The translations under genes and the position numbers were made by a program. From contig CM119372.1 in assembly GCA_051294905.1 (NCBI GenBank), positions 2,048,001 to 2,112,000 of the forward strand: a stretch of 64,000 nt of DNA, in the 5' to 3' direction. This stretch comes from Botryllus schlosseri (lineage: Eukaryota). Of the stretch, positions 1 through 64,000 are shown piece after piece. Within the stretch, counting starts at the first letter, position 1. The number at the start of each line of letters is the position of its first letter. The notes under the pieces were generated by a model. The model saw only the letters and a list, made by a program, of their open reading frames with translations, did no database searches and had not been told where the DNA came from.

Positions 1-84
1 GCCAGCACTAAGCAGGAATTCTGGGGTCGAGCTCGTATCCCATTGCTGATGCAGGTGTGGATCGTACCACTACGCTATCTCGCC
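1..84 (-). mobile_element. Degenerate tRNA-derived SINE head
   Basis: Minus strand GGCGAGATAGCGTAGTGG (box A-like) and degenerate box B; resembles heads at 42845-42920 and 52798. Confidence 0.45.
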
Positions 85-322
85 ACGTCCTGCTTCGTGA
101 TCGAAAGCAATCACGCTACACCCATCATCACCGATTGCACGGTCAAGCATAGTTGCGCATGATAATTAGAGGCATTTAAAAATGTCATGTTTTCTGTTTC
201 AATTTCAATTCAAATTATCGGATACACGCTACGCTATATTATATAATTAACTTCTCGCTATATATATATATATATGAACCATTGCTATCTCCGTTAGCAT
301 GCAGAGATTCGCCTGTACTTAG

Positions 323-3300
323 AGTTATAACAGGACGGTGCGAGTTCTCTTGATCTGCGGCGCGATCCTTGCCTTCTCAAGTTCGGGTGAGTTTTACCAG
401 ACAGAAGTTATTCAGAAGTAAAAAAGGTTAAATGATGCTTGTTTCCTATTAGTGTAACATTTAACCAAGTGATCAGTCAACGATTTTTATTTTGTTTTAA
501 AGGATCTAGCCTACAGGGGATGTTTCGGGGTGATAACTGAATAGAGAGATTCCAATACGTCACGAGTCACGACTGCTTGTTCACTGACGCTGTCCACCAA
601 TTATTTCATTTGTTTGAATTTCAGTTCACTCAGTACCGAAGTGTGATGGCATATGGACCAGATTTTACGACCGCGACGACCCATCTGGTCATGGAGATTA
701 CGAGTTACTAAGTAATCTGAGGGAAAAGTATCCAGAAATCTGTTCCAGACCGTCCGGAATTGATGTTCGTCTGGTTCACCCATTAGCTGACGGAGTTGAC
801 TATTGGTAAGATGCATCGTAGGACGTCTGCGCGAATAAGATTGTGAATAACTAAGCTACGGATTGATGCGAACTGGGCAACCAGAAAACAGCTAACAATT
901 TCTCGTAGCTTCGTTAACAATTATAGTAATATTTTACCTTGCGACCCGAACGCAAAATTCACTCTTGAACGGAAGCTACTGTTGCAGTGATTCTGAAAAT
1001 ATATTATAAAGTCTTGGCAACGCACTGCAACTACCCCTAAATTTCCCTTAAAAGTTGAAAATCGGCATTTTAAGAAAATTCAGAGCGCCGCATAAAATGA
1101 CCATAACCGTCATGTGCGGTGCTGGAGCGGTAATGCTTTGATTTGGGCTGGGAAAAATCGAATACCTATGTGTCGACTTTCAATCGAGTATATACTCGAA
1201 TTATTTTGCCAGGTCTTGTAGTTCAGGTGTGGGATTCATCAAATCTTACGAGAATGCCTTTTCATCTATGGCGTTTTCGTCAGGAAATAACGGTTGAATT
1301 AATCGCATTTCAGGTACCTCGGTGGAAACATTATCGATGACAAAGATATGGGCCCGCACATCGGCTTCCAGTGCCGCAATAGCTTTCAGAAGGAGCGGAA
1401 GGCTCCACCGTGTGAGGACTACAAGATTAGGTTCTGCTGCAAATTTGTCGGTAAGAAATCATCCTCACTTTGACTTGAAGGTGTCGATTGCTAAAGATCA
1501 CCCTAGTAAACAGTAATGCCGAATAGATTTGCTTCTGCCTTTGATTAATATTATCAGTGTCTACGTGGAATAGTCCGATTATTTCAAGCCCCTGTTCTGA
1601 TGATAGGGGCGTGTATAATGTTATGGGTACTGCGATTTAACGCGCATTCTCATCATTTCAGAACCAACACTTCCGAAAGGATATCACTGGACTCAATGGT
1701 TCGATAGAGACGATCCTTCCGTTACTGGGGACTACGAAACCCTAAACGACTTAAGGTATGAACGGCTACATCCTAATAGAACAGATACATCGACGCATAT
1801 TTAAATAGATTGCTTACATGCGGACGTGAAGTTAATTTGAATTTGTGTGTTTTTCGTGGCATATACTCGGTACTGTAGACAATTGACGTTTTCCGAACGA
1901 ACCCTCGACTAAAAGAAGGAAAACGATTTCAGATTATTAATGAGCCATACACAGCGCCTTTCGAATTTGATCAATGGATACGATAAAGTCACGGATCTGT
2001 AACCCACGTTTTATATACCACAGAAAGGAATACCCCAACTACATTTGTGACCGGCCGAAGTTCGTTCAAGCTCGCGTGGTGGGTAGCAAGGCTCCGTGGC
2101 AAACCACCGGTGAAAAGATCACGATAAATACGCACGAAGGATTTTACTGCAAACGCAAGGATCAAGGAGACAATCAATGCCACGATTACGAAGTTAGATT
2201 CGCTTGTCCAGATGGTAAGACTGCATTCCTTCGGCTTGCGCGTGCTTGCCAGATGGCGTCCGTAATCACCACTGTATTGAATTATAGAGCCACCTTGCCC
2301 GAAAGGTTACGTTTGGACGGATTATTATGACAGAGACGATCCATCAGTTACGGGAGATTACGAAACAATCAACGATTTACGGTGAGTATTATTACTTTGC
2401 ATACATCCTTATGGCAAATAGGGATAGGGGCATACTTAAACATTGTGTTACATGCAACTTCATAATACATATGCATTATAGCCAGGGGCGGGCAACATAC
2501 GGCTCGCGGACAGTTTTCCGTCTTATATGATAATGCGGCCCGCGGCTACAGTCTGCCGAGATTCCCCGCTTCTTGCTGACTACGTCAAATTTTTGTGACT
2601 GTATGTTATTATCAGAAGAGGTCAGTAACGAAGTACTTCTACTTTTTCGAAGTACTCAAGTAGTTTTCCTCTACTTCTGGTACTTACTCAAGTAGATGTT
2701 TTTTTCGCTACTTCTACTTCTACTTCGTAATATTTTGTGAACTACTTACTTACTTTTTCGCTATTTTCAGTTTATCAAGTAGAAGTAGTTTAACCCCCAA
2801 TAAGAAAGATATCCTAAGGAATTTCGGGGCTGTTTTCACTTAGTACCAACATTTAATTTTCATAAAAGTCATGTAATAACAAGAGTTTTCGTTGCGTTTC
2901 GCGCACAGTAGATATGGTGTGGCGAATATGTTTTAACGGAAGTATCGCCGAATATAATTTAGATACCGGGTTGCGTGGTTCCGTTCACACCGCATTGTCG
3001 CCTATATCAAATATTTCATCACCGGGGGCCTTATAATATGAGGGAGGCCGCCATGCCGTGTTAGAGTAAACAAAGAATTAGTATCGCATTCCATAGCAAT
3101 ACTATCATTTACATCCCATGATATGGACGACTGCTATTCTGTCAAAAATTTACACCTCCTGGGATGCATCAATATGAATCAAGATCTCTACACCTTCTGC
3201 ATACCTCAATTTGCAGCTTTTGACAGTTCATGCGAACGAATTACGACCGTTTTCAAAACTACTACTTACTTGAGTAGATTTAAAGTCAGCAAATTCTACT

Positions 3301-5413
3301 TCTACTTCAAGTAATTTTAGGTTGCTTGTGAAAGAAGTCCTCCTACTCGTACTTGAGTAGATTTTTTCTTCGCTACTTCTACTTCTACTTGAGTAGCTTT
3401 CGTGACTACTTGGACCACCTCTGGTTATTATATACAATACATGTATGCCCATTGCCCATGCGCACTGCGCAGCTTGCGAGAGTGGAGCTTACGCGTAAGT
3501 TCGTCGAAACGGCAAGAGTTGCATTATCGGCATTTACGATGAACTCAACCATAATATCGTTTGTGGTAATCATGGTGTTTGTCGACTACAATGGTCAGTT
3601 ACACCAGGCCGATATTCCTTATTTTTTATTCCGTCGCCGCCGACTTCTAGCACGGAACACTTCTGGGCTTTTGTAAGACACCGCTTATGCCAGGGGTCGC
3701 CAACTCAAAATGGGTCGCGGGCCACTTTTCAAATGTCGTAGAAGCCGCGGTCCACATGAATTCAATATCGAGATAAAATAGGCCACACAGTTGAACAACG
3801 ACGCTATCACGTCACCTATTCAGCCCTAAAGAATTGATATCTTGGTAAGTTTGGGGTACCGGGCTTATCGAACGCCTTGACATCTTAATTGGTGATGGCT
3901 GCGTGTGTTGATTGATCAGAAAGAAGCAGACATGGCGGCGCCATGACAATGCTGTTCTCAAATTCACATTGTTTTCGTCATTATCGGCGAGAAATGGCTT
4001 TGAAGTGACATTACTGTCATTAAATACATTCATTAAGTGCGATTTACACCTTGTATATGTGGATAAATGGGCGAATAATGTATCGATTCAGCAATCCGGC
4101 CCGTCAAGTACCTAATTTTCCTATATCCGGCCCGCCGACTGGAGAAGTTGCCCGCCCCTGATTATAGCCTATGTTCATCGGTAATGATTACCAAACTATA
4201 TAATGGTGGGGGAAAGGACAGTGATGTATCAACGGCGATTTGAGATTGTCCTATGGTAGTAAAAGACTGGAAATATCCTATTTGCAGAAAGGAAAAGAAA
4301 AACGTTTGTGAACGCCCGAAGTACGTCCAAGCCCGACTTGTGCGTAGTAAAGCGGCTTGGCAGACAGCTGGTGAAAGTGTCACAATAAATGCACATGTGG
4401 GATTTGTATGCAAGAAGAAGGATCAGAAAGATAAGGCTTGTCACGACTACGAAGCGCGATTCTGTTGCCCACCAGCACCGCAAGGTAAATATTTCTATTT
4501 TATACATTGTGCAGCGTGCACTTCTACCTGACATGAAGTCGGGGGGTGAAGATAACGCCTTGAATCAATTTCTGCATCTTATTCGATTTGTAGTATTTTT
4601 CGTACAGCTTTTGTATGTCGTGGGAATGTAAATGACGAATATTGTCGTCATAAATAGATCCTCACAATTCAAGGATTTTGAATAAATTCAAAATTGCCGC
4701 GTACCAAATCACAGCTGAATCAATTCACCTTCCGTATTATTAAAAGAGGTTCTTACAGTTTTTATTAATATAAATATTAACTATAAATAGGTTGCTGATG
4801 CTGTTGAGTATTCGTGATTTGTCGACATATATGGTCATTTTGCACCATGACTATATTCCGTGTTCTTATAGTTCCTAAGCTGAAGACTTATAGAACTGAT
4901 GGAACACTTTCGTTCTAGGCTGTTTTCGTTCTAATTTCCATCATTTCAAAACATCACAAAATTGCGATACAATGAAAAGATAGGGAGGTGTCAAAACTAC
5001 TTGGAGTATTGATACTGCGGTATAGGCAACATGCTAATCCAAATTTAGAACTGGCGTCCATACGGAAAAGATACCGAGTATCTTCTGATAAAGTAATCGT
5101 TTTGATTTATATAGACATCGTGTCCGGCTGGACCGGGTGGTTCAATGTCGACAAACCATCCACTGGTGGAGGAGACTTTGAAACCATCTCAAACATAAAA
5201 GCAAGGAAAAGGAGCGACCAAAAATTTTGTCGCTCCACCCCGAAAAAGATCCAAGTTGTCCGCGCAAAGGATCATAAAGATCCACGCAAGCTTGGACAGG
5301 TGTTTTACGCCCACCCGAGATATGGCTTCAAATGCTACAACAACAAACAAAGACGGGGCTATTCGTATGCGCCAGCTGTATGCTTCGACTATAAAGTCAG
5401 ATTCTTCTGTTAA
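323..5413 (+). CDS. Secreted protein with four tandem CysD (Mucin2_WxxW / CILP-like) domains; exons 323-386, 625-805, 1314-1450, 1662-1755, 2024-2214, 2288-2381, 4288-4484, 5115-5413; start codon not located
   Basis: GT-AG exons join in frame (1257 nt, 418 aa + stop). Hydrophobic N-terminus [16 protein letters not shown], then four repeats of W-T-x-[WFY]-x-[DN]-x-D-x-P-S...GD[YF]E...C..P...GF.C...C.DY..RF.C. Confidence 0.85.
2483..4160. mobile_element. hAT-type non-autonomous element (intron of CysD gene) carrying a nested MITE
   Basis: TIR CAGGGGCGGGCAAC...GTTGCCCGCCCCTG; perfect 8-bp TSD ATTATAGC at 2475-2482 and 4161-4168. Confidence 0.9.
2613..3423 (+). mobile_element. hAT-type MITE family A (CTACTT-rich ends), nested
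   Basis: Ends CAGAAGAGGTC...GACCACCTCTG; 8-bp TSD GTTATTAT (2605-2612, 3424-3431); homologous to 8277-9534 and 52101-54581. Confidence 0.9.
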
Positions 5414-6544
5414 CGGGTGAGTTCACATATACATTACATATACATAATAGTTCACATATTTTGTTGGATATTTACAGCGGATCTTAAACGCTTGGAGATT
5501 AGAATATACGATGGAATTATTGTTGTTATCAGTTTCGAATTGGTGGTGTTTTACATATGGTCACTTGGTCAGTCTCACAAGTGCTTCTTGCTGGGTTCAT
5601 TACAACCAACTTTTAGCAGCAAACCAAATTGCATGTTAAAACTAGTATAAGTGGATGTAGAAAATGGAAGGTTCGAATGCACTCAAGTAAGTAGTTTCAA
5701 AAGTAGATTTGGCCGAGAGAGAGAGAGAGAGAGAGGGAGGGTACTTCGTTACTGACCAGGACAACTTCTGAATAGGAGTTTAGTTGATTTTTTAAAACCA
5801 TCAACAACTGTCAAGAATAAGTTAACTTCTCGCAGGCATACAGTTTAAAGAACTTTCGTTTTCAGTATGGTTTGAGGTTTAATCATGGAAATTCTACCAC
5901 GTAATGAAAACGGCCCACGACCTAAATAATTTGCAACACGTTCCTTTCAGAAAACATACGACATGGGCTCGGACGACCATACACCATCAAATCTCGGTAC
6001 ATAATACTCAAAGACATCAAAAACGATGAAAAGTAGCCGATATGATTTATATGTGTGTATTGAAATCGTCACAAAAAATTTCGAATATATGAAGTTGCTT
6101 CATTGCACGAGTTATTATTCGATGTCGAATTGATGTCACCGCGAGTTGGTCTTGGATAGGCTATTTCTCACAACGATACCTGAATAGGATTCAAAAATTG
6201 TCGCCTTGTTTTGAAAATATTACGTCAAAAGCGTTCTGATATGATGTGAACGAAGAATTTGTGCACGCAAAAGGATAGTCGCACTCTCCCTCTCACGCCA
6301 TTTCTGCGAAGCCTTTGAGCGAATTACAGGCAGATTTATTTTATAGATTTGTGCAAGATAGGCAGCAATATCAACTAATTGCAAAATTTGTGATTTACGC
6401 TGTTTCAATTGCTTGCGTGATAAATCGTCCGAGAAAAAGTGTAATTTTTGTGACATCCACAGTTTGAATAGTTCTAAGTGACCCCAACCCACCCTAACCT
6501 ATAACCCGAATCTACTGACTCTGTCGCCGAGTTTATCAACTCAT

Positions 6545-6910
6545 GCCGGTGGACCGGGTTCGATTCCCATCGGAGGTTCATCTGGGCTCCTCTTCCCACG
6601 CTGTCGCCGTTCTTACGGCGACAAAAAAGCCCAGTAAAAAAAGACCCGAAGAAAGAAAGCAATCGCAAGGAATGGAAAGAACTAGTAGAAAGGACCGCGG
6701 CTTCAAAAAAGATCAACATCGAAAAGAACTGTGGCATCGGGCACTCTAGGCCGAGGGGGATGTTAGAGTAAAGGATTGCTACTGATGCGTGTCGTTCGAC
6801 ATCCTCCCATCTGTTCGTTACATCACATTGTGTCTTATCGCATTGTACATTGCGTGTAACTTGTTCAGATGAAAATGATAACGCAATGATTATTGTTGTT
6901 GTTGTTGTTG
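6545..6910 (+). mobile_element. tRNA-derived SINE family (GGCTCCTCTTCCC...CGTTCTTACGGCGACAAAAAAGCCCAG core)
   Basis: Box B GGTTCGATTCCC at ~6556; core recurs at 56655-56980 (+) and 42270-43030 (-); simple-repeat tail. Confidence 0.65.
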
Positions 6911-7165
6911 TAACAAGCGTAGGCTGTATAGGTTGAAAATTATTTTCAATCACTGCCGAGCATAAAAAGCGCATCCCAGAGACACATAATCCAAACAATT
7001 ATTGTCCGTGGCGCACAAGAATGGAAACGGCGACAGGTGCCAATTAAAACTCACGATTAATAATAATAATAACCTATATAGCCCTATCCCATAATTAAAC
7101 TGCAACCCTGAACGCCCAGTTCTAACCTACGGTCACTGCCCAGAAGATTTAAATGACTTCTTTAC

Positions 7166-7886
7166 TAGGGATGGTGTGAACGGGAGGTTCACGTTCGCGT
7201 TCTGTGTGTGAACCTCGGAAATTTAGAGGTTCACGTTCACAAACGAACCTTGGTAGGTTCTGCACTGTGAACCTTTTTCATATATTTCAATTTTCATTAT
7301 AACATCTTTGGTTGAAATTTATTGCATTTTAAATGCGGGCCACTCTATGCATGGCGCTGGCAGCATAAAAAATCAACACTAAACGAGCATGCGCCTTGAC
7401 AATCTCAAAACTTTTACCTGATTTGTTGCAAAGGTTTGCTCGAAATATCCCGCTTTCTGTATGTGAATATTTAGTGACTCTCTGCTGTGAGCTTGACCCG
7501 CAATCACACAACATCAAGAGCGAAATACGCTATATGTAGGTATACTCAGCGAATGATGCTTATTCGACCAATCAATGAAATTGATATCGTTGTCCGATGT
7601 AAAAAATGATTTTATGGGATTATAATAGCATTTGATTGTTCCAGTTGATACATTTGGCGACATTTAAAAAGTCAGTATGTACTTCAACATTGTGGCATTA
7701 TGTGGCCCGAGTCGTCGCAAGGTATTGTGTACATTAATATATATCACTTCACTGAAATGTAGGGTGGAAATTAGCAATATTTCGTCACGTGACGTCATGA
7801 GGTTCACGTTCGCGTTCACACAGAACCTTTACAAAAGGTGCGCGTTCACACGAACCTGAACCTTTCAGAGGTTCACACCATCCCTA
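7166..7886. mobile_element. hAT-type MITE
   Basis: TIR TAGGGATGGTGTGAAC...GTTCACACCATCCCTA, subterminal GGTTCACG repeats, imperfect TSD (TCTTTAC on both sides). Confidence 0.8.
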
Positions 7887-7959
7887 AATCTTTACCTCGG
7901 TGTCAAAAGTGCGTATAGCCTATAAGTAGGCCTACAACATACTCGCTTCCACGTCATCC

Positions 7960-9610
7960 AACTATCATATGGTCAGAAAAAAGATCACCGCTCTATCAAA
8001 TATGCCAGACCTGCAGTGTTGAACAGGATATCGCCGGCTATCCGGCAGTCATCGAGCATGTCCACATTAAAGTCAAAATACAAACAATTTCTACTTAATC
8101 AAGATTAGTCAGCCCGCTAGTTAACCGTACCACGACCTGACACATCGATCTCGCCTTCCGACACATGCCGCCTCTTTTTGTCGCATTTCTTTTCATGTTA
8201 TGTTCTTTTACTTTTCATTCAGTATGCATGCTGCCTCCTTTTTTACACCGGCTAGGCGAGGAGGGTGTCTGATTTCCAGAGGTGGTCAGTAACGAAGTAC
8301 TTCTACTTTTTCGAAGTACTAAAGTAGTTTTCCTCTACTTCTGGTACATACTCAAGTAGATAGAATATTCGCTACTTCTACTTCTACTTTGTAATATTTT
8401 GTGATCTACCTACTTACTTTTCGCTAGTTTCAGTTTGTCAAGTAGGAGTAGTGTAATCTTCCAATTAGAAAGAGAAACTGGGTGAATTCTCGGGCTTTTT
8501 TCACGGAGTTCTAACTTTCAATTTTAAGAAAATTCAAGTCAAACCCAGAATTTCCATCGCGCTTCACATCAATTAGATATAGAGTTGCAAATATGTTTTC
8601 ACGAAAGTGAATATTATTTAGGTTGCAGGTCGCATTACACTACATTGTTGCCCATATGACATATTTCATCACAGTAAATATGGCCCATCATAATGTTTGA
8701 AAATACCGTTTCGCAATCTAGCATTTACCCATTCTTTCGTAATCTAGCAGCCCATGACGTTTCCTAATCTGGAATCTGGAAAAGTGGGCTCTGACTTTTT
8801 GAGCGATCTATTTTAGCAGACCACCGTTAAAACTGATTCGACAAAAGACATAAAATACATTTTCCGCTTTTCTAATGTAGTATTGGTAGTTCTCGGTCAA
8901 TTCGAAGTATTATTACTTAGAGTTCTAATTACTTTCACTTCTGTTGTCTGGAAAACATACATCTTTATGTTTAAAAGCAACGCAATTACACTATATGGCA
9001 TTTTTTACGTTACGCCATATTTTTATCATCGTATACGAATCGCGCAATGTGTTAACATCGTGTCCATACAACTTCCCCGTATTGCTCTTCGACTAAACTA
9101 AAGGCCGTAAAATGCGTGAGGGAACATGCCATGACATTTTCTAAAACGGGATGTTCGAGTAAACAAAAGATTTGTAACTCATTTCCATAGCAAAACTATC
9201 ATTTGCGTCTCATGATGCGGTCGAATGCTCAATTGCTTATTCTGTCGGAAATTTATACATTCCGAGATGCATCAATATACATTGTATATGAAGCTCTCTG
9301 CACCCGCCTCATAGCTCAATTTGCAGCTTTTGAAAGTCCATGCGAACGTATTATGACCTTTTTCAAAACTACTTACTTACTTGAGTAGATTTAAAGCCAG
9401 CAAATTCTACTTCTACTTCAAGTAGTTTTAGGTTGCTTACGGAAGAAGTACTTCTATTCGCACTTGAGTAGATTTTTGCGTCGCTACTTCTACTTCTACT
9501 TGAGTAGCTTTCTTGACTACTTTGGCCACCTCTGCTTATTTCGAAGACTACAAAAAGTCGTTTCGACACATTTCCTATCTTTCATTGTAGCGATGAAATT
9601 GTTAGCACTA
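7960..9610 (+). mobile_element. LINE (CR1/L2-like) 3' end fragment split by a family A MITE
   Basis: 8040-8270 and 9543-9600 align with the contiguous copy at 57640-57940 (-), whose frame reads STFKSKYKQFLLNKY, a typical LINE ORF2 C-terminus. Shorter copies at ~4950, 16255, 21440, 49960, 63460. Confidence 0.6.
8277..9534 (+). mobile_element. hAT-type MITE family A (long form)
   Basis: CAGAGGTGGTC...GGCCACCTCTG; TSD CTGATTTC/CTTATTTC (7 of 8). Confidence 0.88.
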
Positions 9611-9674
9611 AATAGAATTGAATTGAACCTAATTTACACCTAATCTGACCGCCAACCATAACCTAATTTAAACA

Positions 9675-9910
9675 GGATTATCCAACAAATGTTTTCCAAT
9701 GGCAGAATTTATGGCCTTTGTCTGTTCTGCTGAATCAAGCTTCAGGGGATAAATCAAGAAGGGTGAGCCCATAAAGGCTATGACCAAGCGTGATACGCGT
9801 GTTCTGATAAATCTAGGGACATGCTGTTTTGTGCGGTCCTACAAACTTTGGTTCGTTTTTCCCCACGTATCCACAATCACAGGGGCACTTATATTCATAA
9901 ATACATTATT
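9675..9910 (-). pseudogene. Diverged Penelope-like GIY-YIG endonuclease fragment
   Basis: Aligns by eye to 17148-17367; minus strand encodes YEYKCPCDCGYVG and ...AINSAIGKHLLDNP with an intervening frameshift. Confidence 0.8.
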
Positions 9911-10345
9911 TTCTGACCCGATGCATTTACATGTACAGTTTGTACACTGGATAAAAGAACTAGGATAACATAAAAGTAAGGGACAAAATGAATCATGAAT
10001 GCTTCGGTAGGCGCGGTTGATACGTCAGGTCGACGGACTATCGATACCTGTTGATTATTTGTCATGTGATGTCGACGAATTTATAAAAGGAAACTTCTGC
10101 AAGTCGACAACCTATGATGAGTAGTAACAAATAGCCTAACCGACAGCCGGTAGTTCAACCCCGTTGCAATCTGAATTCCATAAATTAATTTGCACCGTAT
10201 ATTCCGTGCTTTCAATGCAGATAGACGATGATTCACGTGATCATCGTTTTACTGCCGATTGCCAAACCGAAGTAATAATAATAACATCACAGTGGCATAG
10301 TAGCAAGTCTCTGATCAATCTGCTTTTGTGTATAGTATCGTTATT

Positions 10346-11982
10346 ATGAGAGATATCGTTTCCACGGAATATGCAACATACTGCGTTTTATATTCGTCGA
10401 CTATCATATGCAATAAATATGTACTAACGTCTTTGGGTTTTCAGTACCCAACAATATTCCAGGTAAATGTTTGTCGTACTCGAGGCCTATCCCCAATATA
10501 AGACAGCGCCGATACGTCTGTATCCTACATTGTAGTACGATCTGTTAGAAGTTTTTATGTCTAGGGTGTATCAAAATATATATTTTCTGTGGCCTACGTT
10601 ACAAAATGACTGCAGTCAGGCTACTAGCATATATACGGTGTGCACCACCGTTTTTGACAAGTTCTGAAGTAATTCGGTATGGCAAAGTAGTCAGAGCGTT
10701 GCTACTCGTAGAACGAGAAATAACGTCATACATTTTTAATCATAGAAGTAGGGATTTCCAAGTACCGTAGGTAAAAAAAGTATCCGTTCTCAGTATTATG
10801 GGCCTAGTTTTGTACGGTATAGAAAAGATAAGAAAAAGAAGTTATCTAAAAACAACCACTTGAGAAAGTAGGCGAAATCTCCTTCAAGTAGAGCTTTGTC
10901 TGAAATGCATGATGCAGTTGTAAAACACTAATAAATATGCAGGTATAGTCCCAGTCAATGGGCAGGCTCAACCAATGTATAAATTAAGACCTCACCTGTT
11001 GTATAAAATTAAGATGTTTTCATGCAACCTCGACTATTCCATACACACTTGCAATTAAGTCAGCTGTAATTCGTGTGATCTCCACTTGAAACCAAATTCA
11101 AAAGAACATATGTTTTAGGGTAGCGTGTTCTTGTCATGACCTCTGTTCTTGTTTTAGGCATGGCAGATGTTGGTCGGAGTTTTCATGATGCACACGGTGT
11201 CGGGATTCCAGATCAGGAAGATCGTCTTGAGGGATATCTTACCGTGGCTGCCAGCGATGATGCTTTACGTGGGCGCAATCTTGTCCGGGTCTATCGCACT
11301 GAGTCAGCTACCCATCTCCACGTTCATAATAATCCAAGGATGCGGCGATGTGATTTTGATATTACTCAACGATAAGTTGCCGAGCACAATCATAAACTTT
11401 TCCTACCCTATTCGGCTTTGCGCTGGATTGATCGCAGCATGGTCAGCTGCAGAAGACTCAAAAATAGCGGCCCTAATTTGGCTTGTAGCGCATACTGTGT
11501 TTTCCGGTATTTATCGTTCTATATCATTTTGGTACTCGACCCCTCACTGGCCTTATTCCAACTTGTCGATTCAACAGAGGCAGTATTTAAATTATTTATT
11601 CAGTTTCACGGTATTGCTGCCGTCCATCTTCATTTTCGGCCATCACGAGAAGGCCAAATATTTCCCACATCTCAGCACTAGCAAATTTTACGTGGGTAGC
11701 GTGTGCAGTGGGGTATTCGGTTGGGCAGTGAATAAACTATGGATGAGGGTGTTTTTCTCCAATTCAAACAACCCGAGCGCCTTGCTGACGCAGTTAGCCT
11801 CAAAAGTTCTAGTGCTACTGCTGTCTATGGGTTTGTTTCATTACGAGAACTCATTCATACAGGTCATTGCCGTATTAATGAGTCTTGTAGCAGACGCCCT
11901 TCAAGTTTTAGACTCAATGCAAACCAACCACGATGATCACATCGCTATGGAGGAAATGCACGATGTACTTGTCAGCTTCTAA
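10346..11982 (+). CDS. TMEM241: Transmembrane protein 241 (nucleotide-sugar transporter-like, SLC35D4); exons 10346-10462, 11158-11982; 313 aa
   Basis: Motifs NKYVLTSLGFQYPTIFQ|AWQ, WLPAMMLYVGAILSGSIALSQL, QYLNYLFS, FPHL...GSVCSG match TMEM241; phase-0 GT-AG intron. Confidence 0.88.
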
Positions 11983-12038
11983 TGGCTCTACTTGCGTTTA
12001 TTTTTTCATTTTATGGCAGTATTTCCTGATGTCATACT

Positions 12039-12668
12039 TAGGGCTGGGCACATAGATTCTAGTAGTCGAATCTGGATAGAGTAATAATTCCAATGATTCT
12101 AGTAATGAGAGATGTTTTCACAGAGGTGGTCGAAGTAGTCACCGTCGCTACTCAATTAGAAGTAGGAGTGGCGGTTCACAAGTAAGTAGGTATCTTATGC
12201 CTATGTTTGACTGTAAAACTGTCAAGTAGAAGTTGTCTAAAATCATAACTACTTGATAAGTAGTGCGAGTAGGCAAAATCTACTTCAAAAAGTAGAAGTA
12301 CTTCGTTACTGACCACATCTGTATTTTCAAGTACTTAAATTATAAACTCCCTCCCATTAAGAGTTGATCTATTATAGCTCCGATACAATTTTTCACTGTA
12401 GAAGCCATGAAACCTCAATCGGCCGTATTGCAGCATATGAAACATGCAATACAAAGCTGTTGTGGTCAGCCCACAGAATTCCCGCAAAGTGCAATATAAT
12501 GGATTTGATCAAAAATAATATCACCTTTAATTTGGTGTGCTCTTGAACTTTTCTTTGTGGTAGCTGTAGAGTACTTGAACTTTACAAATCATCCATACTC
12601 TTACAACGTAATAATGAGGGACTCTTTACTGGAAGCCAAATACTTGAATCTGATGTTGCCCAGCCCTG
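12039..12668. mobile_element. hAT-type MITE downstream of TMEM241 stop, containing a 201-bp family A derivative (12121-12321)
   Basis: TIR TAGGGCTGGGCA...TGCCCAGCCCTG, TSD GTCATACT; inner element TSD TGTTTTCA/TATTTTCA. Confidence 0.88.
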
Positions 12669-13106
12669 GTCATACTGCTTTTGAGATTATAGAGATACGT
12701 TAGACAAGACATGCATCTATTCCGTCCTTGTGCTTACGTATTTGTGCCCTGGGGACTGAAATAAATTATTTGTTTTCTATATGCATCGCTCATTCTCTTT
12801 CAGTACTTCCCTGTTCCTAGCTAACCTTGCATAAATCAAGCGGTCGGGTGCAGCGTGGCACAGATGATTCGATTTATTCATGCTAGGCCTACGTACTGCG
12901 ACCAGCAAGGCCCGTTTTGGTAATACAATTACACGTGATCAGCGTTTGTTAAGGGTGACAGCCTGCGTCAATAATCGCGAGGCACCCTCCAGACAACTGA
13001 GCATAAAAAGAAGTGTAGTCAATTTGAAAATAAATCTCTGAATTGGTGAGGTTAACAAAATGCACGGTATTGAGCTATTGTGTAGTTTTGCATAGGGGCA
13101 CTGCGA

Positions 13107-16100
13107 TTAATATGCGAATCTTTGTTCTTGATTGTAGCCGAGTTTGTCAAGATTAGGGATACAAGCGAACTTGATCATTGGTGGAGGACCGCACATGAGG
13201 ATAATGGTGTCGTCGGCAGGGGGAGGAAGATGTTCACGAATCATTTCTTCACTGATGAATCCAGACGAATATCTCCAATCTAAACAGAGCGTAGCCATGT
13301 GATACAAGGGTTAAACACAGGTGGCTTGGAGCTTCACAACCAAGCCGTGACTAGATACAGGGTTGTAACCAAGTCACAAGGCTCCGAGTCAACCTCACAA
13401 CCATAGTTTTTACTGAGTCGAGTCACGGTATTATGAATCGAGTCCAAGCCATTGCGTTTTGAGTTGAAGTCTTGTTAAAATAGGGTTACCATATTTTGGA
13501 AACATGAAAAGAAGTCACTTTTTCAAAATTTTCAGTGTTACAATACTGAAGTAAAATCCGAGAAAAATGGAAAATTTTACGTCAGTTGTCAGTTGACTAA
13601 AAAAAGGTCAACTTTCCGGCTCCACTCCCGAAATACCCGCCGGTTCCGTTACTTCAGTACTGGTTTCCTACATCTCAGTCTAATTTTCACCTATACTTCA
13701 CTTAAATTTTCAAAAGAGGACATTTGGGCACCCTTCGAGGACACTTTGAAAAAAGTCAAAAAAGAGGACAAATCCTCTTAAAAGGGAATGTATGGTAACC
13801 CTAGTTAAAACAAGTTTTCATAACTCTGGTGATATGGAAGGGTTTGCACTTGAAATAGACTAATTTTCATTACTTTTAACAGTTTCAGCACCAGTGCCAA
13901 TAGGCGAAATACCAACGGCGAGGCTACATTACTATTCTTCGGAATTACAATGAAATGTCGGTCTTGGCCGTCTGAGACTCGAGTCCAAGTCGAGTCAATA
14001 CATAGATTGACTCGAGTCGAGTCATTTCCGTCCGACATTTCACTCTAATTACACAAGTAGAAGTATCTCATTGTCCAAAACTGTGGTGATACCATTATAA
14101 AGTGATCCTTAGCTTACCTTCATTGGGCTTGTCTAGTGTGTACCACAGCTTGAATCGGCTGGGATAGCAAGCTTGAAATTCTTCAAGTTCTTCTCTCACA
14201 AGGATATCTTTTTCAGTCTGTCAAATATACAACTCGTATGGATATGGTCGACACAATCGCACAATCAATTTATCGTACATCCTCGCTCTTCACATTAAGA
14301 TAGCTCCACTGTTCCACTTACCTGATTAGCAAAAAGTAGCCACAAACAACTATCGTCATCCGCATCTGTGAGAACTTGATGGACAATTTGTAACATGGGA
14401 GTGATTCCGGTTCCGCCAGCAATCATTCCGATCTTAAAAGGAGACCCGACCTACAGCATGAATCAAGCTTGATAGCTTCGCGGTTATATTACGGCACAGA
14501 CATTTGCAGAATTTTATATATACAAGATTTACCATGTCAAAAGTACAGGGACTTTACGAGTCAATTATTTTCATTCATTCACTGGATTTACGAGACCTTC
14601 AAAAAGAGGACTATCGATCGCCTGATCCAAGCGATAGAATTGCCATTATAAATTAATGTGCTGTTCACAATTCACTGTAGTACTGAATTATAGAATAATA
14701 ATGTATTCATTCATCTTGAAAAAACCTATACTCTTTACAATTGGCCTGTACCTTTTTTACAACTTTCGTGGCGGGTGATGATTTCTTATCTGGCCGGATG
14801 CAAAACTGTCCGGGTTTGTCGTAGACGAGTAAACCATTCGGTCCGCGTACGTCAATGCTATCTCCGATATGCATGCTTTCCAGGTACTGAGACATCTTGC
14901 CCCCGTCGGGGAATTTCGGGTGAACGTTTTTGAAGTAAACCTGTAAATTTGTAGAGTTTTAAGGTTTCCACACATTATTTGTCCCGATTAAGTATCTAGA
15001 ACAGTGGTTACTAACAAGGCAAACCCAAAATTTTCACATGCAATTTACTACAGTACGGTATGCATTTAACCACACATCTTATACACATTACTATAGAATA
15101 CTGGTACGTAAAATGATATGTGGATCAACAACACTGTTAAAAGAACAATTCCACGATTGTCACAGAGTGCAATGAAATAGGTATGGTTGTAAAATTACCA
15201 AATTATCTTTAATGTCATGTAGAACTGGCATTATGCTAACTTCGTGGTTGCAAAAAGGTACGTATTTGAACTGTCCACATCATTCATACTATTTTGTAGT
15301 TATCATGATAGTGTAAATCACACAAATCACTCATGTATTCAAATTTGCCGAGTGCAAGTGCTAACCCCAGGTTAAGAACCACAGATCTACAACAGAGCTG
15401 CCTAACACAAGTATCAAACATTCTAGAGCAATATAACAGGGCACCTTCACTACAAGATCCATATGCCCTTCATCCTTATCAGATGTGACAGGCGTGTACG
15501 GTCGAATTACGAGTTGTCCACCGATCCTCGCGGTAAGATAGATGTGCTGTCCAATCGGCAGGCCAAGAATGTGGTTTTTCGAAGGTAGAGCAAATACGAA
15601 GCGTCTGAAAATCGGTAGAGTCGCATTATTGCACTCTGAAAAGCCTCTTGGAGGTACAGAATTTCAATGTACTACTGAATGATACATTCACATTCATATA
15701 TATACTAGCTATATCAATAGATATACAATATACATGTAGATATTATTCAATGGTATATTGCATTCTGTATGATATTTACTCAACCATTCAAGTCAGATGA
15801 AATAAGTATTCTTACCTTGTATCATGTGACACGATCTCCTTACCAACCAGCTTCAACGGATATTTTGTGTTTGGATCTTGCAAAGTGACGGGCTTGCTTT
15901 TCTTCTTGTTCCAAATGAGATAAGCTACAATTGCGACAAATACGCCGGCAACTCCGATTCCAATGGTCAGGTTCTGCTAGAAATTACAGAAAAGCCGAAA
16001 TTTAGCAAGAAAGTCAACAGCAATAGGCTACTAAGTAATTAGAAATTATGTCTGGCATGACATAAATTTGCATGCCGCACATCATGGAAATATAATCGTG

Positions 16101-16447
16101 CATCCTATCTATTTGCATTAGAAACTCAAACTCAGTAATTTTCAGGATATTTACAAGTAGTTTTACGTTACAGTATCCCTCATTTCTTTCCATCCATGAG
16201 TGTGCATGCCTCTGATTTATACTGCCAAGACCCAGGTGAGTGTCTGGTTTAAAAGACTACTCCAATTCGTTCAAACCGACACCTTCCTATTTTTTCATTG
16301 AATCGCAATCTCATGGTATTTTGGAATGATAAGGCCCACCACATTCGAAATCCCAGCGTTCTCGTCCCTGCGCCTATTTCGTTGTGCGGAGTCCATAATG
16401 TATCATTACCTACTGTGAATTGAAGTAACTTTCTAAGAGCTTACCAT
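13107..16447 (-). CDS. CYB5R: NADH-cytochrome b5 reductase (CYB5R1/2/3 family); exons 16447-16445, 15976-15816, 15604-15445, 14940-14752, 14432-14322, 14217-14118, 13279-13107; 298 aa
   Basis: Motifs [65 protein letters not shown]; all junctions GT-AG and in frame. The ATG-only first exon is less certain. Confidence 0.95.
13358..14040 (+). mobile_element. GACTC/GAGTC-repeat MITE family (CAGGGTTGTAA ends) with nested MITE 13481-13803
   Basis: Homologous to 37992-38551. Inner element TIR TAGGGTTACCATA...TATGGTAACCCTA flanked by GTTAAAA direct repeats. Confidence 0.75.
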
Positions 16448-16852
16448 CCCAGCTTTCTTCATCGATTTACAATACACAGAACCAGTTCAGCGTGATTAAT
16501 CCGCAGCCGCTGTTGTGACGTTGTGACTACTGTTGCAGAGGTGCAGCCTGAGCAAATTGCCGAGACGAGTTTGCTTGCAAACCAGAGATGAGCGGATTTA
16601 AAATTTCTATGTCCTAATCCAATCCAAATCCTAACCTTCAAATCCTAATCCAAATCCTAATCCATAGCTTTTTCATATTCAAGTCCATGTCCAATCCTAA
16701 TCCGATTCCAACTGGAAATTCAGAAAAAATACTAATTTATGCAATGGGGGGATTCGAAAATTTTCTTTCACAACCAATAATTCACTTTATTCAAGATAAC
16801 TTGGTAACCATAAGTACATAAATAACTAAATAGTATATTCATATTGAAATGA

Positions 16853-16896
16853 ACCCGAATATTTTCGGCTGACACTCGTCAGGGGTAATCGTCAGC
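16853..16896 (-). ncRNA. Minimal type I hammerhead ribozyme (Penelope pseudo-LTR), left arm
   Basis: Reverse complement of 20926-20969. Confidence 0.85.
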
Positions 16897-16987
16897 AACT
16901 AGTAGAGAATTGGAAAGAACATTGTATATCAACAATCGTATCACAAAATATGACGTCACCAGCATGAAATTTCGAATGAGAGAGCGT

Positions 16988-18940
16988 TCAATGTACTATT
17001 TTTAGGTGATACACGAACTCCTTTTGTTGACAGAGTTTTGGTTGGTGTATTTTGATAAAAGTTGATTCCAAGGCACACAAATGGAATTGTGAACGGCCTC
17101 GACCTACGATTCGGAATCGGTCGTCTCGATAATTATTCGCACAAATCGGATTATCCAACAGATGTTTGCCGATGGCAGAATTAATGGCTTTTGATCGATC
17201 AGCATCAATCTTGAGTGGATGAGTTAAGGGTGAGCTTTTCACATCGCGTGACGCACGTGTTCTGATAAATCTGGGGACATGTTGGTTTATGCGGTCCTGC
17301 AGACGTCTTGACGTTCTTCCCACGTAGCCACAATCACAGTGGCACCTATATTCGTACACTACATTACTTTGTTGAAGTGCAGGAAGCACGTCTTTGCGTG
17401 TTGAAGGGAGCAGTTGTGTTGTTGTAAAAATCACATTGGTTTTGACTGTATCGTAACATTTACCGACAGCAGAAATCAATTGTTTTTCAAAGCGGGTGGA
17501 AATGGGGCCAATCCAAGGTAGATGGATATAAACATCTTTTATTGTTCGTGCGGTGGGCTCTGTTCGTTTTTCTGCGTTGAATTGCGTTAATTTCCTCTCC
17601 ATGCCGCGGCTGATGACGTGTTCAGGGTAACCGTTATCAAGTAAGATTTTTCGGATGTAGTCAAGTTCTAAACTCAGTTTGTTACCCGAACATATCATCA
17701 GCGCTCTATGCACGAGTGTGCCTATGAGGTTAATTTTTCTGCGCCGAGGACTAAATGAATTCCAGCGAAGGTATTGGCCTGTGAATGTCGGTTTTCTGAA
17801 AACAGACGTTTCAAATTTGTTGGTATTGCGCTTTTCAACTAATACGTCCAGAAATGATAGTGAGTTATTGCGTTCTTTTTCTATTGTGAATTGCAAGGCC
17901 GGGTGAAGCGAGTTTAAGCGAATGAGAAATTGGTCACACTCCGATTCATTCCTGAAAATAACAAATGTATCATCTACGTATCGGCGGTACAATAGTGGTT
18001 TGGCGGACTCACGCTGGGACAGAAGCTCGCCCTCGTAATACCCTACGAAAATGTTGGCCAAAATAGGTCCCAGGGGACTTCCCATGGCTAAGCCGTCTAT
18101 TTGGCGAAACATGACCTCGTTAAAGCTAAATTCCACCGAGCAGGTTGCCGCTTGTAAAAGTTCCACAAAGACGTTACGCGGGATTGATGGTGGCGGTAAC
18201 TTACCACCGTACAGCGCGTTGGCACAAATATCAATAGTCTCATGCAGCGGAACGTTCGTAAAAAGACTAGAGATATCAAATGAGCTCAGAAACACGTCTG
18301 GATTCGGCAAATCCAGGTTTCGTATTTCACCAGCGAACGTGAACGAATCGCGAACACATTCCGTGCCGTACAATTCCCGAACCGGTTCCAAAATGTCAAT
18401 AAGCCATTTTGCCAGCTGATGGTGAGCAGACCCGATCATGGAAAGTATAGGTCTCACTGGGACATTGTCTTTGTGAGTTTTTGGCAGTCCGTACATGCGT
18501 GGTCTTTGCGATCCCGTCGGTCTGATGGCGCTGTATGTTTCTGCCGTTAGGACACCGTTTTTCTTCAATGTCAGCAAACGGTTGGTCAGTCGTCTTTCAA
18601 TTTTAGGTGTATTATCAAATTCCGAAACCGAACCAAGCGAGATAAATTTGGTTTTGTCATGCAATATTGATTCCATTTTCGAAATGTAGTCAGCTTTGTT
18701 CAGAATGACAACACCGGATCCTTTGTCTGGTTTGGTGATGTGAATTTCAGGGTTGGATCGCAATGCTTTGATGGCTAGGAAACACTCTTTGTTCATCAGG
18801 AAGTCCGCCTTGTCGACCGGGCATCCACAATACGAATGTGCCAAATCTGATAACCGAGCTTTGAGAGCAGGTATACCCTCGTCTGATTTAGGTTCGTGGT
18901 GTTTTAATTGGCCGAGGAGAACTTCAAATTCCGCAAATAC
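16988..18940 (-). CDS. Penelope-like RT + GIY-YIG endonuclease, 5'-truncated, left arm
   Basis: KPDKG, YGLPKTHK, FDISSLFTNVP, GLAMGSPLGP, RYVDD, FLDV; VVY...CHCDC.YVG.T...R..QH...IGKH; no stops. Confidence 0.93.
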   Translation of the reverse strand, partial: VFAEFEVLLGQLKHHEPKSDEGIPALKARLSDLAHSYCGCPVDKADFLMNKECFLAIKALRSNPEIHITKPDKGSGVVILNKADYISKMESILHDKTKFISLGSVSEFDNTPKIERRLTNRLLTLKKNGVLTAETYSAIRPTGSQRPRMYGLPKTHKDNVPVRPILSMIGSAHHQLAKWLIDILEPVRELYGTECVRDSFTFAGEIRNLDLPNPDVFLSSFDISSLFTNVPLHETIDICANALYGGKLPPPSIPRNVFVELLQAATCSVEFSFNEVMFRQIDGLAMGSPLGPILANIFVGYYEGELLSQRESAKPLLYRRYVDDTFVIFRNESECDQFLIRLNSLHPALQFTIEKERNNSLSFLDVLVEKRNTNKFETSVFRKPTFTGQYLRWNSFSPRRRKINLIGTLVHRALMICSGNKLSLELDYIRKILLDNGYPEHVISRGMERKLTQFNAEKRTEPTARTIKDVYIHLPWIGPISTRFEKQLISAVGKCYDTVKTNVIFTTTQLLPSTRKDVLPALQQSNVVYEYRCHCDCGYVGRTSRRLQDRINQHVPRFIRTRASRDVKSSPLTHPLKIDADRSKAINSAIGKHLLDNPICANNYRDDRFRIVGRGRSQFHLCALESTFIKIHQPKLCQQKEFVYHLKIVH

Positions 18941-20834
18941 CGAGGGTATACCTGCTCTCAAAGCTCGGTTATCAGATTTGGCACATTCGTATTGTGGATG
19001 CCCGGTCGACAAGGCGGACTTCCTGATGAACAAAGAGTGTTTCCTAGCCATCAAAGCATTGCGATCCAACCCTGAAATTCACATCACCAAACCAGACAAA
19101 GGATCCGGTGTTGTCATTCTGAACAAAGCTGACTACATTTCGAAAATGGAATCAATATTGCATGACAAAACCAAATTTATCTCGCTTGGTTCGGTTTCGG
19201 AATTTGATAATACACCTAAAATTGAAAGACGACTGACCAACCGTTTGCTGACATTGAAGAAAAACGGTGTCCTAACGGCAGAAACATACAGCGCCATCAG
19301 ACCGACGGGATCGCAAAGACCACGCATGTACGGACTGCCAAAAACTCACAAAGACAATGTCCCAGTGAGACCTATACTTTCCATGATCGGGTCTGCTCAC
19401 CATCAGCTGGCAAAATGGCTTATTGACATTTTGGAACCGGTTCGGGAATTGTACGGCACGGAATGTGTTCGCGATTCGTTCACGTTCGCTGGTGAAATAC
19501 GAAACCTGGATTTGCCGAATCCAGACGTGTTTCTGAGCTCATTTGATATCTCTAGTCTTTTTACGAACGTTCCGCTGCATGAGACTATTGATATTTGTGC
19601 CAACGCGCTGTACGGTGGTAAGTTACCGCCACCATCAATCCCGCGTAACGTCTTTGTGGAACTTTTACAAGCGGCAACCTGCTCGGTGGAATTTAGCTTT
19701 AACGAGGTCATGTTTCGCCAAATAGACGGCTTAGCCATGGGAAGTCCCCTGGGACCTATTTTGGCCAACATTTTCGTAGGGTATTACGAGGGCGAGCTTC
19801 TGTCCCAGCGTGAGTCCGCCAAACCACTATTGTACCGCCGATACGTAGATGATACATTTGTTATTTTCAGGAATGAATCGGAGTGTGACCAATTTCTCAT
19901 TCGCTTAAACTCGCTTCACCCGGCCTTGCAATTCACAATAGAAAAAGAACGCAATAACTCACTATCATTTCTGGACGTATTAGTTGAAAAGCGCAATACC
20001 AACAAATTTGAAACGTCTGTTTTCAGAAAACCGACATTCACAGGCCAATACCTTCGCTGGAATTCATTTAGTCCTCGGCGCAGAAAAATTAACCTCATAG
20101 GCACACTCGTGCATAGAGCGCTGATGATATGTTCGGGTAACAAACTGAGTTTAGAACTTGACTACATCCGAAAAATCTTACTTGATAACGGTTACCCTGA
20201 ACACGTCATCAGCCGCGGCATGGAGAGGAAATTAACGCAATTCAACGCAGAAAAACGAACAGAGCCCACCGCACGAACAATAAAAGATGTTTATATCCAT
20301 CTACCTTGGATTGGCCCCATTTCCACCCGCTTTGAAAAACAATTGATTTCTGCTGTCGGTAAATGTTACGATACAGTCAAAACCAATGTGATTTTTACAA
20401 CAACACAACTGCTCCCTTCAACACGCAAAGACGTGCTTCCTGCACTTCAACAAAGTAATGTAGTGTACGAATATAGGTGCCACTGTGATTGTGGCTACGT
20501 GGGAAGAACGTCAAGACGTCTGCAGGACCGCATAAACCAACATGTCCCCAGATTTATCAGAACACGTGCGTCACGCGATGTGAAAAGCTCACCCTTAACT
20601 CATCCACTCAAGATTGATGCTGATCGATCAAAAGCCATTAATTCTGCCATCGGCAAACATCTGTTGGATAATCCGATTTGTGCGAATAATTATCGAGACG
20701 ACCGATTCCGAATCGTAGGTCGAGGCCGTTCACAATTCCATTTGTGTGCCTTGGAATCAACTTTTATCAAAATACACCAACCAAAACTCTGTCAACAAAA
20801 GGAGTTCGTGTATCACCTAAAAATAGTACATTGA
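18941..20834 (+). CDS. Penelope-like RT + GIY-YIG endonuclease, 5'-truncated, right arm
   Basis: Translation identical to the left arm from EGIPALKARL to the C-terminal HLKIVH*. Confidence 0.93.
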
Positions 20835-20925
20835 ACGCTCTCTCATTCGAAATTTCATGCTGGTGACGTCATATTTTGTGATACGATTGTTGATATACAA
20901 TGTTCTTTCCAATTCTCTACTAGTT

Positions 20926-20969
20926 GCTGACGATTACCCCTGACGAGTGTCAGCCGAAAATATTCGGGT
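20926..20969 (+). ncRNA. Minimal type I hammerhead ribozyme (Penelope pseudo-LTR), right arm
   Basis: Stem I ACCC/GGGU, core CUGACGA (20940-20946), stem II G-C with loop UGUCAGC, GAAA, palindromic AAUAUU stem III, predicted cleavage after C20965; loop II complementary to upstream GCUGAC. Confidence 0.85.
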
Positions 20970-21584
20970 TCATTTCAATATGAATATACTATTTAATTGT
21001 ATATTGAAGTTCTGTACCTCCAAGAAGCTCTTCACATAAATAACTGATCTCACTAAAGTTTGTCGCCATTCGCCACATGAAATTTCAATCTCCCAGAAAA
21101 TCGGTAAATCCAATCCAAATCCGTTCCGAAAAAAATTTCTAATCCAAATCCGACAAAATTTCACAAATCCTGTTTTTTCAAAACCTAATCCTAATCCATG
21201 CTAATCTCTGTTGCAAACACTACACCGCGGACTGAGCAGGACGAACGTTACGGGACAACCGGTCAATATTGTGAATGGATATTATTGAGAATTGTCAATA
21301 CCAAGATTTAATTCTCTCTCTACCAGTCGTTGAAGTCAAACACTAACCTAAGTCCAGCTATATATAGGATTTCTATATATCCCTGCTCATAAAACAATGA
21401 GTTGAGGTATAATAATATCATCTAATGTGACCTCACATTCGACTATTCCAAGTCGTCTAGACTCCTTCCTATCTTTTCATTGTATCGCAATTTTGTGGTG
21501 TATTGAACTGATAAAAATTACCAAGAAACCGAACCGAATAATAATATAATTAGTATATTTCCGATCACTCAAATGTTGCAATAG

Positions 21585-22187
21585 TGCATGAAAGTCTGCC
21601 AAAGCGAAAATTATTATTCATTCCATGACCTTCAAGCAATACTGTTCAAGAAATCTTGGTACATAGTCGGCCTCGTGGACGAGGTATGCGACTTTGAGTC
21701 CTGTAGTTGCATATTGCCCGCACTCAAAACAAAATTATTGCAGGCACTACCCAATCGAATTAATCTGCGTCCAAAATGCCTGATGACGTCTCTCAACATG
21801 GCAATTTCAACTTTGCGGGGCGACAGGTAGTGCCAATGCATGTCTTTTAACGACGGCTTACTTACCTGTATAGTGTATATCTTCTCTAACAGGGATCCGA
21901 AAATCCTGAAGTGCTACCACCTGCCCACTGTTCACAATCGGCCAATTATCACGACACTCGAGACGAAGTATTTACTCGATAAAATTCATCCACAGGTATG
22001 CGGTTTGAAGATGACTAAGTTGGCGGTTGGATAAGAAAAAATATCAATCACACAATGATTTAAAACCTGGCAAATCGTTTCAATTGCGAAGACATGTGCA
22101 CCAGCAGTACTAAAAAACATTGGAAAGCACCGGGAAAATACAGGCTGCAGTCATGAGCGCACCGAGAACAGAAATGTAGCGTTATGA
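21585..22187 (+). CDS. Unrecognised short-intron gene candidate; exons 21585-21683, 21744-21826, 21893-21995, 22092-22187; possible first exon from ATG 21275
   Basis: Three short GT-AG introns (60, 66, 96 nt) with compatible phases give an open frame; no motif recognised. Confidence 0.45.
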
Positions 22188-23175
22188 GCCGTTTAGTGAG
22201 AGAAGCTGAATATGCGGACAGTAACAAATGTTACCAAATGAAAGCATACGATGATACGGGCAGAGCTGGACAACTAGAAAATGTTCAGCTATTTCTAATT
22301 GTACTAGAGTTAGAATTACAGCCACAGTTTTTTTCCAAATTAGATTACAATTGCAATCATAGCTATGCACTCATTCCAAATTAGATTAGAATTATATCTA
22401 GTTTTTTTTCAATTAGAGTAGAATTATAGCTAATTTTTCCAAATTAGATTAGAATTGGAATTATAGTTATATACTCATTACAAATTAGTTCATAATTTTA
22501 GCTGGTCTTTTTCCAAAATAAATCGGAATTACAGCAATATTCTTTTTCCTAATTAGATTAGAATGTTAGAATTCACGAAGGAAATTCAACAAAAATCAAG
22601 TTCTATTCATATAGAATCCGAGTTCGTTGTCACGAGCAAGAAAAAGGCAAATGTCTGACGTACACCAAGCTTGGCTCATATCCCATATGTACCGTTCTCC
22701 CGTAACATTTTCATGATGATCATAAATCATAGTAACATAATAGATTGCCACGATTTTCCCTCAAATTGCTCCAATCAGACAGCTGAAATAATCTAGTTGT
22801 CCAAGACCAGCCACGCTTTGCCGTACAATCACGTCGACCTGACGAAAACAGTCGAGTAATTCCACAGAAGTGATAAGGAACAATGTAAAAAAATGATTAT
22901 CGTACTAATTTGGACTTAAACACGAGTGACATGGAACACGTTACACAGCCGTAGGATGTCGCTATTAACGCGGACTTTAACCGGAGAAACGCCCTCATTT
23001 GCCACAGTGTTGTTCTGACAGCTCTTAATCCAAACATCGTGCTTACGGTCACAAGCAATACTAAAAAGGATTACTACTCGAAAAGCTGTACTCAGGCATG
23101 ATAGGTATTATGGCATGATCACTTGTAGGAATCGGGGCCGGGCAGAATTGCGTAACCAAAGACTACAGTGCCCGA

Positions 23176-23782
23176 CAGGGCTGTTCAAAAGTAACCTTTT
23201 TCCTTGAATCTTACGGGCTACGTTGATTAAATCGTTAGGTTGCCTGAAAAAACGATGCACACCAAATTTGAATTCATTCCAACCAATATTCGCGGATTTC
23301 GTACAGTATGAAAATTTTGAATTTGCCCAAAAATGCAAAAAAAAATTTTTCAAATTTTTTCTGCCAACCCCGTGATTTTGTTGCGCTGTCTTCAAAAACG
23401 ATGCAAAACAAATTTGACTCAATTCCAAGCTGTAGAAGTGGAGTTATTTCAGTTTTTCTTTGATAATCCTTGATCGCTGGATCATCCCATAATGATCATC
23501 GAAAAACTTGAATAACTCCGCTTCTACAGCTTGGAATTGAGTCAAATTTGTTCCGCATCGTTTTTGAAGACAGTGCAACAATTTCATGGGGTTCTAAGGA
23601 AAATTAAAAAAAAAAATATTTTGCAATTTTGAGCAAATTCAAAATTTTCAAACTGTACGAAATCCGCGAATATTGGTTGGAATGAATTCAAATTTGGCGT
23701 GCGTCGTTTTTTAAGGCAACTTAACGATTTAGTCACGTAGCCAGCAAGATTCAGGAAAAAGGGTTATTTTTGAACAGCCCTC
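23176..23782. mobile_element. Fold-back MITE (AGGG[CG]TGTTCAAAA family)
   Basis: ~290-bp imperfect inverted arms AGGGCTGTTCAAAA...TTTTGAACAGCCCT; TGCCCG on both flanks. Confidence 0.8.
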
Positions 23783-24208
23783 TGCCCGTACTACATCACA
23801 TTATATATAATTGGTATTTTTTCTACCATACCTTTTCCATTGCACTTGGTGACGATGCTGTGGATCGATCACGGCTCCGCAGACATGCCATTTCCGATAA
23901 CGTGTGTACCTTTGCAACACACGTTTCGTATGCTGCGTTATGAGCGATCGAAGTTTCTAGGCTTCCACAATGGAAAATGGCATCGAAACCATAATTTTCG
24001 TTGATAGATTTACACTTAATGGCAAGGAGAAAACAATTTCTCGAACTACTTTGCTCATTAACGTTAACACCAGATTCAGATTACATTACTCGAATCATTA
24101 TGCCCGGCCCTGGTAACAATATGAAAAGATATTTAAATGTAACACAGCTTGATAAAAAGAACAAGGAAATATGATAAAATGATTGAAAACCATTAGAAAC
24201 GCAAACGG

Positions 24209-27200
24209 TTATAACTCATCGTAATACTGCAGCCGTTGTTGCGGTGTCGAGTCTTGCGACTGTAAAAATAATCACGACATTAGCCGGCCGGCGACGTGGC
24301 GGAAAATTAGCGGCTCACCAGATTCTTGGCGGGGTATTTCGCGGAGCCTTTTACAGTGTTTTCCGTACGCGAATGCTCGTAGGTAGTTGTTTTATCGTCG
24401 ACTTTCAAGTCTTCGATTTCGGACTTCAAAGCCGCCAACTGTAGTTCGATGTGGCGTGACTTGGCTTGATACTCAACTCTGAAAATATGAAAGGATAATA
24501 ATAAGATTATATTATTAATATAATATCTTAATCCAGGGTATAATGACGGCGCAAAAAGCGCTACCAAAGGGGTTATAAACTTGAAGAGAACATTGTCGGT
24601 ACTCGAGTAGAAGTAGGTATATTCAAGTAAGTAAAAAAGTATTTCAGTCCCAATTTTCCGTAAATATACTGGAAACTGCGAAGTAGCAGCAGTCTCAAAT
24701 CATAACATGGCACTCGAGTAGAATTTAAGTCGTAAATTTATATCTTCCACTCAAGTAGAAACAGAAATAGCGAAGTGAAGTGACCTACTACTGTACTGAC
24801 CATCAGAACTAGAAAATTCACAGAATTTCTGAATTACATTAAAATCACAACAAGAGCTGAACAGTTTTTTCTTCCAAATTAGATTAGAGATATCAGGTTG
24901 AATTAAAAATCGATTCATAAAAACTTGAAAATCGAATTTAACCCGCATTAGAAAGACATGCAACAAAAATCAAGATAAGTTCACATCGAATACGACTTTA
25001 TTCTCGTCGTGAGTATCGCAAATGTCTGTACAGCAAGCCAGGCCCTACATTTCTCCTGTAGTATTCTCAGGAGAACCAGAGATAAGACTAGAATTAAAAA
25101 AAGAGCATAGAAGTAGATTACGGGCATTTCACTCTAACGCTTCACTGGACAATAGGAATTATCTCCAAAAACCTTTCTTTCTCTATCTCCTGCGTCAGCT
25201 GCTGCATGATATTAGTCGTGATCTGGTTCTGCGGATTCCCCGTCATATCGCCCGACGTTTTCGGGCTATGTTCGTAAGCAACACCGGCGCTTGCGTACAA
25301 CGGCGCTGATCCGTTCGCAGGTGCCGTCAGCGGCGCCACAGTCACGCTCTGCACGATGTTGAGATGATGGGGCGTGATCTGCGTGCTGTTATGGTCTGAC
25401 GAGCCGGAGCTGTTATGGTTATGGTGATAGTGAGCCGTGTTCGGGGGTAGGATTGAGTTTGTAGGCGTTGAAGTCTTCGGATGGCCCGCGCCTGTAGGGT
25501 AGATGTAATTTGCTCCGCTGTTTTCTTGGGAGTTTGAATGCTGAAAATAGGAAGACGATGTCATTTTCCGGTGACTACTCGCAATTAAGACCAAATAGCA
25601 GCACACAATATATTACTCATGTTGCCAAATTTATTTCGCTCAAAGTTTTACGGCTGACTCTCATCAGGAGCGGACGTCAGTAAATGAGGCAAACCTCGAA
25701 ATACAGAAAGAATTTTGGAAATACCGGTATTCACAATGGGTAGTTCTATAATAAATATTTAAAGAATTCGGCAGATATTCAAAAGACACGGCATCTAGCT
25801 TGCTAAAATTTCGAGCCAAGCTTGGAGTGAGACTACAGCTTTATTTCTTGTATTTCTTCCTAAGTCAGAATCGATTTCAATTTCCAAATTTTTCGCCGAT
25901 TCCATAACACTAATCTAATTCCGAAAAGCTGCACATTTTCTAGATGTCCAACTCTGCACTGATACTTACCGAAGCGTGAACGATCATAGATAATTTTTCT
26001 TTGGCCTCAAGCTGCGCTTGCTTCGCTCTTCTCAGCTCCTCTCGGAGATTTTCCGCTTCCGATGCTCTGAAACAGAGTTATCATTCCGTTGGATAGGCCC
26101 TTCAATATCCAGAGTTTAGTGATACTGATATTTTTAAAGAGACGTACAGATGCCAGTTACACATTTCAAAGTCACTTGATTGCAAACCGCGTTTTTTTTT
26201 TCGCAAATAACATTTCAGAGAAGCAGATGTGTCGATGAGGCATTGATTGACAGCTTACTTGATCCTGGACTCCTCCTGAAGTTGGTTCGTGATCCTGTCG
26301 TAACTCGAAAGCTTCTGCTGCAGCTGAACGTTGGCTTGCTGAGTCTGAAATGTAAAAAAGATCTAATAACTACGCTTCTAGTGGTTGGAATTGAGCCAAA
26401 TTTGGTGTGCTTCATCTCTACCGACAGCCTAACAATTGCGTGGGGTCGGCAGAAAAATTTTGAAATTAATTTTTTTGTTTTTTAATCATGAATTCTAAAC
26501 TTTCTACTGCGAGAAACTAGCTTCCACTAACCTAACAATTTTATCAAGTAGCCAGTGAAATCTGAAGGAAATTTTTTTTCCAGCAGCCCTTCTACGCACG
26601 TTACCGGAAATGTCATATCTGTGAGGCCGTGTTCAACCATAGAGCATTGTCACAAAGTGCAATGAAATAGGTACGGTCGAAAGTGCGCTGAATTGTCTTT
26701 GATGTGATGTAGAGCTGGCATTTTGTTCTTTGCGGACGCAAAAAGGAATATATTTGAATTTTCTACACGATTCATACTGCAGTGACGTCGTAATGAGCGA
26801 TACTCGGACGCTCTACTTGACCCGAAGCCAAGACCATCAGCGTCGTATCACAGATTTCGTTGGGTTATTCAAAACTAAATCTTTGTTTTTAAATTTTTGG
26901 TATTCCAATTCATAGGATGCGACAGCACCTTGGCATCATACCAGGGTCGTAACCGAGTCACAAGTCAATCTCACTTTTATGGTTTTGACTCGAGTCAAGT
27001 CGAGTCATTTTCAATTCGCCGCCGAGTCAATTTCGAGTTCGAGTCTGCGAGCAGAGGGTCGAGTCCGAGCCACAGTATTGTGACTCGAGCCCGATTCCAA
27101 GTCATCGTGTTGACTGCTCAGTTTCCGGTTAAAGTCTTGTTAAACCCACTTTTTGGTGATATCGAATGGTTCCCGTTTTTAATATTGTAATTTTCCTCAC

Positions 27201-30200
27201 TTTTAGCAGTTTCTGGCCGCGTTTTCCGGCACCAGCACCAATAGACGAAATCCCAATAGCGTGGTTACTTTACTATCTTTCGAAATCACAATGAAATGTC
27301 GGTCTCGGCCGTCCGAGTCTCGAGTCACGTGACTTGGTTCGAGTCATGCGCAATGACTTGAGTCCAAAAAATAGTGACTCGAGTCGAGTCGTCACAACCC
27401 CGTGTCTTACTTTGTTGAATTCCGCGGTGACTCGCTGCGTTTCTTGCTCCGCGTGGGCGGCTTTCTTCTTGAGGAGCAGTGCTTCTTCCTCGGCGACCCG
27501 AGCCTTTTCGGACAACAATTCCGCGGTCTCTTCGGAACGATGCTGAAAATTGAATAGTATAATCATATCGAAATAAACCTGAATATTTTCGGCCGACACT
27601 CGTCAGGGGCAATCGTCAGCAACCGGTTTGAAAATTTTGAATTTACCCAAATTTTTCTTTCAACCCCGTGAAATTGTTGCGCCGTCTTCAAAAACGATGC
27701 AAAACAAATTCGACTCAATTCCGACCAGTAGAAGATTTTCATTGATAATTCTGGGATTATCCTCGATCGGTGGATAATTCCGGAATTATCATCGAAAAGC
27801 TCAAATAATTTCGCTTCTACGGGTTGGAATTGAGTCAAATTTGGTGTGAGTCCTTTTTAAGGCAGTACCTAACAATCAAATCAAACAGCCAGCAAGATTC
27901 AGTTGAAAGCCCTAATGCTCACCAAAGCCTCAAACGCAGCTTTGCTCTCTTCCTGAAGTTCTTTCAACCTGGAACGGTAAAAATACGGTTTGCACGCGTC
28001 ATGTAAAAATAGTACATTCAGTCTAAGGCAGGGGTTCTCAAACAGTGCGCTACAGGAGCATGTTCAGGTAGGCCCACGGAGCTATTTGGAAAATTGTAGA
28101 ATTGGTGAAAGTTTATTTGTTATGTTATTCGCTCAAAAATACATCCATGTTGTCGAATTATACGTAGGGTACACAAAGCTTTTCATCTGAATCTGATGAG
28201 ATGTAGTGGCCCATATGAGGTCACAATCGACAAGTCGGAATGGGGCGGCTTTTGTCTCCTGGCTATGACTACCTACGGCTAACAGCAACAAAAATAATTT
28301 CGATTATATAATAACTGGAAGTTCATACTGAAGTTTCCGAGTATTATGGCGGGGTTGTATGTCGCTGAAAAGGGTGTGCATTAAACTCGGGGTGAAGTGC
28401 ATTTGATATAGATTGACGGTACTTCGGCAGGTATTATTGTAGCATAAAAATAACCATAATTGCAATCTATTATTATCAATTATCGACTTCCTGTGGAAAT
28501 ATACGGCACCACCGCAACGCTTCGTAATGGATTGAGGATTCAGCGCAGCACAATAATCTTCGGAGTCCGGCCTTGAAATCGTTGTGCATGATGGTAAAGT
28601 CATTATGAATTGATTGTATCGTTGGATTGATGTCCTGACATCGTGATTTCAGTAGGCACAAGGCATACCGTGTACCACATTGCCAAGCTAGCCTATTTTA
28701 AAAATCTTTCTCCACTTCTTTATAGTATCCCATTCACCAAAGAATTGTTTGAAGCTGGCCCAGAACGGTTACATTATTCCGCACCATAGTGGAACTAAAC
28801 CCCGATCACACAGTGGAACAGCGGACAGCAACAATTTACACAAGAGGGCGCAACTGCAGCACCCTAAACCATTAATTGGGGGGAGCTCGAAGGGGCACAA
28901 AATTACTTCGTTGGCCGTTTATTGGATGGGATTTATTCAAGTTGAAAATTTCCTTAGACTAGACGTCTAGAGTTAAATATGATTAAACCTGGCGAGTGTC
29001 AGCCGAAAACAATCAGGCTTATTTCACCATGACCATACTATTGAAACTCACTTTTGTTCTAGCTCCTCTTTCTCCATCAGAATCCTTTGCCTTTCCTCGT
29101 TCTGCCTTCTACGTTCGACCTGTCAGTTTTTGTCGTAGTGGTCAACTTTGATAATCGACTCAAAGTAACATAACATAATTATATACTCCATTTACGAGTA
29201 GAAGCAGCCATTTCGAAGACGCGTCAAAACCGCGTCAACTGGGAGTAGAAAACGTCGGTATGAAACGTGCTCGAGTGGTTCAAAAAAGTGCAAGAGGAAG
29301 TAAATATTCCAAGTAAAAAGTAGGATTCTAGGCCTAGTTTTGCCTTGGAAATACTGAAAGCTGTAGAAGTAGAGCAGTCTCAAGTAGTCTCAAATCATAA
29401 GCACTTGACTAAGTGGCGAAAGTAGGAAAAACCTACTCAAGTGCTGCAAAGAGAACTTCCTTACTGGCCACCTTTGATCGAGCTATCGCGTTAGTCACAG
29501 ACCAGCGATGTAGCCAAAAGTCGCAAGGTTCCGAGTCACCAGTCACCAGACTTTCACAGTTTTGACTCGAGTCATTTTCAATTTGCAACGGAACCAACTA
29601 CGAGTCAACCTACTTTTTCAACTCTGCTCGAGTGATATAGAATGGCTCGCATTCATAATATAGCAATTTTCCCAAGTATTAACAGTTTCTGCCCTTCTTT
29701 TTCAAGTATCAGGACTGATAGACAAAATACCAATAATGTAACGACTTTACTGTCTTCGAAGTTACAATGAAACCTCTGTCTTGGCCGACCTAGTGTCGAG
29801 TCATATGACTTGGTTCGAGTCATGCACAGTGACTCGAGTACAAGTCGAGTCAATTTACGTAATTGTAAAAAATGACTCGAGTCACCAAAAAATCCAACCC
29901 CGACGCAGGCGTACCTGTTTCCTGGCTCGCTCGTCACGGGCCTGGCTTTTCATCTGCTGAATTTCCATGCTGTCTACTTTGCGTCTTTGCATGAACAAGT
30001 CGTGGTTACCGCGACAGAGATCGAGGATCTGAAAAACGGTCGAGAGTCACCGAACATCGTACGTGGCAGGCTTATACAAACTGCTCGATTTTCAAAATGA
30101 GCGACTATCACAACAATCTAAAACTACTCACTTTCAAAGACTCGCTACTTGAAGTAGACCTGCCATACAATTGAATTGTATATTCATATTGAAATGAACC

Positions 30201-33200
30201 CGAATATGGTCGGCTGACACTTATCAGGGGTCATCGTGTGTCAGTGTCAGTCAGAGTGTCAGCCGAAACTATTCGGGTTCATTTCGATATGAATATACTA
30301 TTCAGTTGTATATTGAAGTTCTGTGCCCCCAAGAAGCTCTTTCGAGCTACCGTACCAAGAAAAACATCTAAAAATAGTACATTGAGCTTGAGCGGTCTCT
30401 TGTGCCATGATTATTCAAAATTTTACTTCATATTTGGTGATACGATTATTGATATACGAAGTTCTTTCCAATTCTCGACTAGCTGCCGCCGATTACCCCT
30501 GACGAGTGTCAGCCGAAAAGATTCGGGTTCATTTCAATATCATTATACTATAGAAATTAAACATGGAACGGCAACGATCGATTTTGCAGCTTCGTTCCGC
30601 TTCGCCGAGGCTGGAGTGGAGAATTGTTTTGCGTAAGCGACTGTAGGATTTCTGGCAATCCAAAAGCTGTCGTCTCGAGCGCAGAAATTACTGAATCTGG
30701 TCTTGATCGAAAGCTACTGTTGCACCAATTCCGAAAATATAAATTAAAATAATGGTCAGGCACTGATCCACCTAGAATCCGTCCTCCAAGTCTGAAATAT
30801 CGGCATTGTTCAGAACAATCGGGTGACCGCAACACAATGGCCATAACAATGACCCGTTTGCAACCCTCCAATTGTTCGAACAATGCCGATATTTCAGACT
30901 TGGAGGACGGATTCTAGGTGGATCAGTGCCTGACCATTATTTTAATTTATATTTTCGGAATTGGTGCAACAGTAGCTTTCGATCAAGACCAAATTCAGTA
31001 ATTTCTGCGCTCGGGACGACAGCTTTTGGATTGCCAGAAATCCTACAGTCGCTTACGCAAAACAATTCTCCACTCCAGCCTCGGCGAAGCGGAACGAAGC
31101 TGCAAAATCGATCGTTGCCGTTCCATGTTTAATTTCTATAATTATACTATACAATTGTGGCTTTTCAAGTCTTGCACCACCCCTCCACGCTATCCCGGAA
31201 ATGCCGAGCGTCAAGCCGGGAAGCCGCCGATACCACTTCCACTGATTTACCAGCCGGGGATTGAACCCACGGCCTACTGAACGAGAATCCGAACGCTCCA
31301 CCATTACGGTGTTTTGTTGGCAATCAGCAGGGCAAGTTTTAGAAACTTTGCAACTTTTTTTACAGCTTCCGGCAGCTTCCTAAATAGTCGGAAGTTATGT
31401 AGAATGCAGTTATGAGCTGTCTGACGGAATCTTATAGTGCAACTTTTTGTAACTTTTGTCCAATTTTTCACTCAACTTTTTGCAACTTTTTCGATTTTTC
31501 ATGGAAGTTTTTTCGATTTTGCATGCAACCAACATTTCACTGGAAATATTTGGCAATTAGATCACTGTTTTTTGAGAATTTTGGTGAAATACACGGCCAA
31601 ATTCGACTGAAATGCCGGAAATCAGGTTGACCTTTTTCTCTTCTTTTTAGTCAACCAATGGAGAATGTGGATGGAAAAGTGTTTAACGGGAGCAGAACTG
31701 GAAAGTCACGCAACCAAAATCTGGTCTTTTGGCGCAACTTTTGAGAAAAATAAACGCAACTTTCCACGGATTTCACTGCAACAAAAACTTGCCCTAGTAA
31801 TGAGTAGTCCTATGGGCATAGCGTATATTTACAAAGGGGTCAAAAACATGCGTTGATCGAAACAACTCAACAAATACGTACCAATTTATTTTCCCCCGGT
31901 TCGTCATTAAAAAATATGAAGTCGTTATTGGTAATATCGATAACTCCGGCCGCCACAGATTCGTCGGTGGCGGAGGGTTGGTTCCGTCGCAGCGTCGCGC
32001 TTCTCGAAGGCGGGTTTTGTTTTATCGTGAACTTGTTGTCCTTGAAAAACATATCGCAAAGTTCGCTCCACTGGAAAGACACAATCGGATGGAGACGGTC
32101 GTCTTTGTGGTACACGGACATCGACACCGCGTTGATGCCCAGCCAGAGGCTCGTGTCGTTACGGTTCTGTAGAGGAAACGAATATTAAAACACTTGATTT
32201 CTTGAGGAATACACAGCTGGATAATATCTTCACCAGGGGTGTTCAAAAATGACTTTTTTTTTCCAATCGTACTGGCTACTCGATAAAATTGTTGGGTTAC
32301 CTAATTTAAGCCTACACACCAAATTTGGTTCAATTCCAGCCAGTGGAAGCGGAGTTATTGCCGTCGAAAAATTTGGATTATGAATAAAACAGTATTTACG
32401 GTGACCAATTCTTTAAATATTTCTTATAGTGGTCCCCAAAGGCCACCGTAAATACTATTTTATTCAAATCCACATTTTTCGACGGCAATAACTCCGCTTC
32501 TACTGGTTGGAATTGAACCAAATTTGGTGTGTAGGCTAAAATTAGGTAACCCAACACTTTCATGGGGTGAAAAGAAGATTTTCAATTTTTTTGTTATTCA
32601 TTTTTATATAATAAATAGAAACTCTCTTCTCCTGTAGCAATGCGGCTATTGGCTGGAATTGAACCGAATTTGCTGTGTAGGCTTAAATTAGGTAACCTAG
32701 CAATATTATCAAGTAGCCAGTGCGATTGGAGAAAAAAAGTCCTTTTTGAACACCCCTAATCTTCACATTGAAATAAACCCGAATATTTTCGGCTGACGCT
32801 CGTCAGGGGTAAAAGTCAGCAATTAGTAGAGATTTCAAAACAAGTTTGTACATCAATGATGATATATGATAACGATATTGCTGATATAGAAAGCCGTTTT
32901 CAATTCTCTGCTAATTGCTGATGAGGCTAGAGTGAGATAGCACTAATCCAATTGTACTCTAATTCGAACTTTAACCTAATAGACGCCATTTAAGGCAGGG
33001 TTGTAATGACTCGAGTCACGACTCAACTCGAGTCACGATTTTTTGCGTAAATTTGTGTCTTGACTCGACTTGTACTTGAGTCATTGTGTTCAAATCGAGT
33101 CGTATGACTCGAGGTCAGGACACTGTGATATTTCGCTCACTTTGATGCTAAAATATTGCACGCCGCACATTTCCAGACTCTGCGCGATTTTCAGATACTC

Positions 33201-36200
33201 TAGTTCCGCTTCATCCGAGGTCATTCCACGATGGCCTGTATACCTGAATTAAAAAATACCAACATATTTCAGTCGACATTCACCGAGACAAGACGTGTTC
33301 TTCAATCCGTAAATATTTGTATTGGAAAACGAACTATATCCACTTAAGAAGTACCATGTGAACATTCAGACTCAGACTCGAGTCAAAACACTACGACTCG
33401 ACTCGACTCGACCCGCTACTAGCCGACTTGTACTCGGACTTGACTCGGTGGTGAATTGAAAATGAATAGAATTGACTCGACTCAAACTATGAACGTGAGA
33501 TTGACTTGTGACTTGAAACCTTGTGACTTACAACCTTGGTGATATCGAAGGCCTCGGTCGCATTTGCATAACATACTGATTTTTCTCACTCACGTCAAAC
33601 ACATAAAACATAGTTTCTGAGCCTATTTTCCAATTATCGGTCCTGAGATTACGTGAGGCTTGAATCAGGTCAAAGACAATATCTCGAGTCATGCACAGCA
33701 CAATGCCTCGATTTCAAGTCTAGTCAAATTTTACATATTTAACAAAATGACTCGAGTCAAGTCGGCTCACTGAAAAATTACATCACGACTCGAGTCATTA
33801 CAACCCTGCTATACACGAACTCAAACATCCTTACCAAGAAGTAATTTTTTCTTCCCACATCGCTTCAGACATTTGAAACTGTCCGATAACGCTGCTGGGC
33901 AGCAAAGTTTTCGCGTTCATGAAACCAGGCGGGTGGACTTCGACGTCGTAGTCTCCGTACTAGAATCGGAAAACTTCATTTGAAATGCCTTTCAAGATGA
34001 CCGCAACATTACGTGTTTGAAATGATGCATTAAGCAATACTCATAGCAGGGCTGAGGGCAGCAATTTGAGAGCTCAATTGTAATGATTTTAGTGGTGTAG
34101 TGATACAAAAGTACACCCTTTCACACCACGAGTAGAATTTCAACAATTGAAAATACAGTTTCAATACTAAAGGGGCACCGCACTCTGAAAATGATGTGGT
34201 CTCAAATTGAAGGGCAAAACGGAAAAAAATCTGGCCGCAGCCGTTTTCTTCAGAACGCCAACTTAATGGAGCTGCAATTTATTGATATTTCCACAGGGTC
34301 TTCACGCTCCAGCAGTCACGCAGAGATCAAATTTTATATCGTTTACAGCCGATGTTATGAAGGAAATATGTCGTACACGCCAAGGTGGTTTAGATACCAC
34401 GTTCAACGGAAGATGTTCAGTCAGGAGAATAATGTCAAAATCGGGCCTAGCGCCTAGAGTATTCTTTTTCTTTAGGACAGAAATAGATCATGTCCTATTC
34501 TTATGTATAAAACATTGTTAGTACAATGTTCAACCTCTGCATGACTGCTGGAGCGTGAAGACCCTGTGGAAATTTCGATTAATTGCAGCTCCATTACGGT
34601 GGCGTTCTGAAGATAATGGCTGCGGCAAAATTTTTTTTTTCGTTTTGCCCTTCAATTTGAGACCACATCATTTTTAGAGTGCAGTGCCCCTTGGAGCCTC
34701 GAAACCTTGGTTAACTATATCTCAGCCTCGTCGAACATGTTGCACACAGACTTGAAAAGATAGATAACTAGCTTCCATCTTTGGAGAATCTACTGCAGTC
34801 GTTGTCAATACACATATATAAACTCACCTTGGCTTGGACAGCATATGAAGCAAGCAGAACGGACGCCTCTGGAGTACAATCCAAGTCTTCTGATAAAATC
34901 AGGTGCTGGATCTATCGGAGAAATGTTTAGTGACGGAATCAAGCTCAAAGGAATGAAAAAAGCATGTCCATTTGCGAAACTAAATCGCATGATTGACTTT
35001 AAAAATACAGCTGTTCAGGACACAGACTATGCCTGTACAGAAGGGGTGTTCAAAAATGACTTTTTTTCTCAAATCGTACTGGCTACCTGATAAAATTGTT
35101 AGGTTACGTAGTTCAAACCTGCACACCAAATTTGGCTCAATTCCAACCAGTGGAAGCGGAGTTATTGCCGTCGAAAAATTTGGATTTGAATGAAATAGGA
35201 TCAACGGTGGGCACACCTATAATAAATAATTAAAGAATTGGTCATCGCAAATACTATTTTGTCGATAATCCAAATTTTTCGACGGCTATAACTCCGCCTC
35301 GACTGGTTGGAATTGAGCCATATTTGGTGAACATCGTTTCTGTAGACAACCTAACACTTTCATGGGGTTAACAGAAAATTTTGAAATTTTTGTTTTATTT
35401 ATTTTTATATAATAAATAGAAATTCTACTCCAGTAGCACAGCGGCTACTGGCTGGAATTGAACCAAATTTGGTGTTTAGTCTAAAATTAGGTAACCTAAC
35501 AATTTTATCAAGTAGCCAGTACATTTTGAGGAAAAAAGTCATTTTCAACATCCCTACTGTACAGTGCACAGTGTACACTAGCGTTGTTCAAAAATAACTA
35601 TTTTTTTCCTATGAAATTGCTAATTTGTCAAATATAACTACGACGCATAACAAATCTGGCTCAATTCCAAGCCGTAGAAGCAAAGTTATTGGACTAGAAA
35701 ATTTCGAATTTGAAATCATAGTATTTACGGTGGGTAGTTCCATACTCGCAGCAGTACTTGATCACAATTACATGGAGAAGTATTCATGATTATTCGCACA
35801 CAATTACATTCACGATTGCGATGAGATTTTTTCACGAGAGAACATTTTATTCAACACGTGATGTCTTTCCCTTGTTAGATCACAAGAAATCCATTTCCCC
35901 ATTTTATTGCTGACGATTTCTCGCCCCATCAATTTTCATTTTAGCTACGACCCACGTTAACATGGTAGGCCTATACAAGAGGATGTCTGAGCGCAGACTA
36001 AAATTTTGAGCAAATAATCGCAAAATAACGATTGATGCCAGTTTAAGTGGGAACACAGCAAGCCTAAGATAAAATGAAATACTGCCCATAACATACAAAA
36101 GTTTTTTCTCCTAAAAACACTATACCTGCAATACCCTTAACACAAATATTGCCATCAAAAAAAATGATATGTAATGATGGATTTGATATTGAAATCATGA

Positions 36201-39200
36201 CTATTTATTTGAATGGTATAAAGTTCAAATATTCTATCAGTTGAGGAACATTTGCCTAATATAGGCTACACAGTACCCACTCATGCTACCAGTACCAGCG
36301 ACAACAAATCGACTGTATTTACATCAGTTGCCATGCAAAGCCAGATATATCCGCCCAGATGTTAATTCATGTTCCCGATAATCTGCTCTTACATAGACCA
36401 GGTGAAATTTATTGGAAAAGTGAAAAACAACTCTGCTGTTATTCCTACCTCTGTGTGACTAATTCATGGCGAGATATAATATGACTGATATTCAATACCT
36501 TGACTCAAACCAGTTGGAGAATAATGTCAACTCTCAACAGGAGAATTGTACACCATATGCTATAAGACTGATTTAAACAGATTTCATCAGCACAACAGTT
36601 AATCCAATTATAATTTGTATGGCATAATAGATTATAAAGTGTGAATTTGGCTCTGCAACTGCATATCATAGCAGGACAAATGCTGAGATAACATACGAGG
36701 CCCTGCCTCCAGTTAGAAGCGTTCCCTTTGGTGTTTTAGTCCAGGCTTTTCGGACTCAATTTGGGTAGCGGGCCAGACTCGAGAAGTCTTGAAATCCTTT
36801 TTCTATGATGCTACAATTCAATATCGGTAACTTTGTTTTTGTAGAACTTCATTTTCAAGCCTATACAAAATATATATTATTACGAATTATTAGCGCTCTA
36901 TTGTAGCGACACCTTTATTCGTGAACAATGGAACTGGTGAAAATACAATGAACCACTAAGACAGTGCTTCCTAACCCGTGCTTCACAACGATATAGCATA
37001 AGTCAGCATATTTCTTTGCTTCTATTGTTTTATTCGTGATGTGGTGCCAGTTGTGGACTCCTGGGCATACGCTGTGGGGAATAGAAGAGATTTAGCTGTA
37101 ACCATGGCCACTATTGGAGTTCTAGAATTTTTCCTTTGAAATTTTACCGACACTGGCATGAAATTGTCAAGTTATCTAAATGTAGGCTACGATGCATGAG
37201 ATAGTGGTGTTCAAATTTTGGATTTGAAAGAATAGTATACCCGGCTCAAGCTTTAACGCTTTCACCACTGTGAATAAGTACCTTTCGGTCATATTTTTTC
37301 CAGAAAACTTTTAGGAAATCTTTAAATGACTAGAGCGCAAATTGCCGGGTCGTATGCAGAATAAGCCGTCTTCACAAGCATTTTTTTATCCGTTCACTAA
37401 ATATATCTCACTGGGTGTTCTAACATTTTCGCCCCCTTGCTTCTCAAAAACGCCCGAGTTAGGAATCACTGCTCAGCATTTTTTAATGCCATCGTGGGTT
37501 ATTCAAATATAACTTCTATTTCGAAAGCTTACCGTACTGAAAATTTTGAGTTCAAAAAAATAGTACCGGTTTTTACGGTGGATATCGTACCGGGAGTTCT
37601 ATAATTAATTATGATAGATTTTCCCATCCTAAATACGATTTTTATAAATCCAAAATTTACTACTGCAATAACTTTGCTTCTGTGGGTGGGAATTATTTGT
37701 TATGAAACCTCACAATTTCATGGGGTATCCACTGGCCAGTGGCCAGTATTGTTCGAAAAAAAATTAATGAATTTGAACTTTTGAACTCGAATAGCTTGGC
37801 TTTTTCAGGTTGGAATTGAGCCAAATTTGATGTACCGGTACAACATTTTCCGAGCAAAATTTGACGCGCAGCGTTTTATACTAAGGCGAAGTAACAATTT
37901 TGTCAACTATCCAGTGAAATTTGAAAAAAAAAATTTCACAACCTCAGTGTTCATGTGCAATATTGTTATCTAACTTTTTTCGTGTAGTAAGCAGGGTTGT
38001 AATGATTCGAGTCATGACTCGACTCGAGCCACGATTTTCTGATGACTCAGCTGAACTCGAGTCATTTTCTCAAAATAGGGAAATGACTCGACTCGACTAG
38101 AGTCGATCTGTGTATTGACTCGACTTGGACTCGAGTCATTACGCATGACTCTAACCAAGTCATATGACTCGAGACTCAAATGACCAAGACCGACATTTCA
38201 TTGCAATTTCCAAGAGTAGTAAAGTAACCACACTATTGGGATCTCGACTATGGTACTGGTACTTGAAATTGCGACCAGAAACTGGTAAAAGTGGAGGAAA
38301 ATTAGTATATTATGAATGCGAACTATTCGATATCACCAAAGTGGGTCAACAAGACTTTAACTGGAAACTGAGCAGTCAATGAAATGACTTGGACTCGGAC
38401 ACGAGTCATAATACCATGACTCGGATTCGACTCTCTGCTCGCTGACTTGGACTCGGTAGTGAATTGGAAATGACTCGACTTGACTCGAGTAAAAACTATT
38501 ATAGTGAGATTGACTTGTGACTCAGAGCCTTGTGACTTGGTTACAACCCTGGTTGTAAGCATAATTTCTGGACACATGTAAAGTTTGGATGGATGTGGAT
38601 TATTCCAATCTTGAAACCATCCAGTAAACAGACCACGTATCACACTCAAAAAATGTAGTCTCATAATTTTAGTATTTCGCAGTGCCATTAGGCATTCTGC
38701 ATCTCTAAGAGAATGTGTCTTATTAGCAAACAAACAAATCTAGAGGATGAGTCACACTAGCAACAGCATTACTCGCGAGCGCTTTATCCACCCTTGACCT
38801 ACCTACATGGCCTACAAGTCCAACAAATGTTGCAACGATTGCTTGTCTAGCTGGCCTGTGAGAGTGCTATGATTATAAAATCTGTCAATCTGTTGAAACG
38901 GTAGATGGGAAGCTATCGCAAAAATGTGAATTATAAAATTACATCACAGCAAAAGTTCCTTAGGCGATTGACTGACATAAACAATTGAAAATGTACAAGC
39001 GCAAGGAGCCTTTCAATGCGAGAAATCACAGGCAGACTTTGACAACTAAATAATTGTAGTGTGGTAATCAGACTAATTAGAGAAAAATGCCACCGATCTA
39101 ATTCTAATCTAATTTCTGGTTTCGCTTAAAATGCTCCAGGAGAACTGTACAGAGAGGAATGAGACAAACTCGGTATATACTCATTTGTAATTCTCGTACT

Positions 39201-41327
39201 TATGAGAATGAATTTTGATTTAATACGAGCAGAACCTGTTTTTTGTGGTTTTTTTCTGATTTGGAATTGAATTCAATTTCCAAATTTCTGCAAATCCATT
39301 CTAATTTTCATCTAAATTGGAAAATAAATGTGCAGCTGTAATTCTAATTCTAATGTTGTATGGGAAAGCTGAAAATAGTCTTAGTTTTCCAACTCTGCAA
39401 ATAATAGGACAGTCAGATCGCAGAGTATATCACGCGAACTCTGTTCAAGATCACTGGTGACATGTCAATCCATTTTTTTTACTACAACAGACTTTTATAA
39501 AAAAAAACTTGTGACAATATTGTGCCTGGCGTGATATACTATATTGACCGAAACATAAACAGGAAAGATATCAAACCATTTATATCTTGCAGTGGAAATT
39601 TTCCAGTTTACCGAGGCTGATTAGATAATAACATGGTAGATATTGTGGGGTTCAACAGGTAAAAAAAGGTTAAGAATCACTGATATAGTTAATTACGTGT
39701 CACGCCGTAACAATAGATTTTGTACCTGCAAGAAAAAGTGATGTCTTGTGACCTCCTGAATCAGTTCGTCCTCCATGGATTCGGGATAGAACTTTGCGAG
39801 AAATCTCAATTCCATCTTGTCGCTCCCGACGGGTTGAGGGATCGGATAACTCAACAGCTAGAAAGAATATAATTTTGGCATAATTGTACTTCATGTTCCT
39901 GACAGACGTCAGCACACCAATTTCAAAATAATTTTTTTCGTAGTATTTCAATGGCCATTTAATAAAATTGTTAGGTCGGCTAAAAAAAACACTGCACACC
40001 AAATTTGGCTCAAAGCCAACCTGAAGAAGTGAGCAAAGATGTAACACAACGAACGAATTATTCAAAAGCTACGAGACCGTTACGGGACCTGCCGCGTACC
40101 TTTTTGTCAAGCTTTATCCAGTTAAATTTCTTTTGCGCGTCATCGAAAGCAAGACCAAAATACCAAGTTTCCCGCAGTCCGATCGTTCGGCACGTCTGGT
40201 CAAATACGTCGCGGCCGCGGACATCACTGGGAACCCTGAAAACGATGATCGGAGTTTGCTTGAAAAGTTTGAAAAGAGGAATATGCAGAATAAACATGTA
40301 AAAGGCCTATCCTGTAACTTTTCAGGAATTTCAGAAGAGTTTGAAGCAATTTTTGTCATCAAATTAAAACGAGGTTATTGTTAAATGATGACATCAATTT
40401 ATTCCTTAGATCAGAGTTTTTCAACCTTTTTTACACTGTGGTCCCTTCAATGACCCCTGATTTTTCAACTGTTTGAAAAAAGCATGAAACCTAATTTTAA
40501 TTGAAAAAAATGGACTGTACAGTTATAGAGAAGTGGAATTAAAAATACTAATTTTCCTCCCTGAAAACGGTTCATGGCTGCCAGGCTGGGAACCCCCGAA
40601 TAAGACCATGTTGTAATGTCGATAACTTTAAGACAATAAATGAAAGTATATAGACAATAGACAATACTAATTTTTCTCATTCCTAACAATTTCTGATCCC
40701 ATTTTTCAAGTATTACTACTGATAGATGAAATTTCTTGGTCGAGTCATGTGCAATGACTTGAGTAGGCCTACATATTGACTCAAGACTCAAGTCGAGTCG
40801 AGTAATTTTATGTATTTATGAAAATTCATCAACAATGAGAAAGCACCTTTGTTTTCAACTATCAAACACAGAGGCCGGCCAGAACAACAATTAGGAATAT
40901 AGTTTCCAAACAAAATGGAAGTCTGCAGGATAAGTTTGGTAGCCACCACAGAAACTTGTGAATGGATTAGCATGAGAGAAGATAGGTCTAGGCTAGCGAC
41001 GAGCGTTGATATTTGATTGTGACTGACAATCTGACATGGAGAATAGTTTCAGATGCAGATACGGTATTGATTCGGGCCATGTTAAGCATACAATTTTAGG
41101 TTAACCGCGGAGACTGATAGTGAGAGAACACTCGCAACTAGATTGCGTTACGTCTCACGTTTAGATTCGGATTTGATAAGTTGTTATATGAAATCCACCA
41201 GACCCGATGTATCCGCGTAAAAATAACCAATATTTCACACTGTCACTCACTGGAATTCAAGATCGGCAGCTAAAGTCGACACTCGGATGCTGATATTCCT
41301 CTTTTTCTTGAACAACGGAAACGGCAT
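24209..41327 (-). CDS. NF2: Merlin / neurofibromin-2; exons 41327-41251, 40235-40100, 39857-39726, 34911-34828, 33959-33835, 33243-33141, 32166-31882, 30028-29915, 29119-29052, 27968-27923, 27542-27411, 26344-26259, 26066-25970, 25540-25173, 24478-24319, 24259-24209; 687 aa
   Basis: 16 GT-AG exons in frame (2064 nt). Merlin-type rather than ERM-type motifs: [37 protein letters not shown], blue-box-like [36 protein letters not shown]-terminal YYDEL. Confidence 0.93.
26942..27402 (+). mobile_element. GACTC-repeat MITE
   Basis: CAGGGTCGTAAC...CACAACCCCG ends; homologous to 37992-38551. Other copies near 29500-29900, 33330-33540, 33660-33808, 40600-40800, 41871-42080. Confidence 0.75.
27546..27622 (-). 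mobile_element. Penelope pseudo-LTR fragment with hammerhead motif
   Basis: Minus strand GCTGACGATTGCCC-CTGACGA-GTGTCGGCC-GAAA-ATAT-TC-AGGT; homologous to 20924-20998. Confidence 0.85.
28980..29043 (+). mobile_element. Degenerate Penelope pseudo-LTR fragment
   Basis: CCTGGCGAGTGTCAGCCGAAAACAATCAGG...CATACTATT; ribozyme core mutated. Confidence 0.7.
30165..30343. mobile_element. Miniature Penelope palindrome (inverted pseudo-LTR + pseudo-LTR with tail)
   Basis: 30165-30221 is inverted to 30255-30311; right side continues ATTGAAGTTCTGTGCCCCCAAGAAGCTCTTTC, matching the tail at 21002-21033. Confidence 0.85.
30365..30548 (+). mobile_element. Penelope 3' end (HLKIVH* + pseudo-LTR + hammerhead), interrupted by a fold-back MITE
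   Basis: CATCTAAAAATAGTACATTGA encodes the same C-terminus; ACCC-CTGACGA-GTGTCAGCC-GAAA-AGAT-TC-GGGT at ~30495-30528. Confidence 0.85.
30549..31140. mobile_element. Fold-back MITE with 7-bp TSD (P-superfamily-like ends)
   Basis: ~265-bp near-perfect arms TATAGAAATT...AATTTCTATA; ATTATAC at 30542-30548 and 31141-31147. Confidence 0.8.
31180..31310 (-). mobile_element. tRNA-derived SINE fragment
   Basis: Minus strand GTAATGGTGGAGCG...GGGTTCAATCCCCGGC; related to 52798-52960. Confidence 0.7.
32234..32758. mobile_element. Fold-back hAT-type MITE inserted in a Penelope pseudo-LTR
   Basis: CAGGGGTGTTCAAAAA...TTTTTGAACACCCCTA; 8-bp TSD ATCTTCAC. Confidence 0.88.
32776..32822 (-). ncRNA. Hammerhead ribozyme motif with intact core in NF2 intron (Penelope pseudo-LTR)
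   Basis: Minus strand GCTGAC-TTTT-ACCC-CTGACGA-G-CGTCAGC-C-GAAA-ATAT-TC-GGGT. Confidence 0.8.
34170..34692. mobile_element. Non-autonomous DNA element with ~155-bp inverted arms
   Basis: AAGGGGCACCGCACTCT...AGAGTGCAGTGCCCCTT; arms ~34170-34323 and ~34538-34692; no clean TSD, superfamily unclear. Confidence 0.75.
35041..35556. mobile_element. Fold-back hAT-type MITE (same family as 32234-32758)
   Basis: AAGGGGTGTTCAAAAATGAC...CATTTTCAACATCCCTA; 8-bp TSD CTGTACAG. Confidence 0.88.
37992..38551 (-). mobile_element. GACTC-repeat hAT-type MITE, full length
   Basis: TIR CAGGGTTGTAA...TTACAACCCTG; TSD GTAGTAAG/GTTGTAAG. Confidence 0.88.
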
Positions 41328-42269
41328 CCTCGCTTTCAAGGCTTCCGACTTCAGGTGATATACAGTGGATTGGTTTCGTTTCGCAGACGTGGATTACAGT
41401 CCAACATTTATCCACAGATAGAGGCGACTCACGCTTTCAATTCTGTCACAAAGTAACTGGACTTAAACGCTAGCGATATCCACTGCACCTGGTATTAAAG
41501 ACCTTACCCTCGAAATTAAAGTCTGTTTGATAGTTAGCTCGTTAACGCAATAAACCGAAACAACAACTTCTCCGCTCTCCGTGTGTATCAAGAGACGCGG
41601 TGGAGACAACGGGAGTTGCTAAACCGCCGTGACCAGTGCCACCAACGTGGCCGACGAAGATATATAACTACGGACGCGAGGAACCTTCTGATCTCAAACT
41701 GCGGGAAATTGAACGTCAAATATATACATCTATATATATAATTGTATAGAATTCTTTCCAATGAGGTAGAGATGATTTTTTATACATAAATATTTTATAT
41801 ACATGATGCAGAACCAGGCAGCAGAGAAAGGATCGGGAGATCAAGTCAGATAAAGCATGACTCTGATTATCAGGGTTGTAACCAAGTCACAGGTCAATCT
41901 CACTTTTTTGATTTTGACTCGAGTCAAGTCGAGTCATTTTCAATTCACCACCGAGTCAAGTCCGAGTCAGCGATCAGTCGAGACCACTGAGCTATATAGA
42001 CCGAGAGACCGAGTCCGAGTCTAAGTCATTGTGTTGACTGCTCAGTTTCCAGTTAAAGTCTTGTTAACCCAATTTTTAACCAACATTTGTTACATTCAGA
42101 TATTGTTGAGACAAGTGTACCCGATTGATGCGGGTGTGATCAGACTAGTTGACCTCCAAGGTCATATCGAGCATTCCTATCTCACTATAGATAACTGAAG
42201 GATGAATATATAGACTCTCTCTCTCTCTCTCTTTATAAAGTTAATGGTGGGACGATCAGGGAGCGGCTC

Positions 42270-43035
42270 AGCACAATGCAATGCACAAGACACAATGCGA
42301 TCCAATTAAGTGATAGGAGGGTGCCGAAACGACCCGTTGCGGTTTCATCCACCTCCGTCCTCCACCCTAGTGCTCGATATCAATTCGGCCGTCTTTCTCT
42401 TTCATACGCTCAGTCTTGTTGTTTCCATTCGCTTATATCAATCATCAAATTATATTCTTATCGGCACAATGTAGCCTACAATGCGATATGTAAGACACAC
42501 GATGCGATGCAATGAACAGATAGGGGGATGGATGCCTAACGACCAACCGCAGTCGACCTGGTGTCCGACGTCACAGTCTTTGTTTGTTTGTTCGAGGTAA
42601 ACATGGAGTATTCGAGGTATGTCGACAAATGGTCATTTACACCGGGCCAATTTTATACGGCCAACTTCTAGGCTATGTCACAGTATTCTTCGATGTTATT
42701 CTGTGTTCGATGGTCCTTTTTTAGAAGATATTTCTTGGTCTTTTTCTTTCTTCATCAGGTCTTTTTTTCTTTTTTTTTTTTGGGCTTTTTTTTGTCGCCG
42801 TAAGAGCACCGACGCAGGGGAAGAGGAGCACAGAAAAACCTCCTACGGCGGGAATCGAACCCTAGCCGCCGGCTTGGATGGCGCCGACGGGCCGACGCTC
42901 GCCACTACGCTATCTCCCCGCTTCTTTGAGTACTTACTTCATTGGGTCTTTTCCTGGGCGTTTTGTCGCCATAAGAACGACCGACACAGGGGAGAAGGAG
43001 CCCAGATAACTCTTCTACACCACTACGCCAACTCA
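42270..43035 (-). mobile_element. Cluster of tRNA-derived SINE copies
   Basis: Box A TAGCGTAGTGG and box B GGTTCGATTCCC on the minus strand at 42845-42915; cores match 6545-6910. Confidence 0.65.
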
Positions 43036-43553
43036 CCTTCTTATTCTAGCAAACTTTCATCGTTTCTGTATTATTTTGATGGCGCTGAAATTTAAAATTA
43101 CCGTAGTTTTTGTCAAAAAGTGCCAAAGTGAGTCAATTGAATGAAATTGACTAAACGCTGTAACCCATTGAAGAAGAACGAGCTGTCATTTCACCCCCCG
43201 TTTCAAACGATGGGCGGATATATAGCATTTTCAGGTTTGAGATTCAAGCACAATACTTTCGTATCTGTTATGTTCTTGATCTTGTTCGAACAATAACTCA
43301 ATACGACGAGGTTGCAATACAGAATCAGTATATTGTACAGCAAAATAACTTTACGGCAGCGACACGATCCAGAGTGCAGTTAAATGAAAGACCAGTAGAC
43401 AACAGAACGATGGGTATAAATACGAAGCACGACACACGAGGAAATAATGATTGGCGGTATTTACTAATCCTAGACAAATAAGAAACAAACGATACCAACG
43501 TAAAATGCACGAACATAACAGTCCTCCCCTGTAAGTTAAGAATACAAGGTAGT

Positions 43554-44808
43554 TTACCTTGGCCAATAGAACTCAGTTTGTTTTCTAAGTCTAAGCGGAT
43601 AACGTCTGCCCGACGTTCGAGCAGGACTAACTACAGGACGTTGTGCCCCATTCCTGACCAATGGTTGCTCAACTTGTGGTTGCCGAGGTTGAACAACTTC
43701 CTGTGTGGCTTTATTATTGCCAGCTGAAATCAAGCGTGGTTGGAGTTGGTTCTTATGCCTTCTCCAATACCCATGATCTGTTTTTACAATGTACACAACA
43801 CGCCCCAGTATTTCCGTCACCACGCCAGCAACCCACTTTGGTCCGCTTCGGTAACTGCGAGCGTAAACCGAGGAACCAATCTCGAAATGAGTGACTGATT
43901 GTCTAGGCGTAACGGGTTTCGATTTATCGAAGGGCGAGCACAAACTTAACAAATTGCGCGGCTGTCGACCATGTAAAATCTCGGCAGGCGTTTTCCAGTC
44001 TATGCCCGGGTGCGGTGCACATCGGTACGTAGCGAGAAGTGTTTGGAGCGCGAAGTTGAGATCTTTTCCCCCGTCGCAATTTTTTATTAATCCAGCTTTT
44101 AAAGTCTGGACGAATCGCTCCGCTTCCCCGTTTGAGGCAGGGTGAAAAGACGGTGATACGATATGGCTGATTGCCAAATTAGAGCAAAACGTATCGAATT
44201 CATTCGATGTGAATTGCGGCCCGCCATCCGTGACAATTGTTACGGGCAAGCCTTCAATAGAGAAGACTTCCCTCAAAGAGTTGACCACACACAAGGTTGT
44301 GGTGGAACCGACATTCATTACTTTAACGAAAGGATATTTCGAATGCGCATCGACGATGACAAGAAACATTTTGTTGTTTATTGGACCTGCGAAATCCAAG
44401 TGAATTCGATCAAAGCTTTCGGAAGTTTTGGGCCATTCGCGATACTGACGATCAGGCGCTTTCATTACCTTACGGCAAGCGTCGCAACTCTTAACGAGAT
44501 TTTCAATGTCGCGATTAATGGAAGGCCATGCAATGTAACGTCGAGCCATCTGCTTCATTTTCGCGATACCCCAGTGTCCTTCGTGCAACAATGATAAGAC
44601 TCGCGAGCGAAGTGACTGCGGAATTACTACGCGCTGAAAACCATCAATATTGAGCATAACTATGTCTTCGTGCAGAGAAAGCGAATGTTTGCGAGTCGAA
44701 AACCAAGAAAAATCATCAATGTGCGTCTTTGGATTCCAATTACCATGAGTGACGATAATTTTACTAGTTTCAAGGTTTTGTCCTTCAGTGTCGTGTCGCG
44801 AATTTCAT
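43554..44808 (-). CDS. Integrase part of the Gypsy polyprotein
   Basis: HEGHWG...CDAC zinc motif, RIHLDFAGP, IVTDGGPQF, HPASNGEAER; frame open back to ~44808. Confidence 0.93.
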
Positions 44809-47754
44809 GCGAGTTAACGGTAAGCCATCGAATGCCATATTAATAGCGTGAACGATCTTCGCGTTTTCACGAATTTCCAGTTCGTCAAACTCAGGGTCTG
44901 GACCCTTTGGTAGGCGAGATAAACCGTCGGCGTTTACGTGCTGATTGGTCGGTTTATAGCGAATATCGTATTGATAAGCCATGAGCGTTAGTGCCCATGG
45001 CTGTAAGCGTTGCGCTGTAATAACGGGAATTTTCTTGTCGGGCGAGAAAATAGCTAAAAGCGGTTTGTGGTCCGTTACGAGCGTAAATTTTCTACCATAC
45101 AAGAATTGACGAAATTTAGTGACTCCGTAAATAATTGACAGAGCTTCCTTCTCGATTTGAGAGTAGGATTTTTGCGAATCTGAAAGCGTTTTCGATGCGT
45201 GCGCGATCGGTCTCTCTTCGCCATTGTGCTCGATTGAGAGGACAGCGCCGATTCCGAATTGAGAAGCATCCGTTGACAAGATGAGCTGCTTGTTTACATC
45301 ATAATGAGCTAACTGCGTAGCGTCGATTACGTCGTTTTTGAGAATGCGAAAAGCTGCGTCACAGTCCGTATTCCAAATGAATTTCGCGTCTTTTTGAAGT
45401 AGACGGTACAAGGCAGCGGCTTTTTTCGTAAAATTAGGAATAAACGCGCGATAATAGTTGACTTTGCCCAGGAATTCCTGTAGCTGGCGAACATCCTGAG
45501 GTTTAGGCAACTGTTTGATTGCTTCAACGGATTTGTTAGACGGGCGTTTGCCATCCTTGTCAATTATATGACCAAGGTACTCGATACTACTTTTGAAAAA
45601 TTCACATTTAGCGAAGTTGACGGTGAAACCGTATTCGGCGAGGCGCTCAAAGAGTAGCGATAAGTTGCGAAAATGATCGCGTTCATCAGTGCCAGTAACG
45701 ATTATGTCATCGATAAAACTAGCAACACCGGGTAAGCCGGCGATCATGGCATCAATACAGCGTTGGAAATTTGCGGGACTAGATGCGACTCCGAAACACA
45801 TGCGTCGATAACGGAATAGACCGAATTGCGTGTTGATGACACACAAATTTTTCGCATCATCATCTAATTCTAGCTGAAAATAAGCATCGGCAAGATCAAT
45901 TTTCGTGAAAATACAACCACCCTGTAACTTGTGAAGGATTTCATCCAAGGAGGGCAGGGGATGTTGATCTATCTGAATCTGTTGATTCAATGCTTTGAAG
46001 TCACCACAAATGCGTACTGATCCATTAGATTTAGTGACGGCAACAATTGGTGCTGCCCAATCACTGTAATTGATTGGTTCGAGTATACCTTGATTGACTA
46101 ATCTATTCAATTCGGTTTGAACAGCGATTTGCCTTGCGAAAGGCAAGGGACGTGGCTTGTTGAATACGGGCTTGGCATTAGGTTTCAAGTGAATTGTCAC
46201 CTTTGTCTTGGTGCATCGTCCTAATACATTAGAGAAAACGGAGGGAAATTCGGACTGAAAAGATACCAATTTGTCGTTCGAATCACGAATGTCAATAGTA
46301 TTACATGATTGCGATTTGACCATCTGCGAGGAAATTGCATCCAAAGCAGACGTTCCCTTAGCGGTCATGGAGAAGGCATCGCTCCAATCGAGACCAAAAA
46401 TGTTTTGCCCACGGTGTTCGTCGACAACCACCAATTTTAAGCCAACTCGAACTTCCGAACCCACCTGCACAGTTACACTGCAAATACCTTTCACTTTCAG
46501 TGGCTTGTCGCCGTACGCTACGAAAGAGCAATGGTATGCTGAGAGTTTCGGAGAGCCCAAAGTTTTGTACCCAGTCAATCCCACCATGGTAGAGGGTGCA
46601 CCAGTGTCCCACTCTGTCGGCAACGGAATGCCGTTGATGCTGGAGTTGATCCAGAGCTGGTTTCCTACGCGTCGATATAGTTGATCGATGTCGAAGAAGA
46701 GGAGCGGCACTGAGCAGAAATTGACGGATGTGACCTGTTGCGTGATACTAGGTTTGGTAGACATGCACACAGGTTTGATATGACCTTTACGACCACATTT
46801 CTGACGTACTGCATGTCGATACTGACAGTCTTTTCTCTGGTGATCGATGAAACAGCGGCTGCAGGATTTCAGTCTTTCCGGGAAGTTGCCTTGGATGGAT
46901 TTGGAAGGTTTTTTCCCCTTCTGATAACTTCCCGTCATCTTGTTGACGAAAGAAGTATCTTTACTGCTACTCTCGCCCTGGATAACCCTATCAGTTTCCA
47001 GCGTTCTCACGTATGTTGCGGCTACTTTGAGAACGTCGTCGAGGGATGGTTTGGTTTGTGTTAGACAATGCCGTCTCACATCCGCGTGCGGCGTTTCTAT
47101 AATGATGAGATCGCGCATTAGCTCATCAACGTAGCTCTGATCACAGCCTTCTCTTGAGCATGTGAAGTTGCAATCCTTGGAGATTCCGCGTAGAGTAGCG
47201 ATCCAATCGGCGTATGATTGTCCCGGCTGCATTTTGCAATTGTAAAATTCGTACCTGGCTGCTTGCACAATATGCACATGAATTGAGTCCTTGAAGTGTG
47301 TGGACAACTTCTCAGTCAACGCGTCGAAGGATTGTGCACTGACATCAGCAGCACCAAACAAATAACGTAGAAGCGAGTAGGTTTCAGGTCCGACCGATGA
47401 GAGTAGACACGCTCTGTTTTTCTCCATGTTGGAAATGCCGTAAATTGCTAGGTGATGGTTGAATCGTTGCAGATATTGGTCCCACTTTTTCTTTGATTTT
47501 ACAAACGAATCAAACTTGGGAGCGGTAGCTTCAGATGTTGACGCACCGGGATTCAACCTCTGCACTAATTGCGATATGGCTTCCTCATGCTGCAGCTTTT
47601 GCTGTGCCATATCTTCTTTGTGCTGTGCGCGTTGTTGGTCCAAATCTTCTCTGTGCCGAGCATTTTGCTGCTCCAGCTCTTCTTTACGCTGTGCGCGTTG
47701 TTCCGCCATCGTTTCCTGCTGCTTCTCTAGAAGCTTCAATATACTTGCTTCCAT
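44785..47754 (-). CDS. Gag-protease-RT-RNase H polyprotein (frameshifted from integrase near 44810)
   Basis: Zn-knuckle region, WDTGA protease, WAAPIV, RICGDF, FGVASSPANFQ, FIDDII, TDAS..GIGAVL, YSQIEKEAL, TDHKPL, NADGLSR. Confidence 0.93.
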   Translation of the reverse strand: MEASILKLLEKQQETMAEQRAQRKEELEQQNARHREDLDQQRAQHKEDMAQQKLQHEEAISQLVQRLNPGASTSEATAPKFDSFVKSKKKWDQYLQRFNHHLAIYGISNMEKNRACLLSSVGPETYSLLRYLFGAADVSAQSFDALTEKLSTHFKDSIHVHIVQAARYEFYNCKMQPGQSYADWIATLRGISKDCNFTCSREGCDQSYVDELMRDLIIIETPHADVRRHCLTQTKPSLDDVLKVAATYVRTLETDRVIQGESSSKDTSFVNKMTGSYQKGKKPSKSIQGNFPERLKSCSRCFIDHQRKDCQYRHAVRQKCGRKGHIKPVCMSTKPSITQQVTSVNFCSVPLLFFDIDQLYRRVGNQLWINSSINGIPLPTEWDTGAPSTMVGLTGYKTLGSPKLSAYHCSFVAYGDKPLKVKGICSVTVQVGSEVRVGLKLVVVDEHRGQNIFGLDWSDAFSMTAKGTSALDAISSQMVKSQSCNTIDIRDSNDKLVSFQSEFPSVFSNVLGRCTKTKVTIHLKPNAKPVFNKPRPLPFARQIAVQTELNRLVNQGILEPINYSDWAAPIVAVTKSNGSVRICGDFKALNQQIQIDQHPLPSLDEILHKLQGGCIFTKIDLADAYFQLELDDDAKNLCVINTQFGLFRYRRMCFGVASSPANFQRCIDAMIAGLPGVASFIDDIIVTGTDERDHFRNLSLLFERLAEYGFTVNFAKCEFFKSSIEYLGHIIDKDGKRPSNKSVEAIKQLPKPQDVRQLQEFLGKVNYYRAFIPNFTKKAAALYRLLQKDAKFIWNTDCDAAFRILKNDVIDATQLAHYDVNKQLILSTDASQFGIGAVLSIEHNGEERPIAHASKTLSDSQKSYSQIEKEALSIIYGVTKFRQFLYGRKFTLVTDHKPLLAIFSPDKKIPVITAQRLQPWALTLMAYQYDIRYKPTNQHVNADGLSRLPKGPDPEFDELEIRENAKIVHAINMAFDGLPLTRMKFATRH

Positions 47755-50409
47755 GATGTATCTCAGTCGCAGAAATAAATATGAATCCGACTTCTGACAC
47801 CAATTGTTATGTTCTTGATCTTGTCCGAACAATAACTCAATACGACGAGGTTGCAATACAGAATCAGTATATTGTACAGCAAAATAACTTTACGGCAGCG
47901 ACACGATCCCGAGTGCAGTTAAATGAAAGACCAGTAGACAACAGAACACTGGGTATAAATACGAAGCACGACACACGAGGAAATAATGATTGGCGGTATT
48001 TACTATCCTAGACAAATAAGAAACAAACGATACCAACGTAAAATGCACGAACATAACAGTATCATGTCCGAATTCGGTAATGGTTGAAATTTGTTCAAGA
48101 GTTCAAAGTTGAAATTTCATGTCCCAGTGTAAATCCAACTTAGAAATACCCGTAAATACATATCCAACCCAATAAATATGGCCAAAATCACCAAATCCAT
48201 ACACACCGCTGGTAGATCTGACCCGTATAATAGCCCTGAGGACGAAAAACTCCAATCTTATCGAGTGACAATTGACAGTGATGATTATGATAACGATGAG
48301 TTGTTATAACATCGTGCGATACAGACATTTCGTGAAAGTCACATTGTGTATTAGTCGGCGGCCTGTCATTCTTATCCGATCACACACACAATGCGCTGTA
48401 ATTAACATATAGGAAGATGCAGAAACGACCGAGTACGGTCTCTTAATCTAGCAACCACCTCCGCCTATATGCACGATGTTATAGTGTTCAATCGTGACCT
48501 ATTCGGCTATCTTTCAAGTTATGCGCTTTTCCTTGCTTTTTTCATTCGATTTTCATTGTATGTCTACTCGTTCGGGCGGTCTTTATCTGGCCTTTTTTTG
48601 TAAATACTCTGTAATAATTACAGTCTAAGCATATATAATCTGATTAAATGCTACTATTTTGGCAATATCATCTGCATACAGGGGCGCTGTCAAAAATGCA
48701 GAAGCGCCTTTCAATGAAACTCCTATCGATCATGGATTTTAATCAATCCAATCCTGAGTTTTTCCATGTCCGGTTCTATCGGGTCTGAACATCTAACACA
48801 GTGGTTCTCAGCATTTTTGTTTTCGCGGACCTCTTTTGGACCGTCACGGTCCCCAGCGAGCCCCCTCAAGTTTTCGTTCAAAATTAGCTCAACTATCGCG
48901 CAGCCGTCAAACTGTCTTGTGCGAATATTATTGTAGGCTAGAGATAAACAGCTGTGTTTTTGTCTTGATAATCCACGTCTTGGATTTGATGTGAATGAGT
49001 GCCGAAAATCCATTTCCACAAAGATACGTGGTGATGAATGTAATAATAATGCGTAATGCTTTCGATGACAGTTTTTAGCGTGAGTTTTCAATGAACTTGT
49101 CCTGTTTTATCCACTAAATAACTTCAAGATGAGATGAACGTGATAAATGAGTTTTGTGGCGAGGTTTAGAGGTTTTGCGGACCCCCAGTTTAGAACCACT
49201 GATCTAAAATCTATTATTTTAAATCTGAATAAACATGTATGTAGCTAAACTAGCTATTGTAAACATTGTAAACTGAACATTATGACGTCATAGGCTCGCG
49301 TTCACGTTCGTCGTTCGCGTATCCACGAGCCAGAGGATTTGAGATATTCGCAGTTCGCACCAGCCTCGGGCTATGGTCACTCCTTGTGCACCTTCTTCAA
49401 TAAAACTATACGTCACAATATCTTTTTTATTCTGGTATATTTACAAATAAGAACCAGCAGTCGGAAAACATCGAAATATGAAAAATACAATATCAGAAAT
49501 TGTTTAGACTCGTTCTCGTTACGAATGATGTAGTAAATATATCTTCCGTAGCAAAAGTCAATTTATTACAGCAAGGCGATATTCGAAAAACCATGATTCA
49601 CGAATTCCTTCGCAACCGTGGAATGCTGTGGAACACACACGGATGTAAATATACGGCAGAATGAGTGTCGATCTAGACTAGAATAATAAGTTGACATGCT
49701 CGCGCAGACGGGCGTCGAAATCCGTATTGCATTGTTATTTTTATAGGGCAAATCTCATCTAGCATATACGCGAAGCCAAATCTCAAAACATTCAGAAATA
49801 TTACGAAGGAAGATATCCCGAGGAGTCTACCGGTATATCGGTATTCGCCAAGCGTTTATTACGGGTATAAATCGACGACAGAGGTTATTGAACATGGTAT
49901 GTGGCCAAATATTTTTGAAGGCAATCAATTCAATTTATTATTTACAATTTAATCATTTCAACACACCACAAGACTGCGATACAATGAAAAGATAGGAAGG
50001 TGTCGAAATGACTTGGAGTATAGTCTTCGAAATCAGACACTTAACTGACATAAGCGATGTAAAAAGGAGGCATGCACGCTGAATGAAAAGGAAAAGAAGA
50101 TAGAAGGGCAGGCGACAAAAGAAGGTGGCATGTGTATGTGTTTATTGTCACTTTTCAATAGACTTCAATTTCTGCTGAATTATTTCGCGCATTCATTTCT
50201 TAGTGAACCTTATTGCGCGCTTCTTTTCTCTCTTGGGTGAGCGAGTGTTGTAGCGTACAAACGTATAGTGAGCTAGTGACAATAACGGTAATGATTCCTT
50301 TCTTCAATTCATGGAGTGGATCTCAATTTTTTGCCAACTTTGAGCGAATTGTTTTAGCGTACTGGAGGCAATCCTATAGTGGAAAGGGTATAATGAAGGT
50401 TACGATTAG

Positions 50410-51441
50410 CTAAGCTGAGGAAAAGCGTGTGTTTGCGGATGAGGATTCTCTGACGCTGTCGTCAGACAGATGTACCTTTTGGGGGATCCAGCCGCAACAG
50501 GGGATAAGAATATGATCCCAAAAGTCGTAACACAAAATGATCGTAATGACATTAAGTGCTAGGTTTATATTATAGATAGGAAACGTGCCTCCACTGAATA
50601 CATAAAATGATAGGTAAGCAATGATGTCGGTAAAGATGCAGAGTGACGTTAGACACGTTGCCCGTACAACTCTCCGATTCAATGATTTGCTACGTCTCTG
50701 GAATGCAGCGCTTGAGCCCCGCCTCTTCAGTAGTGGATAGACGAACAGAGCCAATAAACAGGCCTGCATGATCGAACAAGCTATGACCCAAGACAGGAAA
50801 TATTGCCAAGCGATTGGAACAGCAGTGATTGGAAGTTGACAGCCAATTCCGTCGATGTATATCAGCCTAACACGTGTTCCCAATATGTAAGAGCCATAGG
50901 CGAAGTATCCGGTCCATAAGATAAGTACAATAAAACTGATGCTCTGTAGAAGATTTCCAGCAATTTCTTTGAGGAGTGGATCCACGTAGAACACTCGCTG
51001 GCGAGTCCATAGAAATAGATACACGCAAGTCGTTCCACACAGCATGAACCAAGCTGGAAATATGGCGTTACATGTAGACTGGTTTTGCAGATCTTCCAGA
51101 CCAAAGTAATGCGAATTCGTGGTCAATAGCTCAAGAAACGAACCAGCATTTGAGGCGATCGCCATAAATGCTGACACCATGCATAATGCGTGGCCGGCTC
51201 GAGACAGATTTCGACCGATAGAAGTTGCATCAATCCCAGTAAAACACTTTCTTCTTGCAGCATACGTCACAAGACAACAAAACGCGTAGATAGATATTAT
51301 AGCCGATATGGATGCCTGCGCTATATGGCCCCAGAAGTGCGGGCTGAGTGGTCTCGGTGCATTGGGCGTTAGCACTGCACGGTCCTTTTGCGCCGCGTAT
51401 TCTGACCAAGGAGATGCATTAGAGAATACAGATGAATTCAT
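50410..51441 (-). CDS. Intronless orphan seven-transmembrane (GPCR-like) protein, 343 aa
   Basis: Seven hydrophobic segments; Cys at the top of TM3 and in ECL2 (GIGCQL); N-terminal NxS sites; no canonical DRY/NPxxY. Confidence 0.7.
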   Translation of the reverse strand: MNSSVFSNASPWSEYAAQKDRAVLTPNAPRPLSPHFWGHIAQASISAIISIYAFCCLVTYAARRKCFTGIDATSIGRNLSRAGHALCMVSAFMAIASNAGSFLELLTTNSHYFGLEDLQNQSTCNAIFPAWFMLCGTTCVYLFLWTRQRVFYVDPLLKEIAGNLLQSISFIVLILWTGYFAYGSYILGTRVRLIYIDGIGCQLPITAVPIAWQYFLSWVIACSIMQACLLALFVYPLLKRRGSSAAFQRRSKSLNRRVVRATCLTSLCIFTDIIAYLSFYVFSGGTFPIYNINLALNVITIILCYDFWDHILIPCCGWIPQKVHLSDDSVRESSSANTRFSSA

Positions 51442-52189
51442 GACTGTAACAGGTCAACACTGGTAGCTCCACTACAATGCAAGATGCTGTTCAAAAACTA
51501 AATGCAGACTTCAATCCAATTTTGCCGTCAGAGTTTTAAAGTATATCTCCGAAATATCCAGCGTACGTAGACAATATAAAATCGTATTGAAAGAATGGCA
51601 TGCTTATATTGTATCCAATCGTATGGGATTTCGTGTCGGAAAGAACGGCAGTACAACTTTTCCTATACTCCATAAAACCGTAAATTGAAGCAATTTCAAG
51701 CATTTTAAATAGTCAATTCAAACTCCTTGCCAACATATTTCAGTAGCGGCGTTTATGATCACAATAAAACCGTGCTTCTTGATCCTACACAAAAATAAAC
51801 TCTCGGCAAGCTTGATACGCGATGCCGCTAATTATATTTCGTTAAGTCGGTTTGATTGGTCACGCGGGTAAACCTCTCTCACCGAGATGAATAGCTATAA
51901 CAATAATTATTTTTACAATGGAGTTTCTATGAAAGAGTAAACAAGCAATAGCCTAGATTCAGCAACACTCTATCTATTTGAAATCAGGGAATAATTTCAC
52001 TGGAGAAAGTTGCAAAAAAACTTTGTTAGTCATATCGGCACAAACTTGGTTGGCGTATTTTGATTCAGGTGTACGAGTGAATGAAGCATACAAGAATTAA
52101 GGTGGTCAAAGTAGCCAAGAAAGTTGCTCAAGTAGAATTAGAAGTAGCGACACAAAATCTACTCAGGTACGAGTAGAAGTAGTACTTTC

Positions 52190-53573
52190 CAGTGTTGGGA
52201 TGACTCGAGTCACCTTTTTCGTATGACTTGACTTGACTCGAGTCACTTTGCAAAAATGACTTGACTTGACTTGACTCGGATCATCAAAAATGTGGATTGA
52301 CTCGTGACTCGGAGAAAAATTCACGAGTCAATTTCAAGTCATCAAGTAATCGGTGTCGATAAAAATCACTGTATCTTCCATATGTTCGGATTGTTCGCGA
52401 AACGCTGGTGTAACCCGTGAGAGCGACAAATCACTCAATGATCGTGTGTCTCACTGAGCCACCATTGTCTCAAATAAATAAAATGACCACACACGTAGTA
52501 ATTGAAGTATACAGCATAGGTTGTCGTAAACTAGTAGTAGCATAATATTCATTTCTGTTTTCTGTTCTTATACCTTAACCAAACCTCTTGTTTTATTGAA
52601 ATTGAATTCGAATATAGTTTATATACTCCTCAACCATTGGTGTAGGCTCGAATGGTATCATATCAACATGTAAATGAGTAAAGTATTGCATCTTATCAAT
52701 TCGTTTTTCAAGTTTGGCTGGTAACTATAAACTGAGGTTATGCAATTACTTACGTAGTTGAACATTTCTACGTATATGCCTATGTGAGCGATACAGTGCC
52801 GAGCGAGATAGTGTAATGGTTATGCGTCCGGCTTCTCGAGCGGTAGGTCGTGGGTGCGATCCCCGGCCGGGTCATACCAAAGACTCGAAAATTGGTATCC
52901 GCAGCTATCCTGCTAGGCGCTCAGCAATCACGGATAGCATGGAGGAGAAAAAAAAACGGGTGCAGGCGAGAGATATGATATTCTTTTTCGCCTGCACCAT
53001 TGAGATGCTTCGACGACGGAGTTGCGATACGGCCCCATGAGGTCATCCAGTCTGCGCCCCCGTTTTTTTTCTCCTCCATGCTATCCGTGATTGCTGAGCG
53101 CCTAGCAGAATAGCTGCGGATACCAATTTTCGAGTCTTTGGTATGACCCGGCCGGGGATCGAACCCACGACCTACCGCTCGAGAAGTCGGACGCATAACC
53201 ATTACACTATCTCGCTCGGCGAAAAAGAATATCATCTCTCTCTCTCTCTCTCTGTTGCATGTATATTTAACTTTATATTCGTTCATCGGTTCAGAATCAA
53301 TGACCACATCAATCTGTTAATCAGACAGCTAGCAAAATGCAATGACGTAATCAGGCCTCATACTTCGAAAAGGCAATTTGACTTGAATTGTGACTTGACT
53401 CGTGACTTGACTTGACTTGACTCGACTTGACTCGAGTCACCTCCAAAAATCGAGTTACTTGACTTGACTCGAGTCACCTTCGAAAATCAATTGACTTGAC
53501 TTGACTCGAGTCAAAATGTGCAATGACTCGAAATGACTCGTGACTCGAAGGTAGTGACTTGATCCCAACACTG
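52190..53573 (+). mobile_element. hAT-type MITE (CAGTGTTGGGAT ends, GACTT/GACTC repeats)
   Basis: TIR CAGTGTTGGGAT...ATCCCAACACTG; 8-bp TSD GTACTTTC. Confidence 0.92.
52798..53253. mobile_element. Inverted pair of tRNA-derived SINEs with (TC)n tail
   Basis: 52798-52960 inverted to 53059-53220; box A TAGTGTAATGG, box B GGGT[GT]CGATCCC; absent from the sister MITE at ~56328. Confidence 0.85.
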
Positions 53574-54823
53574 GTACTTTCAAAAGCAACCCAAAACTAC
53601 TTGAAGTAGAAGTAGAATTGACTGACTTTAAATCTTCTCAAGTAAGTAGTGGTGAAAACGGTCGTATTTAGTTCGCATGTACTGTCAAAAGCTGCGAATT
53701 GAACTATGCGGAAGGTGCAAAGAGCGTGATTCATATTGATGCATCCCAGGAGGTATCAACTTTCGACAGAATCAGCATTCGTCCACGTCATGGAATGTAA
53801 ATGATTGTATTGATATTGCGATACTAATCCTTTGTTTACTCGAAGACCCCGTTTTAGAAAATGGCATGGTATGCTGCCCTCCCCGTGTTATAAGGCCCCT
53901 AGTTTACCGAGAAGTTGTATCGTATACGGCTTTAACAATTTGCGCAATTAGTATACGTTAACTAAAAATATGGTGGATCGTAAAAATGCCATGTAGTGTA
54001 TAGCTTTATTTTCGGAAAATATAGGCGTTGCTGCACTTGCTTCTGTCCTTCATCATGGATGTTCTCCAGACAAAAGAACTGAAACTTATTAGAACTCACG
54101 ATATGATAGGATAATCGCTGGATTGCGAAACGGTAGTTTCAAACGTTATGGTTGACCAATGACCACATTTACTGTGATGAAATATTTGATATAGGCGACA
54201 CTGCGGTATATGAACGGAATCACGCAACCCGGTATCTAAATTATATTCTGTGATACTTTCGTTAAAACATATTTGTAACTCCATATCTACTGTGCGCGAA
54301 GCGCAACGAAAATTCTGGGCTTTACATGACTTTTATGGAAATTAGATGTTGGTACTCCGTGAAAACAGCCCCGGTATTCCTTAGGCTATCTTTCTTGTTG
54401 GAGGATTAAACTATACTATTGCTTGGCAAAATGGAAACAGAGAAAGGTAAGGAAGAAAATTCACAAATTATTACGAAGTAGAAGTAGCGAAAAAATATGT
54501 ACTTGAGTATGTACCAGAAGTAGAGGAAAACTACTTGAGTATTTCGAAAAAGTAGAAGTACTTCGTTACTGACCACCTCGGGAATTAATGCACGTAAGAG
54601 ATGATTGCAAACAAGAAAGCGCATATCCATTATCCAATCATTAATTTATCTTTTACGTGGAACACAAAAGGGTTTCTGAGTAGCCTGCATCACGGCTATT
54701 GTTCGCTTAACATAGCGGCAAAGCGGGCTGGACTATGATGTCCCAATCAATCTTCTACGTCACGACTTCCATTTTCACTTGAGTAGCTTTCTTGACTACT
54801 TTGACCATCTCTGACAGTAACAC

Positions 54824-55409
54824 CATAGTGTCCTATATGGTGTCGACACAAGCAAATCTCACGGTTCAGTGAAATTGATTCACGTCACAATTTCCATTTG
54901 GCTACAGGCAATTTGACGGTCATTTTTGACCGGCTTGCCGAGCATTAAACTTGGTAAAACGGATATCAATCGAAAGCTGACTCTGCACTGATAACGAAAA
55001 TATAAATTTCATTCCGCTCGTGGCCCTGGAACTCCCACAATCAGCCTCGAATTTTCCATTGTTATTGAGATTGACATTGGGACGCAACAATGCTGTCTGG
55101 CTCTTTTTCTCTTGAGCTACTCTCTCGTTTCGCCAGACAGCTTTGTTGCGTCCCAATGCCAATCTCCATAACAACGGAAAATTCGAGGCTGATTGTAGGA
55201 GTTCCAGGGCCACGAGCGGAATGAAATTTATATTTTCGTTATCAGTGCAGAGTCAGCTTTCGATTGATATCCGTTTTACCAAGTTTAATGCTCGGCAAGC
55301 CGGTCAAAAATGACCGTCAAATTGCCTGTAGCCAAATGGAAATTGTGACGTGAATCAATTTCACTGAACCGTGAGATTTGCTTGTGTCGACACCATATAG
55401 GACACTATG
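54824..55409. mobile_element. Fold-back MITE with 7-bp TSD (P-superfamily-like ends)
   Basis: ~278-bp arms CATAGTGTCC...GGACACTATG; GTAACAC at 54817-54823 and 55410-55416. Confidence 0.88.
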
Positions 55410-55694
55410 GTAACACACTATCCAATTTCGCGCACTAATCAAAATGACTGTCACGAAAATCTGGCTCGCGAATTATTATGGACACGGGGACGTGGCCTGA
55501 GACGCTTATGGGCGCAAGAATAATTCAATTTAAAGGATGAGAACGTGTATTTGCTACTTTTAATCGTGAGAAGACGACGTATTTGGCATATTTGTAAAAT
55601 TGAATATGTTCGTGATTTCGATGTCCAATTCGGCGTCATGAGTTTACGTCTGAAGGTCCTAGATTCTCAAACATGATACTCTGATAGTAGAAGT

Positions 55695-56643
55695 CAGTGT
55701 TGGGATGACTCGAGTCAGACTAGAGAAACCTTTTTTCGTATGACTTGACCTGACTCGAGTCACTTTGCTAAAATGGCTTAATTGACTTGACTCGGCGCAT
55801 CAGAAATGTGGATTGACTCGTGACTCGGAGCAAAATTCACGAGTCAATTTCAAGTCATCAAGTAATCGGTGTCGATAAAAATCACTGTTTCTTCCATATG
55901 TTCGGATTGTTCGCGAAACGCTGGTGTAACCCGTGAAAGCGACCAATCATGCAATGATCGTGTGTTTCGCCGAGCCTCCATTGTTCTCACATAAATAAAT
56001 TGACCACAAACGTAGTGATTGAAGCGTACAGCTTACGTAGTCTTAAACTGCTAGTGAAGTAATTTAATAGCATAATATTCACTTCTGTTTTCTGTTCTTA
56101 TACCCTGGCCGAACCTCTTGTTTTATTGAAATTGAATTCGAATATACTTTATATACTCCTCAACCATTGGCGCAGGCTCGAATTTTATCATATCAATATG
56201 TAAATGGATATTGTATTGCATCTTACCAATTCGTTTCTCTATTTTGGCTGATAACTATAAACTGAGGCTATGCAATTACTTACGTGCAGTTTAACAGCAG
56301 TTCTACGTATGTGTGAGTGATACAGCGCCTTCTTGCGTGTATATTTAACTCTATATTCATTCATTGGTTCAGAATCAATTAGCACATCAATCTGTATTTC
56401 AGACAGCCAGCATGACGTAATCATGCCTCATACTTCGAAAAGGCAACTAGACTTGAATTGTGACTTGACTCGTGACTTGACTTGACTTGACTCGGCTTGA
56501 CTCGAGTCACCTCCAAAAATCAAGTGACTTGACTTGACTCGAGTCACCTTCGAAAATCGATTGACTTCACTTGACTCGAGTAAAAATATGCAATGACTCG
56601 AAAAGACTCGTGACTCGAAGGTAGTGACTTGATCCCAACACTG
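55695..56643 (+). mobile_element. hAT-type MITE, sister of 52190-53573 without the SINE insertion
   Basis: Same TIR; 8-bp TSD GTAGAAGT. Confidence 0.92.
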
Positions 56644-56651
56644 GTAGAAGT

Positions 56652-56980
56652 CGAAGGTTATTCTTGGCTCCTCGTCCCCCATATCGCTGTTCTTACGGTG
56701 ACAAAAAAAGCCCAGAAAAAGGAAACGATAAAGAAAGAAAAAGTGCAAGAAACAGCTTCTAAAAAAGAACCGGCGAAGAAAGAATAACATCGAAGAAGAC
56801 TGTGACATCGGGCATTAGGTCGAGGTGGATGCCAGTTTAACAGACCCCAACTGGTTGGTCGTTCGGCATCCCCCTATCTGTTGATTATATCGCATTGTGT
56901 CTTGTATATCGCATTGTACATTGTGTGTGCGTCTTGGGCAGATGAAAATATAATCTGACGATTATTATTATTATTATTGA
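56652..56980 (+). mobile_element. SINE body (family of 6545-6910) with (ATT)n tail
   Basis: GGCTCCTCGTCCCC...TTCTTACGGTGACAAAAAAAGCCCAG; ends in ATT repeats. Confidence 0.65.
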
Positions 56981-57629
56981 TTTATCGTTAACTGTGTATC
57001 GGGTAAAGGCGTATTGTCATTTGTATTGTATGAAATACCCGTAAGATCAATATGAACGGCGCCGGTGTAAAAGCTCAATCGGTAACGAACTACTTTTACT
57101 TTGTCGGAGCACCTGAGTAGGTTTTTGTCTACTCGCACTACTTACCCAAGTGGATACATTTTCGGACTAATCTCACTGTACGTAACAGCTTTTGACACAA
57201 AACTACTTACTAATTCTGGGACTGATTTGTATGACTTTTTTTAAGCACAAATATCGGATCAACTTTGCGGAAATAGCTCCTGTATACTGGTAGCAAAATA
57301 TATCCCACAAAATCGCGGTATTTGTAGTACCATCAGTGATTTTGGGTTGTCGCGAAGATCCATGTTGCATGATTTAAAGCAGCCAACCTCAGATTTACAA
57401 CTAAAAGTATTCGACACCTTGACCAAATGTACTTTTTAAAAAAGCGCACTGGAGTATACGTTTTAAGCCTCATTGGGTATTTTGAGATGCTCGAAATATC
57501 CGCGGTTTGACATGCAATTCACATGTCTTCGTAGAATTATGATGATAATTGTAATATCAAGTAGTCGAGAGTCGCGTTTGTTGAAAAGCTCGAAATGCCC
57601 GCTTTTATCAGTATTAGTTTATTAAGAAT

Positions 57630-57940
57630 TTTTATCATTTCAAAACTCCACAAGACTGTGATACAAGATGTCGAAACGACTTGGAGTAGTCATTGAAATA
57701 AGACACCCACCAGGGCCAAGGAGATGTAAAGAGGAGGCACACTGGATGAAAAGTAAAAGAAGATAATACAAAAGGTCAAGCGACAGAATGAGATGGCATG
57801 TGACGGAAGGCGAGATCGATACGTGTGCGATGTCGGGTCGTGGTCTGGTAAACTTGAGGGCGGACTAATATATTTATTCAGTAGAAATTGCTTGTATTTC
57901 GATTTGAATGTGGACACTGGACATGCTCGATGACTGTATT
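57630..57940 (-). mobile_element. LINE (CR1/L2-like) 3' end fragment
   Basis: STFKSKYKQFLLNKY frame plus a 3' UTR shared with several dispersed copies. Confidence 0.6.
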
Positions 57941-59427
57941 ACGTCGAACACATAAGGGTTTTCATAAAATACGTGCTTATTGACAATTTCGGTCTCACTA
58001 TAGATTCGTTTGTATCCCTGCATTTACGTCACACCGTTTCGACTGTCTCCTAATACAGTGTCTGATTGAATGATATATTGGGTTTATTTCACTTTGTTCA
58101 ATTGTATATTGAAGTTCTTCAACTCATGTCGCTTCAAATACATTATATTTTTACACTCTATTGGAAATATTTTTAAAGAGACGGAACACAACTTGTATCG
58201 TAGTATGAGATCATTGATATTGAGTGATTTATTGACGTTACCAGCGAAACGACGTTTCTTTGATCACGGGGAAACTTACAGCTGATTACTGCGTGTGTAT
58301 GACCTCATATGTCTCGTTCTGCTCGAAATACTCCTTTCCGCAAAGCCTCTATCATTATTCGACATGTAAGCAATGACGAATACGCGCCTATGTGCGATAC
58401 CAAATGGAAAACAGAATGCTTGCCTGACATGCTTAGGAGATCCAGATAAAGCGCTATCAGAAACAGCTACCATGATGGTCTCCAGTAAACCAAGGGTTAT
58501 AGATAGTAATATTTGCCTGTTCTTTGTTAGTATCAGCTGTGGAACGTATTGGCTACTGTACCGAACGTGAGGAGTGTCGTAAATCGTATAGTAAAAGGCC
58601 TTACCATTGGCAGGACCGCTATTAAATCGTGCACAAAGGTACTGCGTTTCAATGGGATATTCTGTGGAAATTGAGTCGATTCAAAGCTCTAGTTGTGGAG
58701 ATCAGCTGGCTGCTGTTTAGAGTGCGTTTCGATCGCCGTTGCGTTACTGCCGAAGTGATTATAGCCGCGGGACACATACAGTCCATCGCGAACCATCGGT
58801 AGATTTTGTATTGAAGTGGAACGAATTGTATGACAGGAAGCGTCCAGAAAGCCAGATAGAAGCTTTCGTTGATTTTTATACACCAGTCAGAACTTAACTA
58901 CTCATTCTGTAAACGTTATGCAGCATATAAATAACATCACGTATGGTGTTTTGTAAAGCCATTCGCTTATTACGTAATCGCCTTGAATATTTGACGCTAG
59001 GTTAGACACATGCCGCATATATACTATAATGGTAATTTCATAATGCGTTTGATAGCATATTTTTCAGTAAGGATAGACTAAAGTTCATCAGTCACAGGCG
59101 ATGCAGTTCGTAAGCACAAGTTAATTCGTCGTTTTTACGTTGTCAAGGCGTGGCTTTTACAGACATCGCGTTTATACTTCGTAATATGTTGCGTCGGTCT
59201 TCAAACGCTAGATGCTTGTTTGACGAATGCAGAATAAGGGCAGTAAAGTTAAACTCAATTTGGGTCGCGTTCCATATTCAAACCTTTTGATCCATTGTGG
59301 GTCGTACACCAGTCAACGAATACGGAAATGTCACATACAAATCTATACCTTCTGTTGTTCAGTGGGATTCTTAGCAAGAATATAGATAATATAATATTAC
59401 GGATCATGGGGGCTTTATTGTAGCTAC

Positions 59428-59852
59428 CAGAGTTGATAACTAGCACATTTTCAGCGTTTCAAAATTAGAGTGGTATTAAAACTACAGCTACACAGATTTT
59501 TTTCCAAATTGCATTAGAATTACAATTGTAGCTACACGGCTTTTTCCGAATTGGATTAGAATTAGAATTACTGAATTCGCGAAAACTTGCACGTTGAATG
59601 AAGTTCAGTTCTTATCAAATCACGGTTCGTTCTTGTGAGCATGAGGATTACAAATGTCTGTACAGCAAACGTGGCTCGTTTCGATCTATACAGTTTTCCT
59701 GTAGCATTTTCATGCAAAACCAGAAGTTGGATTAAAATTAAGATTAGAGCATAAATGCATTTCACAAATTAGATCAGAATTATATTACCGACATTTTGCT
59801 GTAATTAGTGTAATAATCTAATTAGATAACTGGAATTACCTAGTTATCCAAA
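59428..59852. repeat. ATTAGA-rich dispersed repeat (probable MITE); relatives at ~22260-22800, 24790-25150, 25780-25957, 39070-39397, 62755-63157
   Basis: Shared AATTAGATTAGAATTA motifs and CAGAG[CT]TG-like ends; no clean TSD read. Confidence 0.55.
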
Positions 59853-61055
59853 TATTGTTAGCAACACCTTAATTTGCAAACGATGAACTTGCCGAAATAA
59901 AGTAATTCGCCGATTGAGTGCAGTTCTAAACCGCTAAAATAACGGCTCTAGCTAACCTCCGGGTCACGACGACATAAGTTGACATATTCTATGTTCCCTT
60001 TGTTTTAGTCGTGGTTTGGGCTTAGCAAGTGAGCAACGAGTCGGGTGCTGGAATCCCAGTCGAGTATCAATTGGGATGATTAGACTCGCGTGGTTAGAGA
60101 CGATTTTTTCGAGCAATGAAATCACTCCACTAAGAATTAAATTATTGACCTAGAATTATAGTTCTGATGGTATTTTACCAACGTAGAGATCATGAAAGCT
60201 CAATTGGTCGTATGTCGTATGTCGTGTCACATAGGGTTGCATTTATAACAAAAATCAATTCAAAACAAATATGTATAAAAACAAGAACCTTGTTCAAAAC
60301 ATTTTTATTTTTATTTTTTACTTTTAGCCATGACATCACGAATCTTTACTTGTGACGGCACAGTGGATTGACAATTGGAAATGTAGGGTAAACATGGCTC
60401 CGTCGACGAAGAAGGGCTTCCGACCACTGTCATAAACAGGCCAAAAGCATCTTTAACTAGGACTACACCGTTATGCAGCATTTTTACGGTCGGCGGTCAT
60501 CATCATCAGGAAACCCATTCCGTACCAATGACCGATATCTACATGCTAGAACTGATGAACCAACGACGATTTCGAGAGTACCAGCGACCCCACATCGTAT
60601 ACGTCGACTATTTTGGGTGCAAATCGTCCGCAGGCTCATCATACTATATGGTTTTTCGGACGCATTTACACAATTATGGCATAATTGACAACGTTTGAAA
60701 ATAAATTGCTTTTGCAAAAAGGCATTTGGTCAAAAAATTGTTCAAAAAAAGTTTCAAACAGTTTTTTAAAACACCGTTTGTTTTAAATGCAACCCTAATC
60801 ACAGCAACCGAAACATGCATTACTAACGAAGCTGTACGCACGTTAGCGGAAATGACATTTCTGCAAGCTGCAGCATTGTCAGTTTTGTCGCAAAGTCCAA
60901 TGTAGTATTATGGTCGACGAAGTACCAAATTATCGTTATGTGGCGTAGGAATGGCATTATTGTTCTTTGTGGTCGCAGCAAAGGTACAGACACTACAGAT
61001 ACTAAGCGATGTACATTTGTACAATTGAGCATAGCATTCCACGTTGTGCAATAAC

Positions 61056-61544
61056 CAGTGATGAGCATCGGACTCGGATAAGATACGGATCGGGTTTTAC
61101 GCAATTTTGGGACAGCCGGATCGGATTCGGATTCTATTGCAAATTTTGTTTCGGAAATTTTCGGATAGTGTAACTTCTGCTTCGGATATTAGTGGATAGT
61201 TCTGACCAGACGTGACGTGATGTGATGTCATGCCAAAATAATAAAGGTCGTCAACCAAACACCAACAGTAAACACGTTGTTATAAAATTGGAGACACTCG
61301 TAAGTTGTTCGGCCAAAGGTCGAAGCAAATATATATCAGCTAACCTTAACCTAAAATCTACTCTCAGCTCAGCAGGATTCTTCGGCAAAGTTAGTCGATT
61401 CTGATTTTTCGGATTCTGGACGGCATTATTCGGATTCGCATGGACTTTTGGTTGATATTGTTCGGATTCGGACGGATAGATCCTCAAAGAGTCGAGGTGT
61501 CGGACAGATTCGGATTCTCAGAAAGCAATAACCGCTCATCACCG
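61056..61544. mobile_element. hAT-type MITE (TCGGAT repeats)
   Basis: CAGTGATGAGC...GCTCATCACCG; TSD GCAATAAC/GCAACAAC. Confidence 0.85.
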
Positions 61545-62293
61545 GCAACAACGCCGTCAAACCGCGACTACACCGAGTTCCTATACTTCTTAGTAGTTGC
61601 ATTGGCAACGTCGATGGCGAGACTTCTTATCAATAAAATCTGATATCGGACCAAGACAGCAATCTTGAATACCTGGAGGTGAATCAGGTGTCGTTACAAA
61701 TATTCATGTACAAAATCAGCATATACATACGATACTATGGTATCGTGAGCTCTCACACAACAGACTGGGCCAAATTATAATGCCAAAGAGCGGGCCGCAC
61801 ATCGTTCAAATTGGCGTTTGGGTTCACAATCTTTGTTTGCGGATCCCATTGCGCCCTTGCTCGCAGGTTGCACAATGCATTGCCCACTCCTGATGTAGAC
61901 TACAGAGTATAGATAAGTATACCGTTGATATATAATCAGACTGTGATTCTCTAGCAGACGGCATTGTATGGTCCACGAGTTTTCAAATTAGAATGCTGAT
62001 TCGACAGATTGCTATTTGCAGGTGGAGGGGCGGATAGTGTAATAGTCACGAGCCAGCTAGCTATACACGGTATTCAGAGTGCAGACTGCGCCCAAGTGTA
62101 ATGAAACTCGCACAGATGGTATGCATTCGCACGGATGGTCTACACGTCTTCATTAAGGGGTTGTTAATACGTACAATATGAGTGTATACCCCTGTATTAC
62201 TACCGTATTACTACTGTATTATTCATTTTTAGACTTATTTGACCAGCGATGTGCATATGCGTGTATAGTCATTTGTGATTTGTGATTACTGTA

Positions 62294-62708
62294 ATGAAGG
62301 AAGAACAGACGAACGGTAGCCACGAATCGACAAATGTAAACCACAGGAAAGCCCATGCTAACGATCGACCGAAGCTAAAAACTGAAAAAATATACAAAAG
62401 TCTCGTGTGTCCCGAGGATAACGGAATAGCAGAGAACTGCACTACGGGAGCCGACACAAGCGCCAACTGCAACCACTGCAGTAACTGTAATGGTTCATGC
62501 TGCGAGAATGGTGTATGTGAACAGTCGCGACGGACCAAATCAACGCGATGCGACACTGAGAAAGTGCCATCAGATGCTTGCTGTGCGGATAAAAAGAAGA
62601 AGAATATATTGTTTAGAAAATCAACAAATTTATTCGTGTCGGGGATATGCATGCTTGCCGTGACGGGCGTATCTATTGCGGATATTGCGACGGATGTCTT
62701 AACGGCTC
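62294..62708 (+). CDS. First coding exon of a membrane protein with a Cys-rich N-terminus, possibly XK-related
   Basis: ATG 62294, hydrophobic segment ending ADIATDVLTA (resembles the XKR first-TM motif DxxTD), strong donor GTAAGT at 62709; downstream exons not identified. Confidence 0.45.
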
Positions 62709-64000
62709 GTAAGTATCTTAGTACTATCTGGACAGTGTGCGTGGACTTGGTCAACTAGATAATTCTAGTGGTATAATTATACAAATTAGAGCGAAATAAC
62801 GGTAGTCTAATTCTAATCTAATTTGTGAAATCGTTCTATGCTCAAATGTTAATTTCTAAATCATGGTTTTCCTGGAAATTATACAAGAGAGAGAGAGAGA
62901 GCCGTGAAGTGCGAAACGAGCCCAAGCTTGGTGTATGGGCAATTGGGCATTTGTCATATTCAAATTCTATGTTTCCGTAAATCCGGTGATTTTAATTCTA
63001 ATCAAATTTCAAAAAAAAATGTGTTCCTATAATTCTAATTCTGATTCTCAAATTCGATGTTGTCGCGACTTCAGTGATTCTAATTCTAATGTAATTTGGA
63101 AAAAAACTGTGTAGCTCGCTAGCTCCTATATCATTCTAATTCTAATCCAAGTTAGAAATGCTGAAAATATATATGTATAAAATATATATAAAATTTATAA
63201 ATATGCATGTCAATTGACCAAGCATTCGGTATTGATATGCCCCGTCGTCGAAATGGCCGGCACCGAATAGTCCCGTTCTTGCAATCTGAGCCCCGCTGTA
63301 AAAATGCGACACGCAGAGCAGAATTGTGCACACCAATTTGAAATCGAGTGGATCACACAGAACTGCGTTGGGTACAATTGGCTGCCCGCGCGTTCTCTAT
63401 TTCATACATGCCCGTAATATCATCATCAGCATCATTGGTTTATTAGCTATTCTATCAGTTCAATACACCACAAAATGCGATACAATGAAAAGATAGGAAG
63501 GTGTCGAAACGACTTGGAGTAGTCTATGGACTCAGACACCCGTAGCATAACGTAATAACGTAGCATACTAAGATCAAATTGCATTCACTTCGATTTGTGA
63601 CGCTTGTGTTGCGAGATGCTAATGAAAATTAGATTTAGGTCGCGGTCTAAAACAAGACTGCTATATAATGATGCTTTCAAGTTTCAAGTAGAATCCAGTC
63701 ACGGACCGGATGATGTGGGTGGAGGAATATTGATGCCTAATCGTCAGATTTTGGGGCACTCCATTAACGATTGTCACGCTCCTCATGGTCGCTATTGTGA
63801 CGTAGGATCAATTAACGACAATACACTGTTGTTGGCTCGCTACACCCACTTAACCGAATAAATCGCTTTCACAGTTTTAATCCGCGACAATCAAGTGCGG
63901 GAAGAGGTGCCGTCGCTATGGTTTCGTGTTCACTTATCATCATTGAAATTGGTGCGAAACGAAGCATGTAGCACGTTTTTGTGTAACATTGTATGCTCAA

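Follow-up and report, generated by a model that had tools for sequence, protein, structure and literature searches.

Canonical endonuclease-bearing Penelope-like elements (PLEs), such as Pen2a_Av of Adineta vaga (PMC3846280; scheme in the legend of Fig. 2 of PMC8557442), are described as having a single ORF, in which a reverse transcriptase (RT) precedes a C-terminal endonuclease-like region, an ORF start in the terminal repeat, heavy 5' truncation and a head-to-head inverted copy. An adjoining inverted 5'-truncated copy, a target-site duplication (TSD) around the whole unit and a tail of 30-40 bp at one end are published hallmarks of PLE insertions (PMC8557442, PMC3846280). The protein of PAc, a Poseidon element of Anolis carolinensis with AT-rich targets, cleaves and extends both target strands in vitro; reverse transcription starts at two adjacent internal sites whose interval is the genomic tail, and in the experiments reported the start site was no different between the two strands (PMC11167929). 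Complex tandem and inverted insertions with tails are also known from Naiad and Chlamys, whose endonuclease is N-terminal (PMC8557442). These three papers describe the coupling of start sites, target strands and the central joint as still open.

The window analysed here, 64,000 nucleotides of Botryllus schlosseri DNA, contains a unit that follows this already described insertion plan and is no new kind of structure. It resembles canonical PLEs in ORF organisation, 5' truncation and the head-to-head copy, with a TSD of 12 bp (9-10 bp in canonical PLEs) and a one-end tail of 38 nt (31-40 bp) (PMC3846280, PMC8557442). Unlike the short pseudo-LTR of canonical PLEs, the inverted copy is nearly as long as its partner (ca. 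2.1 kb each). As in PAc, two start sites are spaced by the tail and the target is AT-rich; unlike PAc in vitro, where the strands did not differ, each scorable head-to-head unit of this family uses the two sites once each (21/21) (PMC11167929).

Anatomy of the palindromic unit and its target site

A repeat search of the window found inverted arms at 16818-18881 and 18941-21004 with 59 nt between them. Base-by-base comparison of 16827-18881 with 18941-20995 gave zero mismatches, the nearest one beyond the left arm being at 16826, and thus delimited perfect arms of 2055 nt. The right arm alone ends in a tail, the 38 nt at 20996-21033, which the left side lacks. The parts of the unit are as follows.

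16827..18881, minus strand: left arm, an element copy from unit position 2649 down to 595, with the tail-less end; perfect complement of 18941-20995
18882..18940, minus strand: spacer of 59 nt, unit positions 594-536, encoding aa 199-217 of the element protein
18941..20995, plus strand: right arm, an element copy, unit positions 595-2649
20996..21033, plus strand: 38-nt tail, unit positions 2650-2687

The left arm was 99.2% identical to the reference unit U (L006:907-3598) in BLAST, which gave unit positions 535 and 595 as the two sides of the window junction; the central overlap between the two copies is 1 nt. Other copies have the spacer stretch immediately upstream of the arm and in the orientation opposite to the plus-strand query. 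Its minus-strand peptide, VFAEFEVLLGQLKHHEP, recurs without a letter changed in the intact 848-aa ORF of other genomic copies (aa 199-215), where KSDEGIPALK follows directly. These matches identify the spacer as the sequence that naturally continues the left, tail-less copy on its 5' side. The tail runs directly into the next unit in tandem copies, where it encodes aa 6-18 of the ORF, and 21033/21034 is the point at which reads of other copies, RNA and DNA alike, part from the window sequence.

The unit lies within a host repeat, with the following features around it.

16583..16815: left part of the host repeat (ca. 410 bp, high copy), with matches elsewhere in the genome
16816..16827: left TSD copy, 12 bp, ACATAAATAACT, single in uninterrupted paralogs
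21034..21045: right TSD copy, 12 bp, ACATAAATAACT, single in uninterrupted paralogs
21046..21210: right part of the host repeat, with matches elsewhere in the genome

The left-flank query matched 40 other places from query position ca. 56-64 on (40 scored of 1852 candidates), and the right-flank query matched 41 other places over query positions ca. 1-177/186. No uninterrupted copy of the host repeat was present within the window or in the comparison loci of the element. The 12-mer, which is AT-rich, is a true TSD, because the left-flank match and the right-flank match have exactly 12 nt in common at the uninterrupted host-repeat copies C4:1137471-1137886 and C6:29776509-29776926. The C4 copy (L051), read directly, contains the 12-mer once, as ACATTAATACCT, followed by the right flank of the window. 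Since the final T of the left TSD copy is also complementary to 20995, the duplication is readable as 11 or 12 bp. ACATA at 21034-21038 was considered as element sequence, tandem copies continuing with AAATA after the tail, and was rejected since the empty paralog shows target DNA. The initial annotation had claimed exact arms, to be checked by self-alignment, a one-sided tail, a spacer belonging to the tail-less arm and a TSD; the comparisons above bear out all four, and a 12-mer occurring twice in the uninterrupted host repeat was looked for and found once.

Coding content and identity of the element

Intact tandem copies elsewhere have an 848-aa ORF in a 2692-nt unit, to which the following features of the window refer.

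16988..18940, minus strand: 5'-truncated coding region of the left copy, aa 199-848, with RT and C-terminal endonuclease-like region, including the stop codon
18941..20834, plus strand: 5'-truncated coding region of the right copy, ca. aa 218-848, including the stop codon
20936..20969, plus strand: most conserved block of the 3' UTR, by conservation among diverged fragments; mirror copy at 16853-16886, minus strand
20980..20982, plus strand: mapped position of the ATG at which tandem copies begin the 848-aa ORF; here only the tail and then host DNA lie downstream

The left copy starts at ca. aa 199 and the right copy at ca. aa 218 of 848, and both are without an ATG and ca. 200 N-terminal residues; the description of the insertion as containing the whole ORF therefore had to be abandoned. 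The 693-aa ORFs of the window are open only because their frames run on over the centre into the antisense of the opposite arm and, as partly antisense read-through, they are unfit for annotation as intact genes. In L033, the start codon of the 848-aa ORF lies in the preceding repeat unit, 59 nt ahead of the unit boundary, and the frame passes through the tail. With the ORF start placed inside the terminal repeat, an element is complete only in tandem. L033, L034 and L049 are tandem arrays of 2692-nt period, and a partial-tandem pseudo-LTR with the ORF start inside the repeat is thus present.

The element protein matched Pfam RVT_1 (E 6.9e-09 / 7.8e-09) and had 842 relatives at E<=1e-10, mostly single-ORF proteins of 0.8-0.9 kaa on contigs of ca. 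2.7-3 kb. These matches, together with the single 848-aa ORF and the pseudo-LTR tandems, agree with the Penelope-like identity proposed at the outset, and the element is, by this sequence evidence, probably an endonuclease-bearing PLE. Elements of that group have a C-terminal GIY-YIG endonuclease with a CCHH motif. The Pfam GIY-YIG model did not match the element protein even at E<=5; inspection by eye found a VVY...C.C.C.YVG...R...H stretch from aa 725, and PF01541 stands in the precomputed annotation of 2 of the 120 listed relatives (P0013, P0088). This GIY-YIG-like stretch is C-terminal, unlike the N-terminal endonuclease of Naiad and Chlamys (PMC8557442).

In the conserved 3'-UTR block, hammerhead-like core words (CTGACGA ... 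CGAAA), palindromic AATATT and ACCC/GGGT were seen by eye, with a non-canonical helix II. Rfam searches for a hammerhead ribozyme gave no match, whether in the window (gathering score), in 20700-21100 (E<=1) or across a tandem junction (E<=5), and folds computed for the RNA of the tail and 3' UTR did not surpass those of shuffled sequences (z -0.6 to -0.9). With no Rfam match, the element differs from canonical PLEs, which have a hammerhead ribozyme motif in the pseudo-LTR; minimal hammerheads of PLEs can escape standard descriptors (PMC4209133).

Head-to-head units across the family

The copies examined were the best-scoring 40 of 3516 candidates, a set biased towards long arms, and yielded 21 scorable head-to-head units, 13 of which (including that of the window) were read in sequence and 8 scored from match coordinates only. 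Exactly one end was tailed in 21/21 units, one end lying at ca. unit 2647-2665 and the other at ca. 2680-2692, and TSDs of 8-12 bp surrounded the whole unit in 12/12 units read in sequence outside the window. Head-to-head units with a single tail are the rule in this family. Of the insertions that lack an inverted partner, 5/6 were tailed. The same plan was found at at least 20 other loci of the genome, on many contigs and with different junction points and TSDs, and the hallmarks are published (PMC8557442, PMC3846280), so that the structure of the window cannot be called unusual, as it had been. Three other near-symmetric palindromes of ca. 2.1-2.3 kb were found (L038, L040 and L041). A locus on contig 8 was considered as sharing the window junction; its BLAST alignment with the reference unit gave 597, an 8-nt filler and 502 instead of 535 and 595, and since the junctions differ the locus is an independent event.

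The centre of the 11 simple pairs including the window consisted of an overlap of 0-6 nt or a filler of 1-24 nt. The tail was on the longer arm in 8/21 units and on the shorter arm in 13/21, and therefore neither arm can be a copy of the other; among the 19 simple pairs, it was on the longer arm in 8 (binomial p=0.65).

Arms within a pair differed by 0-17 substitutions and from the reference copy by 2-45, and private variants were mostly common to both arms of a pair; mean divergence between loci was 1.3%. The window arms, with 0 differences within 2055 nt, have 16-17 differences from the reference copy in common, the L050 arms are 0 apart and 21-22 from the reference, and the L030 arms 3 apart and 30-45 from it, the exception being the L037 pair (15 apart, 11-15 from the reference). 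Because differences within pairs are smaller than those from the reference copy, the comparison points to one source for both arms. The window holds a very young, canonical Penelope-like insertion.

Origin of the head-to-head structure

We consider it highly likely that the unit arose as a canonical PLE insertion in a single event. The fuller account, a single recent PLE insertion into a high-copy host repeat with reverse transcription primed at both break ends, is in our view very probable, while priming from two strands in particular is favoured with only fair confidence. In this account, the element endonuclease would make a double-strand break with a 12-bp stagger, and both 3'-OH ends would prime reverse transcription on element RNA. 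The top-strand end would start at the upstream site (unit ca. 2650) and give the left, tail-less copy, and the bottom-strand end would start ca. 38 nt further downstream (ca. 2687) and give the right, tailed copy. Both cDNAs would stop early, at unit 535/536 and 595, be joined at their 3' ends with a 1-nt overlap and each be completed on the other, the 59-nt spacer being the difference between the two stopping points. We infer the event order, an RNA (not DNA) template for both arms and the joining at the centre. A break with 12-bp 5' overhangs would put each 3'-OH against the 3' end of one arm, as seen.

Twin priming of human L1 likewise uses the second target strand as a primer on element RNA and leaves an inverted segment within one TSD-flanked insertion; there, the second primer anneals internally, so that the segments come from different regions of the element. 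Here, unlike in L1 twin priming, both segments start at the 3' end and are duplicates. The initial annotation had offered two-strand priming, which is the best model and which the purified Anolis enzyme performs likewise in vitro (PMC11167929), and, as an alternative, a switch onto a pre-made second strand, which is disfavoured because either arm can be longer and the 3' ends of the arms differ.

A single cDNA whose 3' end snaps back and copies itself would also give a palindrome, a reading that the 100% identity of the arms over 2055 nt favours. Within the right arm, 5 nt from its inner end, is a natural palindrome of 8 nt, GGTATACC; three arm ends cluster at it (unit 595-597), near-symmetric pairs are over-represented (5/19 vs 2.0 expected, P=0.036), and self-priming from palindromes at inverted junctions has been argued for rotifer Penelope elements (PMC3846280). 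We nevertheless hold fold-back to be improbable. The copied arm should end at the start of the first and enter the same flank, whereas the ends are offset by 38 nt and each is flanked by different host DNA, with a direct 12-bp TSD, and on these grounds the earlier rejection of simple fold-back was sound. The longer arm is tailed in 8 units and tail-less in 13, leaving no fixed relation of template and copy, and the central overlap of the window is only 1 nt.

Assemblies are known to go wrong at long perfect palindromes. The perfect arm identity could accordingly come from a fold-back chimeric long read or an assembler error, such structures cause assembly problems (PMC8557442), and the short contig pieces listed include no spanning molecule. 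An artefact is very unlikely all the same, given distinct non-palindromic flanks, an exact 12-bp TSD confirmed on empty paralogs, arms that differ by a biologically specific 38-nt tail and the same plan at 20 other places on many contigs with other junctions and TSDs. Palindrome arms can be homogenised by gene conversion. That such conversion between older arms, or a later inverted duplication, produced the arm identity is scarcely credible, since the graded divergence of 0-17 substitutions in other pairs is as expected from ageing without homogenisation, and conversion leaves the origin of the structure unexplained. Two separate insertions, with a second copy entering or adjoining the first in opposite orientation, might follow from homing of the endonuclease to element sequence, and the enzyme has been proposed to nick its own terminal repeat and other AT-rich DNA (PMC11167929). 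This, too, is highly improbable: a single TSD surrounds the whole unit with no second duplication at the centre, the arms are identical to each other and share their 16-17 differences from the reference, and a strict one-tail rule (21/21) is not expected of independent events.

Returning to two-strand priming, its simple form gives no explanation of why the start sites are used strictly one each. A doubtful possibility is that their use is non-random, a reading that draws on the use of each site once in 21/21 units, the tails of 5/6 insertions lacking an inverted partner and the private variants common to both arms. The primary round of target-primed reverse transcription would then be marked by the tailed end, and the partner subunit of a dimeric enzyme, working on that RNA or on a sister molecule, would add the tail-less end in a coupled second step. 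If true, the family would supply genetic evidence from events in vivo that labour is divided in a fixed way during two-strand target-primed reverse transcription, something not seen in the in vitro work. The family is useful material in this respect: it is young, with long arms and undecayed junctions, and a full census could therefore test the coupling of start sites, target strands and central joint.

Assemblies and read mappers fail at perfect palindromes of 2 kb such as this one. The region 16400-21400 was inspected in contigs from three runs of DNA or unknown type and in the raw reads of one RNA run; only short contig pieces were among those listed, none of which bridged 18941 or a TSD junction of the window locus. 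Joints skipping 4226 were considered as an empty allele; they contain filler letters and represent other host-repeat copies. In a ca. 6% sample of one RNA run, depth at the centre was ca. 0, which is too thin for any inference on the dsRNA that the initial annotation expected from a read-through transcript. Contigs drop rare variants, so shares of sampled words are not diagnostic; run X1 held 0.81 of them, compared with 0.59-0.64 in the 18 other rows holding half or more (eight other studies of the same organism), and these shares could hint that the window copy is private to one sample.

Anatomy of the inverted unit

The repeat finder placed two inverted arms of the Penelope-like element (PLE) at window positions 16818-18881 and 18941-21004, 59 nt apart. 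A base-by-base comparison of 16827-18881 with 18941-20995 showed zero mismatches, the nearest one outside lying at 16826; the arms thus match without a flaw along 2055 nt. All coordinates of the initial annotation were borne out. The parts surrounding the arms are as follows.

16583-16815 and 21046-21210: host repeat of ~410 bp, delimited by flank searches
16816-16827 and 21034-21045: 12-mer ACATAAATAACT, the target-site duplication (TSD)
18882-18940: spacer
20996-21033: 38-nt tail, on the right side only

Searches with the two flanks returned 1852 and 1602 candidates, and candidates for the host repeat numbered >1600 with 86-96% identity. In two uninterrupted copies (C4:1137471-1137886 and C6:29776509-29776926), the matches to the left and right flanks overlapped by exactly 12 nt. 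It had been considered that the host repeat might already carry the 12-mer twice; inspection of the C4 sequence revealed a single 12-mer followed by the right flank of the window. The 12-bp TSD is real. Related pieces of the host repeat were also seen to the left and right of the insertion.

Both arms contain an open frame of 693 aa that matches Pfam RVT_1. These frames stay open only because each continues into the antisense of the opposite arm.

Identity of the element and truncation of the window copies

The 495-Mb, 219-contig assembly was searched with the spacer, right arm, tail and TSD as a query, yielding 88 matches of 80-100% identity, with long copies at 97-100% (best 40 of 3516 candidates scored). 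The set of copies examined consists of the top scorers and favours long arms. Tandem arrays with a period of 2692 nt were present on contig 16, and one real unit of such an array (L006:907-3598) served as the ruler, U. In the tandem copies, the ORF encodes 848 aa, with its ATG placed 59 nt ahead of the unit boundary and its frame crossing the tail into the next unit. This layout agrees with that described for rotifer Penelope elements in PMC3846280.

The protein had 842 relatives at E<=1e-10. The Pfam GIY-YIG model gave no match to it; a GIY-YIG-like stretch containing a Cys cluster was seen by inspection from aa 725, and PF01541 was present in two of the relatives listed. Rfam found no hammerhead ribozyme. 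Among diverged 3'-end fragments, the most conserved 3' UTR block corresponds to window 20936-20969 (mirror 16853-16886) and holds CTGACGA, CGAAA, a palindromic AATATT and an ACCC/GGGT pairing. By these core words the block looks hammerhead-like, with a helix II that is not canonical and Rfam silent; a canonical hammerhead fold of the block was not obtained.

When mapped to U, the left (minus-strand) copy spanned U535/536-2649 and the right copy U595-2687. The initial annotation described a whole-ORF element, which is wrong because both copies are without the ATG and ~200 residues. Its assignment of the spacer to the tail-less arm held: within the left copy the spacer corresponds to U536-594, ordinary copies found in the genome search have this stretch directly upstream of the arm, and the intact protein has the spacer peptide VFAEFEVLLGQLKHHEP at aa 199-215.

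Head-to-head units across the family and the origin of the two arms

A total of 21 head-to-head units were scored, comprising the window unit, 12 others read as sequence and 8 by coordinates only; L042 and L048, which run off their loci, were excluded from the count. In all 21, one outer end lay at ~U2647-2665 (tail-less) and the other at ~U2680-2692 (tailed). Tail-less ends had none of the tail or at most 11-15 nt, as in L031. A TSD of 8-12 bp surrounded the whole unit in the 12 units read as sequence outside the window. At the centre of 11 simple pairs, window included, there was an overlap of 0-6 nt or a filler of 1-24 nt. Other near-symmetric long palindromes were L040 (U417/433), L038 (377/474) and L041 (597/502). 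Six insertions lacked an inverted partner within 300 nt; five of them were tailed, three of these with a clear TSD. Judged by sequence, the window unit is a real, very recent and canonical Penelope-like insertion, and the head-to-head plan is the norm among the copies compared.

This plan matches published descriptions. PLE insertions are described as highly 5'-truncated and as partial tandems, often with an inverted 5'-truncated copy immediately adjacent and with a tail of 30-40 bp that is often at one end only (PMC8557442). Head-to-head is given as the commonest arrangement, with the whole insert enclosed by a TSD and one of the inverted repeats bearing a 31-bp tail (PMC3846280).

The simplest reading of the window unit is priming from both ends of the target. 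A break with a 12-bp 5' overhang would leave two 3'-OH ends, each exactly abutting the 3' end of one arm, and both could prime reverse transcription. The two cDNAs would begin at start sites 38 nt apart, one at the upstream and one at the downstream site; both would halt early, and their ends would be joined through a 1-nt overlap. The initial annotation had doubted a simple fold-back of one cDNA and had offered instead priming from both target strands on two templates, or a switch onto a pre-made second strand. Our observations oppose both fold-back and copying of one arm from the second strand of the other: the arms are unlike at their 3' ends; the longer arm may be either one (tailed in 8 units, the shorter arm being tailed in 13; the split in simple pairs was 8/19, p=0.65); and the flanks are different host DNA with a direct duplication. 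Two separate insertions are opposed by private variants, that is, differences from U, that are common to both arms, and this sharing argues for one source of both. Arms within a pair differed by 0-17 substitutions vs 2-45 between an arm and U, the mean divergence between loci being 1.3%; the exception was L037, with 15 between arms vs 11-15 to U.

Priming from both ends also fits published biochemistry. In the portion of PMC11167929 consulted, the protein of an Anolis element cleaves and extends both strands and has two adjacent internal start sites, the interval between them being equal in length to the genomic tail; no discussion of inverted copies was found in that portion. In vitro the two strands behave alike for the Anolis element, whereas each B. 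schlosseri unit uses each site exactly once, which two-end priming leaves unexplained. The present PLE family would be good material for a census of coupling between the two start sites. A limited literature search on this link returned PMC11167929 alone, and an explicit tie of two-strand priming to the head-to-head plan may be unstated in print.

Where the arms stop was also recorded. In 5/19 pairs the inner ends lay <100 nt apart, where random re-pairing would give 2.0 pairs (P=0.036). Long arms are over-represented in this sample, and a tendency of the two cDNAs to halt together is therefore no more than hinted at. Of 38 inner arm ends, three fell at unit positions 595-597 (window 18941-18953; L031 ~3111; L041 ~3672), all on the tailed arm and at a distance of 5 nt from a natural palindrome of 8 nt, GGTATACC; U595-597 is a possible hot spot for pausing or joining. 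In the probable source run, the 3' ends had a word depth of ~4-5x10^5 and the centre only ~3x10^3, consistent with heavy 5' truncation or with short derivatives that have a common 3' end.

Other features in the window

Fragments at 27548-27623, 28988-29042, 30165-30551 and 32759-32856 matched the terminal ~170 nt of the element, a 3' block made up of the 3' UTR, ATG and tail, at 82-92% identity. Each is either a solo end or a short non-autonomous relative. RNA reads link the 3' block to unrelated sequence just past the stop codon. A piece at 9675-9912, 76% identical to the RT region of the element, is from an older or related family. A further feature lies on the minus strand.

43554-47889: two long open reading frames, in which RVT_1, RNase H and integrase domains were detected

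These domains indicate an LTR retrotransposon of the Ty3/gypsy type. Finally, a break at 16445 was seen in 29 RNA reads and in one contig of 1.3 kb, with upstream sequence in common; this position, ~370 bp to the left of the insertion, probably marks the edge of an exon in a host transcript.

What the first reader, a model, noticed from the sequence alone, without database searches (positions are those of the whole stretch)
30165..30343. 180-bp miniature with the same asymmetric palindrome architecture
Seen: an inverted pseudo-LTR lacking most of the tail and extending further 5', joined head-to-head to a more truncated pseudo-LTR that carries the full tail (…CAAGAAGCTCTTTC), with short GTCA repeats at the junction. 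This is the same polarity rule as the 4.2-kb unit at about one twentieth of the size, and the copy is more diverged. A looser head-to-head pair lies at ~32767-32925. Inference: palindrome formation is a routine outcome of this family's integration, making it a recurrent generator of hairpin loci, and this argues against an assembly artefact for the large copy.
Basis: partly seen in the sequence, partly recalled or inferred. Interest (0 to 1): 0.72.

Follow-up and report, generated by a model that had tools for sequence, protein, structure and literature searches.

The report
Tiny head-to-head Penelope retroelement remnant
This 175-base palindrome is an old, heavily truncated insertion of a Penelope-type jumping gene, with two end pieces joined head to head in an intron, which is the ordinary and already described way these elements insert.

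Summary
30169-30343 holds two pseudo-LTR remnants of a Penelope/Poseidon-type retroelement joined head to head (arms 51/58 identical). Only the right arm has the tail, which encodes the ORF's first codons. A decayed 12-bp target duplication (9/12; p about 0.03-0.05) probably bounds it. It lies in an intron of a FERM-domain gene.

Head-to-head insertion is routine: 4 of 9 family loci in the window, 10 of 23 readable junction sites in a related family elsewhere, and described in print as the most frequent arrangement (PMC3846280). The proposed polarity rule (tail on the more truncated arm) is not general: clear in 2 of 4 window pairs; in relatives 2 for, 6 against, 1 flipped between assemblies, 1 unreadable. 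What holds is exactly one tail per pair (8 of 8), which the literature already describes in looser terms.

Likely mechanism (inferred): two target-primed cDNAs, started at the two known initiation sites and end-joined by microhomology. No contig spans the locus and there is no locus-specific RNA evidence. The scan earlier reached the same reading for the 4.2-kb copy in this window. Ordinary.

The parts
30157..30168 (+). Probable left copy of a decayed 12-bp target-site duplication
   Evidence: 9/12 match to 30344-30355; random site pairs reach this score in 141/3000, 67/1500 and 43/1500 trials; same length as the duplications of two other family insertions in the window
30169..30237 (-). Inverted, tail-less pseudo-LTR remnant (ref 20930 to about 20998, or to 21002 if 30165-30168 is counted). 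Its hammerhead-like core is damaged (CTGACGA to CTGATAA, GAAA to GACC)
30238..30253 (+). Junction filler of re-iterated copies of the right arm's 5' start; the junction falls in one of only two 6-bp inverted repeats of the pLTR (ref 20926-31 / 20949-54)
30254..30343 (+). Direct pseudo-LTR remnant with full tail (ref 20945-21033); lacks the CUGA of the hammerhead core; 30289-30342 encodes the first 18 residues of the element ORF
   Evidence: family-wide loose ends at 30341 in 127/123/126 contigs and 180 RNA reads
30344..30355 (+). Probable right copy of the target-site duplication
30365..31158 (+). Neighbouring third family copy (ORF end, 3' UTR, pLTR; tail-less), split by a foldback element at 30549-31140; probably a separate insertion
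16828..21033 (.). Young 4.2-kb head-to-head copy of the same family used as reference: arms 2054/2054 identical, 59-nt spacer, 12-bp duplication at 16816-27 / 21034-45, RT and GIY-YIG-type ORF
32197..32933 (.). Second old head-to-head pair: minus arm ref 20881 onward, split by a hAT-like insert 32234-32758 (8-bp duplication), with its tail beyond the insert; plus arm ref about 20879-20933
   Evidence: tail continuation reached by 8/1000 and 2/1000 random stretches
15639..15755 (.). Third old head-to-head pair: tail arm on minus, tail-less arm on plus, 11-12-bp duplication (11/12 match)
30029..31881 (-). Host intron of a FERM-domain (merlin/ERM-like) gene that contains the finding
   Evidence: upstream exon hits FERM_C at E 4.5e-11; exon frames and splice sites read; the merlin/ERM likeness is recalled

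Best explanation
A single old, extremely 5'-truncated insertion of an endonuclease-bearing Penelope/Poseidon-type retroelement: two pseudo-LTR remnants head to head, one ending at the family's tail end and one at the tail-less end, between a decayed duplication of about 12 bp. SHOWN: family identity, arm geometry, tail equals the ORF's first codons, recurrence of the architecture. PROBABLE: the duplication and hence a single event. INFERRED mechanism (about 50% against the rivals): the GIY-YIG nuclease nicks both target strands about 12 nt apart; each 3' end primes reverse transcription, one at the tail-end initiation site and one at the internal site 30-40 nt upstream; both cDNAs abort inside the pLTR; their 3' ends are joined through short microhomology at the pLTR's own 6-bp inverted repeat, with repeated slippage that left the GTCAG iterations. 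It is a dead-on-arrival fragment with no ORF and no intact ribozyme core. It can fold into a hairpin if the host intron is transcribed, but no function is indicated.
For: Arms match the pLTR of an RT element with 2279 homologues at E<=1e-20 among 8000 scored; the best homologue has RVT_1 and a sub-cutoff GIY-YIG hit. pLTR end plus tail translate to the N-terminus seen in full-length homologues. Fixed tail end family-wide. 12-bp duplications in the young copy (12/12), in the 15639 pair (11/12), here (9/12) and in relatives L055, L059 (12/12) and L030 (11/12). Exactly one tail in 8 of 8 pairs with both outer ends visible (4 window, 4 relatives). By BLAST boundaries, relatives' junctions show 2-4-nt overlaps or short fillers. 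In vitro, a Poseidon protein nicks and extends both target strands and starts at two sites that bound the tail (PMC11167929, parts 1-2 of 4 read). A sense-strand arm cannot gain a tail by copying a tail-less cDNA, which argues for two primed cDNAs (inference).
Against: The duplication is only moderately significant (p 0.03-0.05), and an exact-match scan found none. The arms share no private variant: their one shared difference from the reference, 20994, is also in other copies, so common origin is not shown by sequence. A 9-bp direct repeat at 30165-73 / 31149-57 would fit a larger composite. No duplication was found for the 32197-32933 pair, and none or only 7 bp for relatives L016, L021 and L039. 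The joining step has not been shown for any PLE in the papers I read; PMC3846280 prefers self-priming on an antisense template.
Confidence: 0.85

Rival explanations
1. Same element and same single event, but the palindrome arose by snap-back (self-priming): one strand folded on the pLTR's internal inverted repeat and copied itself, and the tail was trimmed from one end during endonuclease resolution.
For: All four window pairs are near-symmetric (5' ends differ by 59, 15, about 2 and 3-8 nt), even with 2-kb arms. The junction lies in a 6-bp internal inverted repeat. Self-priming on an antisense template is the reading of PMC3846280 (Discussion read); EN-mediated resolution as the source of the one-sided tail is suggested in PMC8557442 (passages).
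Against: Simple snap-back cannot put a tail on the copied (shorter) arm that the template arm lacks. At 7 of 10 sites in relatives the inverted arm is little more than a pLTR while the other arm starts far further 5', which snap-back explains only with a loop of more than 1 kb.
Confidence: 0.3
2. The finding is only the 5' part of a larger composite (inverted pLTR + pLTR + almost wholly deleted ORF + pLTR, about 30165-31158), the classic three-pLTR layout; or the two arms are independent insertions.
For: A third copy starts 21 nt after the tail in the same orientation. A perfect 9-bp direct repeat lies at 30165-73 / 31149-57. The three-pLTR layout is typical (PMC3846280). No variant is private to the two arms.
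Against: The 9-mer is itself pLTR sequence (9/9 on the left, 8/9 on the right, around a palindromic hexamer). The right arm stops exactly at the family-wide tail end and does not continue into ORF-like residues. A 12-bp duplication begins at the very next base.
Confidence: 0.12
3. The hairpin is a retained functional RNA element (small-RNA source, or modulator of the 3' splice site 130-140 nt away).
For: Strong predicted hairpin (-69 kcal/mol on the host strand). It lies in a host intron. PLE copies yield small RNAs in a rotifer (PMC3846280).
Against: The 7 arm differences are unrepaired mismatches or wobble pairs, as neutral decay gives. Only 10 of 5000 laid RNA reads were 99%+ alike to the stretch, and the adjacent host exon had zero depth in the 6% of the one RNA run read, so the run is uninformative rather than negative.
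Confidence: 0.05
4. Assembly artefact (fold-back chimera).
For: No contig of the three DNA runs spans the locus; the nearest unique contigs stop at 30099 and 31180.
Against: The arms differ at 7 of 58 positions, differ in length and have a complex filler; an in-silico or library fold-back gives identical arms. Similar junctions occur in independent contigs and in other organisms.
Confidence: 0.02

Closest known systems
Head-to-head insertions of EN+ Penelope-like elements, Penelope/Poseidon clade (Adineta vaga Pen2/Pen2a, PMC3846280; Drosophila virilis Penelope, PMC2377424; scheme in PMC8557442 Fig. 2 legend)
   Same: Inverted 5'-truncated pLTR at the 5' junction; 30-40-nt tail at one end only; pLTR plus tail encode the ORF's first residues; target duplication of similar size (8-10 bp in the rotifer, about 12 here)
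   Different: Both arms are truncated inside the pLTR, so nothing of the ORF body remains; iterated microhomology filler at the junction. A difference of size, not of kind.
Poseidon of Anolis carolinensis (PAc) in vitro (PMC11167929)
   Same: Two initiation sites bounding the tail; AT-rich targets; ORF start inside the pLTR next to a hammerhead motif; both strands nicked and extended
   Different: In the parts I read, the paper does not reconstitute or explain the inverted junction
L1 twin priming
   Same: Both target ends prime cDNA, and the products are joined by microhomology to give a 5' inversion
   Different: In L1 the two pieces are adjacent and non-overlapping; here they overlap on the element, giving a palindrome. 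Relative L039 shows an L1-like adjacent piece (ref 829-990 inverted, 984 onward direct).
Animal non-LTR retrozymes (bioRxiv 10.64898/2026.07.22.740005, passages) and MITEs/foldback elements
   Same: Short, non-coding, pLTR-derived (retrozymes) or palindromic (MITEs)
   Different: No tandem head-to-tail units, no intact ribozyme core, no sign that this unit was amplified, and ends are not transposase-type terminal repeats

Membership tests
EN+ Penelope-like element, Penelope/Poseidon clade | Parent element has a PLE-type RT followed by a C-terminal GIY-YIG endonuclease with CCHH | tested here: met
   RVT_1 at E 6e-9 in the 4.2-kb copy. Its best homologue (64%) has RVT_1 and GIY-YIG at 22.5 bits against a cutoff of 22.6. 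C533, C535, H554, H593 and the Y..G motif are invariant in 25 sequences. Pfam did not call GIY-YIG on the window protein itself. The finding has no ORF; membership is through 90-93% DNA identity.
EN+ Penelope-like element, Penelope/Poseidon clade | Pseudo-LTR whose 3' part and optional 30-40-nt tail encode the ORF N-terminus | tested here: met
   20980-21033 and 30289-30342 translate to the N-terminal pattern of the full-length homologues (22 of 45 printed); they are the two best window hits of the N-terminal profile, though weak (iE 0.011, 0.085)
EN+ Penelope-like element, Penelope/Poseidon clade | Inverted 5'-truncated copy at the 5' junction, tail on one end | tested here: met
EN+ Penelope-like element, Penelope/Poseidon clade | Target-site duplication | tested here: inconclusive
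   9/12 decayed match, p 0.03-0.05; family copies show 12/12 and 11/12
EN+ Penelope-like element, Penelope/Poseidon clade | Minimal type I hammerhead motif in the pLTR | tested here: inconclusive
   Core letters, G-C closing pair (7/7) and palindromic helix III are present in the family; 77.8% of cells pair against 23-33% when slid, but covariation is not significant (40-96 of 500 shuffles) and rests mostly on one divergent copy. No Rfam hammerhead hit. Core destroyed in both arms of the finding. Cleavage is not testable here.
EN+ Penelope-like element, Penelope/Poseidon clade | Phylogenetic placement in Penelope/Poseidon rather than Neptune, Nematis or Naiad | not tested
   No tree built. Domain order and no obvious linker Zn finger fit; clade definitions from PMC8557442 passages.
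Non-LTR retrozyme | Amplified monomer or tandem units with an intact hammerhead | tested here: not met
   Head-to-head, single, core mutated or missing
MITE / foldback DNA transposon | Terminal inverted repeats reaching both ends, multiple copies with the same ends | tested here: not met
   Ends are asymmetric by the tail; no second copy with this junction in the window or among the 15 joints shown (206 not shown)

The most novel reading that the evidence does not exclude
Head-to-head PLE insertions are made by tandem twin priming on one RNA: a leading RT starts at the internal site, a trailing RT starts at the tail end and follows by strand displacement, and both abort together. The pLTR's ribozyme-associated inverted repeat would be a preferred joining site. 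I found no such model in the searches.
Probability: 0.2. Interest if true: 0.45.

Novelty: new member of a known kind. Interest (0 to 1): 0.14.

Why it matters
On its own, little: one decayed copy of a very abundant family in a standard arrangement. Its use is as a fossil of an unresolved step. How PLEs form inverted junctions is named as open in PMC8557442 and PMC11167929. A high-copy family with 12-bp duplications, a fixed tail end and readable junction fillers could separate twin priming from snap-back if tabulated genome-wide.

Tried and rejected
Whole-genome tabulation: impossible, no genome is held. Pattern scan of metagenome contigs with a 20-nt pLTR motif: 0 matches. Earlier findings by sequence: nothing. 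Rfam at E<=5 over 16000-34000: 8 matches, all below gathering score, none a hammerhead. Sequencing runs: no RNA holder listed, which is no evidence either way. Laying runs at 88% likeness flooded the tables with family copies (22073 contigs in X1); no contig bridged the locus, no empty allele was seen, and no fraction or polarity could be counted (the three DNA runs are one sample). Idea that the left arm has a decayed tail: not beyond chance, 310/1500 (59/1500 with a shifted anchor). Idea that targets resemble the tail: weak and inconsistent (28/1500, 64/1500, 1500/1500, 1500/1500), although the 15639 pair's target does resemble it; left open. Idea that the right arm runs on into the ORF: residues after the tail do not match homologues. 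The first test of the 32759 copy's tail used a wrong anchor (373/1500) and was redone. The first hammerhead pair count was mis-indexed and was redone. My first self-BLAST filter missed perfect palindromes and was replaced by mapping to a natural reference locus. No inverted partner was found near 9675-9912, 25607-25683 or 58097. The literature search for hairpin siRNA from Penelope inverted repeats gave 4 general papers, seen as listings only.
Full report
OBSERVATION. With the right arm of the 4.2-kb unit as reference, the finding resolves into a minus-strand piece 30237->30165 (ref 20930-21002, 90.4%) and a plus-strand piece 30254-30341 (ref 20945-21032, 93.2%). The arms agree at 51 of 58 positions. 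The region folds at -90.6 kcal/mol, z -10.9, with 0 of 200 shuffles as good. The left arm reaches 15 nt further 5'; only the right arm has the tail. The 16-nt filler repeats the start of the right arm; 5 of 63984 window 16-mers hold two copies of that 6-mer. The junction falls in one of only two 6-bp inverted repeats of ref 20900-21000. The looser pair near 32767-32925 is real. The description is confirmed.

WHAT IT IS. The parent is a Penelope-like element. The 650-aa frame of the large copy has RVT_1 and 2279 homologues at E<=1e-20 among 8000 scored. The best homologue is 841 aa with RT and a marginal GIY-YIG hit, and the CCHH residues are invariant in 25 sequences. The end of the pLTR plus the tail translates, in both the large copy and the finding's right arm, to an 18-residue peptide matching the N-termini of full-length homologues, so the tail is the start of the next unit's ORF, as described for rotifer PLEs (PMC3846280, passages). 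In public DNA contigs the family ends at the same base: 127, 123 and 126 contigs in three runs of one sample and 180 RNA reads have loose ends behind 30341, with mixed AT-rich continuations. The pLTR carries a minimal hammerhead-like motif of the kind in PMC4209133 (passages). Pairing is 77.8% against 23-33% for slid controls, but covariation is not significant and Rfam gave no hit. In the finding the core is mutated (left arm) or missing (right arm).

BOUNDARIES. The large copy has a perfect 12-bp duplication, and the pair at 15639-15755 has an 11/12 one. For the finding an exact scan found none, but a 9/12 match starts at the first base after the tail (30157-68 / 30344-55). Random sites reach that score in 141/3000, 67/1500 and 43/1500 trials. 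Given the family's 12-bp habit and 12% arm divergence, I take it as probably real, which makes the insert 30169-30343. Against this, a third copy follows at 30365-31158 and a 9-bp repeat at 30165-73 / 31149-57 could bound a composite; that 9-mer is explained as pLTR sequence, and the right arm does not continue into ORF-like residues. The locus is in an 1853-nt intron (30029-31881) of a minus-strand FERM gene (FERM_C, E 4.5e-11; splice sites read), 130-140 nt from the acceptor.

IS IT ROUTINE? In the window, 4 of 9 family loci are head to head (15639, 16828, 30169, 32197). The other five are 9675, 25607, 27548, 28981 and 30365; a doubtful tenth at 58097 (E 1.1) was left out. In one search, 8 of the 15 joints shown run from the inverted arm to a direct arm (15 contigs in X1; sides 22-43 nt; 206 joints not shown), which I read as junctions of other copies. 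For an outside test I fetched 80 loci of related elements. Of these, 18 were outside the family of reference locus L028 and 2 gave no long hit; of the other 60 I dropped those with under about 150 nt upstream (keeping L049, which shows its junction) and the two tandem loci. That left 26 clusters, 11 with an inverted family piece at the 5' junction. Merging clusters with identical breakpoints gives 10 of 23 sites (10 of 21 if three similar ones are one). This is another family (about 60% amino-acid identity), in short-read contigs that under-represent long palindromes, and selected for one long arm. In print, head-to-head is called the most frequently observed arrangement (PMC3846280, Discussion), and an inverted truncated copy with a one-sided 30-40-bp tail is the standard scheme (PMC8557442, passages; PMC2377424, passages).

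THE POLARITY RULE. Window: it holds for the large copy (59 nt) and the finding (15 nt). The 32197 pair is symmetric within about 2 nt, and the 15639 pair within 3-8 nt, leaning the other way. Relatives, 10 sites: at 6 the short inverted arm lacks the tail (L016, L014, L019, L030/L059, L038, L050; the long arm's tail is seen directly at two of them). At 2 the rule agrees (L032; L039). At 1 the 13-nt spacer points one way in L055/L056 and the other way in L049. One site (L051) is unreadable. An extra internal pair in L021 also goes against the rule. So the rule is not general, and spacer orientation between inverted arms can flip by recombination or misassembly. That matters for the large copy, whose arms are 2054/2054 identical. 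What does hold is exactly one tail in 8 of 8 pairs with both ends visible.

MECHANISM. Known: a purified Poseidon protein nicks and extends both target strands and initiates at two sites that bound the tail (PMC11167929, parts 1-2 of 4). Inferred: staggered nicks 12 nt apart prime two cDNAs, one at each site; both abort and are joined through 2-6 nt of microhomology, here at the pLTR's own inverted repeat with slippage. This accounts for one tail, the duplication and the filler. Snap-back on one strand explains the near-symmetry but needs an extra trimming step for the tail; I give about 50% to twin priming and 30% to snap-back.

EXPRESSION AND ARTEFACT. No contig spans the locus, and the host exon had no depth in the 6% of the one RNA run read, so neither question was tested directly. 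Unequal, 12%-diverged arms with a complex filler are not what a fold-back artefact gives.

VERDICT. A real, ordinary, dead Penelope-type fragment in the standard head-to-head arrangement. New member of a known kind, low interest.

Noticed in passing
window 27548-27623 and 28981-29045: Two family pLTR copies end within about 5 nt of host splice sites (27548 beside an acceptor, 29045 beside a donor). They are inverted relative to each other (78% over 65 nt) across a host exon near 27922-27972, so they could pair in the pre-mRNA.
   Followed up: no
window 27548-27623 and 32759-32865: Both copies lie in sense with the host transcript and keep intact hammerhead core letters, whereas the finding's sense arm has three core substitutions. 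The numbers are too small to argue for selection.
   Followed up: partly
window 20926-20931 / 20949-20954: The pLTR hammerhead-like motif has a one-pair helix II whose loop can pair (6 bp) with sequence upstream of helix I, a possible pseudoknot; 78% of cells paired, no compensatory change.
   Followed up: partly
window 28000-28021 and 30365-30385: Two copies begin at the same element position (about ref 20814, the last codons of the ORF). With the 30386-30389 skip joints this hints at a short non-autonomous subfamily.
   Followed up: no
joint 30200->30478: One head-to-head junction with a 6-nt filler has depth 876 in X1 against about 85 for unique contigs, suggesting a head-to-head unit present in about ten copies, amplified as a unit or inside another repeat.
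   Followed up: no
L039 3635-3995 and L055 3472-4017: Inverted arms made of an ORF piece next to the junction, then a jump to the pLTR: either deletion inside one arm of a former long palindrome or a template jump. L039's piece abuts the start of the direct arm like an L1 inversion.
   Followed up: partly
window 30549-31140, 32234-32758, 54822-55411, 52798-53220: Many foldback or MITE-like palindromes unrelated to the PLE; two have inserted into pLTR copies, with 7-9-bp and 8-bp duplications.
   Followed up: partly
window 31160-31310: A tRNA-like SINE on the minus strand (A/B-box-like motifs by eye; 71% similar copies at 52813-52945 and 53073-53205). About 3000 RNA reads from another abundant RNA match only 31167-31204.
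   Followed up: no
window 15627-15638 / 15756-15767: The target duplication of the old pair resembles the element's own tail sequence, a possible case of microhomology-assisted priming.
   Followed up: partly
window 43266-48005: A gypsy-like LTR retrotransposon: 201-nt direct repeats at 98% around gag-pol and integrase frames; the family label is by eye.
   Followed up: no
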